DNA of 64,000 bases from Vicinamibacterales bacterium (GTDB lineage Bacteria > Acidobacteriota > Vicinamibacteria > Vicinamibacterales > JAMQPK01). Of the stretch, positions 1-64,000 are shown piece after piece. How positions within the stretch are numbered: position 1 is the stretch's first letter; each line of letters opens with the position of its first letter. The notes beneath the pieces are model-generated. The model searched no databases, was not told the DNA's origin, and saw only the letters and a program-made list of their open reading frames with translations. The translations under genes and the position numbers were made by a program. Location of the stretch: the NCBI GenBank assembly GCA_963775345.1, contig CAVZIS010000002.1, forward strand, positions 44,179 through 108,178, given 5' to 3'.

Positions 1-943
1 TGTGACAGGGTTTGGCGGAAACGGCTAAACGAGCTGAGCTCGGTGTGGCCCGATTTTGTCAGCGGCCACAACACCGGCCTGCACAAGACACGCGTCGCCT
101 CGCGCCGGATCCGCGAGGCGCTGCCTGTTGTCGGCGTGTGCGCGCCGCAGAGCAAGGTCAAGAAACTGAACAAGAAGATGCGGGCGCTGACGCGGTACCT
201 CGGACCGATTCGGGAGCTCGACGTCGAATTGGACATCCTGGACGCCGCGTCGAAAGCCGAGGGCGTGCCGGGCCGGGCCATCGAAATGGTGCGGCGGGAG
301 ATCGCCACCAAGCGCCAGGCGTTGCGTCATGAGCTGGCAGAGAACGCTCCCGTCGGAGATGTGAAGAAGCTGATCAGGAAGCTCGAGCGGGTCGGCAAGA
401 GGGAAGAGGGAAAAGGAAAGGGAGACAGCGAGTACGAGGCCCGATGGCGAAGCGCGCTCGCCGCCCGGGTGTTGCGCCGAGCGAAGAGTCTTGGGGACGC
501 AGCTCGATCAGGCGGGACCTCTCTACGCGCCCGAGCGCATTCACGACGTCCGCATCTCCACGAAGAAATTGCGCTACGCTCTCGAGATCGCGAAGGACGC
601 CGGCGTCCCCGGCGCTGCCGTGTCGATACGAACTCTGAAGAAACAGCAGGACCGGCTTGGCCGCCTGCACGATCTGCAGGCGCTGCTGAAGCACGTTCGA
701 GAGGCGGATGCGTCGCCGACTATCGGTTCGCGAGTGAACGATCTGGCCGCCTACGCAGATTTTCTCGAGCGCGACTGCAGGAAGCTGCACGCCGCCTTCG
801 TCGAGCGTCGAGAGGAGCTCACCGACTGCGTGAAGCAGGTTCGTCAGCAGCTTGTTCCGGCGCTGACGACTCCAGCGCGCCGGCAGGCGCGTGTCGCGAG
901 CGCGAGCCGCTCACACGTTCGTGACCGAGCGCGCGCGAAGTAG
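1..943 (+). CDS. CHAD domain protein (5' end outside window; reading frame switches near 485-495)
   Basis: The frame is open from base 1. Pieces 43-924 (HKTRVASRRIREALPVV, LGPIRELDVELDIL) and 491-943 (IHDVRISTKKLRYALEIA, QDRLGRLHDLQ) both carry CHAD-type helical motifs but lie in different frames. Confidence 0.65.
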
Positions 944-946
944 CTG

Positions 947-1456
947 ATGGTCAACGAACAGTTCGAGCTCTATCTGATCCGCCATGGGGTCGCCGCGGAG
1001 CGGGGTGATAATTATCCAGACGATACGAAGCGTCCGCTGACGAGCGAAGGCATTCAGAAGCTCAGGCGGGAAGGAAAGGCACTCGTCGCGCTCGATCTCA
1101 CGTTCGAGGTAATTCTCACGAGTCCGCTCGTTCGCACTCGACAGACCGCCGAAACGATCGCCGCCTCGTATCGCACGGCGCCCCCGATCGTGAACGTTCA
1201 GGCGCTCGCCCCGGGCGGCACACACAACGCCATCATCGAGGAGCTGTCGAAGCACCATCGCCGCCACAAGATCGCGATCGTCGGCCATGAGCCCGGCATA
1301 GGCGAGCTGGCCTCGCGGTTGGTCGGTCTGCGAAGAGCGTTGGAGTTCAAGAAGGGCGCGATCTGCCGGATCGACGTCGCCGCGTTACCGCCGGCGGGTC
1401 CCGGTCAGCTCCGCTGGTTTCTCACGCCGCGAATCCTGCGGAAGATCGGAAAGTGA
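947..1456 (+). CDS. sixA: phosphohistidine phosphatase SixA
   Basis: Intact 169-aa ORF with the histidine-phosphatase RHG motif (LYLIRHGVA), TSPLVRTRQTAE and a downstream GHEP motif. Confidence 0.85.
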   Translation: MVNEQFELYLIRHGVAAERGDNYPDDTKRPLTSEGIQKLRREGKALVALDLTFEVILTSPLVRTRQTAETIAASYRTAPPIVNVQALAPGGTHNAIIEELSKHHRRHKIAIVGHEPGIGELASRLVGLRRALEFKKGAICRIDVAALPPAGPGQLRWFLTPRILRKIGK

Positions 1457-1484
1457 GCTCGTCAATTCGCCTGCGCCGGTGCTT

Positions 1485-2742
1485 CTACACCAGTGTGCCT
1501 GGTTTGACGTGTCCGCCTTTGGGGACGATGATGATGCCGTTGCGGATGAAGTAGCCGTCGCCGTCGGCGTGCTGGATGCGGCTCTCGTTAACCAACCGCG
1601 CGCCCGCCCCGATGGATGCGTTCTTGTCGATGATCACCCGGTCGAGAGTGACGTCCCGGCCAATCCCGAGCATGTCCAAATCGGTTGAGGCATATTGGTC
1701 GGCGCCCAGCAGCACCGACCGCGTAATGCGTGTGCCTTTGCGGACGTGCGTCCGGATGCCGATGACCGATTGTTCGATCGAACACTCTTCGAGAAAGCAC
1801 CCGTCGGCGACAATCGATTCCCGAACCGTGCACGACCGCAAGTGCGATGGTGGCAGGAATCGCTCGTGCGTGAAGATCGGCCGGCGCGGATCGTAGAACT
1901 TGAACGGCGCGTGGGGCTGCGTCAACAGGATGTTCGCCTCGTAGAACGACTCGATCGTGCCGACGTCAGCCCAATAGCCATCGTGTAGATAGGCCCGCAC
2001 GCGATGTGACTCGAGCGCGGACGGAATGATTTCTCGTCCGAAATCGGTCACGGTCGTGTTGCGCATGAATCTCCAGCAGCACCTCGCGCGAAAAAACGTA
2101 GATCCCCATCGACGCGATGAAGGGCTTCTGCGGATCGGAAGTCTGGGCGTGGAACGGGCCGCCACGCGGCGCGCTGCTGCTGATAACGGCCAACCGCTCG
2201 AGATCGGGCTTTTCCTCGAATCCCACGATCTGGCCATCACGATGGAAGCGAAAGATGCCCATCGCCGGAGCGTCCGCCGATGTCACCGGCAGCGCGGCGA
2301 CGGTGATGTCTGCGTGCTGATCGACGTGGGCTTCGAGGAGCCTGCCGTAGTCCATCCGATAGAGATGATCGCCGGCCAGAATCAGATAGTAGTCGGCGTC
2401 GTGTCGGGAGAAGTGGCGTTCCGCCTGGCGCACGGCGTCGGCGGTGCCCTGAAACCAGTTCGAGTTGTCCGGGGTCTGTTCCGCCGCGATGATATCAACG
2501 AAGCCGCGCGAGAAGGGATCCATGTGATAGCTCTGCGCGACGTGATGGTTGAGTGATGCCGAGTTGAACTGCGTCAGGACGAAGATGCGCCTGAGATCGG
2601 CGTGCAGGCAGCTGCTGATGGGCACGTCGATCAGCCGGTATTTTCCGCCTATCGGCACGGCAGGCTTCGAGCGCTGGTGTGTCAGTGGAAACAGACGGGA
2701 TCCCTGGCCGCCACCCAGGATGATGGCGAGTACGTCCTCCAT
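1485..2742 (-). CDS. glgC: glucose-1-phosphate adenylyltransferase (frame switch near 2068-2072)
   Basis: The N-terminal part (MEDVLAIILGGGQGSRLFPLT, KPAVPIGGKYRLIDV) is in frame 1966-2904. The C-terminal left-handed beta-helix part (YWADVGTIESFYEANILL ... IIIVPKGGHV) is in frame 1485-2240. The ATG at 2742 directly follows the upstream gene's stop. Confidence 0.9.
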
Positions 2743-2744
2743 CT

Positions 2745-3840
2745 TCAGGTCATGATTCCCATGAAGAAGAGCACGAGCTCGAAGACCAGAATTCCGATAA
2801 TGGTCAACTCGAGGAGCTCTCCCCGCACCATGCCGAGACGCTCGACGGAGAACCGGTAGATATCGTCCAGCGTTTTCAGTTTTTCGCTCACGTTTGTCTT
2901 CCATCGGTCCAGATCGAGCCGGGCGCCGACGAGCGCGAACAGCCGTGCGGCGTAGACGTCGCCGACGATCTTCAAGGCATTCTCGGTTCTGTCGGTCAGC
3001 TCGTTGACGTCGATGAAGAGCGCATGCACCTGTCGCACCGCGTCGGCGTAGTGACGGCCGAACAGCCAGTCATACCAGTGTGGTTCCTTCTGGACCTTGG
3101 CGTAGATATCCGCAAGCGCGGCGTCGAGCAGCTCGTCGTAATAGCGGAACTGCAGGAGCTGTGAGTTCGCGAACTCGGCGATCTCGACCGCGGCGAGCGT
3201 TCCGGCGGGAGTATCGTACACGAACGCCGCGTTCCATGTCGGAATCACGAGATCGTCGGCGAGGTACGAGATGCGATGGCGGAGAATCTCGTCGCGTTCC
3301 TGACGGCTCAACGCTGCGCTTTCCCCGCGAAGCAACGACGCGATGACGTCGCCGTGATGGGCGACGAGGTCGTCGGCCGTGTGCGAGCTGACTCAGTTCG
3401 TTCACGGCAAAGACGAGGTAGTCCTCGGTCAGGAGCGTTTGACGGGGCTGCAGCGATTGCCGCCTTCAGCCGGTCGGCGACCGAACGGCACGCCTGTTCA
3501 GCCTGTCGCTCGAGCGCTTCGTTCTCCACAAGTTCATTGGAGGCATGTGCGAGACTCGGACCAGGAGCCGCTGAAGTCCCTGCGTCAGCCGCAGCGAAAT
3601 GATGCCGTAGTCGAACAGCTTGAACCCGACGCGAAACCCGTCGATGGAGGGAAAATCCACGGCGGCGCCTTCGAACCACAGCGGGGGCTGCTGATACTGC
3701 ACGTAGGCCGGAGTGGCCTGTTTGGGGGCGAATTTCGATCGCACGCTGCCGCCGATGACTGACGCGGCAGCCTGAAGGTCGGCGGCCTCGGCGACGTCAA
3801 ACAGGTAGAGCGCGAAGATCTGCCCATGAAGAGACTCCAT
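2745..3840 (-). CDS. DUF155 / RMD1-family protein (about two frame switches between 3340 and 3600)
   Basis: The N-terminal piece is 3466-3840 (IFALYLFDVAE ... FDYGIISLRL). The C-terminal piece is 2745-3335 and ends in a TM helix (LTIIGILVFELVLFFMGI). A middle piece sits in a third frame. Confidence 0.55.
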
Positions 3841-3852
3841 GGGAGCAGGATA

Positions 3853-4581
3853 TCAATCTATCGGGGGTGCAGACTCAGGCTCCTCGACAAATCGGTAGCC
3901 CATGCCGATCACGGTCTCGATCTGGCGGCCGGCCGACCCCAGTTTTCCGCGCAGGCGCCCGACATGGACGTCGACCGAGCGGGTCTCGACCTGCCGGTCG
4001 AGGCCCCATACGCGTTCCAGGAGCCTGTCGCGTGAAAGGACGCGATTTCGATTCTCGACCAGGAATCGAAGGAGCTCGAATTCGCGCTTCGTGAGCCTGA
4101 CCGGAGAGCCCGACACACGGACCGAAACGCCCTCGAAATCGATCGCCAGTCGGCCACCCTGGTACGCCTGCGCCTGATCGACAGAGACTACCTGTTGCGG
4201 CCGCCGCAGGACGGCCCGCACTCTCGCGACCAGCTCGCGCAGGCTGAAGGGTTTGGTGACGTAATCATCAGCGCCAAGGTCGAGTCCGGCAACACGATCG
4301 GTCTCGCCGGTCCGAGCGGTGACCATGATGATTGGAATTCCGGCGCTTGCCGGACGACCGCGCAGCAGGCGGCACACTTCCAGACCATCGATGAATGGCA
4401 GGTTCAGGTCCAGCAGGACGAGGTTCGGCGGCTCCTCCATGACGGACTTCAGGGCCGCAGCTCCGGTTCCGACGTGCTCGACTTCCAGGTCCCCACCGCG
4501 CTCGAGCGCGTGCTTCATGAGCCCCGCGATATCCGGCTCGTCTTCGACAATCAGGACTCGCGCCTTGCCCGGCTTTATCAT
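3853..4581 (-). CDS. OmpR/PhoB-family response regulator
   Basis: Intact ORF. The receiver domain shows RVLIVEDEP, LVLLDLNLPFIDG and DDYVTKPF. The winged-helix output shows LTKREFELLRFL and VDVHVGRLRGKL. The start is taken at MIKPGKARVLIVEDE. Confidence 0.9.
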   Translation of the reverse strand: MIKPGKARVLIVEDEPDIAGLMKHALERGGDLEVEHVGTGAAALKSVMEEPPNLVLLDLNLPFIDGLEVCRLLRGRPASAGIPIIMVTARTGETDRVAGLDLGADDYVTKPFSLRELVARVRAVLRRPQQVVSVDQAQAYQGGRLAIDFEGVSVRVSGSPVRLTKREFELLRFLVENRNRVLSRDRLLERVWGLDRQVETRSVDVHVGRLRGKLGSAGRQIETVIGMGYRFVEEPESAPPID

Positions 4582-4792
4582 CCAGGGGCACATTACAAAG
4601 GTCGTGTTACCCCGCGATTGCCAAGGTGTTAATTCTGGGTAACTCGGCGTACAGCACAATCCCTGCCGGGAGTGTAGCGTTTCGTGACATTCTCAAGCGC
4701 TGTTCACAGACCGTCTGCAGTTCGAGTGCTGGACCGAAAATGGCCCGTTTTTCGCAGGAATATGTCAGGCTAGGTAACGAAAGGACATTTAC

Positions 4793-5014
4793 ATGATCTT
4801 TTCGAAGCGTTTACGAAGCGAGGATCATTTCAGGCAGTTCGTGGTCGACGAAGCCGACGACCGTGGGTGGGAAGTCCGTGAGGAACAGGATAATCACATC
4901 GTGAAGCGGACCTGGATGCACGACTGGCATCGCGTCGAAAATGCGATGATGAAATTTGCTCTCGAAGCGATTCAGCTGCAGCGCGCCGGCTGGGTCGAAG
5001 TGCCAGCTCGTTAG
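4793..5014 (+). CDS. hypothetical small protein
   Basis: 73-aa ORF with normal amino-acid composition and an AAAGGA-like site upstream. No family recognised. Confidence 0.35.
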   Translation: MIFSKRLRSEDHFRQFVVDEADDRGWEVREEQDNHIVKRTWMHDWHRVENAMMKFALEAIQLQRAGWVEVPAR

Positions 5015-5412
5015 TCAAACGCCGTGTCAATCGAGACGCCGGGCGCCAGCGCGCGGGTGACCGGCGTCTTGTCGGCTATCTCGAGCAGTTTCGCCCGTTG
5101 CCCCGTATCGACATTCTCAGCGACAGAGATCTTTCGTTCAATTCGGAGCGGCTCTTCACCCTCTTTCAGCAAGCGCAGGGTTACTTCGATCACGCCAAGG
5201 TTCCATTGCTTGCGGTCGGCGTACATTCGCAAGGTTATCGCGGTGCAGGCGCCCAGGCTGCTCAGCAGGAGCTCGAAGGGACTCGGCCCTGTGTTGGTGC
5301 CACCTCGCCTTTCGGGCTCGTCGGATCTGAATTCATGTGCCGCGGTCGTGATGCGTTGAGCGTACCCTCGCTCACCGATCACACTTGCACTCGCAAAGAT
5401 CATCGTTGCCAT
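5011..5412 (-). CDS. OsmC/Ohr-family peroxiredoxin-like protein
   Basis: Intact 133-aa ORF with [24 protein letters not shown] and KTPVTRAL, typical of the OsmC family. Confidence 0.8.
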
Positions 5413-5460
5413 GGGTGGACTATTATCACTGAAAGGGAAGAGGGAAGAGGGGAGATCAAA

Positions 5461-6167
5461 ATGTTTGCTTCACGAAAGACGACGATGGTTGAACCCGACA
5501 AGGCGCTTCGCGGGCGTGCAGCGAAAATGCCGGTCGCAGATCGACATGCCGTGCATGGTACGCCGCTGGACGACGCCTTCGAGGGCATGGAGATGGCGTT
5601 GTTCGGCATGGGCTGTTTCTGGGGCGCAGAGAAAGGCTTCTGGCTGGTCCCGGGTGTCGTTTCGACTTCGGTCGGGTTACTCAGGCGGGTACACCCCCAA
5701 CGCGACGTACGAAGAAGTGTGCTCGGGACAGACGGGTCATACCGAAGTCGTGCGCGTCGTTTTCGACCCCAAAGTCACGTCATATGACGCGATGCTCAGG
5801 CAATTCTGGGAAGGCCACGATCCCACACAGGGCATGAGGCAGGGCGCCGACACGGGGACGCAGTATCGCTCGGCGATTTACTACTACTCGGATGCGCAGG
5901 ACGGCAGCGGAGCAGTCGAAAGAAATGTATCAGGCAAGGCTCTCGGCGGCCGGCTACGGTCGAATAACAACCGAAATCGCGCCTGCGCCTGCCTACTACT
6001 TCGCCGAGGACTATCACCAGCAATACCTTGCGAAGAATCCTCGTGGATATTGCGGTCACGGCGGCACCGGTGTCAGTTGCCCGGTGGGCGCAGCAGCGTC
6101 GCGAAGTAACGCGTTGTTTACAAATAATTTACATTCCGGAAACGGCGGGAAATCGCCACGCGATTAA
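5461..6167 (+). CDS. msrA: peptide methionine (S)-S-oxide reductase MsrA (two frame switches, near 5674 and 5895; 3' end uncertain)
   Basis: [13 protein letters not shown] is in one frame, [31 protein letters not shown] in a second, and [25 protein letters not shown] in a third. The first switch fits one extra base in gtcgggttactc. Confidence 0.85.
6117..6133 (+). promoter_or_regulatory. Pho-box-like direct repeat upstream of pstS
   Basis: TTTACA-aataa-TTTACA has an 11-bp period and lies 44 bp upstream of the pstS ATG. It matches the TT(A/T/C)ACA N5 direct-repeat logic of PhoP/PhoB-type boxes. Confidence 0.4.
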
Positions 6168-6176
6168 TGTGAAGCC

Positions 6177-7207
6177 ATGAACATTCACATAAAGCCATTC
6201 CTGATGGTCGCGGTCGTCGCGATGTGGGCGGCATGCGGAGGAGGTGAAGCTCCTGGGACCGCGGGTCAGCCGTCAGGTTCGGCTTCCGAAGTCATAGCGG
6301 TCGATGGATCCAGCACCGTATTTCCCGTGACGGAGGCCGTGGCCGAGGAGTTTCAGAAGGAGAATCGTGGCACGCAGGTCACGGTTGGCAATTCCGGTAC
6401 GGGCGGCGGTTTTCAGAAATTCTGCCGGGGCGAGACGGTGATTTCGGACGCGTCACGGCCGATCAGCGCAACGGAAATTGAGGCGTGTCAGAAGGCCGGG
6501 CATCAACTACATCGAGCTCCCTATCGCGTATGACGGCCTCGCGGTCGTCGTGAATCCGAAGAACACATGGGCGACGTCAATCACGGTCGCAGAGCTCAAG
6601 AAAATGTGGGATCCGGCGGCGCAAGGAAAGGTCCTTCGCTGGAATCAGGTGCGGGCGGACTGGCCGAACCAGGAAATTCATCTGTTCGGCGCGGGCGTGG
6701 ATTCGGGCACGTTCGACTACTTTACCGAAGTCATCAACGGCAAGGCCAAAGTCAGCCGCGGCGATTACACGTCCAGTGAGGACGACAACATGCTGGTCCA
6801 GGGCGTCGCCGGCGACCAGTATGCGTTGGGCTACATGGGGCTGGCCTATTACGAAGGAAACCACGACAAGCTGAAACTGGTGCCCGTCGACGATGGTGAT
6901 CCCGGCCAACGGTGCCGGACCTGTGGCGCCATCGCTCGAGACGGTGCGAAACGGCACGTACCGTCCGCTCTCGCGTCCGATTTTCATCTACGTCGACATT
7001 GCGGCACTGTCCCGTCCCGAGGTTCAAGCGGTTTGTGCAGTTCTATCTCGAGTCGGGCGCGTCCCTGATCAAAGAGGTGGGATACGTGCCGCTGACCGAT
7101 ACGGAGCAACGGTTGGTGCGCGAGCGATTCGCCGCCAGGAAGACCGGCACGATGTTCGATGCGGCAGCCCACTCCGATCCGAAGGATTACCCTCGAACAG
7201 AGGTTGA
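6177..7207 (+). CDS. pstS: phosphate ABC transporter substrate-binding protein PstS (at least three frame switches; 3' end approximate)
   Basis: Signal/lipoprotein N-terminus ([10 protein letters not shown]), then [37 protein letters not shown] and [14 protein letters not shown]. The pieces are spread over frames 6177-6533, 6478-7068, 6893-7207 and 6912-. Confidence 0.8.
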
Positions 7208-7220
7208 CCGGCCAGGTGAA

Positions 7221-8112
7221 ATGAACAACCGGCAGCGTCGGGTGATCGAGTTCGTCATCGAGCGCACACTGTTCCTGTGCGCGGCCATCTCGGTTCTCGT
7301 CACCGGCGGCATCATCGCGGTGTTGTTGTTCGAGACGCTCGCATTTCTGCGGGAAGTGCCGGTAATCGAGTTTCTGACCGGCACCGAGTGGACGCCGCTG
7401 TTTTCCGAAAAGCACTTCGGCGTGCTTCCGCTTGTCGCCGGCACCGCTCTGGTGTCGGCGATCGCGATGATCGTCGCGCTCCCCGCCGGCCTGCTTGCGG
7501 CAATCTATCTGAGTGAATACGCGCCGTCGCGGCTGCGCCGGGTGGTGAAGCCGCTGCTCGAGGTGCTTGCAGGCGTTCCGACGGTGGTCTACGGGTACTT
7601 CGCGCTTCTGTTCGTCACGCCCGCTGCTGCAGCAGTTCATTCCGACGCTCTCGGGATTCAATGCGCTCGGTCCCGGAATCGTCATGGGCATCATGATTCT
7701 TCCGCTGGTTTCCTCCCTTGTCCGAGGATGCGCTCCATTCGGTGCCCAATGGATTGCGTGAAGGGGCGTTTGCGCTCGGCGCAACCCGCATGCAGTCGAC
7801 CCTCCGGGTCGTCGTGCCGGCAGCGTTCTCCGGTATTTCCGCATCCTTCATCCTGGCCATCTCCCGCGCCATCGGCGAGACGATGATTGTTGCGATTGCC
7901 GCGGGGCAGCAGCCTCGTCTGACGCTCAATCCCATGGTGCCCATCGAAACGATGACCGCGTATATCGTGCAGGTCAGCCTCGGTGATACCCCGGCAGGGA
8001 CGCTGGAGTACCGGACGATCTTTGCGGTCGGCATGCTGCTGTTCGTGATGACGTTCGTCCTCAACCTCGTGAGCAATCGGCTGCGCGGCGTTTCCGCGAG
8101 GAGTACGCGTGA
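7221..8112 (+). CDS. pstC: phosphate ABC transporter permease PstC (about three frame switches)
   Basis: The ATG is at 7221. TM-rich pieces and the permease EAA-type segment ([35 protein letters not shown]) are present. The likely true C-terminus RFREEYA* ends at the TGA at 8110-8112, overlapping the pstA GTG. Confidence 0.85.
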
Positions 8113-9013
8113 TCGAGACCTCAACGGCCGACGTACGGCGAAGCCCGACACTGAGGCTCGGTCGTGTGATCGGGGACTCGCTGCTCCAGTCCATCGCGAT
8201 CATCGTCGTGGCGGCTCGCGCTCATTTCTCTTGGAGCGCTGCTCTACGATGTGTTCGCTGACGGCTGGGGCCGTTTGAACTGGCAGTTTCTGACGAGCAT
8301 TCCGTCGCGGCGCCCTGCGGAAGCGGGAATCTATTCTGCGCTCATCGGCACGCTGTACCTGATCGGATTGACGACGATTCTCGCGCTGCCCGTGGGAGTC
8401 GCCGCGGCGATCTATCTCGAAGAGTACGGCAAGGGAAACTGGCTGGCGCGGATCATCGAGATCAATATCGCCAATCTTGCGGGTGTGCCCTCCATCATCT
8501 ACGGCCTGCTCGGGCTCGGACTATTCGTTCGGGCGTTTGGGTTCGGCCGCAGCGTGCTGGCGGGCGCGTCGACGATGGCGCTGCTGGTGCTGCCCGATCG
8601 TGATTCTGTCGACGCGCGAAGCCCTTCGAACGGTGCCGAAATCGATGCGCGAAGGGTCGTACGCGCTCGGCGCGACCAAATGGCAAACCATCTGGCATCA
8701 GGTGCTGCCGAGCGCTCTGCCGGGACTCTTCACAGGGCTGATTCTGGCGCTGTCGCGCGCGATCGGCGAGACGGCGCCGCTCATCACGATCGGCGCGTTG
8801 ACCTATGTGCCGTTTGCGCCCGACAGCATCTGGTCGCCGTTCACCGTGTTGCCGATTCAGATTTTCAACTGGCTCTCACGACCGCAGGTCGCGTTCGCCG
8901 AGAACGCGGCTGCCGGCATCATCGTCCTTCTGGTCCTCCTGCTCGCGATGAACAGCGTTGCAATCTCTCCTGCGCGATCGTCTTGCAGCGAACGACCGTT
9001 CGTCGTAGCCTGA
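8109..9013 (+). CDS. pstA: phosphate ABC transporter permease PstA (at least two frame switches)
   Basis: The GTG at 8109 overlaps the pstC stop. Motifs are [39 protein letters not shown] and [13 protein letters not shown], spread over three frames. Confidence 0.85.
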
Positions 9014-9021
9014 GTCGCGCA

Positions 9022-10166
9022 TCACCACCCGACGCGCAACCCGGTCGTCCACGACACACCCGAATACGCGCCGCCGTTGTTCGCGCTGTCGTTCATGTCC
9101 GCAAACTGAAGACCGCTCTGCAGCTTGAGCCGATGACCATACAAGTAGTAGTTGACCCCGAAATACAGGTCGTTGAACTCGTCGCCGCGGTCCTGAGACG
9201 ACGCGGCTTTCGTAGGTGGCGAGCCTGACTCCATCAGGTCCGTCGCTTCCAACGAACGTGTAGCGGGCGACGAGCTGAAGCCTTGTCCGTCACGTTGTAG
9301 AACGGCATTACCTGAAGGGCCCAGAGATCGCTTTGTTCGAAGATAGCCGGAAGCCACTGCCAAGGTCCGACCGAAAGCCGTACTTCGTTGTCTCGAGCCT
9401 GAAATTGATCGAGCCGACGTGATCCAGCTCTCTGGTGAACGTGTTGTCGGCGATCGGGGTGCTGGTATACGTAATTACCCGACAACAACGCCTCCTGCAC
9501 TCCGAGAGCCGGCGCAAAATCGTAGCCGAGGACGCCGAGCACGACGGCTCCGCCAGTGAACTCTCCAAGCTCGCGGTTGGCCTCGCCGGCGGAGTAAAGA
9601 GCGGCCCGATAGACCCATGGAGAGCGCCTGCCTGAAACGCTCACACCAGGGAGGTACTCTTGCGGGAACCAGATGTTGTTGGCGAGGTTGCTGCGATCGA
9701 TCGTCAGCAGCTCTCGCGAGGATGTCGCACCATCCAGGGTGAATGGCGCGCCTTGCTTCCCGATAGTGAGGGTCAGCCCTGGGCTCCTGGTCCACTGCAC
9801 GTACAAGTCTGTAAACCGGACATAAAAAGGATCGTGGCGCTGGGGATCGAGCTCGACCTCCCCGTGAAAGATCACCGTCCGAAAGAGCGTGATTCTCGGC
9901 CCGATTCGCCAGCGGCGGACGTTCCACTCGGAGTGATTGCCCTGGTCGGCGTCGACATCGGCGTACTCGTAATGCAGCCGGCCGCTCAAAAGTACCCGCT
10001 GCACGACAGGGTTCGAGTCATCGCGGTACCACTCGGTGACTTTCCGCCATATGTTGTCGTAGGGAGAGGAAGGGGTCGGGGTGGGCGTCGGTGCGGGCGT
10101 TTGTGCCGACGCGATGAACGCCGGGAAAAGTAACGCGATAACTCCAAGGGCAACGCGCAAGGACAA
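9022..10166 (-). CDS. phosphate-selective porin O/P family protein (several frame switches in the C-terminal third)
   Basis: Signal peptide ([11 protein letters not shown]) followed by beta-barrel style alternating sequence. The C-terminal piece 9022-9363 ends [14 protein letters not shown] with a terminal aromatic residue. The start is a TTG 3 nt after the arsM stop. Confidence 0.7.
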
Positions 10167-10169
10167 CGG

Positions 10170-11033
10170 TTACGCCACCGCTGAAGCGGGCGCGCAACAC
10201 TCCGGTCCGCAGCAAGACGCTGCCGTTGGTTTTTGCGCACGGATGAAGGCACTCGCAACAGTGCCTGCGTCCTTGTTCTCGAGTTCTCCAGCATTCACAC
10301 CGGCATTCGTGAGGAACGAGCGTGCATCGTCCATGCTGTAGATTCGCCAGATTTCAAGCGCGACGTTCGAAAAACCAGCCGCTCGAAGCTTGGCCTCATA
10401 TTCGGTGTCCTGTAAAGCGCCGGCGATACAGCCGACCCAGAGCTCCATGTTGCGTCGCACGGCTTCGCTGAGTTCACCTCGAACGACGACGTCAGAGACG
10501 GCGAGCCGGCCGCCGGGCTTCAACACGCGGAACGCTTCCCGCAGAACAGCGTCCTTATCGGCCGACAGATTGATGACGCAATTCGAGATAATCACGTCCA
10601 CCGAATCGTTCGGCAGTGGAATGGACTCGATCGTGGCCTTGAGAAACTCGACGTTTGTCGCACCCGCCTTTAGCTGATTGGCTCGTGCCAGTTCCAGCAT
10701 CTCATCAGTCATATCCAGGCCGTAGACCTTCCCTGCAGGGCCGACTCGTTTTGCGGATAGCAGGACATCGATGCCTCCGCCAGAGCCTAGATCGAGAACC
10801 GTTTCACCCGGGCTGAGCTCTGTTAGTGCTGTGGGATTCCCGCAGCCAAGTGACGCAGCAACGGCATTGGCAGGAAGGTCGCCAGTCTCACGATCGGAAT
10901 AGAGGTTCGAAGTGATTGGGTCGCCACACCCGCATGATGATGGGCCACAACATCCTTCAACCTTGCTGGAATTCTGAACGGCCTGCGCGATTGCGCCGTA
11001 TTTCTCCCGAACCGCATCTCGAATGTCGCTCAT
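10170..11033 (-). CDS. arsM: arsenite S-adenosylmethionine methyltransferase
   Basis: Intact ORF with cysteine-rich N-terminus ([10 protein letters not shown]), SAM motif [20 protein letters not shown] and C-terminal [15 protein letters not shown] ribosome-binding site precedes the ATG at 11033. Confidence 0.85.
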
Positions 11034-11113
11034 CGTGTCCTCCTCTATATATGTCAACGCGAATATAGTGAGGCAATGGTAGTCCGGCATGATATATTTG
11101 TCAAGGCATATAT
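11034..11113. promoter_or_regulatory. AT-rich divergent arsM/arsR promoter region with repeated ATATAT-TG(T/A)C motifs
   Basis: tatatatgtcaa (11046-11057), atatatttgtcaa (11092-11104) and catatatatgacca (11107-11120) lie in an 80-bp AT-rich gap between divergent genes. This is a candidate ArsR operator by position only. Confidence 0.3.
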
Positions 11114-11557
11114 ATGACCACCAAACTGAAGGAATTTGAAGGGCTTTTCAAGGCACTCGGCGACGCCACACGCCTCCGCATTATCGGGTTGCTGCTCAAT
11201 GGCGAGGTCTGTGTCTGCCATATCCACGAGAGCCTCAGGATTTCGCAGCCCAAGGTGTCGCGGCATCTGGCGTACTTGCGCGCGGCGGGTCTGGTCGAAA
11301 CGCGGAGAGAAGGAGTCTGGATCCATTATCGGCTTGCTGACATTTCCGATCCGCTTCGAAAGACAATCGCGACAGCGGTGCAGCACACGCTAGGCCACGT
11401 GGATGTCATAAGCAAGGACGCGCGTCTGTTACAAAAGAATACAGGATGCTGTCTGATTCAACCGGTCGGCCTCACAAGCTGCATCTGTTGCAGTGCGGCT
11501 GAGACCACAGGCCACCCCTCCGGCCTCGAGGGCTCGTCGAACAGACGTCGACCGTAA
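11114..11557 (+). CDS. arsR: ArsR/SmtB-family metalloregulator
   Basis: Intact ORF with LGDATRLRIIGLLLNGEVCVCHI (metal-site cysteines next to the HTH) and ISQPKVSRHLAYLRAAGLV. It is divergent from arsM. Confidence 0.85.
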   Translation: MTTKLKEFEGLFKALGDATRLRIIGLLLNGEVCVCHIHESLRISQPKVSRHLAYLRAAGLVETRREGVWIHYRLADISDPLRKTIATAVQHTLGHVDVISKDARLLQKNTGCCLIQPVGLTSCICCSAAETTGHPSGLEGSSNRRRP

Positions 11558-11777
11558 GCGAGATCCACGAGGCCAGGACCGGCAAGGCGAGCGATCCGAG
11601 GAGGAGGCGCATGCAAACAGCGTATGACGGATCGTTTCCACCGCGTGTCGTCAGTGTTTCCTACGTGTTAATTGCCCTCGTTAACCTGCTTTTAACCGAC
11701 TCGTCACAGCAGCATAACGGCCCGCTACTAACTTCTCTGACAGGTTCATTCTTTCTTTTCGTCGAGGAGAAACGACT

Positions 11778-14700
11778 ATGAAGCGTTACTTCAGGCGGGT
11801 CGCGATCATCCTCGCGCTCGCGGCGATGGGTCTGCCCTCGAACGCCCTGGCGCAGCAGACCGAATCACGCATTTCCGGTCGTGTAGTTGACGACAGCAAG
11901 GGCGCCATGCCGGGCGTCACCGTCACCGTGACATCGAAGGACACAGGCGCGGTCAGGACAGCCGTAACGGGAGGAGAAGGAGATTACACGATCACCAACC
12001 TCGGCCCGGGTGCCTATACGGTGCTGTTCGAATTGTCGGGCTTCGCCAGTCAGACCCGCGGGGTTCTCCTGGGCGTGGGACAGTTCGAGTCCGTGAGCGT
12101 CGTCATGGGCGTGGCCGCGTTGGCGGAAACGGTAGACGTGACGGTGGATTCTCAGGTGATCGATCTGTCGTCGGCCAGGATTGGCGTCAACGTATCTCCG
12201 GAGGAGGTCGAGAATCTTCCCGTCAACGGGCGCAACTTCGCGAATCTGATGACGCTGGCGACCGGCGCGACGAGCGACGGCAACGGAGGTTGGGCGAGCG
12301 TTCGGTTCAACGGCAAGTCGAACCAGCAGAACTACCTGAACTACGACGGCGTCGACGGCACCTACGTGTGGGACGCCAGTCCCGGTTACCTCAGCGCGAC
12401 CGGCTCGCAGTTCAGACTGCAGACGTCGATGGAATCGGTTGCAGAGTTTCGCGTCAATTCCGGCCTGGCGCCGGCGGAGAGCGGCCTCGGCGCCGGCGGC
12501 AACATCACGGTCGTCAGCAAGAGCGGCAGCAACAGCGTCAGAGGCTCCCTCTTCGAGTATTTCAGGAATGACGCGCTCGACTCGGCCAGCAAGTACGACA
12601 ACGAGAAGCAGGAGCTGGAGCTGAACCAGTTCGGCGGATTGATTGGCGGGCCGACTCGCCTCGAACCGGACGTTTTATTTCTTCAGCTATGAAGGCCTGA
12701 AGCAGACAGACAGGCCTGAGATTTACCGAGGCGGTGCCGAGCGCCGAGGCCATCCGCAGGATTCAGGCAGGCGAGCCGGTCGGAAGCGGAGCCGGTCAAA
12801 GCCCCGCCCGCACCATGGCAGTGGCGCCGCTCCTTGCAGGGTTCCCGCAAGGCACGGTGGCGACGTCGAACCCGCTATTGTCCCTCGCGACGCTCGACAC
12901 TCAGGCCGATCAGAGAGAGCATACCGTCTCGTTCCGGGCCGATCATCGATTCAACGACAGTCAGAGCCTCTACTTGCGCGTGCTGTACAGCGACGGTCGA
13001 GGTGGACACACCCGATCGCACGGTCACACCCCGGCGGGTGCTCGCGACGCAGAATCCAATGAATGTTCGTCGCCAATCACCAATCGCTTTTCGGCACCAG
13101 CCTGATCAACGAGTTGAAAGTCGGCTTCAACCGGCCGAAGTATGATGCGGTCGCCTTCGGTCCTTCGGGATACGACCCGACGCAGGTGTCCTTGTCGGGC
13201 ACGGTGACTTCACAGTCGATCGACGCACGAGGCACTACAGGGATCGCGCGAAGCGGCCTGCTCGTACGCGCCACCAGCAACGCATCGACTAACGGCCAGC
13301 TGTATCAATCCCCGTTCAATTTCGTTGACTGACTCGGTCACGATGGTGCGGGGGGCGCACACCTTCAAGTTCGGCGGAGAATACCGAAACATCTCATCGG
13401 AGTTCCAGTTCCTGGGCAGCACCGAGATCACCTATACCGACATCAACGCGTTTATCGACAATCGTCCGACGCAGGTTGCGATTTCGCAAGAGTCGCCGCT
13501 ATTTACGCCGCAGCAGTTCTACATGATTGGTTTTGCCCAGGACAGCTGGCGGGTCCACGATCGCGTGACGCTGGAGCTGGGCTTTCGTTACGACTTCTAC
13601 TCGGTCGTGAACGAGAAGGACAATCGAGCAAAGCCCTTCTTCATCGAGGAGAACAATTTCGATCCCGACCCGGACAATTTCTATAACCCGGACAGGAACA
13701 ACATCTCACCGCGGCTGTCGGCGGTATTCCAGCTCGACGACCGGACCGCCCTGCGAGCCGGATACGGTCATTTCTACGGTCCAGGTCAGTTCGAGGATCG
13801 CATTCAGCCGATCGAGAACTTCATCGAGCGGCATCGCGTGCAGTCTACCGATGTACCCAAACGTGCTCGCCTACCCGGTGGATCCGGCGATCGTATCGCA
13901 ATCTGCTGTCGGTTCGCGGATACACGCACGAACGGCCGGATGAATACAACGTGCAGTACGGCGTCAGCCTGTCGCGCGAGCTCCCAGGGGCCGATCAACC
14001 TGACCGTCGGATACACGGGGAGCAATGGGAAGCGACATGTTCCTGCGCGGCGTGGCCAACACATTCGACAACGTCACGCGCGTGCGGCAGAATCCGACGG
14101 CCGGGCAGGTCGACTACAAGACATCAAGCTGTCTGGATGGCCTGATCATCAACGGCAACGCCATCCAGCGGCTGCGGCAGGGCCACCTACAACGCGCTGC
14201 AGATTAGCGCCACGCGCCGATTCCATTCGGGTCTCAGTGGCGGGCTTCAGTACCAGTACTCGCGCAACAGGGGCACGACGCAGGGATCCAACGAAGCCGC
14301 TACAGCGTCGAATACGTTCGATTACGAGACTGAATACGGCACGAATCCAACGGACCTCCCGCACAGCTTCAACGGGTCGCTGGTCTACATGTTGCCCTTC
14401 AATGGACCGGTGGCAGGCGGATGGCGCGTGGGCGGCATCCTGAACGCCCGGAGCGGCGTCCCGATCAACGTGACGATCAATCGGCCGGACACCGTTACAG
14501 TTGGCGGTGCCACCGTTACCAACATCCCTGGCGGCAACACGCGCGGAACGCAGCGTCCCGACGCCGTTCCGGGTGTAGATCCGTATCTGAAGCAGGGTGT
14601 GCGGTGGTTGAACCCCGCCGCGTTTGCCGCCCCGATGCCCGGGACATTCGGCAACCTGCCGCGAAACGCCGTCAGGGGCCCCGAGTTCTGGCAGACTGGA

Positions 14701-14947
14701 CCTGATGGTGAGCAAGGACATCCGTTTCGCGGACAATCAGGGCCTGCAGTTGCGTCTCGAACTATTCAACATCACCAACCGGCTGAACTACGAGAACCCG
14801 GTGGCATCGCTGCCCGCCGGAACCGTTGGTCAGGCTTTCACCGACGCGGCGGCCGGCACTTTCGGCTACATGCTGGGACCGCTGAATCGCACGGTTGGGC
14901 TCGGGACTGCGCGACAGACGCAGTTGTCGATCCGTTACATCTTCTAG
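11778..14947 (+). CDS. TonB-dependent receptor with N-terminal CarboxypepD_reg domain (heavily frame-disrupted, at least six switches)
   Basis: Signal peptide, then SGRVVDDSKGAMPGVTVTVTSKDTGAVRTAVTGGEGDYTITNLGPGAYTV and a plug-like region. Barrel pieces occur in ORFs 12643-, 12734-, 13063-, 13325- and 14389-. The C-terminal piece 14624-14947 ends QLSIRYIF with a terminal Phe. Confidence 0.8.
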
Positions 14948-14960
14948 GAGCTCTGGAAAC

Positions 14961-15009
14961 AGGGTCAGACCCCATTTTTACGCAAAACGTAAAAATGGGG
15001 TCTGACCCT
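14961..15009 (+). terminator. intrinsic terminator hairpin between convergent genes
   Basis: A perfect 22-bp stem (aGGGTCAGACCCCATTTTTACG / CGTAAAAATGGGGTCTGACCCt) with a 5-nt loop caaaa (14983-14987), followed by tatttcttttcttctt. Confidence 0.75.
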
Positions 15010-15029
15010 ATTTCTTTTCTTCTTACCTG

Positions 15030-15602
15030 TTAGTCGGCCTGTGACCGCCGCGCATCCTTCAGGAAGGAGTTGACCTTCTTGACGTAGTCTCGCGTCTCGC
15101 GGTACGGCGGAATGCCGTTGTATCGGTCCACCGTTCCCGGTCCCGCGTTGTAGCTCGCCACCGCCAGATTCAGGTTGCCCTTGTTTCGATCGAGCAACCA
15201 GCGCAGATACCGTGCGCCGCCCAGGATGTTCTGACGCGGATCGAACGGATCGAGGACGTCGAGCTCTTCCGCCACGTCCGGCATCAGTTGCATCAGCCCC
15301 TGCGCTCCGGCGCTCGAGACCGCGAACGGGTTGAATGCCGATTCCGCGCGGATGATCGCCCGGATCAGATTCGGATCGATCTCGTAAAGACTTGCCGCTT
15401 CCGCGATGGCGTCGTTGTACGCGATCGTCGCCGGGAGGGGCCGATACTCCTCTGACACCGAGACGTATCCAGCCGGCGCGTCTGATTGTTGGAAGCTCCG
15501 GGTGCGCGACCGGGGAGGGGAGGGACATCGCAAACATGCCGAATAGAAGACCACGAAGCGTTCGCTGTCGGCGCGAACGACACCGGCGGTCGGCCAGTCC
15601 AC
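15030..15602 (-). CDS. lytic transglycosylase (SLT domain); N-terminus uncertain
   Basis: IRAESAFNPFAVSSAGAQGLMQLMP, GGARYLRWLL and AVASYNAGPGTV are SLT catalytic-domain motifs. The signal-peptide region may lie in another frame. Confidence 0.8.
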   Translation of the reverse strand: MDWPTAGVVRADSERFVVFYSACLRCPSPPRSRTRSFQQSDAPAGYVSVSEEYRPLPATIAYNDAIAEAASLYEIDPNLIRAIIRAESAFNPFAVSSAGAQGLMQLMPDVAEELDVLDPFDPRQNILGGARYLRWLLDRNKGNLNLAVASYNAGPGTVDRYNGIPPYRETRDYVKKVNSFLKDARRSQAD

Positions 15603-15788
15603 GATTCTCTGTAGCGGCGGTCGTCTCGATTTCGACGTTCTGCCCGCCGCAGTCCGAGCACATCTCCCAACGGCACCTCTTCGTTGGAGAGAGCAAGATG
15701 TCTACCATGTCTTCAAAGTTCGCCCCCGACGTCATCCGAGTGCAGAATCGGCAAGAACTCAAATTGACATGTATGCCGCGGCGGACAC

Positions 15789-16226
15789 CTATTCGAAGCG
15801 AACTGCATCTCCGATCGCAATTTCACCACCTTCCACGACCTCGGCGAATGCGCCGCCGCCCCAGCGTTCCCTCATCGCCGCCTGCAGTCCCGCCGCTGCG
15901 TCTTCCATGAGCTCGCAGGGACGAGTCTCACCGCCGATGCGCAAGCGGCTCGAACCGATGAGCAAGGTGCGTCCGCGGCTCTCTTCGAGGTCGATGCCCG
16001 AGAGGAGAATATTGGCGCGCCGCGCTTCGGGGCCGAGATCGGCGCCGATTTCTTTCATCAATTCGGCCCATCGTTCCTGCGAGAGCAGCGTCACCTGCCG
16101 GCGACCTCCGCGATCGGCATTACCCTGGAGCCCGCGATCGGTCTCGAGCCGCGCGGTCTCGTGCGGATCCATGGGCCCGCCGTGTGCGCGTTTGATGAAG
16201 ATGCCGGTAACCTTGCCGTTGTTCAT
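15789..16226 (-). CDS. MOSC domain protein
   Basis: Intact 145-aa ORF with GLQGNADRGGRRQVTLL, ANILLSGIDL and GGETRPCELME, typical of MOSC. Confidence 0.75.
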   Translation of the reverse strand: MNNGKVTGIFIKRAHGGPMDPHETARLETDRGLQGNADRGGRRQVTLLSQERWAELMKEIGADLGPEARRANILLSGIDLEESRGRTLLIGSSRLRIGGETRPCELMEDAAAGLQAAMRERWGGGAFAEVVEGGEIAIGDAVRFE

Positions 16227-16232
16227 GACCGC

Positions 16233-16538
16233 TCACCTGATCTGCTGGCCGTACGTTCCCCAGCCGCGGGTCAGGTAGTCGCTCAGTGTGAGCGTCAGCA
16301 GGATGCCCATCCAGTAAAGCCCGGCAATCACGGTCAGTCTGACGAGGCGTGTGCCGAATTTCACGTGCATGAAGTACAGCACCACGATCGTCGCTTTGAT
16401 GCAGGCGATGACGATCGCCGCGACCGCGTTGATCGGCCCGAGATCGATGTAGGCCACCGCCACGGTGACTGCCGTCAGCACCATCAGCGTGGCAAAGACG
16501 GTGTAGTAGATCTTTTTCGAAACGAGATGCTCCGCCAT
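16233..16538 (-). CDS. ctaF: cytochrome c oxidase subunit IV (prokaryotic small subunit)
   Basis: Intact 101-aa ORF with three predicted TM helices and the KATIVVLYFMHVK motif. It lies directly downstream of ctaE. Confidence 0.75.
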   Translation of the reverse strand: MAEHLVSKKIYYTVFATLMVLTAVTVAVAYIDLGPINAVAAIVIACIKATIVVLYFMHVKFGTRLVRLTVIAGLYWMGILLTLTLSDYLTRGWGTYGQQIR

Positions 16539-17214
16539 TCAGGATCCTGTCGCGTGCCGCCCAATCAGATAGAGCAGCGGGAAGAGAAAAATCCAGACGA
16601 TGTCGACGAAATGCCAGTACAACCCGACGACCTCGACGGGCGCGTAATAACCATCGCCGAGCGTTCCGTTGTAGGCCCACAGCATCATCCAGATCATCAA
16701 TCCGATGCCGATGACCATGTGGAGCGCGTGGAGCCCGGTCATCAGGAAATACAGTGAGAAGAAGATTTGCGCCTGCCTGACGTATTTGGCGTCGAACTGG
16801 AACAACCCCCCGGGGACGAGATGCTCGCTGAACTTGTGTGAGTACTCGACCCCCTTGATCCCGAGGAACACGCCGCCAAGCACCATCGTGAGCGCCAGGA
16901 AGAGCATGATGCCCTTGCGCGCGTTCAATTGTGCCGCCTGCACTGCCAGCGCCATCGTCAGGCTGCTGCCGATGAGCACCGCGGTGTTGATCGTGCCCAG
17001 CGGGATATCGAGGTGATGGCTCGCGGCCGCGAACGCTTCCGGATACCAGGTCCGGTAGATCGTGTAGACGAGAAACAGGCCGCCAAAGAAAAGAATTTCC
17101 GTCAGCAGGAACACCCACATGCCGAGCGTCGCGGCTTCCTGCTGCTGCGCGAGATTGTCAAAATGGTGCGCGAGCGCGCGATGAGGCGGCTGCCCCGCGT
17201 GTGTCAAGGCGTTG

Positions 17215-17222
<8 letters not shown>
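16539..17222 (-). CDS. ctaE: cytochrome c oxidase subunit III (start codon uncertain, TTG in ORF track)
   Basis: [50 protein letters not shown] and [18 protein letters not shown]. Confidence 0.9.
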
Positions 17223-18829
<1,607 letters not shown>

Positions 18830-18833
<4 letters not shown>

Positions 18834-19807
18834 GGTTGTCCGGGCCCGGGCTTGACCGGCCGAACAGGTTCGGCCTGCGGGCGGGTTGAGAGCGATTTGA
18901 CGTACTCGATGAGCGCGAGGAGCTGCTCCTCGGTCACCAGGCCTTGAAACGCCGGCATCACCGGTTGGAATCCAGCGGTGATTCTCGCCGATGGCGCGAG
19001 GATCGATTCGCGCACATAGTTCTCGTCTGCCGTCACGACGCTGCCGTCCTGCAACTGCACCGGCTGACCGAAGATGTTCTCGAGCACCGGCCCGCGACCG
19101 CGCGAATCAGGGCGATGGCAGGTGTTGCAGGCGAGATCGGCGAACAGCTTTTCACCGGTCGACGCCAGTGAACCTTCGGTGGCGCCGCCGCTCAACCACG
19201 CTTGATATTCGGAGGGCTCCATGACCACGACACGTCCGATCATGCGCGAATGCTGTGTTCCGCAGTATTCGGCGCAGAAGAGTTGATAGACGCCCGGCTT
19301 GGTCGGCTCGAACCAGATCTGCACGAACCGCCCGGGCACGACGTCGGCCTTCACGCGGAACGCCGGCACCGAGAAATCGTGAATGACGTCTTCCGACGTC
19401 ATGATCAGCTTGACCGCCCGCCCGACAGGGATATGCAGCTCGTTGATCTCCCGCTGTCCCGCCGCATGCTGCACTTTCCACATCCACTGCTTGCCGACGA
19501 CATAGATGTTCAGCGTCTCGTTCGGGGGATTCGCCATGGCAAAGTAGACTCTGGCGCCCCAGAAAAAAATGATCATCGTGATCAGGAAGGGCACGACGGT
19601 CCAACCGAGCTCCAGAAGAAGGCCGCCGTGAACCTGCACGCCCACTTCGTCGGGGTGGCGGCGGTGGAATCTGACCGCAAAAAACACCACGAGCGTGGCG
19701 ATCAACAGTGAAAGGACGACCGACAACCCCAGGAGAAAGAAGTACAGCGAGTCGACCTCGGCTGCGATCGTCGATGCGCTATCGGGGAACAGCGGGAAGC
19801 CGAACAT
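18830..19807 (-). CDS. ctaC: cytochrome c oxidase subunit II with fused C-terminal cytochrome c (caa3 type)
   Basis: Intact ORF with CuA site [12 protein letters not shown], heme c site CNTCH and two N-terminal TM helices. Confidence 0.9.
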
Positions 19808-19811
19808 GCCG

Positions 19812-20636
19812 TTAGCCCGCCTGCTTTCGTTCGCGCCTGGTCCAGACGACGATCAGCGTCCCGAGCGAGAAGACGGTCGCGATTCCCGCCAGCTGCACAA
19901 TCCTCAGAATGGCGAGGCTGTAACGGCCCCTCGAAACGTCGTAGCGGTAGCAATAGAGAACCGCCTTCGCCAGCGGCGAGCCGATCTTGCCCTGAGAGGC
20001 ATCGAGCGCCGCCAGTCGAAGGTCACGCGGGCCGTAATCGATGCCGAACAGGTAACGGGAGACCGTGCCTCGTTCGGTCGCGACGACGATACCGGCGGGA
20101 TGCGCATACTGCTGGAGCTTCTCGTCCCAGACATACCGAAAACCTGCGGCGTTGGTGAGGCGGCGGATCTCGTCTTCGGTGCCCGTCAGGTAATGCCAGC
20201 CTCGCGCGATCGACGGCTTGCCCGATCGCTCGACGTAGTGGGCTTTCTTGTCGCGCGCGATAGCCGGCGTTTCCCGCGGATCGATGCTGACGCTGATCAC
20301 TTCGAAGTCGGTCCCGACGCCCTCGGACAGGACGCCGAGCGTGCTCGCCAGACTGCTCAAGCTCTGCACGCACAACATCGGGCATCCGTAGTACACGAAC
20401 GCGAGCACCACGGGACGCCGACCGAAATACTCGCGAAGGTGCACCCGGCGGCCTGTCTCGTCGCTGAATTCCGTGTCGAGCGGGAGTGGCTGATTCAGAT
20501 GCTGATCGAAGCCAACTTCGAGCAGCGCCGCTGGAAGGGCCGCGGCAGGCAATCCCGGCTCGGTCGGCCGTGTTTGCGCAAATGCCGTGGAAGTAAGGAG
20601 CAGGGCGATAGGTAGCCCCACCGTTATTATTTTCAT
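19812..20636 (-). CDS. SCO1/SenC-family copper chaperone with C-terminal TM anchor
   Basis: Intact ORF with a signal peptide, the thioredoxin-fold CPMLC motif and HPAGIVV. Confidence 0.8.
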   Translation of the reverse strand: MKIITVGLPIALLLTSTAFAQTRPTEPGLPAAALPAALLEVGFDQHLNQPLPLDTEFSDETGRRVHLREYFGRRPVVLAFVYYGCPMLCVQSLSSLASTLGVLSEGVGTDFEVISVSIDPRETPAIARDKKAHYVERSGKPSIARGWHYLTGTEDEIRRLTNAAGFRYVWDEKLQQYAHPAGIVVATERGTVSRYLFGIDYGPRDLRLAALDASQGKIGSPLAKAVLYCYRYDVSRGRYSLAILRIVQLAGIATVFSLGTLIVVWTRRERKQAG

Positions 20637-21032
20637 TTCGCCGTCTCCCTCGCAGGCAAACCCCGCTCGACGACCATCCGCATCGCTTCATCGATCGGGA
20701 TCCGCGCGATGCCGGCGTCGCGATTGACCCAGCCGTAACCGTTCAAAAGGGCCCGCTGCTGCTCACGCAGCTCATGCATGTCCTGCTGAGGGTGGTCCTG
20801 GAGCCGGGGCATCGGGGGCAGCTCTTCCTGCTGACCGGCGGCGAGCGGATACGCCTGCATCTGGGCTCTGTCGGTCTGGCGCTGATAGACGCTCTGCAGC
20901 TGCCACAAAAACACGAGAATGATCACTGCGGCCACGACCAGAGCGCATACCGAACCCGAGAATCGCGCGAACGTTGACGTCGCTTTCTTCGTGGACGATC
21001 TCGGGGTTGTCCTGCTCACGCGGTTCGGACAT
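20633..21032 (-). CDS. small single-TM protein encoded between actF and SCO (frame switch near 20950)
   Basis: The N-terminus MSEPREQDNPEIVHEESDVNVRAILGFG (ORF 20772-21032) continues into a TM helix and soluble tail in ORF 20633-21019 (ALVVAAVIILVFLWQL ... YGWVNRDAGIARIPIDEAM). Its position matches small subunits found in ACIII/oxidase clusters. Confidence 0.5.
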
Positions 21033-22212
21033 GTTTCAACGCCTCGCTGAATTCCGGGTCGTACAGCGGCAGAAGTGCGCGACCGCGCAGTTGGTGAATG
21101 AAGAAGGCGAGCCAGACGGCGGCGAGCGAAACCGGCACCATGACATCGAGCCAGTGCAGGTGGAACCCGTCATCGTGCGCGAAGGCGGGAGCCGCCAACC
21201 AGAACAGATCCACGAACCGCATCACCAGCAGACCCGCGGCGACCCTGGACAGCATCGGTGCGTGGCGCTTTACCGCGCGGGACAACAGCACGAGGAACGG
21301 CACGGCAAAATGAAAGATCACCAGTAACAGCGCAATGAACTGCCATCCATGCCCGGTACGGTGGATGTACCACTCCGTCTCTTCGGGGATGTTCGCCGAC
21401 CAGATGATGAGGTACTGCGAGAACCCGAAGTAGGTCCACAGCATCGTGAAGCCGAGCAGCAGATTGCCGAGATCGTGAAAATGGCCCGGCGAGATCAGGC
21501 CGTCGAGCGGCGCCCGCCTCGAAAGCCAGCTCAACACGACAATCGCGAACGCCATTGCCGAAAGCGCCTGGCCGCCCATGATCAACACGCCGTAGATCGT
21601 CGAAAACCAGTGGGGTTCGAGCGACATGAGCCAGTCGAATGCCGCAAACGTGATCGTCAAGCCGTACGCCAGCAGGCCCCCGGCACTGAGAAGCTGCATC
21701 TTGCGAGGAATGGCCGGATCGCCGGTCGCATCCTGTTCGAGCGACCACTTGTTCAGGAAGAAGGCGATGCCGTTCCACACGGCGAGATAAAACGCGGCGC
21801 GCGCCAGAAAGAACGGCACGTTCAGGTACGGTTGCTTCCACTGCAGGAGCGGATCCGCGGCCACGTGCGCCTGGTCGGCCCACGGATAGAGCGAACGAAG
21901 CCCGAGCGCGATCGGGATGAACAGGACCGTCAGCAAGGGCAACGTTCGGGTCGCCGCGCCGAGGATGCGGCGGGTGACGACTCCCCATGCGCCGCCGGAG
22001 ACCTGGTGGACCATGACCAGCGCCAGCGATCCGAGAGTCACCGACAGCATCCACATGTAAGCCGGCAGCAGGGAGCGAACGAACTGAGTCGGGTTGAGCA
22101 CGAGGCCGACGGCGCACACCGCTGTGCCGGCACCGCCGGCGAGAAGCAGCTTCGACTGCAGCTGCCTGAGCTCGGGGACCATCTCGTTGCCGATCGCGTT
22201 CAGCGCTGTCAT
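21016..22212 (-). CDS. actF: alternative complex III membrane subunit ActF
   Basis: Intact 398-aa polytopic membrane protein placed directly after actE. It is NrfD-like but lacks the ActC N-terminus. Assigned by cluster order plus membrane character. Confidence 0.75.
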   Translation of the reverse strand: MTALNAIGNEMVPELRQLQSKLLLAGGAGTAVCAVGLVLNPTQFVRSLLPAYMWMLSVTLGSLALVMVHQVSGGAWGVVTRRILGAATRTLPLLTVLFIPIALGLRSLYPWADQAHVAADPLLQWKQPYLNVPFFLARAAFYLAVWNGIAFFLNKWSLEQDATGDPAIPRKMQLLSAGGLLAYGLTITFAAFDWLMSLEPHWFSTIYGVLIMGGQALSAMAFAIVVLSWLSRRAPLDGLISPGHFHDLGNLLLGFTMLWTYFGFSQYLIIWSANIPEETEWYIHRTGHGWQFIALLLVIFHFAVPFLVLLSRAVKRHAPMLSRVAAGLLVMRFVDLFWLAAPAFAHDDGFHLHWLDVMVPVSLAAVWLAFFIHQLRGRALLPLYDPEFSEALKHVRTA

Positions 22213-22790
22213 CGCAGCTGTCCTCGGGCTTCAGGCGAGAGCTCAGAGGCAGCGGCGTACTGGCTCAGCTGCAGTGCGCGGATGTAGGCGGCAATCGCCC
22301 AGCGATCGCGCACGGGCACCTGCGATGCGTAGTCCGGCATGGCTCCAAAGCCATTCGTGATGACGTCGTAGATGTGTCCTGCCGGGGCCTGCCGGAGCCT
22401 GTCGACAACGAAAGACGGAGGGCGCCGATACCCTCGCTGGACGACCATCCCGTCGCCTTCGCCGGTGAGGCCGTGGCAGGGCGAGCAGTAGATGTCGTAT
22501 CTCTCCCGTCCGCGCCGCATCGTCGCGTCATCAATCTGAAACGGAAAAATGGTCGAGGGCTGTCCGTTGATTCTTCCCGTGTGAAGCAGCTCGTCCTCGA
22601 ACAGATGGCCCTGAGCAATCGTGCCTTCGATGGCGGGACGCGCCGAGCGTCGATCGGCAAAAAAATCCGCCGGTTTGTATGGTGTGTACTTCGGCTGGTC
22701 GTGCATGTCCTGCCGGCAGGCGATCGCAGATACGACGACCGCAACGACAGCGAAGCGTCTAATCGCTAATCCCAAATCCCTAATCCCCAA
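22209..22790 (-). CDS. actE: alternative complex III monoheme cytochrome c subunit ActE (start uncertain)
   Basis: Lipoprotein-like N-terminus (VVSAIAC), a single CSPCH heme motif and GFGAMPDY. Confidence 0.8.
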   Translation of the reverse strand: MGIRDLGLAIRRFAVVAVVVSAIACRQDMHDQPKYTPYKPADFFADRRSARPAIEGTIAQGHLFEDELLHTGRINGQPSTIFPFQIDDATMRRGRERYDIYCSPCHGLTGEGDGMVVQRGYRRPPSFVVDRLRQAPAGHIYDVITNGFGAMPDYASQVPVRDRWAIAAYIRALQLSQYAAASELSPEARGQLR

Positions 22791-22801
22791 TCCCTAGTCC
22801 T
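22760..22801. repeat. tandem heptamer repeat (TAATCCC)n, six units
   Basis: taatcgc taatccc aaatccc taatccc caatccc tagtcct spans the actD stop and the actE start region. Confidence 0.8.
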
Positions 22802-23340
22802 CAACGGTCGTGACCTCGCGCGCTCCGAGCGACTCGAGAAACTGTACGCGTCGTGTCGATGTTGAACTTCTGGTCGGCCGCCTCGATGCACAGGAAGAAC
22901 CGGTTGCGGCTTGCGAGCGCGAACCGTGGGACGTTGAACACTGGATGGAACGGCTGCGGCAGCCCGTTCAGTGCCAGCATGCCGAGCACGGCAGACAATG
23001 CGGCCGCGAGAATCGTCGTTTCGAACGTCACCGGAATGAACGCCGGCCAGCTATGCAGCGGGCGGCCTCCGATGTTCAAGGGATACGCCATCGTCGACGC
23101 CCAGTACTGCAATCCGTAGCCCGCGACACCACCGAAAATGCCGCCCGCGAGGACGATCTTGGGCAGGCGGTTGTCGTGCATGTGGAGCGCCTCGTGCAGT
23201 TCCTCGACGGGGACGGGCGAGTAGGCGTCCATTTTTCGATAGCCTTCCTGATACGAACGGCGCGCGGCGGCGACGAGCGCATGCGAGTCCTCGAACTCGG
23301 CCATCAATCCGTAAATCGTCGGACGGCCCGACGGCTTCAT
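22794..23340 (-). CDS. actD: alternative complex III subunit ActD (DUF3341; frame switch near 22845)
   Basis: [40 protein letters not shown] plus two TM helices. The ATG at 23340 overlaps the actC stop (ATGA). The likely true C-terminus [16 protein letters not shown] is in another frame. Confidence 0.8.
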
Positions 23341-24734
23341 CGCGCGGCCTCCGCATCCAACCTCGAGTCCGGGTTCAGCCGGACCTTTGTCCCATCGGGA
23401 CTCGCCTCGGGCACGAGCGTCCGCATCTCGAAGATCGAAATCATCGGAAGGAAGCGCAGGAACAGAAACAACAGCGCCAGGAACAGTCCGATCGTGCCGA
23501 TGTATGTGCCCCAGTCCCACATGGTCGGCATGTAGCGGCCCCACGAGGATGGCAGGAAGTCGCGATGCAGCGACGTCACGACGATGACGAAGCGCTCGAG
23601 CCACATGCCGACGTTGACGATCAAGGAGATGACGAAAAGCAGCGCGACGTTGGTCCGGATCCTCTTCACCCAGAGGAACTGCGGTGTCAGCACGTTGCAG
23701 AAGAGAAGCGCCCAGTACACCGGACCGTACGGCCCGGTCATACGGTTGCGCATCATGTAGACCTCGTACGTATTGGCGCTGTACCAGGCGGTGAACGCCT
23801 CGATCATGTAGCCATAGGCGACGATGAGCCCCGTCACCAGCAGAATCTTCGCCATGTTGTTCAGGTGCCGCTCGGTGATGAAGTCCTGGAGCCCGTAGAC
23901 GGTCCGGATCGGAATCGCCAGCGTCAGCACCATGGCGAATCCCGAATAGATGGCGCCCGCGACGAAATACGGCGGAAAGATCGTTGCGTGCCATCCGGGA
24001 ATCACCGAGATGGCGAAGTCGAAACTCACGATCGTGTGGACCGAGACAACCAGTGGCGTCGCGAGACCAGCCAGCAGGAGATACGCCGTCTCATACCGGT
24101 GCCAGTGATGCGCCGACCCACGCCAGCCCATCGCGAGAGCCCCGTAGATGACGCGTCCGGCTCTCGACTCGGACCGATCCCGCAAGGTGGCCAGATCGGG
24201 AATGAGGCCCACGAACCAGAACAGCAGCGAAACGGTCGCGTAGGTCGATACCGCAAACACGTCCCACACCAGTGGACTGCGGAACTGCGGCCACACGTCC
24301 ATCGTGTTGGGGTACGGGAACAGCCAGTGCGCCAGCCACGGGCGTCCCAGGTGTGCGATGGGGAAGAGGCCGGCGCAGGCCACCGCAAACAGCGTCATCG
24401 CTTCGGCGAAGCGGTTGATCGAGGTACGCCATGTCTGCTTGAAAAGCAGAAGAATCGCCGAGATGAGCGTGCCGGCGTGGCCAATCCCAATCCACCAGAC
24501 GAAGTTGACGATGGCGAAGCCCCACGCGACCGGATGGTTGATACCCCAGATGCCGACGCCGGTCGCGACCAGGTAGGCGAGCGACATCAGGAGAACGTTC
24601 GCGAGCGCAAAGGCGATGGCGAAGCCGAACCACCAGCCCAGCGGCGTCTTTCTCGTCAGAACGATCGCACTGATCTTGTCGGTGACGGTCGAGAACGTAT
24701 GCCCGGGCGCGATGACCGGCGGTGTGCGATTCAC
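23337..24734 (-). CDS. actC: alternative complex III quinol-interacting membrane subunit ActC (NrfD/PsrC-like)
   Basis: Intact ORF. The GTG at 24734 overlaps the actB stop (GTGA). About ten TM helices, with [23 protein letters not shown]. Confidence 0.9.
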
Positions 24735-27703
24735 TGTTTGTCCAGCTGTGGATTCGTGTCGGTGATCGCCGCGAGATAGGTCGTCCGCGGCCTGGTATTC
24801 AACTCGTGAAGGAGCGCATAGTCTCGCTGTTCGGCCTGAAGTCTCGACACCCGGCTGTTCGGATCGTTCAGGTTGCCGAACACGATGGCTTCGGCCGGGC
24901 AGACCGATTGACAGGCGGTCTTGACCTCGCCGTCCTGAATGACACGGCCCTCTCGTTCCGCCTGGATGCGTGCGGCGCTGATTCGCTGCACGCAGTACGT
25001 GCACTTTTCCATCACCCCGCGGCTGCGGACCGATACATCGGGATTGCGGCCAAGCTTGAGGCTCGGCGTGTCCCAGTCCTGATACTGGAGGAAGTTGAAG
25101 CGGCGGACCTTGTAGGGGCAGTTGTTGGAGCAGTATCGCGTCCCCACGCAGCGGTTGTAGACCATGTCGTTCAGCCCCTCGCTGCTGTGGGTGGTCGCTC
25201 CAACCGGACACACCGGCTCGCACGGCGCCGTTTCACAATGCATGCACGGAACAGGCTGGAAGTAGGTCTTCGGATTCTCGACCTCGCCCTGGTAATAACT
25301 GTCAACGCGGAGCCAGTGCATCTCGCGTCCGCGCATCACTTCCGCCTTCCCGACCACTGGGATGTTGTTTTCCGCCTGACAGGAGGCCACGCACGCATTG
25401 CACCCGGTACACGCGTTGAGATCGATCGACATCCCCCACTTGTAACCGCCGGCGCTCGCCTGCTCGGCGGTGAGGACGGGCCACAGGGAGGGAAGCTCGC
25501 GTTCGTCCTTCTTCAATGCCGGGAGCCCGGCACGCGGAACGACGCGAATGATGTCGCGCCCTTCCATCAAGTGGTGATATTGCACGCACGCGAGCGGCGA
25601 CGTGCCGCCGGTCAGAGAGATTTGCGCGCTCGTGCCGAAGGCCAGCGCGTCGGATGTTCTCAGCGCACCGGCGTTGAAGCCGCGATCGGCGCCAATACGG
25701 CCCGTGCGCGAGCGGCCGTACCCGAGGTGGAGGGTGGCGGCATCATCAGGGTGGCCGGCGATCGCAAACACTGCGCCTCGAATCGATCGTCCGCGATAGC
25801 GAACCTCCGCGACCGGTGCGTGAATCTGTCCGCGCTCGCCGCCGGTAAAGTCCGGCGTCGTCCGGCCACCAAGCCGCGCCAGCGTCGCCGGACTGACCAG
25901 TACGGCGTTGTCCCACGTGAGGTGCGTCAGCGGCTTGGGAAGCTCCTGCAACCATGCGTTGTTGTTGAAACGGCCGTCATGGACGGTGGGATCGACGCGG
26001 AATGCGATCTCGACGCCGGCCGCCGGCGCCGCAGGAGCCGTGCTGAACGCTGCAATTGACGCGGCGGGCCTGATCGAGCGCGCCGGAAGTGCGGTGTTCG
26101 CCATCACACCGTCGTGCACGGTGCGCCGCCAGAAGGTCTCGAATTCGCGGTCGGCAGCACCCAGCCTTTGTTGCCAGTGTTCCCGAACGACCTGATACGC
26201 CGACCGCTCCGGTCGATCGCTGAGTGTCGCGAGCACTTCGTGGGCCGAGCGCCCGCCATACAGCGGCGCGATCAGCGGCTGGACGATGGAGACGGTGCCG
26301 TCGAACGCTCGCGCGTCGCTCCAGGCCTCGAGAAAGTGCGCTTCCGGAATCTGCCAGTGCGAAATCGCCGACGTCTCGTTGGCGTGCAGGCTCAGGTGAA
26401 CGCGCACGCGAACCTTGCTCATGAGGTCTGCAAATCGCAAGTCGACCGGGGCGGTGTAGACCGGATTCCCCCCGAGGATGAGAAGGGCATCGACCTGTCC
26501 CGCCTCCATCGCCGAAGCGAGCTCGCGGATGGACTGCACGTGATCGACCGGATGCGACTCGATGGGGTCGGTGTAGAGAACTGTTTGGCCGGCGTTTCCA
26601 AGCGCTGCGTTCATCGCGTGGGCGAGCGCATGGACGACCGGCGGCTGCCCCTCGCCGGCGACGACCAGGCTCGAGCCGCGATGGCTGTTCAGGTCGTCGC
26701 GAACGGCTGCGATCCACGCCTGTGCTGTTGCAGGAAGGGGCACACCGCGATCGATTCCAGCCACGCCCAGATCGGCCGCGAGCGCGCGGGCGAGCGACTC
26801 AATCTGGCTGGGCCTGAGTGGCAGCCGGTGGTCCGCCTTCGCGCCAGTCGGCGTGGGCAGTGTCTCGGCGCAATAGAGGCGGCACCCCGCGCCTTCGGGC
26901 CGCCGGCGCTGCGCGAACTGCCGCGCGTAGCGGAGATTGCCCGTGCCGCAGCTGAGGAAATCGGAGTCGAGCGAGACGATGACGGCGGCGTTTTCGATGT
27001 TGTAGTAGGTCGAGACGCTGGTGCCGGCAAACATGCGGAGACCCGCCGCGGCGTTCACCTCGCCGCCCGGATCCCACTGATGCCAGGTCGCCGCCGGATA
27101 ACGCGCAAGAATTTCATCGATTTGTGCGCCGAGTGAGGGGGAGCAAACGGTCTCGGTGAGAATGCGCAGTCCTGCCCCCTTTGTTGCCTGCTGTGCTGTC
27201 GCCATGGTGCGCATCGCGCCAAGGAACGAGGACCACGGAAGGATGTCTCCCCTGTCGGTCAGCGTCTGCATGCGATCGGGATCGTAGAGATCGAGCAGTG
27301 CGGCCTGCGCGAAGGCATCGGTCGCCCCAAGGCTCGCGGGATGCATCGGATTCCCTTCGATTTTCGTCGGGCGTCCTTCGTGGCTTTTCACAAGAAGACC
27401 TGTCGCGCGCCCGCCGAGCGTCATCGCGGTTGCATAAAAGAGCGGCCTGCCGGGAATGATGGTTTCCGGCTGGCGGGTATACGGAAGAATCTGCTCTGCG
27501 GGCTGGCGAGTGCAGCCGGTCATGCCGGCCAGGGCAAGCGAGGCGCCCATCAATTTCAGGAACGTCCGGCGCTCGACCTCATCGAACGACTGAGGCAGGC
27601 GCGAGGCAAATTCGTCGGCAATGAGGCCGCTGAGGTTCGCGCCGTTCCTTTCCGCGAGCGTCCGCCAGAACTCCAGAGGATTCCCGGGCTTCATCGATGA
27701 CAT
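24731..27703 (-). CDS. actB: alternative complex III subunit ActB (molybdopterin-like domain fused to 4Fe-4S domain)
   Basis: Intact 990-aa ORF with a Tat signal ([16 protein letters not shown]) and C-terminal ferredoxin-type clusters ([47 protein letters not shown]). Confidence 0.9.
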
Positions 27704-28341
27704 GCGTTGCAGTCGGTCATTTTGCGGATCCGGTGTTTTTCGACGAGCGTCCGGCCCAGCTCGATCTGATTTTCGGGAGCGATGTAGCTCATGTTGAACA
27801 CCTCTTCACGCGGACGGAGGTAGCGCTCTGGGTGGCGATGACAATCGAGGCACCACTCCATCTGCAGCGAATGCTGCTTCCGCATCAGGGGCATCTTGTC
27901 CACCGGTCCGTGACAGGTAGAGCAGCCAACCCCTTTGGCGACATGAATGCTGTGGTCGAAGTACGCGAAATCGGGGAGATCGTGCACGCGCGTCCAGGCG
28001 ATCGGCGTGTCGTTTCGGAAGCTCTCGCGGACCGGCTCGAGGAACGGCGCGTTCGAGAAGATTTGTGAGTGGCAGTTCATGCACGTCCTGGTCGGCGGGA
28101 TTCCTGCGAACGCGGCTGTCTCGACCGTGGTATGGCAGTAGCGGCAGTCTATGCCGTTGCCCGCGACGTGACGTTCGTGGCTGAACTGGATTGGCTGCTC
28201 GCGGGCGACGTTCACCTGCGTGACCCACGGCGATCGATCGATTTGATAGGCGAGGTAGAGGAGGGCGGCGACGAAGAAGACAGCGCCGAAAATGCTTACC
28301 CGGGCAATCGTGTTCGCGCTGCGATGAAAAATCTGCGCCAT
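27691..28341 (-). CDS. actA: alternative complex III pentaheme cytochrome c subunit ActA
   Basis: Intact ORF with an N-terminal TM anchor and five CXXCH motifs (CRYCH, CMNCH, CSTCH, CLDCH, CNACH). The start is taken at MAQIFHRS. Confidence 0.9.
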   Translation of the reverse strand: MAQIFHRSANTIARVSIFGAVFFVAALLYLAYQIDRSPWVTQVNVAREQPIQFSHERHVAGNGIDCRYCHTTVETAAFAGIPPTRTCMNCHSQIFSNAPFLEPVRESFRNDTPIAWTRVHDLPDFAYFDHSIHVAKGVGCSTCHGPVDKMPLMRKQHSLQMEWCLDCHRHPERYLRPREEVFNMSYIAPENQIELGRTLVEKHRIRKMTDCNACHR

Positions 28342-28391
28342 ATTGCCGACGAACGTCCAGGACGGCAGCATATCACGTGGGGTGCAAGGGT

Positions 28392-28426
28392 CAGCTACTA
28401 GCTACCGGCTACCAGCTACCAGCTAG
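28392..28426. repeat. tandem heptamer repeat (YRGCTAC)n, five units
   Basis: cagctac tagctac cggctac cagctac cagctag lies in the divergent promoter gap between actA and the DUF1080 gene. Confidence 0.8.
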
Positions 28427-28466
28427 AGAGTATGATTAGCGGCACCACCTACACGAAAGGAACACC

Positions 28467-29114
28467 ATGCATCGCTTTCTCGTTGCCCACATTCTGTTTG
28501 CGACATCTGCCGTCGCGTTGGCGGGTGCACAGGCGCGCGACTCGGTGAATGTCCTGACCGCCCAGGAACAGAAGGACGGATTCGAGCTGCTGTTCAACGG
28601 CCACGATCTCTCGAAGTTCGACATGCCCGCCGGGCAGGAGAAGGTCTGGAAAGTGGTGAACGGCGTGATTCGGAACGAGCAAGCTGCACCCGGAGCGACT
28701 CTCTTGAGCAAAGAGGATTTCGCGAACTTCGTGCTGAAGGCCGAGTTCCGTGCCCACGCGGCCGTGAACTCCGCGCTCATGCTGCGCCAGGGCCGGCCGC
28801 AACCGGCGGGGTACGAGCTGCAGATTCGCGACAAGCTGCTCACGGATCGTACCGGTGGCAGTTATCTCACCGGGAGCATCGTGAACGTCCAGAACGCCCC
28901 CGAAGGCACGAAGATTCTTCCCGACCGATGGAATTCGTTCGAGGTCACCGTGAACGGAGACCACATCCTCGTGCTCTACAACGGCACGAAAGTCGTCGAC
29001 GTGCGCGACTCCCGGCGACAGTCGGGCGCAATCGGCCTGCAGTCGGCACATCCGGAAGATCCGGCAGGTGCGTTCGTCGAGTTTCGGAATCTGAAGATCA
29101 AGAGGTTGAAGTAG
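28467..29114 (+). CDS. DUF1080 (3-keto-disaccharide hydrolase-like) secreted protein
   Basis: Intact ORF with a signal peptide, LTAQEQKDGFELLFNGHDLSKF, NFVLKAEFR, NSFEVTVNGDHI and the C-terminal FRNLKIKRL, typical of the family. Confidence 0.8.
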   Translation: MHRFLVAHILFATSAVALAGAQARDSVNVLTAQEQKDGFELLFNGHDLSKFDMPAGQEKVWKVVNGVIRNEQAAPGATLLSKEDFANFVLKAEFRAHAAVNSALMLRQGRPQPAGYELQIRDKLLTDRTGGSYLTGSIVNVQNAPEGTKILPDRWNSFEVTVNGDHILVLYNGTKVVDVRDSRRQSGAIGLQSAHPEDPAGAFVEFRNLKIKRLK

Positions 29115-29865
29115 AGGTCTCGGTTGATCGACCGATTGCTTCGTCGAAGAGCACGACGGTGTTCTTGCCGCGTTTCTTCGCTTCGTACATCGCGGTATCG
29201 GCAGCACGCATGAGCGCAGTCGGGTCGGCCGGCATGCCGTCCTCGTCGGCGTCGTGAGTGGCGACGCCGATCGACGCCGTAAGTGGCCACGTCGAGACCT
29301 GACCGGCGATCTCCACGCGAACACGCTCCGCCAGCGTGAGCGCGGCCTCGCGTGACGTGCTGGGCGCGAGGATGGTGAATTCATCACCGCCCCACCTGGC
29401 GGCGACGTCGCTTTCGCGAAGTGCGGCCCGGATGACCCCGGCGACCTCCCGCAACGCCGCGCTCCCCGCCCGGTGACCCTCGCGATCGTTGATGACCTTC
29501 AGCCCATCGAGATCGAGGAAGAGCAGCGTAAGTGGCTCATGGTAGCGCTTCGAGCGCTTGATTTCCGAGCGGAGCCTCGCGGCAAAACCCCGGGCGTTGA
29601 GCAGGCCCGTGAGCGCGTCGGTCTCCGAGAGCGATGCCAGCTGGTCCACCCGCCGTCCAAGGATGTAGCCGAACAGCGCAAAGAGAATGGCGGTTGCCCC
29701 GCCGAGATACATGTACGCCGCGTGATCGATCGGCAGCTCGGTCGTGGCCTGGCCCCGCGAAGAGGGCTCCTCGGACTTGTTCCTCAGGCGCATGCCCAAT
29801 AGTCCGGCGGGCGCGCTGGACGACAGAAGGCCAGCTGTCAGGGCATACCTAAATCGGCGCTGCAT
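29098..29865 (-). CDS. membrane-anchored diguanylate cyclase (GGDEF)
   Basis: Intact ORF with two N-terminal TM segments, DALTGLLNARGF, LLFLDLDGLKVINDREGH and the GGDEF active site (RWGGDEFTIL). It sits 42 nt downstream of the FtsZ-like gene. Confidence 0.85.
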   Translation of the reverse strand: MQRRFRYALTAGLLSSSAPAGLLGMRLRNKSEEPSSRGQATTELPIDHAAYMYLGGATAILFALFGYILGRRVDQLASLSETDALTGLLNARGFAARLRSEIKRSKRYHEPLTLLFLDLDGLKVINDREGHRAGSAALREVAGVIRAALRESDVAARWGGDEFTILAPSTSREAALTLAERVRVEIAGQVSTWPLTASIGVATHDADEDGMPADPTALMRAADTAMYEAKKRGKNTVVLFDEAIGRSTETSTSTS

Positions 29866-29907
29866 GGGTCTCCATGATAATGCAAGGTACATACCGAGAC
29901 AGGGCGA

Positions 29908-31500
29908 CTACGTTCGAAATCCGTGAAGGAGACCTGAAAGCCGCGACGGTTCGCGTGCCTGGACGCTATCCGCGAACCGGAATCGGCTCAGAGTGTCTGG
30001 TCCCCACAGGTTTCCGACCGCCAGCATCAGTCGAAGATCCCCGCGGATGCCATCAGCGACAGACGCCTTGGAAAATATTTCCTTGAGCTGTGCAAATTTT
30101 ATCTCGCTCAACTGCACGTCGTGACGTCCGATTCTGAGCGTATGGTTGGGAAACGTGGTGCTTTCGACGAGCACCCCGAGGATCCGTTCGCGCCATGCCT
30201 CCGAAAATCTGGGAAACACCGATCGAAACCATGGTGTACCGAGCAGTTTCTTGATCTCCGTTCCATCGATCGTCACCCTCCCCTCGGCTCCGTCCTGCGC
30301 GACGGCGAGCGCGGCCGGATCCGACCGGTTGAGCGCCAACGCCAGGTCCCACAATGTCGGGAACGCGGACGGGATGTCCGGCCTCTGCTGGTCGGCCACT
30401 GGCCGGTCTGCCACCAGGTCGCTTGAAGGCTCTTCGTCCACGAGCAATGCCGGATGATCACACGCGATTTCGGGCTCCAGATTCCAGCGTATGTCGATCG
30501 GCTCATGGTTCCCGGTGTATTCGGCGAAGAGCGCGGTGACGCCCCATGGCCTCGGCATGTGAAACGCACGGGCGTAGAGCGGATTGTAAGGACTCGAATC
30601 AGCGCCCACCGCACGCGCTGCCAGCCGTCCCTTGATTTTTGCGTCCACGACGTTAGACCACTGGCCCTGAATGCAGATCAGCGATGTGCCGGGAGGCCTG
30701 CTGAAGCTGCAGAACGGATTGTCCCAGCATTCGGTCACCGCCTGTTCTATCTGCTCGTCGACGGGTTCGGCATCAGGCGATGGGTCGATCTCTGAGAATC
30801 CAATCCGCATCCGGCCGTGTCCGGCGAAAAGAGACGACAGATCCGAAGCATCGACTTGGGAAAGATCCCACAGGACGTACAGGAGACCGCGCAATGCCCG
30901 CGCGATCGGCACGTTCATTCGCTCCCACACGACCGATTGGGGCTGTGGATCTGACTCGACGTACCCCCGGTCGTTGAGAATCTCGATGAACCTGATATTC
31001 GCCGCGTCCAGCTGACGGCCGATGGTCAACGCGTGATCGAAGCGACGTTTCTCCACTTCGTGCCGATCGAACGATGGCCGGACGAACACAGGGATGACGA
31101 GCTTCTTCTGCTGGCGGGCAGCGAGCGTCACTGGGACGATCGTTCCGGCGCCCGTGCCCTTGCCGCCCGTCGCAATCACAATGACTACCGTGTACCCGCT
31201 GATGAGCGCCTCGATCTCGCGTCGCGATTCGTCGAAAGCGCGCTGCGCTACCTCCGGATCGTGCCTGGAGCCCAGGTGGCCCGTCGTCCGCGCGCCGATC
31301 AGCAGGCGGTCCTCTTGCGGGATATCCATCAGCGAGAACTGGTTCGTGTCGAGAAACCGGGTGGCGACCGATTGTCTCAACCGTTCTGTATACATCGCGT
31401 CTGTCTTCTGAGAGACGACGAGATCGCGATGGAACAGCGTCTTCACCGACCGCAGGATGTTGCCCCCGCCTCCGCCAAGGCTCATGAGAAGAATGTTCAC
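29908..31500 (-). CDS. divergent FtsZ/tubulin-superfamily GTPase with a roughly 200-aa C-terminal extension
   Basis: Intact 530-aa ORF. NILLMSLGGGGGNIL resembles FtsZ IGVGGGGxNA. IATGGKGTGAGTIVPV resembles the tubulin signature GGGTGTG. IPVFVRPSFDRHE resembles VVTKPFxFEG. SQVDASDLSSLF resembles the T7 region NVDFADV. The GTG start has GGAGG 7 nt upstream. Confidence 0.65.
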   Translation of the reverse strand: MNILLMSLGGGGGNILRSVKTLFHRDLVVSQKTDAMYTERLRQSVATRFLDTNQFSLMDIPQEDRLLIGARTTGHLGSRHDPEVAQRAFDESRREIEALISGYTVVIVIATGGKGTGAGTIVPVTLAARQQKKLVIPVFVRPSFDRHEVEKRRFDHALTIGRQLDAANIRFIEILNDRGYVESDPQPQSVVWERMNVPIARALRGLLYVLWDLSQVDASDLSSLFAGHGRMRIGFSEIDPSPDAEPVDEQIEQAVTECWDNPFCSFSRPPGTSLICIQGQWSNVVDAKIKGRLAARAVGADSSPYNPLYARAFHMPRPWGVTALFAEYTGNHEPIDIRWNLEPEIACDHPALLVDEEPSSDLVADRPVADQQRPDIPSAFPTLWDLALALNRSDPAALAVAQDGAEGRVTIDGTEIKKLLGTPWFRSVFPRFSEAWRERILGVLVESTTFPNHTLRIGRHDVQLSEIKFAQLKEIFSKASVADGIRGDLRLMLAVGNLWGPDTLSRFRFADSVQAREPSRLSGLLHGFRT

Positions 31501-31512
31501 GCCCGTTCCTCC

Positions 31513-32289
31513 TTACTCGAGGCTTCCCTCGAGACGAAATGGGATGACGACCCACGTTCCACGCATGCCGAGCCGACCGGTGACAACTCGCCCTTCGCCG
31601 AGCAGCGTCACGATTCTTTCAACGTCGTACTCCACGTTCCTGCGATGATCCGAGAGGTTTGGATAATGCCAGCCGTCGTTCGGTGCGAGCAGGATCTCGA
31701 CTTCCCCGCGTTGCGGGACGATTCGCAAACGTGAGCGAACCGGAGACTCGACGCTCGGGTCCTGCAGCAAGGGGCGCTCGAATTCGCGAATGAATGCCAT
31801 GCCGAACCGTTCGAGCGCGCGCGATGTCGCGTGTCTTCTGTCCAGAAAGTTCTGTGTTGCGATCCATGCCAGCGTGGCCGCGAAGAACAGGATCGGTATC
31901 CACCACCACCGCAGAATCAACGGCCTCGCACTGGCCGGAGCCCCGACTGCCATTTGACTCATCGATGGCACAGCGCCAGGCAATGGCTCGACGATGCAGG
32001 CCTGCCAGCCGGGCTCGATGTGTGCGTACCGCCGCTTGGGAACGAGCGCGCCCCTCGATGGATCGAGAATCTGGAACCAGGGCGCGTCAACGCTCCGCGC
32101 ATCGTTGGTCAGACGAAGCGCGATTCGCACTGCTGTATCGCCGCGCTGGATCGTGTAGCACCTGAATCCGGGCGCGGCCGAAGCAAGGCTCGCGCAGGCG
32201 GCGGCCGCAGACATGAGCGCGATGACACACACCAATGGTCTGAGCATCGGTCGCAGCAAAAGAGCGCTGATGTCCAACCCTCGTGCCAT
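31513..32289 (-). CDS. membrane protein with extracytoplasmic LysM-like motif and cytoplasmic C-terminal domain
   Basis: Intact 258-aa ORF with a signal/TM N-terminus, the LysM-like YTIQRGDTAVRIALRL, an internal TM helix (LILRWWWIPILFFAATLAWIA) and a tail of about 95 aa. Its stop is 12 nt upstream of the FtsZ-like start. Confidence 0.5.
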   Translation of the reverse strand: MARGLDISALLLRPMLRPLVCVIALMSAAAACASLASAAPGFRCYTIQRGDTAVRIALRLTNDARSVDAPWFQILDPSRGALVPKRRYAHIEPGWQACIVEPLPGAVPSMSQMAVGAPASARPLILRWWWIPILFFAATLAWIATQNFLDRRHATSRALERFGMAFIREFERPLLQDPSVESPVRSRLRIVPQRGEVEILLAPNDGWHYPNLSDHRRNVEYDVERIVTLLGEGRVVTGRLGMRGTWVVIPFRLEGSLE

Positions 32290-32408
32290 CGGTAATCGAG
32301 GTTTTTTGGCGGCTCCTGTGCGGATCTGGCCTGTGTTCTGGTCTATTGCCGTCCCTTTGAGATGACGAGGCGGGGGCGTTGTTCGCTTTTCCGGGCGAAG
32401 TCTGAACG

Positions 32409-33921
32409 ATGTTCATGGCGCTGGCCCCTCCAGCGCCCAACTGGGAGGTCTGCATGGTGGGTGTGCCTCGGCTCATTCGATCGATCCTGTTCACATGGGA
32501 GTTCCTTTTCATCAGCGGCTTTGCGCAGGCGGCAACGCTTCCAGTGGGTTTCCAGGAGACTCTGCTCGCTTCGGGATTGAGTCGTCCCACGGCCATGGCG
32601 TTTGCGCCCGACGGGCGGCTGTTTGTGTGCGAGCAGGGCGGAGCCGTCCGCGTCATCAAGAACGGCTCGTTGCTCGCGACTCCGTTTCACACGCTCACCG
32701 TCAGTTCCATCGGCGAACGCGGACTGTTGGGGATCGCCTTCGATCCGAACTTTCAGACCAACCGCTTTATCTACCTGTATTACACGGCGACGAGCCCGGC
32801 CATTCACAATCGTCTCAGCCGCTTCACGGCCAACGGCGATGTGGTCGTTCCAGCGAGCGAGCTGGTCCTTCTCGATCTGGAAACGCTCAGTGCGACCAAT
32901 CACAACGGCGGGGCGATTCATTTCGGCGCGGACGGCAAACTGTACGTGGCCACAGGGGAGAATGCCGTCTCCTCCAACGCGCAGAGCATGACCAGCCGGC
33001 TCGGGAAGATTCTGCGCATCAATTCCAATGGGACCATTCCGACCGACAACCCGTTCTTCACCACCGCGACAGGCGTCTACCGATTCGATCTGGGCGCTCG
33101 GGCTGCGCAATCCGTTTACCTTCGCGGTTCACCCTATCGATGGAACGCTTTTCATCAACGACGTCGGAGAACTGTCGTGGGAGGAAATCAACCAGGGGGT
33201 CGCTGGGGCGAACTACGGGTGGCCGACGACCGAAGGACCTACCACCGATCCGCGGTTCCGGAGCCCCTTGTATGCGTACGACCATTCAGATGGTTGTGCC
33301 ATCGCCGGAGGCGCCTTCCATAACCTGGTGACGCCGCAGTTTCCGTTCAAGTATTGGGGTGGCTACTTCTTTGCTGATTTCTGCGGCGGATGGATCCAAT
33401 GGCGTAAGCCAGACGGCGTCGTCTCGGATTTCGCTTCGGGAATTTCGCAGCCGGTGGATCTTCAATTCGGGAGTGATGGCGCGCTCTACTACCTGGCTCG
33501 TGGCACAAGCACAACGTCCGGCCTGGTGCGTCGAATTTCGTACACCAACAATCCACCGTCAATTGATGTCAGAGTCAACGGCGGCAACGGTCCAGTCGTT
33601 CTCACTGCGGGCCAGTCGCTGAACGTTTCACTTACCTTCGATGCGGGTCCGTCCGGCGTCCTGAATTCTGCGGAGATGTACGTCGGGTTGCTCACGCCAT
33701 CCGGCTTTTTCTGGGTCGATCCCACGCAGGGTCTCGTCCAGACGCTCGCGCGAGCCCATGTCGGGCCAATGGGGACGTTTGGTCCGTCGACGTTGATCAA
33801 CATTCCGGATGTCGCAGGGCTCACGCCTGGAGGCTACGCGTGGATTGTCCTCATCGACGATGATCAGGATGGAGCACTCAACGGAGACTTCTCCGACGTC
33901 GTCGTCACCGTGGTGGAATGA
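32409..33921 (+). CDS. PQQ-dependent sugar (glucose/sorbosone) dehydrogenase-like beta-propeller protein (frame switch near 33080)
   Basis: RPTAMAFAPDGRLFVCEQGGAVRVI, GERGLLGIAFDPNF, HNGGAIHFGADGKLYVATGE and SRLGKILRI are in ORF 32409-33323. WALGLRNPFTFAVHP, EINQGVAGANYGWP and CAIAGGAF are in ORF 33028-33921. The signal peptide probably starts at M 32454. Confidence 0.8.
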
Positions 33922-33980
33922 CGACAGAACATGTCATAATGATCACGCTCATTCTGCCGAACTCCCGTAATTTCTGAGGC

Positions 33981-36748
33981 ATGTCCATACGCTGCGCGCA
34001 CTGCGGTCACGATGCGCCGGACGGCTCGCCGGTTTGCGTGAACTGCGGTGTATCCGCTAGTCCCGCAGCCCGGTTTCTCGAGCGTGGCCGCCACCATATC
34101 CGGCGGCCAGTTCAGCCCGCCGCTCGCCATGGGGGGGTTCGGTACCATGCCGGCGGGCTACGTTTTCGGTTCGCGCTATCGCATCGACCGTCTGCTGGGC
34201 TCGGGGGGAATGGGCGCCGTGTACCGGGCCTGGGATGTAGAGCTGGGCGTAGCAGTCGCCCTCAAGGTGATTCGCCCCGACATCATTGCGAACGCCGGGA
34301 CTACCCACGACTTCGAACAGCGCTTCAAGCAGGAGCTGCTGATGGCGCGCCGGGTCACACATCGCAACGTGACCCGCATTCACGATCTCGGCGAAAGCGG
34401 AGGCGTGAAGTACATCACGATGCAGTTTGTCGAGGGCACGGACCTCGCGGCAATCCTCAAGCAAGGGCCGCTGCCGTTCGAACGCGTGCTCGCTATTGCC
34501 AAGCAGCTCGCAGCGGGAATCTCGGCGGCCCACGAAGTCGGCGTCATACACCGCGATCTCAAGCCCCAGAACATCCTGATCGATGCAGCCGACAACGTGT
34601 ACGTTTCGGACTTCGGCCTTGCCAAGTCGCTCGAAACGTCAATGGCCGGCATCACTCGCACGGGAGAGTTCGTTGGCACTCCGAGGTACTTCTCGCCGGA
34701 GCAAGTCGAGGGCAAGCCTGTCGATCATCGGAGCGACCTGTACGCGCTCGGCCTGGTGTTGTTCGAGACGGCGACGGGGGGATCGCCGTTCCCCGGCAAC
34801 TCGGCGATCGAGCTCATGTTTCAGCGGGTGCAAGGCACTCCGAAGAATCCAAAGCTGCTCAATCCCGAACTGCCCGATTACTTCTGCCGCGTCATCATGC
34901 GGTGTCTCGAGCACGACCCCGAGGCCCGGTACGCGAGCGCGCGCGAGATACAGGCCGATCTCGAAGCGCAGCGTGCCGCCCCGGCGTCACTGAGACCGGC
35001 GGCTTCGGTCACGCTCCGGTTGCCCGCCACCAACCGGACAAAGCTGGCTGTCATCTCGCTCGTCCTCGTCGTCGGCCTCGCAGCCGCCGTTCCGCTGGCG
35101 CGTCGATACGTGCTGGCTCCAGGGAACGACCCGCCTGTCGTTTCGGCCCCTGCACAGGCCCAGAAGTACGTCGCAGTACCTGCGGTTCCGCGTCATGGGT
35201 GATCAGGCCGGCCTCGCGCACATTGCGGCCGGCATTGAAGAGGCGTTGTCGTCGAAGCTCTTTCAGTCGCCCGGGTTGAACGTCGCATCGGCCGCAGCGG
35301 TCGACCGGGCCGCCGGCAAAGAGTCGCTCGACGCGGTCGCCCGCGAGCTTGGCGCGAATCTCCTCATTTCGGGGACGGTGCAGGGCACTGCCGACAGCAT
35401 GCGCGTCACGGTGACGCTCGACGATGCGAAGGCGGGCCGGCGCGTGTGGGCGCAGGACTTTTCGGGTGTGCCCGGCGATCTGCTGACGATAGAGGATCAA
35501 ATCTACAACCGCCTGCTCTCGGCACTGGATCTGGAACCGACCAGCGAGGAGCTGGCGCGCGCGATATCGCACCCGACCGAGAACATCGAGGCCTACCAGT
35601 TGTACCTGCGTGGGCGCAACGCCATGCGCGGTCAGCAGGATCTCAAGAACGTCCAGGCCGCGATCGGCTTTTACGAAGAGGCGTTGAAGAAGGATGCCGG
35701 ATTCGCGCGCGCGTATGCGGGAATCTCCGATGCCGCGTTGCGCCTGTACAGGACCACCAAAGACAGCTCGTGGGCGGAGAAGGCCCTGTCATCGGCGCAA
35801 CAGGCGCAGAGGCTCGACGAGAGGCTGGTCGAAGTGCACCTGGCCCTCGGCAGCGTCTATCAGGCGACCGGGAAGACTACTGAGGCAATTGCCGAGCTGA
35901 CGGTCGCGTCTGAGCTCGCGCCAAGGTCCGACGAGGTGTTCCGCCGGCTCGGGCGAGCGTACTTGTCGACCGGCCGTGGTGACCTCGCGATTCAGGCGTA
36001 CGAGAAAGCCGTGGCGGTGAACCCATACTACTGGGTGAGCTACAGCGCGCTGGGTGTCGCACACATGCAGCTGGGTGACTATGCCAGGGCGGCGGAGACT
36101 CTGAGGAAGGTCATCGAGCTGGAACCCGGAAACATGAGCGGTCATAACGATCTTGGCGCCGCGTATCTGCAGATGGGGCGCTACGACGACTCGGCCGCCG
36201 CGTTCAAGAAGGCGCTCGAGCTCCAGCCCACTGCACAGACCTACACCAATCTTGGTATCGCATACGCTTACGGCGGGAAGCACGCCGACGCGATCCCGAT
36301 GTTCCAGAAGGCCGTCGAACTGAGCCCGAGCGCGGAACAGTTTGTCGGGAATCTCGGCGACGGTTATCGATGGGCCGGAGACGCCACCAAAGCGACAGCC
36401 GTGTACGACAAGGCGATCGCGCTCGCGCTGAAAGAGCTGGCTGTCAATCCACGGAATGCGCAGGTCCGGGGAAACCTGGCACTGTACTATGCCAAAAAGG
36501 GAGACCAGGCCCGGGCGCAGCGGTTCCTCGCAGACGCTCGAGCCATCGATCGGGCGAATGTCAACCTGATCTACGCCGAAGCGATCGTCGACGTGCTCGG
36601 CGGCCGGAGGTCCGAGGCGCTCCTCTCACTCGAAGAGGCATTCAAGGCCGGCTATCCCTTCTCTGCGGCCCGGAGCGATCCGGACCTGCAACCCCTCCTT
36701 CCGGAGCTCGGGTTCAAACAGCTCGCGACGAAGTTCGGATCGAGTTGA
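33981..36748 (+). CDS. Ser/Thr protein kinase with N-terminal zinc ribbon, TM segment and C-terminal TPR domain (frame switches near 34050 and 35185)
   Basis: CAHCGHDAPDGSPVCVNCG, then Hanks motifs GSGGMGAVYRA, VALKVI, HRDLKPQNIL, DFGLA and GTPRYFSPE. After a TM helix comes KYVAV / MGDQAGLAHIAAGIEEAL and multiple TPR repeats in ORF 35195-36748. Confidence 0.85.
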
Positions 36749-37358
36749 TTTTCGGTGCTCTGCGGGCCTTGAGAGCTTTGAGGCAGGTGCGGCGCACCGC
36801 AAGTGCCGCCCACACCGGTCCGACGAGAAACAAGGTCGCCGGTTCGGGAATCGGCGCAACCCCCGGATTCGCGATGCCGTTCACGCCGACGATGGAGACG
36901 CTTACGATAGAGCCATCGCTGGAAAAGAACGCGGCCTCGCAGTCAGGGGGGCAGAAGATCGAGTCGTCGAACAGAGTGAACGTGAAGCCATCATCGAACA
37001 GCGAAGATGCGGCGAGGTTGTCAAGGTCGCTGAATGCAGCATCCGCAAAGAGAGTCGCCCCGATCTCGCCCGTGCCGAGAAGACCACCCGAGGCACTGAG
37101 AAGACGGAAGTCGATACTATTGACGACGAAAGGCTCAGACTCGGGAGGGGTTTCGGCAAGAATCTCGAAGAGCGCACAGGAGTAGAGTAGGGGCAGCTCC
37201 GCAGTGGTGGGACACGGCAGCGCCAGCTGATTGGAAACGGGATCGAAGATCGACTGCGGATCGTAGTCGCCACCATGCAGGCCGACCATCGCAGCATGCG
37301 CCGGCACGGCGGGAGTGCTCAACGCCAGGACGAGCAGGACGAGCCGAAGAGGCTTCAT
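36714..37358 (-). CDS. PEP-CTERM sorting-domain secreted protein
   Basis: A signal peptide (LVLLVLALSTPAVPAHA) and a C-terminal PIPEPATLFLVGPVWAALAVRR motif. The tail after RR is unusually long (24 aa). Confidence 0.65.
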   Translation of the reverse strand: MKPLRLVLLVLALSTPAVPAHAAMVGLHGGDYDPQSIFDPVSNQLALPCPTTAELPLLYSCALFEILAETPPESEPFVVNSIDFRLLSASGGLLGTGEIGATLFADAAFSDLDNLAASSLFDDGFTFTLFDDSIFCPPDCEAAFFSSDGSIVSVSIVGVNGIANPGVAPIPEPATLFLVGPVWAALAVRRTCLKALKARRAPKINSIRTSSRAV

Positions 37359-37380
37359 GACCATTCCCTTTCCACAGCCA

Positions 37381-38391
37381 CTATTGAACGTTGAAGATCG
37401 CGTTACAGCTGCCGTCGACGTCGTTCGCCGTCGTCTTATCGCCGGCCAACCCTTTGCGAACAGCTTGTCTGACCTGTTCCGCGTACTTGAGATAAGCGTT
37501 CCGAGCGCTCTGGGCGAGGCTGCTGTCCTTCGGCACAGTGAACATGTCGACGATTTCCCGATCCCATTGAACGATGCCTATTTCCCGGAGACTGCGACGG
37601 GTGGGCGCGAAGTCGTGAATGCCCAGCGCGATGCCCGCCGTGGAATTTATGAGACGGCATTCCTTGAGCACGCGCTGGCCTTCGAAAAGCTTGTCGTTTG
37701 TCTGCGTGCTGGAACTGGCTGCGCCCATGAGCGGCAGGACCACCGATTGAACACCGGCGGCGTCCAGCGCTGCGAGGCAGCCGGCGATGCCCTTGCGCAC
37801 GCGGTCTTGCGCGAACAGCTCCCGCCGGTCAATCGCGCCGCCCTTGGGGTAGTCGGTCGCAATCAAACAGACCATTTTCGGAAAGGCGCCGCCACTGGCT
37901 TTGTTGTTCACGCCGCGCGGTAACTGCGCCACGAACGTATCCACACCAATGGCCAGAAGGCCTGCCTCGCGGCCGGACGGAGCGGGTGATTGCTTCCGGC
38001 GTGTCGCGATCTGGTCTTCCAGGTCGCGCAGGACATCGGGCTGTTTCCGGACGCGATCGACGAGCGTGCGCTGCGTTGCGGGGTCTGGCGATGTAATCAG
38101 GAGCTCGGTATTTGTCGGGACGATCGCAGCGTCAGGTCGAAACTGAGCATTGTCGAACGCGCGTTCGAGATCCCCGGCGCTGAGATACACACGCGAGGGC
38201 AATGCTGCAGTTTTCGCCGGCGGCAGGTCCACCGGCAGAAAGCTCAGTGCAAGCGCCTCATGTCGTTTCTGGTCGCTGCTGAACATGACAGCAACGGGCC
38301 CCTGCTGCGCGATGGCAACTTCGGCCGGAAGCCAGCAGAAGCTCGCTATCAGGAGGGCGGCAAGGTGAATGCGGTGCGTTCTTTGAGCCAT
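37381..38391 (-). CDS. secreted hypothetical protein
   Basis: The start is taken at MAQRTHRIHLAALLIASFCWLPAEVAIAQQ (signal peptide). The remaining 300 aa have normal composition. The upstream part of ORF 37381-38808 is Pro/Arg/Ser-rich and not protein-like. Confidence 0.45.
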   Translation of the reverse strand: MAQRTHRIHLAALLIASFCWLPAEVAIAQQGPVAVMFSSDQKRHEALALSFLPVDLPPAKTAALPSRVYLSAGDLERAFDNAQFRPDAAIVPTNTELLITSPDPATQRTLVDRVRKQPDVLRDLEDQIATRRKQSPAPSGREAGLLAIGVDTFVAQLPRGVNNKASGGAFPKMVCLIATDYPKGGAIDRRELFAQDRVRKGIAGCLAALDAAGVQSVVLPLMGAASSSTQTNDKLFEGQRVLKECRLINSTAGIALGIHDFAPTRRSLREIGIVQWDREIVDMFTVPKDSSLAQSARNAYLKYAEQVRQAVRKGLAGDKTTANDVDGSCNAIFNVQ

Positions 38392-38885
38392 AGCCCTGGA
38401 GAAAGCCGGCAACGGCGGCCATTCTATCGCGAAGCTTCCTTCGGCGCGAAAAGAGCGCTTGAAACTCCGCAGCGGTGGCTGCCGCCGTGTTTTCAAACCG
38501 ATCGCCGTCGCGCTGTGCCCTATCGACCGCACTCCTGCCCGCCCGGCAATACAACCTGCGCGTGGTGTGTGGTCCAGCGGCCTGGAGCGAAGGCGCCTGA
38601 ACCAGGCGAGCGACGGCGACGCTGCTCCTGGGCCGGCAACCGCATCTTGCAGCCTGGGGACGGCGTGAGATATGCGCAGTGGGCTCGATAGCGCACCCGG
38701 TCGCGGGGCGGAAGATGCGGGTGCCCGCGTCGTCGAGCCTGGTTCGGGGCATTCGCTCAGGCCACTGGACACTACATGCCTGACAGGCTCAGGGCACGCT
38801 GGATTCAACCGCCCTACTGCTCAGAGGCGTTTCGGCCAATCGAAATCGGAGGCCCATGTAGCGCGAGGCTGGAAGTGTTCAGAAA

Positions 38886-40644
38886 TTACACTGCGGCGAC
38901 CTTCTGCGATCTCTCTGGCGCCGGCATGCCCTGACAGGCGCACATGAACTCGACGGCTGGCGTGATGGTCTTCCGCCATGCGTCAAGCTGGTTCGCGTCG
39001 ACCCCCGATTCTTCGATCGCCTTGAGCAGACCCTCCAGAAACAGGTCGTAATGGCGCCTTGTCAAGCCCAGCGGCGTGTGCCGGACCGCGAGATCGCGAA
39101 GCCGTGGGCAGCCGCGCTCCGGATTGAAGTCCAGGAGCAGTTGAACGGCGCCATTGAGGATCTTGTACTGCCGTTCCATGTCGATATCCGCAAACCGCTG
39201 CTCCACGTCAGGAGATGCGGCGAACAGGCCGCTGTAAAAACGCGCGAAGATGGCTCGTTCGGTGCCCGCCAGCTGTAATCGCAGGTAGCTGGCCTTCGCC
39301 ACTTTCCTGTTCATCTCGTCTTCCGACTCGGCGACCTCGATGTCGGAGAGGAAGAGACGCACGTCTCGCATCGACGGCCAGCGATCGAGCGGGTTGATAC
39401 GGAGCAGGCGGGACACGATTCCGGCGAATTCCGGGGAGCGTTGCGCCCACCGGCCGTTTCCCGACTCGAGATCGGCGAACAGGCGACGCCTGCCTTCGAG
39501 ATCGCAGGGCGCGGCGACCCGAGGTACGCGTTCTCCCCCGAGTAGTTCCATTGCGATAAGGCCCAGGGAATACTGGTCGGTCAGTTGAGTGGAAGGGTGG
39601 CCGAAGAAGCGTTCTGGAGTCATGTAAGCGAGTGATTCGCGATCCACCAGGAAATTCCCGGCCATCTTTGATTCCTCGCTCAGGACATTCGAAAAATCCA
39701 CTGCCGACAACCGGGCTGCGCCTGTGCACTCGATGAGGATGTCCGACGAACATATCTCGCCACGGATCCAGTTTTTCTGATGGACTTCTTCGACGGCCCG
39801 TGCCAGGTCCAGCAGGATGTTTCTTACCGCACCGAGCGGAACGCCGTTCGGGTATCGCAGCAGATACTTGCTGAACGGTTCCCCCTGGACGAACTCCGAC
39901 ACCAGTATCTCCGGCTGTGCGTCCATCGAGGACTCGATGATCTTGATGAAGGCGGGGCTCGTCAGCTCGGCCGCTTTCGCCGTGGCGTCCTGGAATTTCA
40001 GGCGGGCCCAGTCGTCGAATTCCGACGCCATGAGAATTTTCATGCTGACCGTTCGGGCAGGGTCTTTCTGCTGCGCCCGGTACACGATCGAGAACTTGCC
40101 AGCCCCAATCTCCTCGCCTATTTCGGTACTTGTCGCCCAGCCGCGACTGCACCTCCTGCGGCAGGCTCTGTCGGCGGCTGCTCGTCACTTTCGGCAGGAA
40201 GCCGAAGTCCTCGACGATCTGAAGACAGATCTGCTGGACTGCCGCGCGCTGTTCGGGGACCGACAGTTGGTCGAGAGGACGCTCCGGATCCCACGCCGCC
40301 TGGATCGTGCCGAGCAGTGTCTCGGTGTAGAGCGTCGGCGAGATCGGGACCCAGTAAATGGCCACGCCGGCGGTCTTGGCGAGACTCAGCAGCCGGTTCA
40401 ACTCAACATCGGTGATGAAGTCGGATCTCAGGAATTGAGGCGTGACCAGCAGCAGGCCCGCGCAAGTGGCATTGAGCGCCAGGTCGATGTTCTTCGACCA
40501 CTCCTGTCCAACCGCGATGCTCTCGTCAGACCAGACGCTGATGCTGCCGCGGTTGACGGCGGGCTTGAACATTTCCGTGAATTCATCTCGCCATCTGGCG
40601 TCCTCGCGCGCGTAGCTGATGAAGACCTGATTACGTCCAGGCAT
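38886..40644 (-). CDS. TIR domain / kinase-like domain / globin domain fusion protein (one frame switch near 40125)
   Basis: TIR: VFISYAREDARW ... LLLVTPQFLRSDFITDVELNRLL (ORF 39208-41079 frame). Kinase-like: EIGEEIGAGKFSIVYRA, VSMKIL, degenerate catalytic loop WIRGEICSSDILI, DFS for DFG, MTPERF and DQYSLG. Globin: FYSGLFAASPDVEQRF ... LAVRHTPLGLTRRHYDLF (ORF 38886-40085). The junction LGDKY|EIGEEIG fits one extra C in TACCGAA. AAGGGG precedes the ATG at 40644. Confidence 0.75.
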
Positions 40645-41091
40645 GGTCATCCCCTTGCTACCCAGCTGGACGTCGCCCGACGGGCGGACAGACCGACTGC
40701 CCGTGCGGGGCGGCAGGCTGGGCTCGATTAAGACGGCGGAGGGCGCCATTATATGCTTCATCGAGATGACCGGAAACAAGGCGACTGCGGTTGACCCATA
40801 TATGGTGTCGTGACATCGCCGAACGTTACGGCAGATGGCTGAGCGAAGAGGGTCGTCATGAGCGCAGCTCCGACGCAACCCTCTGGCGCGCTTCGACAGC
40901 ACGACGTGAGTGACCTTCTCGGACGGGACATGCTCGGTGACCTCGTAGCCGAGCTGGGGCAGGTCGATGCCGGCAAAGAGCGCCTCGCGACCTGGCAAAG
41001 GGCCTGGCTGCGTTCTTTGCCCGTCACCCGATCGGCGCGGGCGAGAATCCGAACGGAGGGTAGAAGTTACTCGGCGCACGGCGGGCGCGTT

Positions 41092-42523
41092 TCAAACGAC
41101 GTCGACGCGGGCCATCATGCTGTGGTCCTCGTGTTCGAGATTGTGACAATGGAGCAGGTAGCGTCCCCTGTACCCGCTCCACCGGATGATGACTTCCACC
41201 TCTTCACCGTCTTCGATCGCAACAGTATCTTTCCAGCCGCGCTCCTGCCGAAGCGGCGCACGCCCGTTCCGGCTCAGTATCTGGAACGGCGCGAGATGTG
41301 TGTGCACCGGATGCAACATCGTCTGCCCAAGAAACCGCGATTGACGAAGCGCCAGATCTCGATGTCGTCGAGTTGGGGATCGGCGTCGACTCGCAGCGGA
41401 TCGAATGGCTCGTCATTGATGACCCAACGAACCCCCGGCGGCACGCCGAGCGTGGGCTTGCCTCCAAACACAAAAGTACGACTTCGATCGGCCTGTGACC
41501 GATCGAGCGGCTCGATTTCGCTGAGACGGTCTGGAACCCTGCTGTCATCGCGCGCCGTGCGGACGACATCGAACCGCATGACGGAGCGGAGGTTTCCTTC
41601 TCCTCGACGGTTCTCCAGCACTACGCGGGTGCCAGGCGGGTAGACGGAGAAATCAACGACGATTTCGACCCGTTCCGCCATCGCCAGGCGGATGGTCGAA
41701 AGGGCGACTGGCTTCGCCAGCAGGCCTTGATCGCCTCCAATCTGAATCAGCGGGTGATGCGTGCTCAACGCCAGGCGCATTGCGGTCGCATTCGAGGAAT
41801 TCAAGATACGGAAGCGGTCTTTCTCGCCGCGACTTCCAGCACCGGCCATGGCGCGCCGTTCACCAGCATCACTCGACCCGTTGCGCCGTGGTGTGCGTCG
41901 TGGTCGTAGTCGAGCTGACCGTCGGTCGTGAACGCCCGGTCGTGCAGCATCAGGGGAATATCGTACGGACCGTTGGGCAGCTGCTCGTCGATCTCGGAGT
42001 CCTCCTTCAACAGGTAAAAGCCGGCGAGACCCATGTAGAGATTTCGTCCGCTCCCACGCCAGCTGTGATCGTGATACCAGAGCGTGGCTGGTCGCCCGAG
42101 GTTGTCGTACGCGTAGGTGCGTGTTCCTCCAGGGGCAACGGTATCGGTGGGGAAGCCATCCGACTGCGGGCGTGTCATACCGCCATGGAGATGCGCGACG
42201 GTTGGAACGGCCAGACCGTTCGTGTGCGTCACCACAGTCGCCCTTCCTCGGCGAGCCTCGATCGTCGGGCCGGGAAAGATGCCGTCATAGCCCCAGATGC
42301 GCGTGCGGATGTGGGGGAAGATCTCGACCGGCGCTTCACGCTGAGCGATCTCGTAGTAATCGGCTATCGAGTCGCGCCGGACCGGCTGCAGGACCGGAGG
42401 GACCGGAGGCGGGATGCGGAACTTCGGGATCGAAGGATGCGCGCCCAGCGGCCGTGGGACCGCAAGATGGAGCAGGGCAGCGGAGCCGCGCGCCAGAAAC
42501 TCGCGACGATTCAGTGCCTCCAT
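41092..42523 (-). CDS. Tat-exported multicopper oxidase (frame switches near 41830 and 41310)
   Basis: Tat signal NRREFLARGSAAL. Copper sites are HLHGG, WYHDHS, HPVHTHL and HCHNLEHEDHSMM, spread across ORFs 41801-42523, 41274-41849 and 41092-41319. Confidence 0.85.
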
Positions 42524-43011
42524 TTCCGCGCCTCTTCGTCCTGGTACTCGATCGGGATGCCCGAGCGAGCTTCAACGACCTCCAGCGTCGAGCGCACGAC
42601 GTTTTTTCCCAGCTCGATGACCATGACCTCGGTTCTACCCTGCTCACCTGCGTAGGTCAGCGTGAGGTAATGCGCACGCCTCTTTACCGGCAGCGACATG
42701 AGGCCGACGGGGCCGAGAATGGCGGTCGCGGCGACGACGAGCGGCACCCGACGAGACGCGCGCTGACCGAATTCGAGATGACGGATTGATTCGTAGTCGA
42801 TGTGGAGGGGTTCGGAGGCACGAGAGCTGTTCTCTGCAACGAACACGAAGTGGCGTGGATCGATCTCGACGCGCCCTTCGATGCGCCCACCTGTCGTGTT
42901 GAATCGCGCGATCGTGCCTCCCACGTACGCCGCCTTGTCGCCCGCGAGGGCCGACGATAGGGCTGGAGTCGTGAGCACGACGAGCAGCGCCAATGCCGTC
43001 ATACGTTTCAT
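42511..43011 (-). CDS. hypothetical secreted protein
   Basis: Intact 166-aa ORF with a signal peptide (ALALLVVLTTPALSSALA). The ATG overlaps the glycosyltransferase stop, and its own stop overlaps the oxidase start. Confidence 0.55.
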   Translation of the reverse strand: MKRMTALALLVVLTTPALSSALAGDKAAYVGGTIARFNTTGGRIEGRVEIDPRHFVFVAENSSRASEPLHIDYESIRHLEFGQRASRRVPLVVAATAILGPVGLMSLPVKRRAHYLTLTYAGEQGRTEVMVIELGKNVVRSTLEVVEARSGIPIEYQDEEARKWRH

Positions 43012-44315
43012 GAGATTCTCCGGGTCTCGACAGTTGAGATGGCCGAACGCTCGATGTCTTCCAGCGGGATGTCTTCCAGCTCGCGTAGCAGCGCGTTGTC
43101 ATCGGCATCCCGGCGCACCGATTCTCCAAGCTGTTGCGCCGAGGCTCGAAAGCTGGGGTTGTGGAGTCTTCTCTCACGGCGGCTGCGATCGCCTCGGGCC
43201 GCGCCGTCCGCTTGAGTGCGATGCCGGCGCCGCGTGCGGTGACGCGGACCGCTGTATCGTCCTGGTCGCGGCCATGCGGGAGCAACACCATCGGCACGCC
43301 GGCCGCGAGCGCTTTCACGACGGTGCCATGTCCGCCGTGCGTGACCACGGCGGCCGCGTGTCGCAGCACCTCACGATGAGGTGCGTGCGCAAGAATGGTG
43401 ATATTGGGCGCGGCGTCCAGCGCTGTGGCGTCGATCGCGGGGCCGGTCGTAACGAAGCCGTGGACTGGAAGAGTGCCCAACGCCTCAATGACACGCCGCA
43501 ACGGACCGATCTGATCCTGGAACGTTGACGACATCGAGACGAGCACGAGCGGTTTGCCGCCGCCAGGCGGTGTCCATGATGATCCCTGCGACCAGACAGG
43601 ATCCTCGAGCACGGGGCCGACGATCGAACCCCAGCCGGCAGCGTTGCCGGAAAGTCGAGTGCGGGTGACGTCATGACGAGCTGCCGGTGTGCGCCGCGCA
43701 CTTCATCGAACACGTGTCGGAGTGGCGCGAGACCGTACGCACGCCGCAGCGTGTTGAGGCGCGTGAGGCCTTTGCCGTCCCACTGGCGCTCAATGATGCG
43801 GTTGAGGATCTCGTCGCGCCATCGGCCGAGGCGGCCGCGCGCTGGCCGGAGGCCAATGCCGAACGGTGGTATGCCTCGCGCGGGCAGAGGATAGATGTTG
43901 GGAAACAGCACGACGTATGGAACGCGAGCTGCTTCGGCGGCCAGCATGCCGCCAAGACAGAACATCGAGCAGACCACGAGCGCAGGCTGGCATTGAGCGA
44001 TGGCGTCTTACATCGGAGGCATATGCCGTGGCGGGACCACGAGCATCGTGTCGATCAGCCGAGCGACGAGCTGCCACGGATACTTGCATTCCCAGTCTCG
44101 TATTGGATCGTGCTCGGGCCGGCGATCCGTCCGGTTCGGCGCACGAACCCAGCGCTGGAACTCTGCACCTGTCGAGCGGACATCGGGTGCGACAGAATCG
44201 TCGGCAAGCACCGTCACCGCATGGCCCCGGTCGATGAGCCGTCGTGCGGCGTGGAGTCGGGTGGCACATTGCCGCCCCCGTCGACGACAGTGAACAGGTA
44301 CTGGCGGGGTCTCAT
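43008..44315 (-). CDS. GT1-family (MGT/UGT-like) glycosyltransferase (at least three frame switches)
   Basis: N-terminus MRPRQYLFTVVDGGGNVPP, then RLIDRGHAVTVLA and the C-terminal nucleotide-sugar motif VVTHGGHGTVVKALAAGVPMVLLPHGRDQDD. The pieces lie in four frames. Confidence 0.75.
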
Positions 44316-44918
44316 CGCGTCCTCCCCGAAGACGACCGGCGGCGTCCGGTTCCCGTGCCAGCGCTGCCAGGATCCCGTAAGCCAGTTCGAGCATGATCCG
44401 CTCGGTGTCAGGGCGGGACAGCTGCAGGTCGCGACGGAGGAGCTTCCACGTGTAGACATCCGTGGCCGCGTGCAGCGCGTAAATCGCGTGGCGGCGCTCG
44501 GCCGGGGCCTTCGGCAGGAGATCCGAAAAGATGCGATCGAGCCATGCCTGGTGGCCGGCGCGTGCGCATCGAGCAGCGGCGCCAGCGAGCCAAGCTGCTC
44601 GGACGCCATCGCCCATCGAGCGCCGGCATCGCCGAAGCGCTGGTACTCGCCGACCAGAATGGCGATGCGCCGTGGATGGTCGTTCGGCCTCGCCTTGTCC
44701 CGCGCCGCCCGAGTCTGACGGTCGAGCATTTCCGCCGCCGCCGCTGCAACGTTCTCCTTCGATGCGAAATGATTGAGCACCGTCTGATGTGAGACGCCCG
44801 CTGCTTCAGCGATAGCGGCGAGCGTGATGTCTTCGAACGCCTGCTCGAGTGCCAGTTTCAAGGCAGCCCGGACAATCCGTTCACGCGTGGCGACCATCTC
44901 CCCGGCCCGGGCCACCAT
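44316..44918 (-). CDS. TetR-family transcriptional regulator (frame switch near 44560; 3' end approximate)
   Basis: N-terminal HTH RERIVRAALKLALEQAFEDITLAAIAEAAGVSHQTVLNHF. A C-terminal helical part (HAIYALHAATDVYTWKLLRRDL) lies in ORF 44008-44616. Confidence 0.75.
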
Positions 44919-44992
44919 GGCGTAGGTGCGTCGGCGCGCGATTTCATTTGACTATAATTACAACCAAATGTTGAGTGCAGTAAGGAAGAAGG

Positions 44993-45301
44993 TTATGCAG
45001 CCTCTCGCGGGTGCACGTCTCGCTTGATTCTGCGCGCCGACACACGCGTTGCCACGTCGAGATCGTAGGCAGCCTGAAGGTTCATCCAGAACTGCGGTGT
45101 CATGCCAAAGTAGCGCGCCAGCCGCAACGCCGTGTCGGCCGTGATGCTGCGACGGCGATTCACGATCTCGCTCATCCGCGTGACAGGCACCCGCAGGTCG
45201 CGGGCGAGCCCGTTGATGCTCAGCCCGAGCGGTGTCATGAGATCTTCCCGCAGGATCTCTCCAGGATGCACTGGCGGTAGCCGGCGACTCTTCGCCATCA
45301 T
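44993..45301 (-). CDS. higA: HigA-type antitoxin (XRE HTH)
   Basis: Intact ORF with HPGEILREDLMTPLGLSINGLARDLRVPVTRMSEIVNRRRSITADTALRLARYFGMTPQFWMNLQ. Confidence 0.85.
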   Translation of the reverse strand: MMAKSRRLPPVHPGEILREDLMTPLGLSINGLARDLRVPVTRMSEIVNRRRSITADTALRLARYFGMTPQFWMNLQAAYDLDVATRVSARRIKRDVHPREAA

Positions 45302-45313
45302 TCCCTCCCAACG

Positions 45314-45592
45314 CTAGTGATAGTCCACGATCTCCACATCTTCGGCGTCCCCTTCGTGCCAGACGAAGCAGATACGGTATCGATCGTTGACCCGGATGCT
45401 GTGTTGTCCACGCCTGTCGCCCGTGAGCGCCTCGAGCCGGTTGCCAGGGAAAGCGGTGAGATCGCGGAGCTCGTGCGCTGCATGTAGCTGCTGCAGCTTC
45501 CTTTGGGCGACGCGAGCTACTTGCTGCAGACGGCGGCTGAACTTGCCCGCGAAGAGCGCCTCGGCCTCCGGATCTTTGAACGACCGGATCAC
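45314..45592 (-). CDS. higB: HigB-type (RelE superfamily) toxin
   Basis: Intact 92-aa ORF with IRSFKDPEAEALF, GNRLEALTGDRRGQHSIRVNDRYRICFVW and VEIVDYH. It lies 12 nt upstream of higA. Confidence 0.85.
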   Translation of the reverse strand: MIRSFKDPEAEALFAGKFSRRLQQVARVAQRKLQQLHAAHELRDLTAFPGNRLEALTGDRRGQHSIRVNDRYRICFVWHEGDAEDVEIVDYH

Positions 45593-45602
45593 TTCAACCC
45601 AG

Positions 45603-45625
45603 CGTATAACGCCGCACGTTATACG
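45603..45625. promoter_or_regulatory. perfect 9-5-9 inverted repeat in the higBA promoter (candidate operator)
   Basis: CGTATAACG-ccgca-CGTTATACG lies 11 bp upstream of the higB start. On the minus strand it sits between a TTGACG (-35-like) and a TACGCT (-10-like) hexamer. Confidence 0.5.
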
Positions 45626-45660
45626 TCAAGCAGTATCCCCCCGAGTGATATGATGTTTAG

Positions 45661-45891
45661 GTGCCAAGGACGACGTTGCAGCTCGAGGAAGATGCGATGA
45701 AGGTGGCCAGGGCGCACGCGCAGCGGCACGGGCTGACGCTTGGCCAGGCCGTGAGCGAGCTGGTCAGAAAGGGCGCTGAACGGCCGCTTGTGACTGAAGA
45801 GCGAAACGGTCTTCGTGTATTGCGCCTCAATCGCCGCTCGCCGAAGGTCACGGTCGCACGCGTCGACCAGCTCCGTGAAGACCTGCCGTGA
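45661..45891 (+). CDS. VapB-like antitoxin (GTG start)
   Basis: Intact 76-aa ORF. MPRTTLQLEEDAMKVARAHAQRHGLTLGQAVSELV resembles RHH/VapB-type antitoxins. Its stop overlaps a GTG that opens a PIN-like N-terminus. Confidence 0.55.
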   Translation: MPRTTLQLEEDAMKVARAHAQRHGLTLGQAVSELVRKGAERPLVTEERNGLRVLRLNRRSPKVTVARVDQLREDLP

Positions 45892-46140
45892 AGTCGGCGC
45901 TGCTTGATATCAGTGTCTTGACGCCTGCTTTGGCCTGGCGCATCCGGCCACGACTTCTGGGCCGATAGCCTCCAGGTCCCCACGGCCGTGAAAGGCATGG
46001 AGTCCAGCCTGCAAGGCGACAAGCGACGCGTAATTGCTCGCTCTTGCTCACCGCCGAAAGGGCGTGCTGGCGACCTTTGATCGAGGACTGCGCAGACTGG
46101 CTGGCGATGCATTTCCCGGCGCCCTGGAAATCGGTCCCAG
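45888..46140 (+). pseudogene. vapC: decayed PIN-domain toxin (vapC remnant)
   Basis: VKSALLDISVL (PIN N-terminal acidic motif) and LLALAHRRKGVLATFDRGL (PIN C-terminal motif) are in different frames. The total span is only about 84 codons, against about 130 for an intact VapC. Confidence 0.5.
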
Positions 46141-46149
46141 CGGAGAACC

Positions 46150-46525
46150 ATGCTCAAAGACTAAGCCAAGGACGATCGCCGCATACATAGCGTCGGCTCC
46201 CAGAGAGGCGCAAAGGAATCTGCGCGAGCTGTATGCAATTCTCAAGAAAGCTGCACCTGCTGGAGCTAGTGAAGGCCTGAAATGGGGATACCCGGTGTTT
46301 GAAGGGAAGCGAATTCTTTTCGCGTTCGGCGCTTTCAAATCGCATCTCAATTTCATGCCAACCCCTTCCGCGATGAAGCCGTTCAAGAAGGAGTTGGCAA
46401 ACTACAAGACTGGTAAGGGCTCAATTCAATTCCCCCACGACAAACGGCTGCCGAAGGCGCTGATACGCAAAATCGCGGCACTTCGCGTCAGTGAACTCAG
46501 GGGAAAAGATGTGAGATGGATGTGA
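46150..46525 (+). CDS. DUF1801 (YdhG-like) domain protein (one extra base right after the ATG)
   Basis: GGAGAA ribosome-binding site, then ATG c TCA AAG ... . Downstream sequence is KPRTIAAYIASAPREAQRNLRELYAILKKAAPAGASEGLKWGYPVF ... FKSHLNF. Confidence 0.65.
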
Positions 46526-46650
46526 AGGCAAGGGAAGCGGATAAATTCATGCACCAGCGGAAGCTGGCGCTCGTCGAGGCAGGCTGAGTGGACGGGCGGC
46601 CAGGTCCGTGATATTGACTGTTTGGTCTATATTGTCCAAAATAGACACAT

Positions 46651-47073
46651 ATGAGACGGCACAGGGCGAGTACAGAGGTGGGAACAGCCACGCCGGTTGC
46701 ACGACGACAACACCCCAGACGGGATCCGGTCGCGACGTTTCGAAACAGTCGCGGCGAGACGCTCGAGGCTGCGTCGGTCACCGCGAGTGAGGCCAAGAGC
46801 GGGTTCGGGCGGGTCCTGGACATGGCCATGCAAGGCGGCGCCGTCGTCATCACGAAGCACGATGTTCCCAAGGCAGTGGTGCTATCTGTCGAGAACTTCA
46901 ACGCCCTGTCGCGCGCGACGGAGACGAGCCTCGACACGCTCAGCCGGGAATTCGACGCGCTTCTTGCGAAGCTGCAAACACCCAAGGCGCGATCGGGAAT
47001 GAAGGCGGCATTCGCGGCATCCACAAGACAGCTTGGAAAGGCGGCGGTAGCATCGGCGCGAACGCGTGGCTAG
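46651..47073 (+). CDS. Phd/YefM-like antitoxin (true start uncertain)
   Basis: VTASEAKSGFGRVLDMAMQGGAVVITKHDVPKAVVLSVENFNAL is a Phd/YefM-type core. Its stop overlaps the downstream GTG by 8 nt. Confidence 0.6.
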   Translation: MRRHRASTEVGTATPVARRQHPRRDPVATFRNSRGETLEAASVTASEAKSGFGRVLDMAMQGGAVVITKHDVPKAVVLSVENFNALSRATETSLDTLSREFDALLAKLQTPKARSGMKAAFAASTRQLGKAAVASARTRG

Positions 47074-47710
47074 GGCGCGGGGTCGTCCCTGCATCTACGT
47101 GCTCGCCGGAACGAACGGCGCGGGCAAGACGAGCGTGGCCGGCGCGATGTTCCGGCAGTCTGGCGCCGACTATTTCAATCCCGACGAAGCGGCCATCCGG
47201 ATTCTGGCTGTCAATCCTGGTATCACGGCAGCGGACGCGAACAGTGCTGCCTGGCACGAGGGAAGACGTCTTCTGGAACGAGCGATCGACGAACGCCTGG
47301 ACTTCGCCTTCGAAACCACGCTTGGCGGGCGCACCATCGCGGCTCTGCTCCATAAGGCAGTGGCTGCCGGAATCGAGGTCCGCATCTGGTTCGTGGGACT
47401 GAGCAGTCCGGAGCTGCATATTGCGCGGGTTCGATCGAGGGTTGCCCGCGGTGGACACGACATCCCGGAAGAAAAGATTCGTGAGCGCTACGACCAGAGT
47501 CGGATCCATCTGATCGAGTTGATGCCGAAGATCACCGAGCTGAGGGTGTACGACAACAGCATTGACGCGGATCCTCATGCGGGCCACGCTCCACAGCCAG
47601 TGCCGATCCTTCACCTGGCCAGACGGAAGATCGTCCATATGGTTGACTTGGCCAGGACGCCTGAGTGGGCCAAGCCTGTGGTCGTCGCCGCGATCAAGCT
47701 GTCCAGATGA
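47066..47710 (+). CDS. zeta-toxin-like P-loop kinase
   Basis: Intact 214-aa ORF with Walker A YVLAGTNGAGKTS and FAFETTLGG. It is coupled to the upstream antitoxin. Confidence 0.7.
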   Translation: MARARGRPCIYVLAGTNGAGKTSVAGAMFRQSGADYFNPDEAAIRILAVNPGITAADANSAAWHEGRRLLERAIDERLDFAFETTLGGRTIAALLHKAVAAGIEVRIWFVGLSSPELHIARVRSRVARGGHDIPEEKIRERYDQSRIHLIELMPKITELRVYDNSIDADPHAGHAPQPVPILHLARRKIVHMVDLARTPEWAKPVVVAAIKLSR

Positions 47711-47744
47711 ACTCGCGCCCGAGTACCACGTCGTGTCAGCATCA

Positions 47745-48272
47745 CTAGTAGTGGTAGTCAATCGCAACTGCCAGGCAGTCCGGATAAGCTTTCATTATTC
47801 TTTGAATCTTTCTTAACCATGCCGCTCTTGCCTTGCGCTGACGCGCCGTTGGCTTGCCAAAAATGGGGAGAACGCTCGGGCAGTCTAGCCAGTCACCATG
47901 CGGAGTAATGACGGCTAGCGGGTAGTCGGCGAGTGAAGACATGTGCACGCGACCGACATCCTCCGACCAGACAGCATTCCGCTCAAGAGACCGAGGAATC
48001 GGTCTTCGCGACGGTTGGATCTTTTGCTTGACCATCAGTTGACGCACCTGGCGGCCCCATCCTTCCCAGCGTCCGCCAATGACACACCAATCGAATTGGA
48101 ACCCGCGGGAATGGTCGACGCCCCACGCCATCTCCTGAGGCTGTTCGTACCGAAACAGCAACGTTTCGATTCGGGCTGAAAGAGCCGCATCCCGGGCAAC
48201 AAGAGGCCGCATGTTTGCCCGGGCAGGATCATTCGGCACTACAAGAACCGCGAGCGAGTGCATACCGAACAA
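47745..48272 (-). CDS. hypothetical protein
   Basis: Intact 175-aa ORF with normal composition (DWCVIGGRWEGWG motif). No family recognised. Confidence 0.45.
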   Translation of the reverse strand: MFGMHSLAVLVVPNDPARANMRPLVARDAALSARIETLLFRYEQPQEMAWGVDHSRGFQFDWCVIGGRWEGWGRQVRQLMVKQKIQPSRRPIPRSLERNAVWSEDVGRVHMSSLADYPLAVITPHGDWLDCPSVLPIFGKPTARQRKARAAWLRKIQRIMKAYPDCLAVAIDYHY

Positions 48273-48329
48273 AAGAGCCTAGCAGGGCTGGGCGGAGCGT
48301 GACAAGGGCAGCGCTGATGGAGGCAGGCA

Positions 48330-48788
48330 TCACTTCTTCCACATTCTGGGATCGAAGCTGAACGGCTCCGGGCGTCCAATTGCAAGCTGCGCAAACTCTC
48401 GATGAGTGGGGTTCAGCGCAAAGTTCCGCTCGTGCGGAATGACGACGGAAGGTACCGAGAGGACTGCGGTTCTGGACGCGCGGAACCACTGGTCGCCGAT
48501 TGCTGCGAGTGTTGGTGGAGCTGGAAATGATCGCCAATCGGGGGGCAACGTTTCCAGGTCGACCGACTCGGTCGCGATGTCTTCGTGGATGTCCACCGGA
48601 ATCGCGACGAGGTCCACGAGCTCGAGGTCGGAATCGGTGTGGACGAACCGTTCCAGCGCGGCGAGTGACAGCGTCGCCGACGTGAAGACCGCCGGGACGC
48701 CTCGCGGCGTCCAGCGGCTCCCATGACGCCGCGCGCCCTCGCCATCACACGCGGCGTGGGCAGCACTGGCGATTCGCCAGACGCGCAC
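48330..48788 (-). CDS. RES-domain toxin
   Basis: Intact 152-aa ORF with GSRWTPRGVPAVFTSATLSLAALE and SVPSVVIPHERNFALNP. Confidence 0.85.
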   Translation of the reverse strand: MRVWRIASAAHAACDGEGARRHGSRWTPRGVPAVFTSATLSLAALERFVHTDSDLELVDLVAIPVDIHEDIATESVDLETLPPDWRSFPAPPTLAAIGDQWFRASRTAVLSVPSVVIPHERNFALNPTHREFAQLAIGRPEPFSFDPRMWKK

Positions 48789-49225
48789 TAGCCCACGATT
48801 CCGTGTTCAATCCGCCCGAGGATGTCTTCGACCTGGCGTGCGCCGACATCCGTGTCGAGCAGCCGAATGGGGAGCTCGCCGTTCAACGCCCGATTCGGTC
48901 GCTGCAGCCACGTCCTCGCTTTGTCTTCAGCACCGAACACCGAAACGGCTTGACCCGCCACGCGTGCGATTCGATACAGGCGATCGGATTCGTCGGGGTC
49001 TAGTTTCCGCGCCTGCCGGCGACGGGCCATCGTCCGGGTCGGCATGTGCAGGACGGTGGCGGCCTCAGGCACGGACAGTCGCAGCCGTTCGCGAACGGAC
49101 TCGAGCGAGCGGTACGGGAGTCCTTGCTTGATGCGGGCCCGTAACTCGGTCGACGTTGGCAGGGCTCGGCCTTTGAAGACGCGCGGCCCGCCAAGGACCT
49201 CGACGACGTACTCGCTCGCGGTCAT
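48788..49225 (-). CDS. Xre-like antitoxin with DUF2384 domain (partner of RES toxin)
   Basis: Intact 145-aa ORF with DESDRLYRIARVAGQAVSVFGAEDKARTWLQRPNRALNGELPIRLLDTDVGARQVEDILGRIEHG. Confidence 0.85.
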   Translation of the reverse strand: MTASEYVVEVLGGPRVFKGRALPTSTELRARIKQGLPYRSLESVRERLRLSVPEAATVLHMPTRTMARRRQARKLDPDESDRLYRIARVAGQAVSVFGAEDKARTWLQRPNRALNGELPIRLLDTDVGARQVEDILGRIEHGIVG

Positions 49226-49238
49226 GCTCTCCTCTCAA

Positions 49239-49271
49239 GCCAAAAGGCATTATAACATGATGCCAAATGGC
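49239..49271. promoter_or_regulatory. imperfect 12-9-12 inverted repeat overlapping a TATAAT box upstream of the Xre-RES operon
   Basis: GCCAAAAGGCAT-tataacatg-ATGCCAAATGGC. The minus strand reads GTTATAATG (perfect -10) about 25 nt upstream of the antitoxin ATG. GAGGAG lies 4 nt upstream of the ATG. Confidence 0.45.
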
Positions 49272-49515
49272 ACAACCAGGAGTGCCTCACGCCCTGTCCG
49301 TGGCAGCAAAAACATCACGACAAGGGATTGAAGACGAACCTCTCCCGGCATCGTGTGCAAGACCGAAGGAGAGGATCCCTATCCGAGCGTTTGTGGCCGC
49401 CGCCTTCCCGTGAGCTGTTTCATTCGCGATCCACGCCTGTAAAAACATCTGGAACTGAAGTCGGCGGTAACCATCGCGGGCTGAGCCACGGGGCTCCAGC
49501 CCTCAGGAGTCAGGT

Positions 49516-52104
49516 ATGGAACGGGAACATGGACCAATCGCCGGCAGGTGGGGGCGTGGCAGGGCAGCTTCTCTGCGGTCAGCGGGAGCGGTGGTGTTGG
49601 CGTTGGTGGCTGTATTGGGCGGGTCGGCGCCGGTCGCCACGCAGGAGCCGGAGCCGGGTGGTGGCGGGGGATCGGCGCGTTGCGTGGCAGCCACGCACCC
49701 CGCGCCCAATGAGCCGTTTTCTGCGGCGCCGTCTGCTCTCGACGTGCTCGGGCAGACCACGACGCTCCGTTGGAACCTGCTGGTCCCTGCCGGCTGCGTG
49801 ATGAGCTTCTCGATCGTCGAAGCAGATATTTTCACGTCGAAGAGAGCAACCCTGGAGGTGACGCCGCCAGCGTACGGAACCCACACCTACACGCTGCGGG
49901 CAAGGAGCGGTTCCTACAGCAAGTCGTGGAAGACGACAGTGCGGGTCGCGCTTCCGCGCGATGGATACGGACGGATCAATGTCACGATCTACCAGAACGA
50001 TCAAGTCGACCTGTTCGTGGCGGCGATCAGCAGCAACGACGCCGTCAACAACAGCACCGACGCGATCGTCCACCTTCGGGACGGTGTGAACCTGAACCTG
50101 AGCCTGAAGGGGACCATCCACATCATGCCCGGCGTGCAGATCCTGGGTGGGCGCAGCCTGCACAATCCTGGACCGAGCGTGTTCACGACGAACTATCCCA
50201 ACCCGATGTTCGTGATCGGCCAGTACTGGAACGCCGACAACGTACGCATCAGCGGCATTCGCATCCTGGGGGCTGACGGCTCCGTCGCGGAGGAATCGAC
50301 TCCCAATTCCATAGGCATCGGAGTGGTATCGAGCATCAACGTCGAGATCGCCAACAATGAAATCTCCGGCTGGCACGTGGCGGGCGTTCAGGTAGAGGAC
50401 CCGCGCGCGCGGATCGATCGCAACAACGGCATGGGAGCCGTGCGCATTCACGACAACTTCATCCACCGCAACCAGCGCATCGGGGAAGGCTACGGGGTGG
50501 AGGTGACCGCCGGCGCCTACGCCTTGATCGAGAAGAATGTCTTCGACGACAACCGTCACGCCATCGCAGGTGGCGGCCATCATGGAACGGGTTACTTCGC
50601 CTACCGGAATCTTGTTCTGACAGATGGCGGCCACCACGAATGGTACGGAATCGACAGTCGAACGCACCAGATCGACATGCACGGCCAATCGGACTGCTGG
50701 GGATTCCCTCACTACTGCGGGACGGCTGGTGAGTACATGGACATCCGCCACAATACGATCGCCTACACGGCGGGCGCCGCTATCAAGATCCGCGGCGAGC
50801 CCACGCTTGGCCTGGACGTCGAGCGGAATGTCTTCAGCCACTCCCAGGTGTGGGGCGGCTACATCGATGACGCGGCGCTGGTCCAGACCGAGGGCAGCAA
50901 CCTCAGGCAGCGGGAAAACAGATTCGGCCAAACCCTTCCGAACGCGGTCTGGGTCTGCGCCTTCGAGGAGCCCGGGTTGCCGTCGCTGCCGCCGGTGCCA
51001 GAAGGGTTCCTCGCGACAGGCGAGACCTGGTGGATTGCGGGGTCCTGGGGCATCCGCTATCTCAACAGCTCTACGAAGATGATCGAGGACGTCGTGTTAG
51101 GGGATACCGACGGGGATCGCCGGTGCGACGTCAGCGCCGATGGCCTGGTTTCGAGGGGCGGGAGAACACCACTGAAGGCGCCTGCGCGCACCGACATCGT
51201 ATGGCGGGAGAGCAATACGGGGCGTTTGCGCGTCTCGCTGTTGCAGGGCGCAGTGAGCGTTGGCGACACCTACCCGGTCACCTTCGCACCTCATCGGCGC
51301 ATTCTGGGCACGGGCGACTTTGATGGCGATGGCGATCACGACATCCTCTCGCGAGTCGAAACCGGTCAGGCGCTCGAAGAAACGTTCATCTCTTTCATGC
51401 AGGACGGGGCAGTCGTCTCCGAGCATTCGCCGGGCTTTACGTCGATCGGCATGCAGGTGAAGGGTATCGCCGACTTCGATGGCGACGATGCGGCGGACAT
51501 TCTGTGGCGGCACGACGACGGGCAGCTCGCCTTGTGGATCCACGAGGGCACTGCCATCCACGCGACTCTCAGCTGGCGCAATGTGGGCGGGATCGTTGGG
51601 TCGGACTGGCAGATCCAAGGCACTGGTGATTTCAACGGGGACGGCTATGCCGACATCGTCTGGCGTCACAATACCGGACTGGTGTCCATCTGGCTCATGG
51701 TCGGCACTGTCTATACCGGCGAATTCTATCCCGGTGTGCAGGATCCCAACCTGTCGCTTTGGACGATCCAGGGTATCGGTGATTTCGACAGCGATGGCCG
51801 TTCCGACATCCTGTGGCGGCACGAAGATGGCCGGTTGGCCATGTGGTTCCAAGGGTCCGACCTCGGTGCGGCCTATCCATCGTGGTCGAATTCCGGCGCC
51901 GTGACCGATTCGACGTGGCAGGTGCAGGGCGTCTCCGACTTCAACGCTGACGGGCGCTCGGACATCGTCTGGCGCCATGAGAGCGGGCAGGTGGCCATCT
52001 GGATGATGAATGGCGGAACGTTCACCTCGGAGACCAGCCCGATGACGGTAGATGCTGGCTGGACGCTGCAAGGCTTGCTGCCAAGGTTCAGCACCGGATG
52101 GTGA
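49516..52104 (+). CDS. secreted right-handed beta-helix protein fused to an FG-GAP/VCBS-type repeat propeller
   Basis: Intact 862-aa ORF with GGAG 6 nt upstream and a signal peptide. PbH1-like turns are NNEISGW, IHDNFIHRN, IEKNVFDDNRHAIAGGG and IRHNTI. Six or more repeats follow of the GDF(D/N)GDGxxDI(L/V)WRHxxGxxxxW type. Confidence 0.8.
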   Translation: MEREHGPIAGRWGRGRAASLRSAGAVVLALVAVLGGSAPVATQEPEPGGGGGSARCVAATHPAPNEPFSAAPSALDVLGQTTTLRWNLLVPAGCVMSFSIVEADIFTSKRATLEVTPPAYGTHTYTLRARSGSYSKSWKTTVRVALPRDGYGRINVTIYQNDQVDLFVAAISSNDAVNNSTDAIVHLRDGVNLNLSLKGTIHIMPGVQILGGRSLHNPGPSVFTTNYPNPMFVIGQYWNADNVRISGIRILGADGSVAEESTPNSIGIGVVSSINVEIANNEISGWHVAGVQVEDPRARIDRNNGMGAVRIHDNFIHRNQRIGEGYGVEVTAGAYALIEKNVFDDNRHAIAGGGHHGTGYFAYRNLVLTDGGHHEWYGIDSRTHQIDMHGQSDCWGFPHYCGTAGEYMDIRHNTIAYTAGAAIKIRGEPTLGLDVERNVFSHSQVWGGYIDDAALVQTEGSNLRQRENRFGQTLPNAVWVCAFEEPGLPSLPPVPEGFLATGETWWIAGSWGIRYLNSSTKMIEDVVLGDTDGDRRCDVSADGLVSRGGRTPLKAPARTDIVWRESNTGRLRVSLLQGAVSVGDTYPVTFAPHRRILGTGDFDGDGDHDILSRVETGQALEETFISFMQDGAVVSEHSPGFTSIGMQVKGIADFDGDDAADILWRHDDGQLALWIHEGTAIHATLSWRNVGGIVGSDWQIQGTGDFNGDGYADIVWRHNTGLVSIWLMVGTVYTGEFYPGVQDPNLSLWTIQGIGDFDSDGRSDILWRHEDGRLAMWFQGSDLGAAYPSWSNSGAVTDSTWQVQGVSDFNADGRSDIVWRHESGQVAIWMMNGGTFTSETSPMTVDAGWTLQGLLPRFSTGW

Positions 52105-52163
52105 CGTGGCTTGGCGGTTCTCTCAGCGATGTGGCATAGTGAAATTTACATGAGTCTCTCACC

Positions 52164-52646
52164 ATGAGCGCTCGACTCCGTGCCGATCGCGACAGAAAGC
52201 GCCGCGCGGAATGGGCGCGACGGATTGCGGCGGACCAGCGCGTGGAAGCCCAGCGCGCAGCCAGCACCCTGCAGACCTTCACCAGGCAGATCCGATCGAT
52301 CCAAACCGGTGGCCGCACCAAGCTCTCTTCCGTTGGCGCTCTGCGAGGTGCCGGCGTCGTGACGGCTATTCTCCCCAACGGCCGCCGCACCCGCATGCGC
52401 ATTATCCCCACCGTGGCGCCGATCAGCGAGGTCAACCGGCTTCGCTCGGCAGAAGCGGTCGCTATCGGGAAGAACTCGCGCGCGATCGCCAAGTTGGCCG
52501 CGGCCTATGCCGCCGCGGTCAAGAAGCTGTCGGCCGAGCAAGTCAAGAGCAACAACGATCTGCGCAAGAGGCTTGTCGAAGCTGACAACCGGCTCAATGG
52601 GCGCATTACCAAGGAGCTCAAGCGCGATCGCGCGGCTCGACGCTGA
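52164..52646 (+). CDS. hypothetical Arg/Ala-rich coiled-coil protein
   Basis: 160-aa ORF. No family recognised. The composition is borderline for a real gene. Confidence 0.35.
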   Translation: MSARLRADRDRKRRAEWARRIAADQRVEAQRAASTLQTFTRQIRSIQTGGRTKLSSVGALRGAGVVTAILPNGRRTRMRIIPTVAPISEVNRLRSAEAVAIGKNSRAIAKLAAAYAAAVKKLSAEQVKSNNDLRKRLVEADNRLNGRITKELKRDRAARR

Positions 52647-52677
52647 GCAGTACATCCGGGGCCATGCCGGCACCCAC

Positions 52678-53296
52678 ATGCCGGAAGAGCTTCAAGGACA
52701 TGACCTGATCGCCGTCGATCAACAGCATCCATACTCCCGTGATCCGGATAGTTATGATGCCTTGATGCGGGCTACGTGATGCGATCGAGATGCTCGCGGA
52801 CAGCGGAGTCGAGACGCTCGGGCAGACGACCTGGGCCGATCTCGGATGCGGCACTGGCACGTTTACCCTCGCGCTCGCCACTCTGCTCGCCAAAGGCAGC
52901 ACCATTCACGCCATGGACCGCGACGGCGCCGCCCTTCGGAAAATTCCTTCGGCGCACAACGGCGTGCGCTTGACGACGCACCGTGGAGACTTCACGAACC
53001 GGACGTGGCCATTCGCGAATCTCGATGGCATTCTCATGGCGAACTCGCTGCACTATGTCGATGACCAGGCAGCGTTCATTCATGCATGCGAGCGGCGGAT
53101 GACATCGCAGCGACGCTTTCTCATCGTCGAATACGATACGAGCGAGGCCAGCCGATGGGTACCGTATCCGGTGAGCCGGACCAGATTGACTGGCCTGTTC
53201 GAACGCGCCGGTTATTCGTCGATCAGGGTATTGCGCTCACGGCCATCGGTTTTCCGGCGCGCTTCGATCTACGCCGCCGCGATCGCACCCTCGTGA
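52678..53296 (+). CDS. class I SAM-dependent methyltransferase, paralog 1 (one extra G near 52768-52770; intact ORF from 52790)
   Basis: WADLGCGTGTFTLALA, IHAMDRD and ILMANSLHYV. The N-terminal SYDALMR|LRDAIEML aligns to paralog 2 (HYDPAVRLRDAIEML) only if one G of cggg is removed. Confidence 0.75.
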
Positions 53297-53343
53297 GCTC
53301 GCGGCAATCGTGGCGATGCAATCTTGTCGCCGTCGGAGGCTGA

Positions 53344-53541
53344 ATGCCGTTCAAGAGCAAGGCACAGAGACGTAAATTTGCTCAGCTTCTCGTCGAAGGA
53401 AAGATCTCGAACGAGACGTTCGAGGAATGGAATCGTGAAACGGGTAGGAAGAAGCTCCCTGAACGCGTTGCGCGCAAGGCGTCTGTCCGGAAGAGAGCCA
53501 AGACCAGGCGCAGGACGCGAACCACGTCGAAGCGGCGCTAG
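53344..53541 (+). CDS. small basic protein
   Basis: 65-aa ORF with a GGAGG ribosome-binding site upstream. It has MPFKSKAQRRKFAQLLVEGKIS and a Lys/Arg-rich tail. Confidence 0.5.
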   Translation: MPFKSKAQRRKFAQLLVEGKISNETFEEWNRETGRKKLPERVARKASVRKRAKTRRRTRTTSKRR

Positions 53542-53607
53542 TACCCACGCAACAGAGCACACGATATCGCGACATCTATATGAACGTGTACACGTGCAAT
53601 CGACGCT

Positions 53608-54478
53608 TCAACAAAACACGTCACGAAAAGGCCCAAGAAACTTCCTCTCCGGCGACCAATCTGTGATGGCAAAAACGAGGTCGGAGAACGCCTCGCCGAA
53701 GTCGTTTTCCAACGCCTGTCGAAAATCAATTGCAGTGCGGTACGGATCATTCTCAAAAGCGCCGCAACCCCATGCGCCCAGGACGAGCGTGGCATATCCG
53801 AAAGCCCGTGCAATAGTGAGCACGCGATGAATCCGCTTCCGTAAGAGGTCCCCAGCTTGCGGCTGGCCAATAGCTGGCGCATATGGAGCGGCACATGTAA
53901 TGAAACTCAAGAGCCACGGGTGTGGCAACTCCGTCCCGTCATCCATCCGAAAGACGGGAACGTCAGGGGAATAAATTGCCCAGTCCGTGGAGTCTGGGTC
54001 ATGGGCGTTTGCGGTGCTCCCGATACATCGGATCATCGATGAGTGTCTGATGGAGAGCGCTGGATCGACAAAGCACCTCTTCCTGCGCTCTGGCTCCGCT
54101 CAGGAAACCACCACCTGGCTGGATTCCGTTGGCGAAATTCAGGGCAAGGGGTCGCAGTCCGCGAGCCAGTAGACGTCGCGACGCTCCGAGCGTTGTCTCA
54201 TTCGTGACCTGCACCCGTGTTTCCGCAAACGCGCTGCGCACGGTAAGTGGCAGGGTAGCGTCTGGGGCAATGCTCCGCTTAGCGGCACAGGCAGCCTGCA
54301 CAGCGTCACGCCAAACGACTTCCTGACCGGCTTTGGTGACATAGCGGCCGCTACGAGCAGCATTCACCGCCGAACGCCCGAGTGCTGCAGCGACATCTCT
54401 GGGGATGTCCAACTCCTGCCGCCGGGAGGCGGCCATCTGCGCGGAATCGAGGCAGGGCAGTATATGCAGCGTGCTCAT
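53608..54478 (-). CDS. bacterial-type poly(ADP-ribose) glycohydrolase-like macro-domain protein (TIGR02452/DUF2263; frame switch near 54020)
   Basis: PARG signature GGG-x7-QEE (NFANGIQPGGGFLSGARAQEEVLCRSS). The C-terminal piece has LVLGAWGCGAFENDP. Confidence 0.8.
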
Positions 54479-54517
54479 GCTTCGTCATGCATTTCTCAGA
54501 TCCGCGAGGCAGAACGC

Positions 54518-55597
54518 CTACCATCCAGGATAACGGTTCGACCACGCGTCAGACTCGTCGAACCCCGTGTAGAGGTCGTTCGCGACAGATTCAATCTGCG
54601 CGCGGAGCTCGAGCCCGTCCAGCCATTTCGCTGGGATCGCATCGATCCCGAGCATCAGCCCGAGGAGATTCCCGGTGATCGCGCCCGTGCTGTCGCTGTC
54701 GCCGCTGTGATTCACTGCCAACAACACGCCTCGTGCGAAATCGTCCTGAGCGCTCAGGGCGCAATAGAGCGCGATGGCCAGGGCCTCTTCGCCAACCCAG
54801 CCGCCACCCATGCGCTCAACAGCCTCAGGTGAGGGAATGACGTCCGCTTCACGCCACAGGGCGACCGCCTGGCGAATCGCGTCCGAGCACTCCTCGTGAC
54901 GCGTATTTCCTCGCGTCTTCCAATATCCGAAGTGCTCCTTCGATCGCGTCCGGCAGAGTCCTTCCCTCGGTGAGATTCTGGATGACGGCGGCGAAGCAGC
55001 CGGCCGAGTAGTAACCTGACGGATGGCCGTGCGTGATGGCCGCCACCTCGCAGCCGAAGTCGAAGGCGGCCTTCTCGTCCCTGGCCATGAGCCCGATGGG
55101 CGCGACGCGCATGACGCCGCCACAGCCCTTGCTGTCGTTCAGAGGTTGCTCGAGTGTGCCCATCTTCGCGCCACGCAGTGCTGAGAGGCAGGTGTTCCCG
55201 GGAGCGCGCCGCGCGTGCAAGCCCTCGACGCCGATCAGCCAGCCGTCCATCTTGTCTTTCGAGAACTGCGATCGGCTCTGCTCTCCCTGCGTGTGCAGCC
55301 ACCGAATGTAGGCATGATGCATGACGCTGCCCGGGTGACAGATTCCTTTGTCGTGCCACCTGACATCGGCACGCAACACGCCTTCAGCCGTGAAGAGCGT
55401 CATCTGCGTGTCGTCGGTGATCGCTCCGCGCCTGCCGTAGGCAAGGTCGTAGTCGGCGATTCCTGCCGGACCGTACTTCGCGGATTTCGTGGATGCTGAG
55501 AACTCCACCGGTGCGCCGAGCGCGTCGCGACGGCACCGCCCAACAGGCAGCCGCTGAAATGTTCGCGGGTCCGCCAGCTTTCTGATTTACGTTGCAT
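54518..55597 (-). CDS. ADP-ribosylglycohydrolase (ARH/DraG family; frame switches near 55533 and 54900)
   Basis: GCLLGGAV(GD)ALGAPVEF fits with one missing G. Other motifs are [45 protein letters not shown] and [18 protein letters not shown]. Confidence 0.85.
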
Positions 55598-55626
55598 CTC
55601 GCGAGGTACCGCCGAAAGAGGCCTGC

Positions 55627-56100
55627 TCAGGATCCCTTTGGCGCGGCGTCATCGTGACCTCCCTTTGCCAGATCCGTCGGCCACGCATTCAGGCCTTCCT
55701 GCCGCGCCGCCTGCCAAAGCTGGGTATCGAATGTTGCGACGACGACGTCGGTCCCGACTGATTCCTGCCAGGCGAGTGCGGACGCGAGCTGAATGGCGTC
55801 ATAGCCGCGGAGCGCGTGATTCCACGCCAGCGTTTCGGCTCGCGCGACGAGAGCTTCTGTGACCGGGAGCCGTGCAATGTCCGGCCAGTCCCCTGCGAAC
55901 GTACGTTGAGCTTTTCGCGCCTCGGCGTCAGACAAGGCGCCGCTGCGCGCTGCCTTTGCAAATGCCGCTGCCACCTCGGTGCGGCTCACGAGAGATGTCG
56001 CGACAACCTCGGCCCTTGTGGACAGTTCGATCGTTTCGGACGATCGGTACTCGGTGACGTACCGCTTGACCAGGGCGCTGGCGTCGAAGTAGGCAATCAT
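55627..56100 (-). CDS. vapC: PIN-domain toxin VapC
   Basis: Intact ORF from MIAYFDASALVKRYV, with GYDAIQLASAL and VVATFDTQL. The ATG overlaps the antitoxin stop. Confidence 0.8.
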   Translation of the reverse strand: MIAYFDASALVKRYVTEYRSSETIELSTRAEVVATSLVSRTEVAAAFAKAARSGALSDAEARKAQRTFAGDWPDIARLPVTEALVARAETLAWNHALRGYDAIQLASALAWQESVGTDVVVATFDTQLWQAARQEGLNAWPTDLAKGGHDDAAPKGS

Positions 56101-56387
56101 TCTCGATTCTCGCTCACGAGGTCCGCCACAGTCCGGTTGCCGCGCAACCGGGCGACCGGTTTGAGTCGACGCAGACGCCGACCGCTCCATGTCAGGCTTC
56201 CCGCTCTCCGCAGGGCGTCGAGCCGTTCGTGGAGAGAAGCAGTCTCGGGAATCATTCGTGCCACCGGGTCGCCGTGTTCGGTCACCACCAGCGTGCGACC
56301 CGCCTTTACTTCGCGGATGCACTCGCTCAGCGTGGACTTGAGTTCCCGAATGCCGATTCGCCGTTCTCGAGCTGCCATGGTGGTCAC
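56097..56387 (-). CDS. Phd/YefM-type antitoxin of the VapC module
   Basis: Intact ORF with IGIRELKSTLSECIREVKAGRTLVVTEHGDPVARMIP. Confidence 0.75.
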   Translation of the reverse strand: MTTMAARERRIGIRELKSTLSECIREVKAGRTLVVTEHGDPVARMIPETASLHERLDALRRAGSLTWSGRRLRRLKPVARLRGNRTVADLVSENRE

Positions 56388-56526
56388 ATTTTAGCACATG
56401 TGGTCACAGAGGCTGTTGACCGCCTCCCTCCTTGTCAGTGGCCACGAACCGAGGCTGTGCGATCTTGGCCAGTGAGGATGACGTCCCCGCCGGCGCCACC
56501 CGCTCCGACGAGGTTTTGAACCGCTG

Positions 56527-57111
56527 TTAGTTCAGATCAGAGGTCGTGACCAATGCGGCGTAGAGCGCAGCGCGCCGATAGACGGAGGGCCGTGAACGCA
56601 ACACCTTGATCGACGAATAGCCCGCGGCGGTGAATAAGGCGGTCAACCGGGTCTGCGGCACCGGATAGGGCACCCATCGACTGGCCTCGTGAATGTCGTA
56701 CTCGACGACGAGAAAACGGCGCGGCGATGTCATCCGTGCTTCGCATGCGCGGATGAACGTCGCCTGGTCGTTGACGTAGTGCAGCGAGTTGGCCATGAGA
56801 ATGCCATCGAGATTATCGAATGGCCACATCTGGTGCGTAAAATCGCCGCGGTGGGTCGTGATGCTGACGCTCTTGTGTGAAGACGGGATCTTCCGCAGGG
56901 CCCAGCCGTCCCGGTCCATCGCGTGGATGACGCTGCCCGGGGCGAGCAGGTCTGCGAGCGCAAGAGTGAACGTTCCAGTACCGCAACCGAGATCCGCCCA
57001 TGTTGTCGGCCCAAGCGCCCCGACCTCACTGCCCGCGAGCATCTCGATCGCATCGCGCAGCCGCACGGCCGGATCATAGTGCGAGCACGTCTCGCCCCAG
57101 CTTCCGCGCAT
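56527..57111 (-). CDS. class I SAM-dependent methyltransferase, paralog 2
   Basis: Intact ORF, roughly three-quarters identical by eye to paralog 1 (WADLGCGTGTFTLALA, IHAMDRD, ILMANSLHYV). The start is taken at MRGSWGETC, 16 nt after the stop of the ARH remnant. The ORF track extends to 57159. Confidence 0.8.
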   Translation of the reverse strand: MRGSWGETCSHYDPAVRLRDAIEMLAGSEVGALGPTTWADLGCGTGTFTLALADLLAPGSVIHAMDRDGWALRKIPSSHKSVSITTHRGDFTHQMWPFDNLDGILMANSLHYVNDQATFIRACEARMTSPRRFLVVEYDIHEASRWVPYPVPQTRLTALFTAAGYSSIKVLRSRPSVYRRAALYAALVTTSDLN

Positions 57112-57127
57112 CGGCGCGTGAGGAGGT

Positions 57128-57345
57128 TTACCAACCTGGATATCTGTTCGAACAGACATCGGACTCGTCGAACCCAGTGTGGAAGGTCACCAGCCAATGC
57201 TTCGATTTCTCCGCACGAGCTCGAGCCCATTCAACGATCTCGCTGTACCTTGTCACGGATTTCGTGGATGCTAAGAAACTGCACCGGGGCAGCCGCTGAA
57301 ATGCTCTCGCGTGTATCGGCCGCGCGAGTTAGGTTGCGCGTGGTT
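57128..57345 (-). pseudogene. ADP-ribosylglycohydrolase remnant with an internal deletion of about 0.8 kb
   Basis: The C-terminal end TGFDESD..SNRYPGW* and the N-terminal end REHFSGC match the 54518-55597 ARH at protein and DNA level (gactcgtcgaaccc, gagctcgagccc, cggatttcgtggatgct, ggcagccgctgaaatg). Everything in between is missing. Confidence 0.6.
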
Positions 57346-57529
57346 CGACACCGCCGAGAGAAGCCCAGATGCCATCCGGCACGTCGGCGGGAAGCTTCCA
57401 TCTAACCGTAATTGCCCGATCGAAAGCGACGCTGCAGCTGGTTCGTGTGGCAACGCAGTTCAAGGTTACGCTGGGGACAAATCCTGCTTCCAGAACCTGC
57501 AAAACAACAGTGGTTTTTACAAGAAAAAA

Positions 57530-57720
57530 TAACCCCATCGTCCAAATAAACGGCCCTCTTTCAGATATGAATCACCCATCCTCAAATAGAAAAACAAATC
57601 TTCTGATAAAAAGTGCCCGCAAATAAGCATCCTCAAACGCACCTTCAAATAAAGCACCTCATGTAAGACGCCTTCAAATAAAAGCTTCAGAAACAAATTC
57701 CAGTTCCAAATATATTGCTG
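57530..57720. repeat. AT-rich degenerate direct-repeat array (C/T)TCAAATA(A/G)A
   Basis: Copies lie at about 57542, 57581, 57618, 57644, 57672 and 57704, with weaker copies between them. The local GC is visibly far below the window average. Confidence 0.6.
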
Positions 57721-57888
57721 ATGTCCACTATTTTGAAAAGGGGTTTCGGAACAGGCACATTCCAAAGACACCCGTGCAAAAAATCATCGCGCTTGTCAGA
57801 AAGGCGTTGCGCGAGGAGTGCGCGCGGGCCAGACTTTATACTGGGGGAGTTTGCGCCAACGCAGCGGACCCATCAGTGGGAGCCAACG

Positions 57889-58110
57889 ATGGTGAAACTG
57901 GCCGACGCCGGCTTAAGGCAAATCGCGAGGCGGATGCGCCCGCAGCGTACGTGTAAGAAGTGGCTGCACGCATCAAGGGGCGCGGCAGAAGCCGCGATGC
58001 GGTCGCTGATTCGGCGCGGTCAGCACTGTCCCGACGCAGGGGCCTTGAACGTCTATGGCTGTCCACGTTGCTTCGGATGGCATGTCGGTCACACCCAACA
58101 GAAAGGATGA
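57889..58110 (+). CDS. small hypothetical protein with C-terminal CPxC..WH motif
   Basis: MVKLADAG start with GGGAG 6 nt upstream. The C-terminus is YGCPRCFGWHVGHT. Confidence 0.4.
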   Translation: MVKLADAGLRQIARRMRPQRTCKKWLHASRGAAEAAMRSLIRRGQHCPDAGALNVYGCPRCFGWHVGHTQQKG

Positions 58111-58113
58111 ACA

Positions 58114-58410
58114 GTGAAGATTCGCATCACACCCGAAGATCTGAAAAGATATCGCATCGAATCGCAGGAACCAGCGGGCGAACTGAAACTCGTGACAGTC
58201 AGCACCATTCGCATCTGTGAGGGCGAGGGCTGCTACAGCGGAGTCGCTGACATTCACGCGCACGTAACCGCCCTGTGGGCAAACGGAGCCGTGCGGCGAC
58301 AGCCGATTCCTCTCACGCGTGATGAACAGCGAGACTGGCTGCTGGAGAACCGTCCCGATCTGCTCGAGGTCTGGCAGTCTGGCGACGGCTGGATGCGCGG
58401 TGAATCGTAG
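58114..58410 (+). CDS. hypothetical protein
   Basis: 98-aa ORF with a GTG start 7 nt after AAAGGA, 3 nt after the preceding stop. Confidence 0.45.
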   Translation: MKIRITPEDLKRYRIESQEPAGELKLVTVSTIRICEGEGCYSGVADIHAHVTALWANGAVRRQPIPLTRDEQRDWLLENRPDLLEVWQSGDGWMRGES

Positions 58411-58465
58411 GCGGAACCGACCCGGCATTTTTCTGCTATCGAAGTACTTGCCGCTTCAGGAGACC

Positions 58466-59037
58466 ATGACAGTCCGCAGTCTGTCTACCTTGCTGAACTG
58501 CCGCAAGCGCTTGCCAATGCGCTGGCCGGTCCGATCGGGACAAGCGTACTGGGACGCCGACGCGACCATCGGCGTTCGTCAAACTGCGGCAGAGCCCGCC
58601 GACCGCGAGGCGTCGATTGGTGATAGCAGCCTTACGGGGCCGATGCTCAGAGAGCAGCTTGTCAGAGCCAGGCGTGGCAGGGTGTGTTCAGGGCCAACGT
58701 TCTACTACACGAATGCTGACGCGTAACGCGCGTGAGCGAGCCGCGACACTTGAAAGCCAGTCACATCAAGCCGTGGCGTGAAGCGACCAATGCCGAGCGG
58801 CTCGACGGGTCCAATGGCCTCCTGTTGTCCCCGCACATCGATCACCTGTTCGACGAGGGCTACATCACCTTCTCGCCCAATCAACAATTGGTCATCGTTC
58901 CTGAGGTCCGAGACAAGCTTCTCGATGTGTGGGGAATCGACGTAGGGGTGCAAGTTGGCGAGTTCTCGCGGGAGCAGAACGCCTACCTGGACTACCACCG
59001 CGCGAATGTCTTCAAGCGGCAATTGCTCGAAGGCTAG
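58466..59037 (+). pseudogene. HNH endonuclease (HNH_2 type) with one frame switch (about 58678) and an in-frame TGA (58717-58719)
   Basis: GQGVFRANVLLHEC*RVTRVSEPRHLKASHIKPW ... NGLLLSPHIDHLFDEGYITF. The stop is in the same frame as the HNH core, so it is a substitution rather than an indel. Confidence 0.65.
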
Positions 59038-59208
59038 CCTCACGCCGCCATTGGTTTAAAAATGTTGGCCAGCAGTCGGAGTTCAACGAGGACTGGGTCG
59101 AGCCGGCCCTAAACGCTGCGAATCCTGTACCGCTCAACGAACGATCACGCCTCAATTCGATGAACAGCTCTACATTCATGCTGCCGATGCTTCCGGTCGA
59201 TTGACTCG

Positions 59209-59578
59209 TCACCGTCTGCTCTCGCCGTCGCGACTGACCTCGAGCAATGCACGCAGTCCGTTGTAGAAGGATTCCTTCCGGTAGGCTAACTCCCACGCCT
59301 TCAACAGAGCCCTCAGCTCATGTTCGGCGGCATTGATTGTGGCGTGTGCTTTCGGCCGGTTCTTCCTCAACTTCCGCAGTCGCTTCATTGAAGCAACGAG
59401 ATCGGGCTTCGAGGCTCTTGCGCGAGCCTCGGGCACGTGCAATCCAGTTCGGCGGAATGTTCCCTTGCAGCTTGAAGAGTGCTCGTGCCGGTGACCCTTT
59501 GGCAGATTCGAACAATTTAGCCTCGCGAGGCATCAAGACCTCCCATTCTTCATTTGAAATTGCCTGCGCGGGAGTCAT
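59209..59578 (-). CDS. hypothetical protein (frame switch near 59430)
   Basis: Two overlapping ORFs (59318-59578 and 59209-59442) join plausibly into one 120-aa helical protein. No family recognised. Confidence 0.3.
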
Positions 59579-60030
59579 TTTAGCGCGCGACCAGCTCCTG
59601 GCGGTTTGGCGAAGATCAGGCGTATGACCAGAGCTGTCCTTGGCGCAGATTATCGTGGCCTCAGACGCCGGTAAGCCGACTGGGAGGCCACGTGTCGACC
59701 GTCGAATTTATTCTGGGCTCGAGCCAGTCGCGGCGGATGTGGATTTGGTGTTGTGAGCGGAAACCTCGCATAGCGCTACAAAGGGATGGTCAGGGCGACC
59801 GTCACCGCGCTCTGCTTTCAGTGTTTCATGTCGACAGGGTACCGGCTGAAGTTGCGTGTGCTCGGATTATGAGCGTACGCGTGCAAACCGACTGGCTCCG
59901 AACGACCTGTTTCCTTTCGTTTGGCCTGGAACATGTTGACAACAAGGGCGTTGCGCGCGACGATCCCTGCGGCTCGTGGAGTGCACTGCGCCCGCTTCTA
60001 ATCGTCAATTAAGCGCAGATCTTCACGGAG

Positions 60031-60558
60031 TTGCATGTTGCGTGCGTGAGCTTTGCGTCAGAAGACGGGTATCACGGGCAACGAGCCGTGTCGCTCCTCG
60101 AGGGATGCGAAATCGATGATCTCGACGAGGGCCAGGACGAGAGTCGTCGATACAAGTCACTGTCTCACGGAGCACCTCCACTGGTGGTTACGGAAGCGAC
60201 TCCGGAGGCGGCGATGGCGCGCGCAGTCAACGTTGCTAAGGCGTGGGCGCAGCAGACCAGCAGTCCGACGACAACCTGCGTTGTAGCTCCCACGCTTGCG
60301 CTTCGAGATAACGTAGAGGATGCATTTCGCAGGGATGGCCTGAGCACGCATGTAATCGACGCCAACACGACGCTGCAGCACGTTTCTGTCGTCAGGTTTG
60401 CAACGATGCACCGTGCGAAGGGCTTGGAGTTCGATCAGGTGTTGGTGGTTGCCTCTGAGCACTTTCTCGGCCCCGTGGACAGGACCGCCGACGAGCGTCG
60501 ACTGTTGTAAGTTGCACTGACTCGGGCCAAGCGCGAGGCCGCTCTGGTGATGTTCTAA
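60031..60558 (+). pseudogene. C-terminal fragment of an SF1 (UvrD-like) helicase with an in-frame TAA
   Basis: FATMHRAKGLEFDQVLVV, then ERRLL*VALTRAKREAALVMF*. The TAA at 60508-60510 replaces the Tyr of the LLYVALTRA motif. No N-terminal ATPase domain is present upstream. Confidence 0.6.
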
Positions 60559-61218
60559 CAGACCCGCTCGTCGGAGGCCGTAGCCGACGCTATCGACGAA
60601 CTCAAGCGCTGGAGGAGATCTATGCCGTACCTGGTTCGAGTAGGCCTGAAAGTGTTGAACAAGCACGGGTCACGTCTCGCGGCTACTTCGTCGCCGTCTC
60701 GGGTACGGCCGTGATTCGCCGTTGGGGAAAGATTGAGGCCCACGGTTCACAAGTGACGAGATTCTATTGGGGAAACGCGAATCATCCACAGGAGAAGATC
60801 ACGCGGTGCCGGACAACCAAGGCCGCTCGTGCGCTAAGAGCCCGGATCGTCCGTCGGCTCTTGTCGGCCAGCGAGGTCAATGGGGTGTTACCAGAAGCTG
60901 CCTGCGGGTCGCCGAATCCGAGCCTACGCGACTCGACCAACCGGCTAGAACGAAACTGGATCGGTCGGGTCCGAGTGTTTGTGCGTCCTGCCGTCAATCG
61001 AGAGCAAGGTCCCTTTGATGGACTCGTCGTTTTCAGCATCGTGGTTGGTCAGGGCCATTTCGATTTCTCAGGTCAAGACCGGGATCGCACCATAAGCCAA
61101 AGTTGGTACGAGCTGAGTTGTGCGTCGCACTCGGGTTGCCGGGGAACGGGCTTCGGATTGCCGGATCTCCGGTAAGGCGCACACACGCGGCCGATCTCCT
61201 TCTGTCAACGACCGCACG

Positions 61219-62062
61219 ATGGAGCGTGTGACGCAAATGAGCGACCTGATTACCTCTGTTCCTCGGTACCTCGAGGCGGTGCTAGAGGTACATACACGAT
61301 GGTGCGACCAGAGAGGTTACGACGTTGACACCGTATGGTACCGGGGAGCTTCCGATACCGGTCTGTCGCTCTTACCGGGGGCCTACCGACGCTCACCTTA
61401 CGATGAGCTTAGTCTCTTCTTGTCGTTCCAAGCCGCTGTTCCATCTGTAGGTTACGCGCACGCCACTCGATGATTGGGACTGGTACTATTTGATGCAGCA
61501 CCACCGCATGCCGACCAGGTTGCTTGACTGGACCGAGGCTCCTCTCGTGGCCCTGTATTTCGCGCTCATTGGTCGCGATGGAGATCAACACCCACGGACG
61601 GCAGCAGAAATTCCGGGCGTGTGGATGTTAAACCCGTCGGCCCTCAACGCATTAAGTCACAGAACCAACGCGGAGTTCGTTATCGTTCCAGCCTCAGCAA
61701 AAGTTGATCCTTGGCTTCCATACCACTGCGGACGTGGAAAAAAGCCATCTCCAGTCGATGAGGACTTAGGGTTTATTGACAATACAAAGCCGATAGCGTT
61801 ATTTCCAAAGCGTACCAATCCCCGCCTCGTTGCCCAGCGTGGAGTATTCACGGTACATGGCATCGACGAGACGCCTATCGAGGTCTTCCTGCGGGCTTCG
61901 TCGCCGGCTAACCGACCTGCGCTCCACTTGATCAAAATCGAGCCCGCGCATGCGGCTGCGATCTGTCGACAACTGAGGTCTCTCGGACTCGATCAAGCCG
62001 CCCTCTTTCCGGAACCTGACAGCGTAGCCCAGGACCTGTTGAGGGCTTATCGGGTAGTCTAA
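61219..62062 (+). CDS. FRG-domain protein (frame switch near 61460)
   Basis: WYRGASDTGLSLLPGAYR (the FRG-type motif) is in ORF 61120-61473. DDWDWYYLMQHHRMPTRLLDWTEAPLVALYFA and RLVAQRGVFTVHG are in ORF 61490-62062. Confidence 0.7.
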
Positions 62063-62218
62063 TAGAGGTATCTAAGAAGAGATGCGCTGGCGCGACTGGA
62101 TTGATCTGCCTGCAGGCGGCGTGTACGAGCCCGAACCCTCCTCGACCCAACAAACCGCCCAAGATACGTGACTGGCTCTCTGCAGCGTCCGATTAATTGC
62201 CTGCCGCTTAATTGCCTA

Positions 62219-62967
62219 TCACCGATTGCGTTCGCCGGTCGTAGCAGTCTGTTGCTTAAACTTCTGGAACTCTTTGGGAAGCATATCCCAAAACTTTTCT
62301 GCCTTGATACTGCCCAAGTCGTAGTTCAGCTCAATCTGACGTAAGAAGTCCATCAGGCGTCGGGGTGTGCCCGCGCCCTTTCCACCCGCACCGCTCCTGA
62401 TTCTCTGTCGCGCCTCGTCGAAATACAGTTGTTGGATGACCGTCTGTAACTCGCGGTTCTGCATGAGGGTCTGATACGAGCCGAACTGAACCATGACCTC
62501 GTTCATGGTGGTTGGCTCATCGTAGAGGAGCACCTTGACCCGCTCCGGATTGTCCCGGGCCATGAAATACAGGTAGTAGGGGCCAAGCATGAGGTGCCGG
62601 TAGAGCTCTTTGGAAGCTGATCCCGGCTACGTAGGCACGGGGCTCCTTCACCTTTGAACGGTCGGCGGTAATGTGATCGAAGTACCTCGCAGCAAGCCAC
62701 GTCCAGAATGGTCCATCCACGCGGACAGCTTCGTAGTCCGAGTCTGGCACTATGCCGGTCATGAAAAGGCCGATGTCGAGTTTTGTCGAAAATCGTGGCT
62801 CCTGAACCGGAAGTTCGTACGGCATCTGTTCGGTGGTACTGGCCGTCCGTCAACCAGTCTTGTGGAACCGGAGGCACAGGTTCCTTGCGTTGTCCCGCCT
62901 CCCTTGCGTCCAAGACGTAGCGTTGAAAGGTCTCGATTCCTTCCCTCGTGAATCGCCTCGCCTTCAT
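62219..62967 (-). CDS. hypothetical protein, second gene of a two-gene operon (two frame switches)
   Basis: Pieces in ORFs 62503-62967, 62517-62825 and 62219-62590 join into about 250 aa (FWTWLAARYFDHI, LYRHLMLGPYYLYFMARDNPERVKVLLYDEP, LMDFLRQIELNYDL). The ATG overlaps the upstream stop (ATGA). Confidence 0.5.
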
Positions 62968-63635
62968 TCTGGGCGCTCTCTCAGATAAGTCTGTAGAAGC
63001 GCGGCGTTCTCAGCTAACGCACGCGTGGCCTTGCCAATCCACATACTCGCTTCCTCGAGTGCATTGGGCTCGTCGGGATCCGGCGGCTCCTCTCCCGCGA
63101 GTCGCGACGCGAAACGAATCCACGAACTCCTCCACGACCGAGAGTCGGCCTCGTACTCACTGCGGTCGACCAGCAAGACCCGAGTCAGAACCTCTCGCAT
63201 AGCCGCTGGCAAAACCATTGCTCGGACGGCCGCGTCCTGCATGAAGAAGGCAGCGGAATGCTTCGCGGCTTCGGAGTCGACCTTCAGAACAGGCGCATCG
63301 GTGTGTCCTTCCTGATCGTGGTCCGAGTAGTCAATCTCCCAGATGAGAGGGGCAACCCGGGCAGACGCGTCGACCGGAAGCAACGGTATCGAGTCATCTG
63401 CCTTGTCGCCATCGATGATTGGACGTACGGTCGTCGCGATACCTAGTTTTCGAGCCGTTGTGGAATCCAGCACCAACACGTTGAACGTGACGCGCTCGCC
63501 CCTGAGCCGCGAGATCACGGCGAATGTCCGCGTGCTGACGGCGAGGTCGGTCGCATGCAAGGCGTTCTCACCGCTAGACATTCGCCATGTGTTCGCCTTG
63601 TCGCGAAAACTGACTTCGAAGCTGCAGAACAACAC
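62964..63635 (-). CDS. hypothetical protein, first gene of a two-gene operon (start uncertain)
   Basis: ORF 62964-63689. A GTG at 63635 has GGAG 6 nt upstream. The composition is normal and no family was recognised. Confidence 0.5.
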   Translation of the reverse strand: MLFCSFEVSFRDKANTWRMSSGENALHATDLAVSTRTFAVISRLRGERVTFNVLVLDSTTARKLGIATTVRPIIDGDKADDSIPLLPVDASARVAPLIWEIDYSDHDQEGHTDAPVLKVDSEAAKHSAAFFMQDAAVRAMVLPAAMREVLTRVLLVDRSEYEADSRSWRSSWIRFASRLAGEEPPDPDEPNALEEASMWIGKATRALAENAALLQTYLRERPE

Positions 63636-63833
63636 TGACCACTCCTGACATAGCACGGTTCTACGCTGAAGATTGCGGACGATTCCCACGACTTGGAGGA
63701 GCTATGCGCGCCAAAGCGACGTGGGTTCTCGAGCGTTGCAGGAAAGAGTGAGAGCGCGACATCTGGCCGGAGAGTACCGGCGTTTGAGGTGATATGCAGA
63801 GACTGAATTTCAAAGGAGATAGGATGACAGCAA

Positions 63834-64000
63834 CAGAGACGGTTTTCGAAGCGGTGCGTGAAGTGGTCTGCGGCCCGGGGGCGACGTTCCAGAATCTGAC
63901 GCTCTTGCCTCTGATCGCCGATCGCGACCGTGCTGCGGATTACATCGTGCTGGACGAAGCACTGGTAAAGAGGTGGATAGAGATCACGGAGGCAAGCGAG
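63834..64000 (+). CDS. hypothetical protein (3' end outside window)
   Basis: ATG with AAAGGAG 6 nt upstream. It encodes MTATETVFEAVREVVCGPGATFQNLTLLPLIADRDRAADYIVLDEALVKRWIEITEASE and is open to the window edge. Confidence 0.5.

Follow-up and report, generated by a model that had tools for sequence, protein, structure and literature searches.

Infection or injury is the known trigger of TIR-domain NADases, which act as executioners in immunity or produce signals, and whose activity requires both a conserved Glu and self-association. Haem-globin sensors, for their part, are known with outputs in chemotaxis, c-di-GMP signalling, histidine kinases and cyclases. In the globin-coupled sensors a middle domain relays the haem-ligand signal to the output, often with activity that depends on oligomerisation, and the outputs listed for them are MCP, histidine kinase, diguanylate cyclase and adenylate cyclase, with TIR absent (PMC7033309). 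Here we describe a gene on the minus strand of the 64-kb stretch of DNA that we analysed (the window) which, once a single base is removed, joins a TIR domain, a degenerate Hanks-fold domain and a C-terminal globin in one reading frame. We searched the literature for TIR-globin, TIR-kinase or TIR-pseudokinase, and globin-kinase fusions and found no relevant description, which agrees with the first-pass annotation of this DNA, where a globin wired to a TIR domain was thought to be undescribed.

The gene occupies 38886..40650 on the minus strand and ends at a TAA stop codon (38888-38886). It could start at an ATG at 40650, giving 587 aa, or at the ATG at 40644-40642 (MPGRNQVF..., with GGGG 6 nt upstream), which is the likelier start and gives 585 aa. 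The first-pass annotation had read the locus as a single polypeptide with a frame switch at the TIR-kinase junction. The switch is present exactly there, and therefore no single polypeptide is encoded as deposited: the ORF listing contains two overlapping frames, 39208-41079 and 38886-40085, of which the downstream one begins at a GTG past the Gly loop, while the TIR frame continues beyond Tyr175 for about 300 codons in a different frame from that of the kinase-globin sequence. Using DNA alignment, three-frame translation and a codon check we located the break at 40125..40126 (minus strand), between Tyr175 (tac, 40128-40126) and Glu176 (gaa, 40124-40122) and 8 residues ahead of the Gly loop. 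Two intact relatives at 80-82% nucleotide identity (L001 and L002) align as 'tac-gaa' where the window reads 'tacCgaa', and since both lack the C at 40125, the break is one extra C. With one base deleted the frame stays open over all 587 aa, or 585 aa when counted from the second ATG, and meets no further stop, and to this extent the single polypeptide stands. A promoter and terminator scan of 38300-41200 gave no signal above chance.

The TIR domain (aa 8-150; 40201..40629, minus strand) was delimited by Pfam TIR_2, phmmer comparison to TIR structures and PADLOC domain matches, and contains the motifs FISYAREDA at its N-terminus, W40-x-D42 and DVELNRLL. TIR_2 (PF13676) scores 34.2 bits in the window protein against a cutoff of 28, and 39-72 bits in distant members of the family. 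Matches from phmmer include the structures 7uxr, AbTIR (7uwg/8g83) and PdTIR (3h16), and in the alignments with 7uxr, 7uwg and 8g83 the putative catalytic residue Glu83 (codon 40404-40402) falls on the YEL-motif Glu of AbTIR. This Glu is kept in 93/94 family members, and also in relatives at only 25-35% identity, so that the TIR_2-type N-terminus with a conserved Glu proposed at first reading is well founded. At the domain level PADLOC matches the TIR region to ThsB (3.8e-11) and SAVED_TIR (8.5e-10).

The middle domain (aa 175-440; 39330..40128, minus strand) was assigned to the Hanks fold from Pfam Pkinase, Foldseek and motif statistics. Pkinase (PF00069) reaches 75.5 bits (cutoff 31.7), and a Foldseek search with the full-length predicted model returned kinases only, among them Stk1, PknB, PknA and PpkA at target TM-scores of 0.73-0.79, with an E-value of 1e-11 for Stk1/PknB (TM 0.78-0.79). 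All of the features noted in the first-pass annotation, namely the fold, an intact Gly loop and Lys, a degenerate catalytic loop and DFS, were found: the Gly loop is IGAGKFS and the β3 motif VSMK (Lys204, codon 40040-40038), WIRGEICSSDILI at 39764-39741 replaces HRDLKPxN, DFS (39698-39690) replaces DFG, and YMTPE replaces APE, with Pro345-Glu346 at 39617-39612. Family motif counts give the β3 Lys in 103/103 and the APE Pro-Glu in 110/110 sequences. Within the close clade the HRD position is never occupied by Asp (0/108), and the catalytic loop takes the form R-G-E-x-C-x-S-[DN], with the R-G-E triad in 106-108 of 108 members, Cys in place of the loop Lys in 99/109, and either Asp or Asn always at the loop Asn position; at the DFG position Asp is found in 97/110 and Asn in 9/110, and the Gly has become Ser or Thr. 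In the superfamily at large there is essentially no conservation of the catalytic loop (YGxLRPSN, HEGLLPSN, IGPLRPSH and so on), and most distant members have lost DFG. Because the catalytic loop and DFG are unconserved while the TIR Glu, the β3 Lys and the haem residues are kept, we consider that a pseudokinase, in which phosphotransfer chemistry has apparently been lost, is the right reading of this domain. The pseudokinase scaffold suggested earlier thus holds, with the nuance that the β3 Lys and DFG Asp are retained in the window's own clade, which makes nucleotide binding there plausible; with the invariant loop Glu and the Cys kept as well, the domain in this clade may not be catalytically dead.

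The C-terminal domain (aa 455-575; 38925..39287, minus strand) is confidently predicted to be a 3-on-3 globin of the flavohaemoglobin and single-domain lineage, not of the sensor lineage, as judged from a domain profile run against the PDB, Pfam, AF2 and Foldseek. It contains the motifs FYSGLFAASPDVEQRF and VRHTPLGL, the second of which had been noted as resembling a proximal-His segment. Pfam Globin (PF00042) matches the isolated segment at 25.0 bits (cutoff 22); in the full-length Pfam scan the globin part appears only as Bac_globin at 19.6 bits, below the cutoff of 21. Among 25 members surveyed, Globin was matched in 24 and Protoglobin (PF11563) weakly in one. Run against the PDB, the globin-domain profile had an E-value of 3.7e-19 with entry 1tu9 and E-values of 1e-7 to 1e-10 with HGbRL, Cgb and flavohaemoglobins, and no HemAT, GsGCS, DosC or protoglobin structure was among its PDB matches at E ≤ 1. 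Modelled by AF2 separately from the full-length protein, the domain reaches a pLDDT of 92.9, and Foldseek superimposes this model on PA3967, HGbI, Cgb and flavohaemoglobins at TM 0.76-0.84. The predicted haem pocket comprises Tyr472 (B10, 39236-39234), Phe486 (CD1, 39194-39192) and Gln494 (E7, 39170-39168), with His524 as the proximal residue (F8, 39080-39078) and Trp558 at 38978-38976; the labels B10, CD1, E7 and F8 are putative and rest on motif comparison with the E. coli flavohaemoglobin sequence. These positions are strongly conserved (TyrB10 101/104, PheCD1 99/104, GlnE7 100/103, HisF8 97/102) and are invariant in two family alignments.

As judged from sequence, the TIR-pseudokinase-globin family is real and widespread and is without prior description. 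Searching databases for the architecture, as the first-pass annotation had advised, recovered about 160 cluster representatives that carry the fusion as one ORF: 84/110 close cluster representatives extend from the TIR N-terminus to the globin C-terminus, and in an exhaustive profile search some 80 additional clusters (50% identity) align over the whole length of the profile. Members come from uncultured Acidobacteriota (Vicinamibacteria-like), Myxococcota and Gammaproteobacteria, and in every one of them the globin stands last, at the C-terminus. At the level of DNA, the fusion is a single ORF in 18 of the 21 homologous loci with enough sequence to judge, at 27-82% identity. A search for globin-only homologues in other architectures yielded only fragments of this same family and a few single-domain globins. 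All three domain assignments held in profile, structure-prediction and family-level tests, and AF2 of the full-length protein (pTM 0.55) gave no confident inter-domain geometry. In members at 25-35% identity, such as L010, the TIR Glu, the β3 Lys and the globin TyrB10, GlnE7 and HisF8 persist where the kinase loop and DFG are scrambled, and this pattern of conservation, which includes the APE Pro-Glu, points to the working parts of the protein. Moreover, one member shows swapping of the effector module: on the same kinase-like domain it has a CAP12/Pycsar-type TIR, and its C-terminal region aligns with the globin portion of the profile.

RES, PARG and ARH genes are indeed present in the window, as first noted, but the conflict-system context that was drawn from them found no support: they lie 9-15 kb from the fusion gene, nothing links them to it, and the neighbourhood is not conserved among homologues. 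We found no neighbour gene shared across 14 homologue neighbourhoods (13 as DNA, and P0069 as a gene table), no recurrence of the window's flanking genes in 12 homologue loci searched by tblastn, and no partner effector such as ThsA near the homologues examined; a conserved operon partner or Thoeris-like multi-gene system was rejected on the basis of the 14 neighbourhoods. The downstream gene for a secreted protein (37381-38808) had no Pfam or PADLOC match. PADLOC gave domain-level matches only and no whole-system match, and a known defence system was likewise set aside since its models match separate domains only.

Our preferred reading, held tentatively and with slightly less than even confidence, is that this is one gene for a cytoplasmic protein of TIR, pseudokinase and haem globin that works as a haem-ligand-gated TIR NADase, with the extra C being an assembly indel. 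The globin would bind haem through His524, and its TyrB10/GlnE7 distal pocket would bind a diatomic ligand (O2, NO or CO) or report the redox state of the haem. The resulting conformational change would be relayed through the kinase-fold domain, acting as a scaffold or dimerisation switch with nucleotide perhaps still bound in this clade, and the relay would control TIR self-association, assembly being needed to form the active sites. The assembled TIRs would then cleave NAD+ via Glu83, either depleting it or yielding ADPR or a cADPR isomer that would serve as a signal. We infer haem binding, NADase activity, ligand dependence and oligomerisation from the sequence, and a gas or redox signal probably controls NAD+ breakdown. 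Characterised members of the flavohaemoglobin and single-domain lineage are mostly enzymes or O2 carriers, an observation that counts against a ligand-gated sensor. Intact orthologues are known as sequences, making the hypothesis directly testable.

As to the break itself, we think it most likely that the extra C at 40125, which splits the gene call, came in as an assembly indel, one of several in the window. Compared by DNA alignment with two intact relatives, the gene contains only this one frame-breaking indel, and searching for split Pfam profiles across the window we found at least five more frame breaks in four other genes, encoding COX1 (an extra T within a 14-residue motif), a multicopper oxidase, an ADP-ribosylglycohydrolase and a TonB-type receptor. 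Among these breaks are one at about 18108 in COX1 and others at 41274-41849 and 54849-55123. The insertion is present in the sequence as given, and it could be real: a recent 1-nt insertion might have inactivated the gene, perhaps because a TIR effector is costly, and the break of homologue L091 only 15 nt from the window's site (at aa 180/181) could hint at a preferred place of inactivation. Such a pseudogene is nevertheless unlikely, as at least four other genes of the window, among them respiratory COX1, are broken in the same manner, which fits assembly error better than mass pseudogenisation, and as no second lesion is present and each of the three domains, before the break and after it, has a dN/dS of 0.11-0.23 against the intact relatives. 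Nor do the homologues support a hot spot at the TIR-kinase junction, since L091 was picked for its kinase-globin fragment of similar length, an ascertainment bias that leads us to take its proximity as probably due to coincidence or to that choice, and L006 is broken elsewhere, within the globin at aa ~518. In our survey of 23 homologous loci these two and the rearranged copy L100 were the exceptions and the rest were intact; leaving L100 aside, broken homologues make up 2/5 of those in one ENA project (with 'contig_N' names) and 0/17 of those elsewhere (Fisher p = 0.04), and the two break positions in that project differ from each other. The two overlapping ORFs of the deposited sequence could also be taken at face value, as a TIR protein and a kinase-globin protein encoded by separate genes or joined by a programmed +1 frameshift, but we find this hardly credible and have discarded it: the 18/21 relatives with one uninterrupted ORF share no shift site, and the split would leave a TIR frame with its ~300 out-of-frame codons and a downstream ORF that starts only after the Gly loop.

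With the gene taken as a single, assembly-split fusion, the alternatives turn on what it does. The middle domain could be an active atypical enzyme, either a kinase that uses Glu298 as its base or a catalyst of other ATP chemistry such as AMPylation, regulated by the globin in the manner of the haem-regulated HRI and with the TIR as adaptor or substrate. The invariant β3 Lys, the Asp or Asn at the DFG position and the near-invariant R-G-E and Cys of the close-clade loop, with its constant Asp/Asn, are all consistent with this. We judge it quite improbable, however, given that the canonical HRD Asp is never present and that the same positions vary freely in the wider superfamily, with DFG lost, while the TIR Glu and haem residues stay; such drift of the catalytic loop is not expected of an essential catalytic centre. 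Rather less remote, though still a doubtful candidate, is single-gene anti-phage abortive infection, in which the kinase-like domain (or the globin) would sense infection and the TIR would deplete NAD+; the biochemistry is that of the haem-ligand-gated NADase, and trigger and role differ. In its favour, the TIR and kinase modules separately match defence models (ThsB and SAVED_TIR as above; mad6 at 2e-28 and PD-T4-6 at 4.5e-24), homologue L003 adjoins transposases and a patatin gene and L005 a PIN/Phd pair and a metacaspase, and one relative has the Pycsar-type TIR. No PADLOC model spans the architecture, however, most neighbourhoods are of a housekeeping or metabolic kind (nap operon, OsmC, ABC transporters, amidase, dioxygenases), the window's flanking genes recur in none of the 12 homologue loci searched, and it is not obvious what a strictly conserved haem pocket would do in phage sensing. 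A further reading is that the family serves a housekeeping, non-immune TIR pathway, in which a haem globin of soil bacteria would sense O2 or NO and, by way of the pseudokinase as a switch, have the TIR either make an NAD-derived second messenger (a cADPR isomer) or throttle NAD+ for entry into dormancy. We think this unlikely; if true, it would give gas sensors a new class of output and make this the first TIR enzyme under the control of one.

Compared with known systems, the fusion resembles the globin-coupled sensors (HemAT, EcDosC/DgcO, PccGCS, BpeGReg, AfGcHK) in combining a haem globin, a middle domain and an output. However, its globin is C-terminal and not N-terminal, reversing the domain order, and belongs to the flavohaemoglobin/single-domain lineage and not to the protoglobin/GCS type (PF11563); its middle domain has a kinase fold, and its output is a TIR. 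The closest solved relatives of the globin are PA3967 (PDB 1tu9), HGbI/HGbRL, Campylobacter Cgb and flavohaemoglobin domains (E 3.7e-19 to 1e-7; TM 0.73-0.84), which share TyrB10, GlnE7 and HisF8. HGbRL is also chimeric (globin plus Roadblock/LC7), but all of these are single-domain or N-terminal globins and none is fused to a TIR or kinase fold. With the bacterial TIR NADases (AbTIR, BtTIR, PdTIR, Thoeris ThsB, TIR-SAVED and TIR-STING) the fusion shares a TIR_2-type domain and the aligned Glu, and by analogy it may be expected to activate by induced self-association; what sets it apart is that its predicted sensor is a globin acting via a pseudokinase, in place of a cyclic-nucleotide sensor or phage trigger. 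SARM1 is likewise a TIR NADase of several domains, restrained by a regulatory domain of its own chain that senses small molecules, although it uses ARM and SAM domains, senses NMN/NAD+ and has no sequence relation to the fusion beyond the TIR. With a haem globin wired to a TIR, the cleavage of NAD+ or signalling by its derivatives would come directly under the control of gas or redox sensing; globin sensors would gain a new class of output, and TIR enzymes a new type of trigger. Finally, the fusion has in common with Hanks-type kinases (PknB/Stk1, PknA, PpkA), PD-T4-6 and MADS Mad6 the fold, Gly loop, β3 Lys, APE-like and DxWSxG-like motifs, whereas in the fusion family HRD has become RGE, the loop Lys Cys and DFG D[FVL][ST], and distant members lose the catalytic motifs altogether. 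The fusion would also offer a natural example of a bacterial pseudokinase as an intramolecular relay.

The fusion of a TIR_2, a kinase-like and a globin domain proposed by the first-pass annotation is real, and comparisons at the sequence level show that a single open reading frame is the established architecture across the family. The homologue search recovered ~110 cluster representatives with 48-82% identity, most of them 576-655 aa long with TIR_2 and Pkinase domains (many also annotated Globin), and 84 of the 110 span the whole length from TIR N-terminus to globin C-terminus. The wider database search for this architecture that had been called for also returned full-length members: when 1.84 billion 50%-identity representatives were searched exhaustively with HMMER, 84 proteins among the best 150 matches were of 540-730 aa, and most of these gave one continuous profile match (positions ~5-580) with scores down to about 200 bits. 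TIR and kinase domains were Pfam-confirmed in 10/10 distant representatives scanned; Globin was detected in only some, and the C-terminal stretch aligns with the globin portion of the family profile. Source names, which exist for few members only, comprise Vicinamibacteria and other Acidobacteriota, a Polyangiaceae MAG (HEX9620089.1) and a Gammaproteobacteria MAG whose 616-aa homologue (locus L010, 3696-5546) is 32% identical over aa 6-569, and the source annotations are generic only ('protein kinase' or 'hemoglobin-like flavoprotein').

As deposited, the window's TIR gene consists of two overlapping minus-strand ORFs that do not share a frame (39208-41079 and 38886-40085). Three-frame translation of the upstream ORF reads MTMPGRNQVFISYAREDA...DVELNRLL...QSRLGDKY and then loses the frame of the kinase-globin sequence, which the downstream ORF carries as ...EIGEEIGAGKFSIVYRAQQKDPARTVSMKIL...WIRGEICSSDILI...VDFSNV...AYMTPERF...FYSGLFAASPDVEQRF...VRHTPLGL... 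up to a TAA stop (38888-38886). At the junction (aag tac C gaa ata) an extra C at 40125 separates Tyr175 (40128-40126), the last TIR-frame codon, from Glu176 (40124-40122), the first of the kinase-globin frame. Translation probably starts at the ATG at 40644, which has GGGG 6 bases upstream and is the end coordinate first given for the gene; an alternative in-frame ATG lies at 40650, and from it we number the residues of the mended 587-aa protein. Translation and codon checks confirm all motifs and coordinates of the first-pass annotation, including its one frame switch at the TIR-kinase junction.

We consider it a good deal more probable than any other reading that the extra C is an assembly indel, that a single polypeptide is the native product and that the window holds a copy of the family frame-broken through assembly error. 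Against the two closest intact genes (L001 and L002, 80% and 82% nucleotide identity) DNA alignment reveals only one frame-breaking difference, tacCgaa in the window for tac-gaa, and this comparison finds no second lesion on either side of it. The dN/dS values against these two relatives (TIR 0.11-0.16, kinase-like 0.11-0.13, globin 0.17-0.23) show purifying selection on both sides of the break. A recent true pseudogene in the window organism is a minor, though not negligible, prospect. The gene is intact in 18 of the 21 judgeable homologous loci (23 were surveyed, L099 and L101 holding a partial gene only); that the shift is programmed, or that two separate genes are the natural arrangement, is most improbable. 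Of the other three loci, L100 has a rearranged copy, L006 (8001-9759, ERZ25039464) a single-base shift at aa ~518 within the globin, and L091 (2748-4488, ERZ25039588) a 1-nt insertion at aa 180/181, whose position 15 nt from the window's break site weighs little because L091 was chosen for its window-like fragment length. Both clean breaks come from one ENA project with 'contig_N' names (2/5 there vs 0/17 elsewhere, Fisher p = 0.04), a naming that looks like that of a long-read assembler. Counting that of the TIR gene, the 64-kb window has at least six frame breaks, and an essential respiratory gene is among those hit: COX1, encoding cytochrome c oxidase subunit I (17204-18833, minus), is split into two overlapping ORFs covering Pfam profile positions 1-200 and 197-436 by one extra T (about 18108) within an ultra-conserved 14-residue motif ('gtgTctgttccagcac'), a sign of an indel-prone assembly. 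The multicopper oxidase adjoining the TIR gene is spread over three ORFs (41092-42523, minus), an ADP-ribosylglycohydrolase over two (54518-55508, minus; profile 26-197 and 191-286) and a TonB-type outer-membrane barrel over at least two (13325-15033, plus), and the glycosyltransferase at 42644-43612 may be N-terminally broken as well.

Each of the three domains can be recognized in the mended protein. In the full-length Pfam scan TIR_2 (aa 9-94, 34.2 bits vs cutoff 28) and Pkinase (aa 175-424, 75.5 bits vs cutoff 31.7) are matched, with Bac_globin slightly below its cutoff (19.6 bits vs 21), while the isolated C-terminal segment matches Pfam Globin (25.0 bits vs 22), as do 24/25 family members. 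The TIR domain matches solved bacterial TIRs (7uxr, AbTIR (7uwg/8g83) and PdTIR), and in the alignment its Glu83 falls on the YEL-motif Glu, which is the catalytic residue of AbTIR. The globin-domain profile matched PA3967/1tu9 (3.7e-19), HGbRL 3wfw (6e-10), Cgb 2wy4 (1e-9) and flavohaemoglobins (2e-8 to 1e-7), and because no sensor-lineage globin (HemAT, GsGCS, DosC, protoglobin) was among its PDB matches we assign the domain to the flavohaemoglobin / single-domain lineage. Structure prediction, likewise suggested at the outset, gave a confident model of the globin alone (AF2 pLDDT 92.9, pTM 0.85), whose top Foldseek matches are all 3-on-3 globins (TM 0.76-0.84); the full-length model (pLDDT 79.7, pTM 0.55) best matches the Hanks kinases Stk1/PknB, PknA and PpkA (target TM 0.73-0.79).

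Residue counts over the 110 close members point to where the constraint lies. Conserved in the TIR domain are Phe10 (90/90), Tyr13 (89/90), Asp17 (90/91), Trp40 (92/93), Asp42 (93/94) and Glu83 (93/94), and in the globin Tyr472 (B10, 101/104), Phe486 (CD1, 99/104), Gln494 (E7, 100/103), His524 (F8, 97/102) and Trp558 (98/102), helix labels that presume correspondence to motifs of the E. coli flavohaemoglobin sequence. The kinase fold retains Gly184 (100/100), the beta3 Lys204 (103/103), Pro345-Glu346 of APE (110/110), Asp358 (109/110) and Arg423 (107/108). Its catalytic loop has Arg296 and Gly297 (108/108 each), Glu298 (106/108), Cys300 (39752-39750, 99/109) at the place of the catalytic-loop Lys, and Asp (67) or Asn (42) at position 303; the HRD Asp is never present among close members, and the DFG position reads D[FVL][ST] (Asp 97/110, Asn 9/110). 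Distant representatives keep the TIR Glu, beta3 Lys, APE Pro-Glu and globin Tyr, Gln, His and Trp, while their catalytic loop follows no fixed pattern (YGxLRPSN, HEGLLPSN, IGPLRPSH, HLNIKPSN) and DFG is mostly lost; L010 retains the TIR Glu and globin Tyr, Phe, Gln and His with 'YGV' as catalytic loop. Because the former residues persist while catalytic loop and DFG drift, the TIR active site and the predicted haem pocket are the constrained chemistry, and the kinase domain seems constrained as a fold and not as a phosphotransferase, in line with the pseudokinase originally suggested. A rather unlikely rival reading is that the middle domain is an atypical active kinase or AMPylase under haem regulation; the retained Lys204 speaks for it and the drifting catalytic loop against it. 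In P0233, another distant member, the same kinase-like domain carries a CAP12/Pycsar-type TIR instead of TIR_2, and the C-terminus fits the globin part of the profile; this is an effector-module swap of a kind typical for sensor-effector fusions. Specific to the close clade are the near-invariant Cys300, which could be redox-relevant beside a haem domain, and the highly conserved motif A-S-E-[FL]-D-[DE]-W (aa 208-214, window 40028-40008) immediately past the beta3 strand.

We propose that the globin would bind haem and a diatomic ligand, or report redox state, and that the signal would be relayed via the pseudokinase much as globin-coupled sensors use a 'middle domain', their outputs often being oligomerisation-dependent (PMC7033309). 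The relayed signal might then control TIR self-association and hence NAD+ cleavage, the outcome being either NAD+ depletion, as in dormancy or abortive infection, or a signal derived from NAD. A less likely rival is a phage-defence role employing the same chemistry. Intergenic gaps of about 440-530 bp flank the TIR gene, with the multicopper oxidase upstream and, downstream, a gene (37381-38808, minus) with an apparent signal peptide (MAQRTHRIHLAALLIASFCWLPAEVAIAQQ...), which has no Pfam or PADLOC match and lies beside none of the homologues examined. Homologue neighbourhoods all differ from one another: DDE transposases and a patatin gene (L003), OsmC and a flavoprotein (L004), PIN/Phd and a metacaspase (L005), a two-component system and transporters (L006), an amidase and dioxygenases (L089), an ABC transporter (L090) and, in the close relatives L001, L007 and L008, an NHL protein. 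Because neighbourhoods vary, none of the window's flanking genes is found again in 12 homologue loci and PADLOC lacks a model of the complete protein, members of the family are stand-alone genes without a consistent place in defence islands, and these loci show no partner genes for it. The homologue P0069 (461-kb contig) lies 184 bp from a complete napEDABC immediately upstream on the same strand, and this single occurrence beside a periplasmic nitrate reductase operon might hint at a connection with nitrate/NO physiology. The NAD/ADP-ribose-related genes noted earlier are present, namely a RES-domain gene (48330-48788, minus; probably the toxin of a RES-Xre pair) and a microbial-type PARG (53999-54478, minus) directly beside the ADP-ribosylglycohydrolase (ARH), and lie 9-15 kb off with no evidence found of linkage to the TIR gene.

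Elsewhere in the window, a minus-strand respiratory gene cluster (16539-28371) comprises alternative complex III (multihaem cytochrome, 27691-28371; Fe-S subunit, 24731-27703; NrfD-type subunit, within 23337-25223; ActD, 22801-23994), SCO1 (19812-20636), COX2-cytochrome c (18830-19807), the split COX1 and COX3 (16539-17222). There is a tubulin/FtsZ-family gene at 29908-31500, and short ORFs at 60031-62062 (plus) that match UvrD_C and FRG domains in part are probably pieces of larger genes, G+C being lower (0.56-0.59) toward that end.

The finding at family level is surprising and open to direct test. The first-pass annotation knew of no globin wired to a TIR domain, and in the literature searched we likewise found no description of TIR-globin, TIR-kinase/pseudokinase or globin-kinase fusions, though other papers may exist; a 2006 globin census listed as chimeric globins flavohaemoglobins and N-terminal GCSs only (PMC1457004). 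The novelty is a new architecture from known modules. With bacterial TIR proteins the window protein shares a bona fide TIR_2 domain with a Glu at the catalytic position, and with Hanks kinases the fold, but not their catalytic residues. Its proposed way of working is similar to that of globin-coupled sensors; however, it departs from two defining features of that family, in that its globin is not N-terminal and stands outside the sensor-globin lineage.
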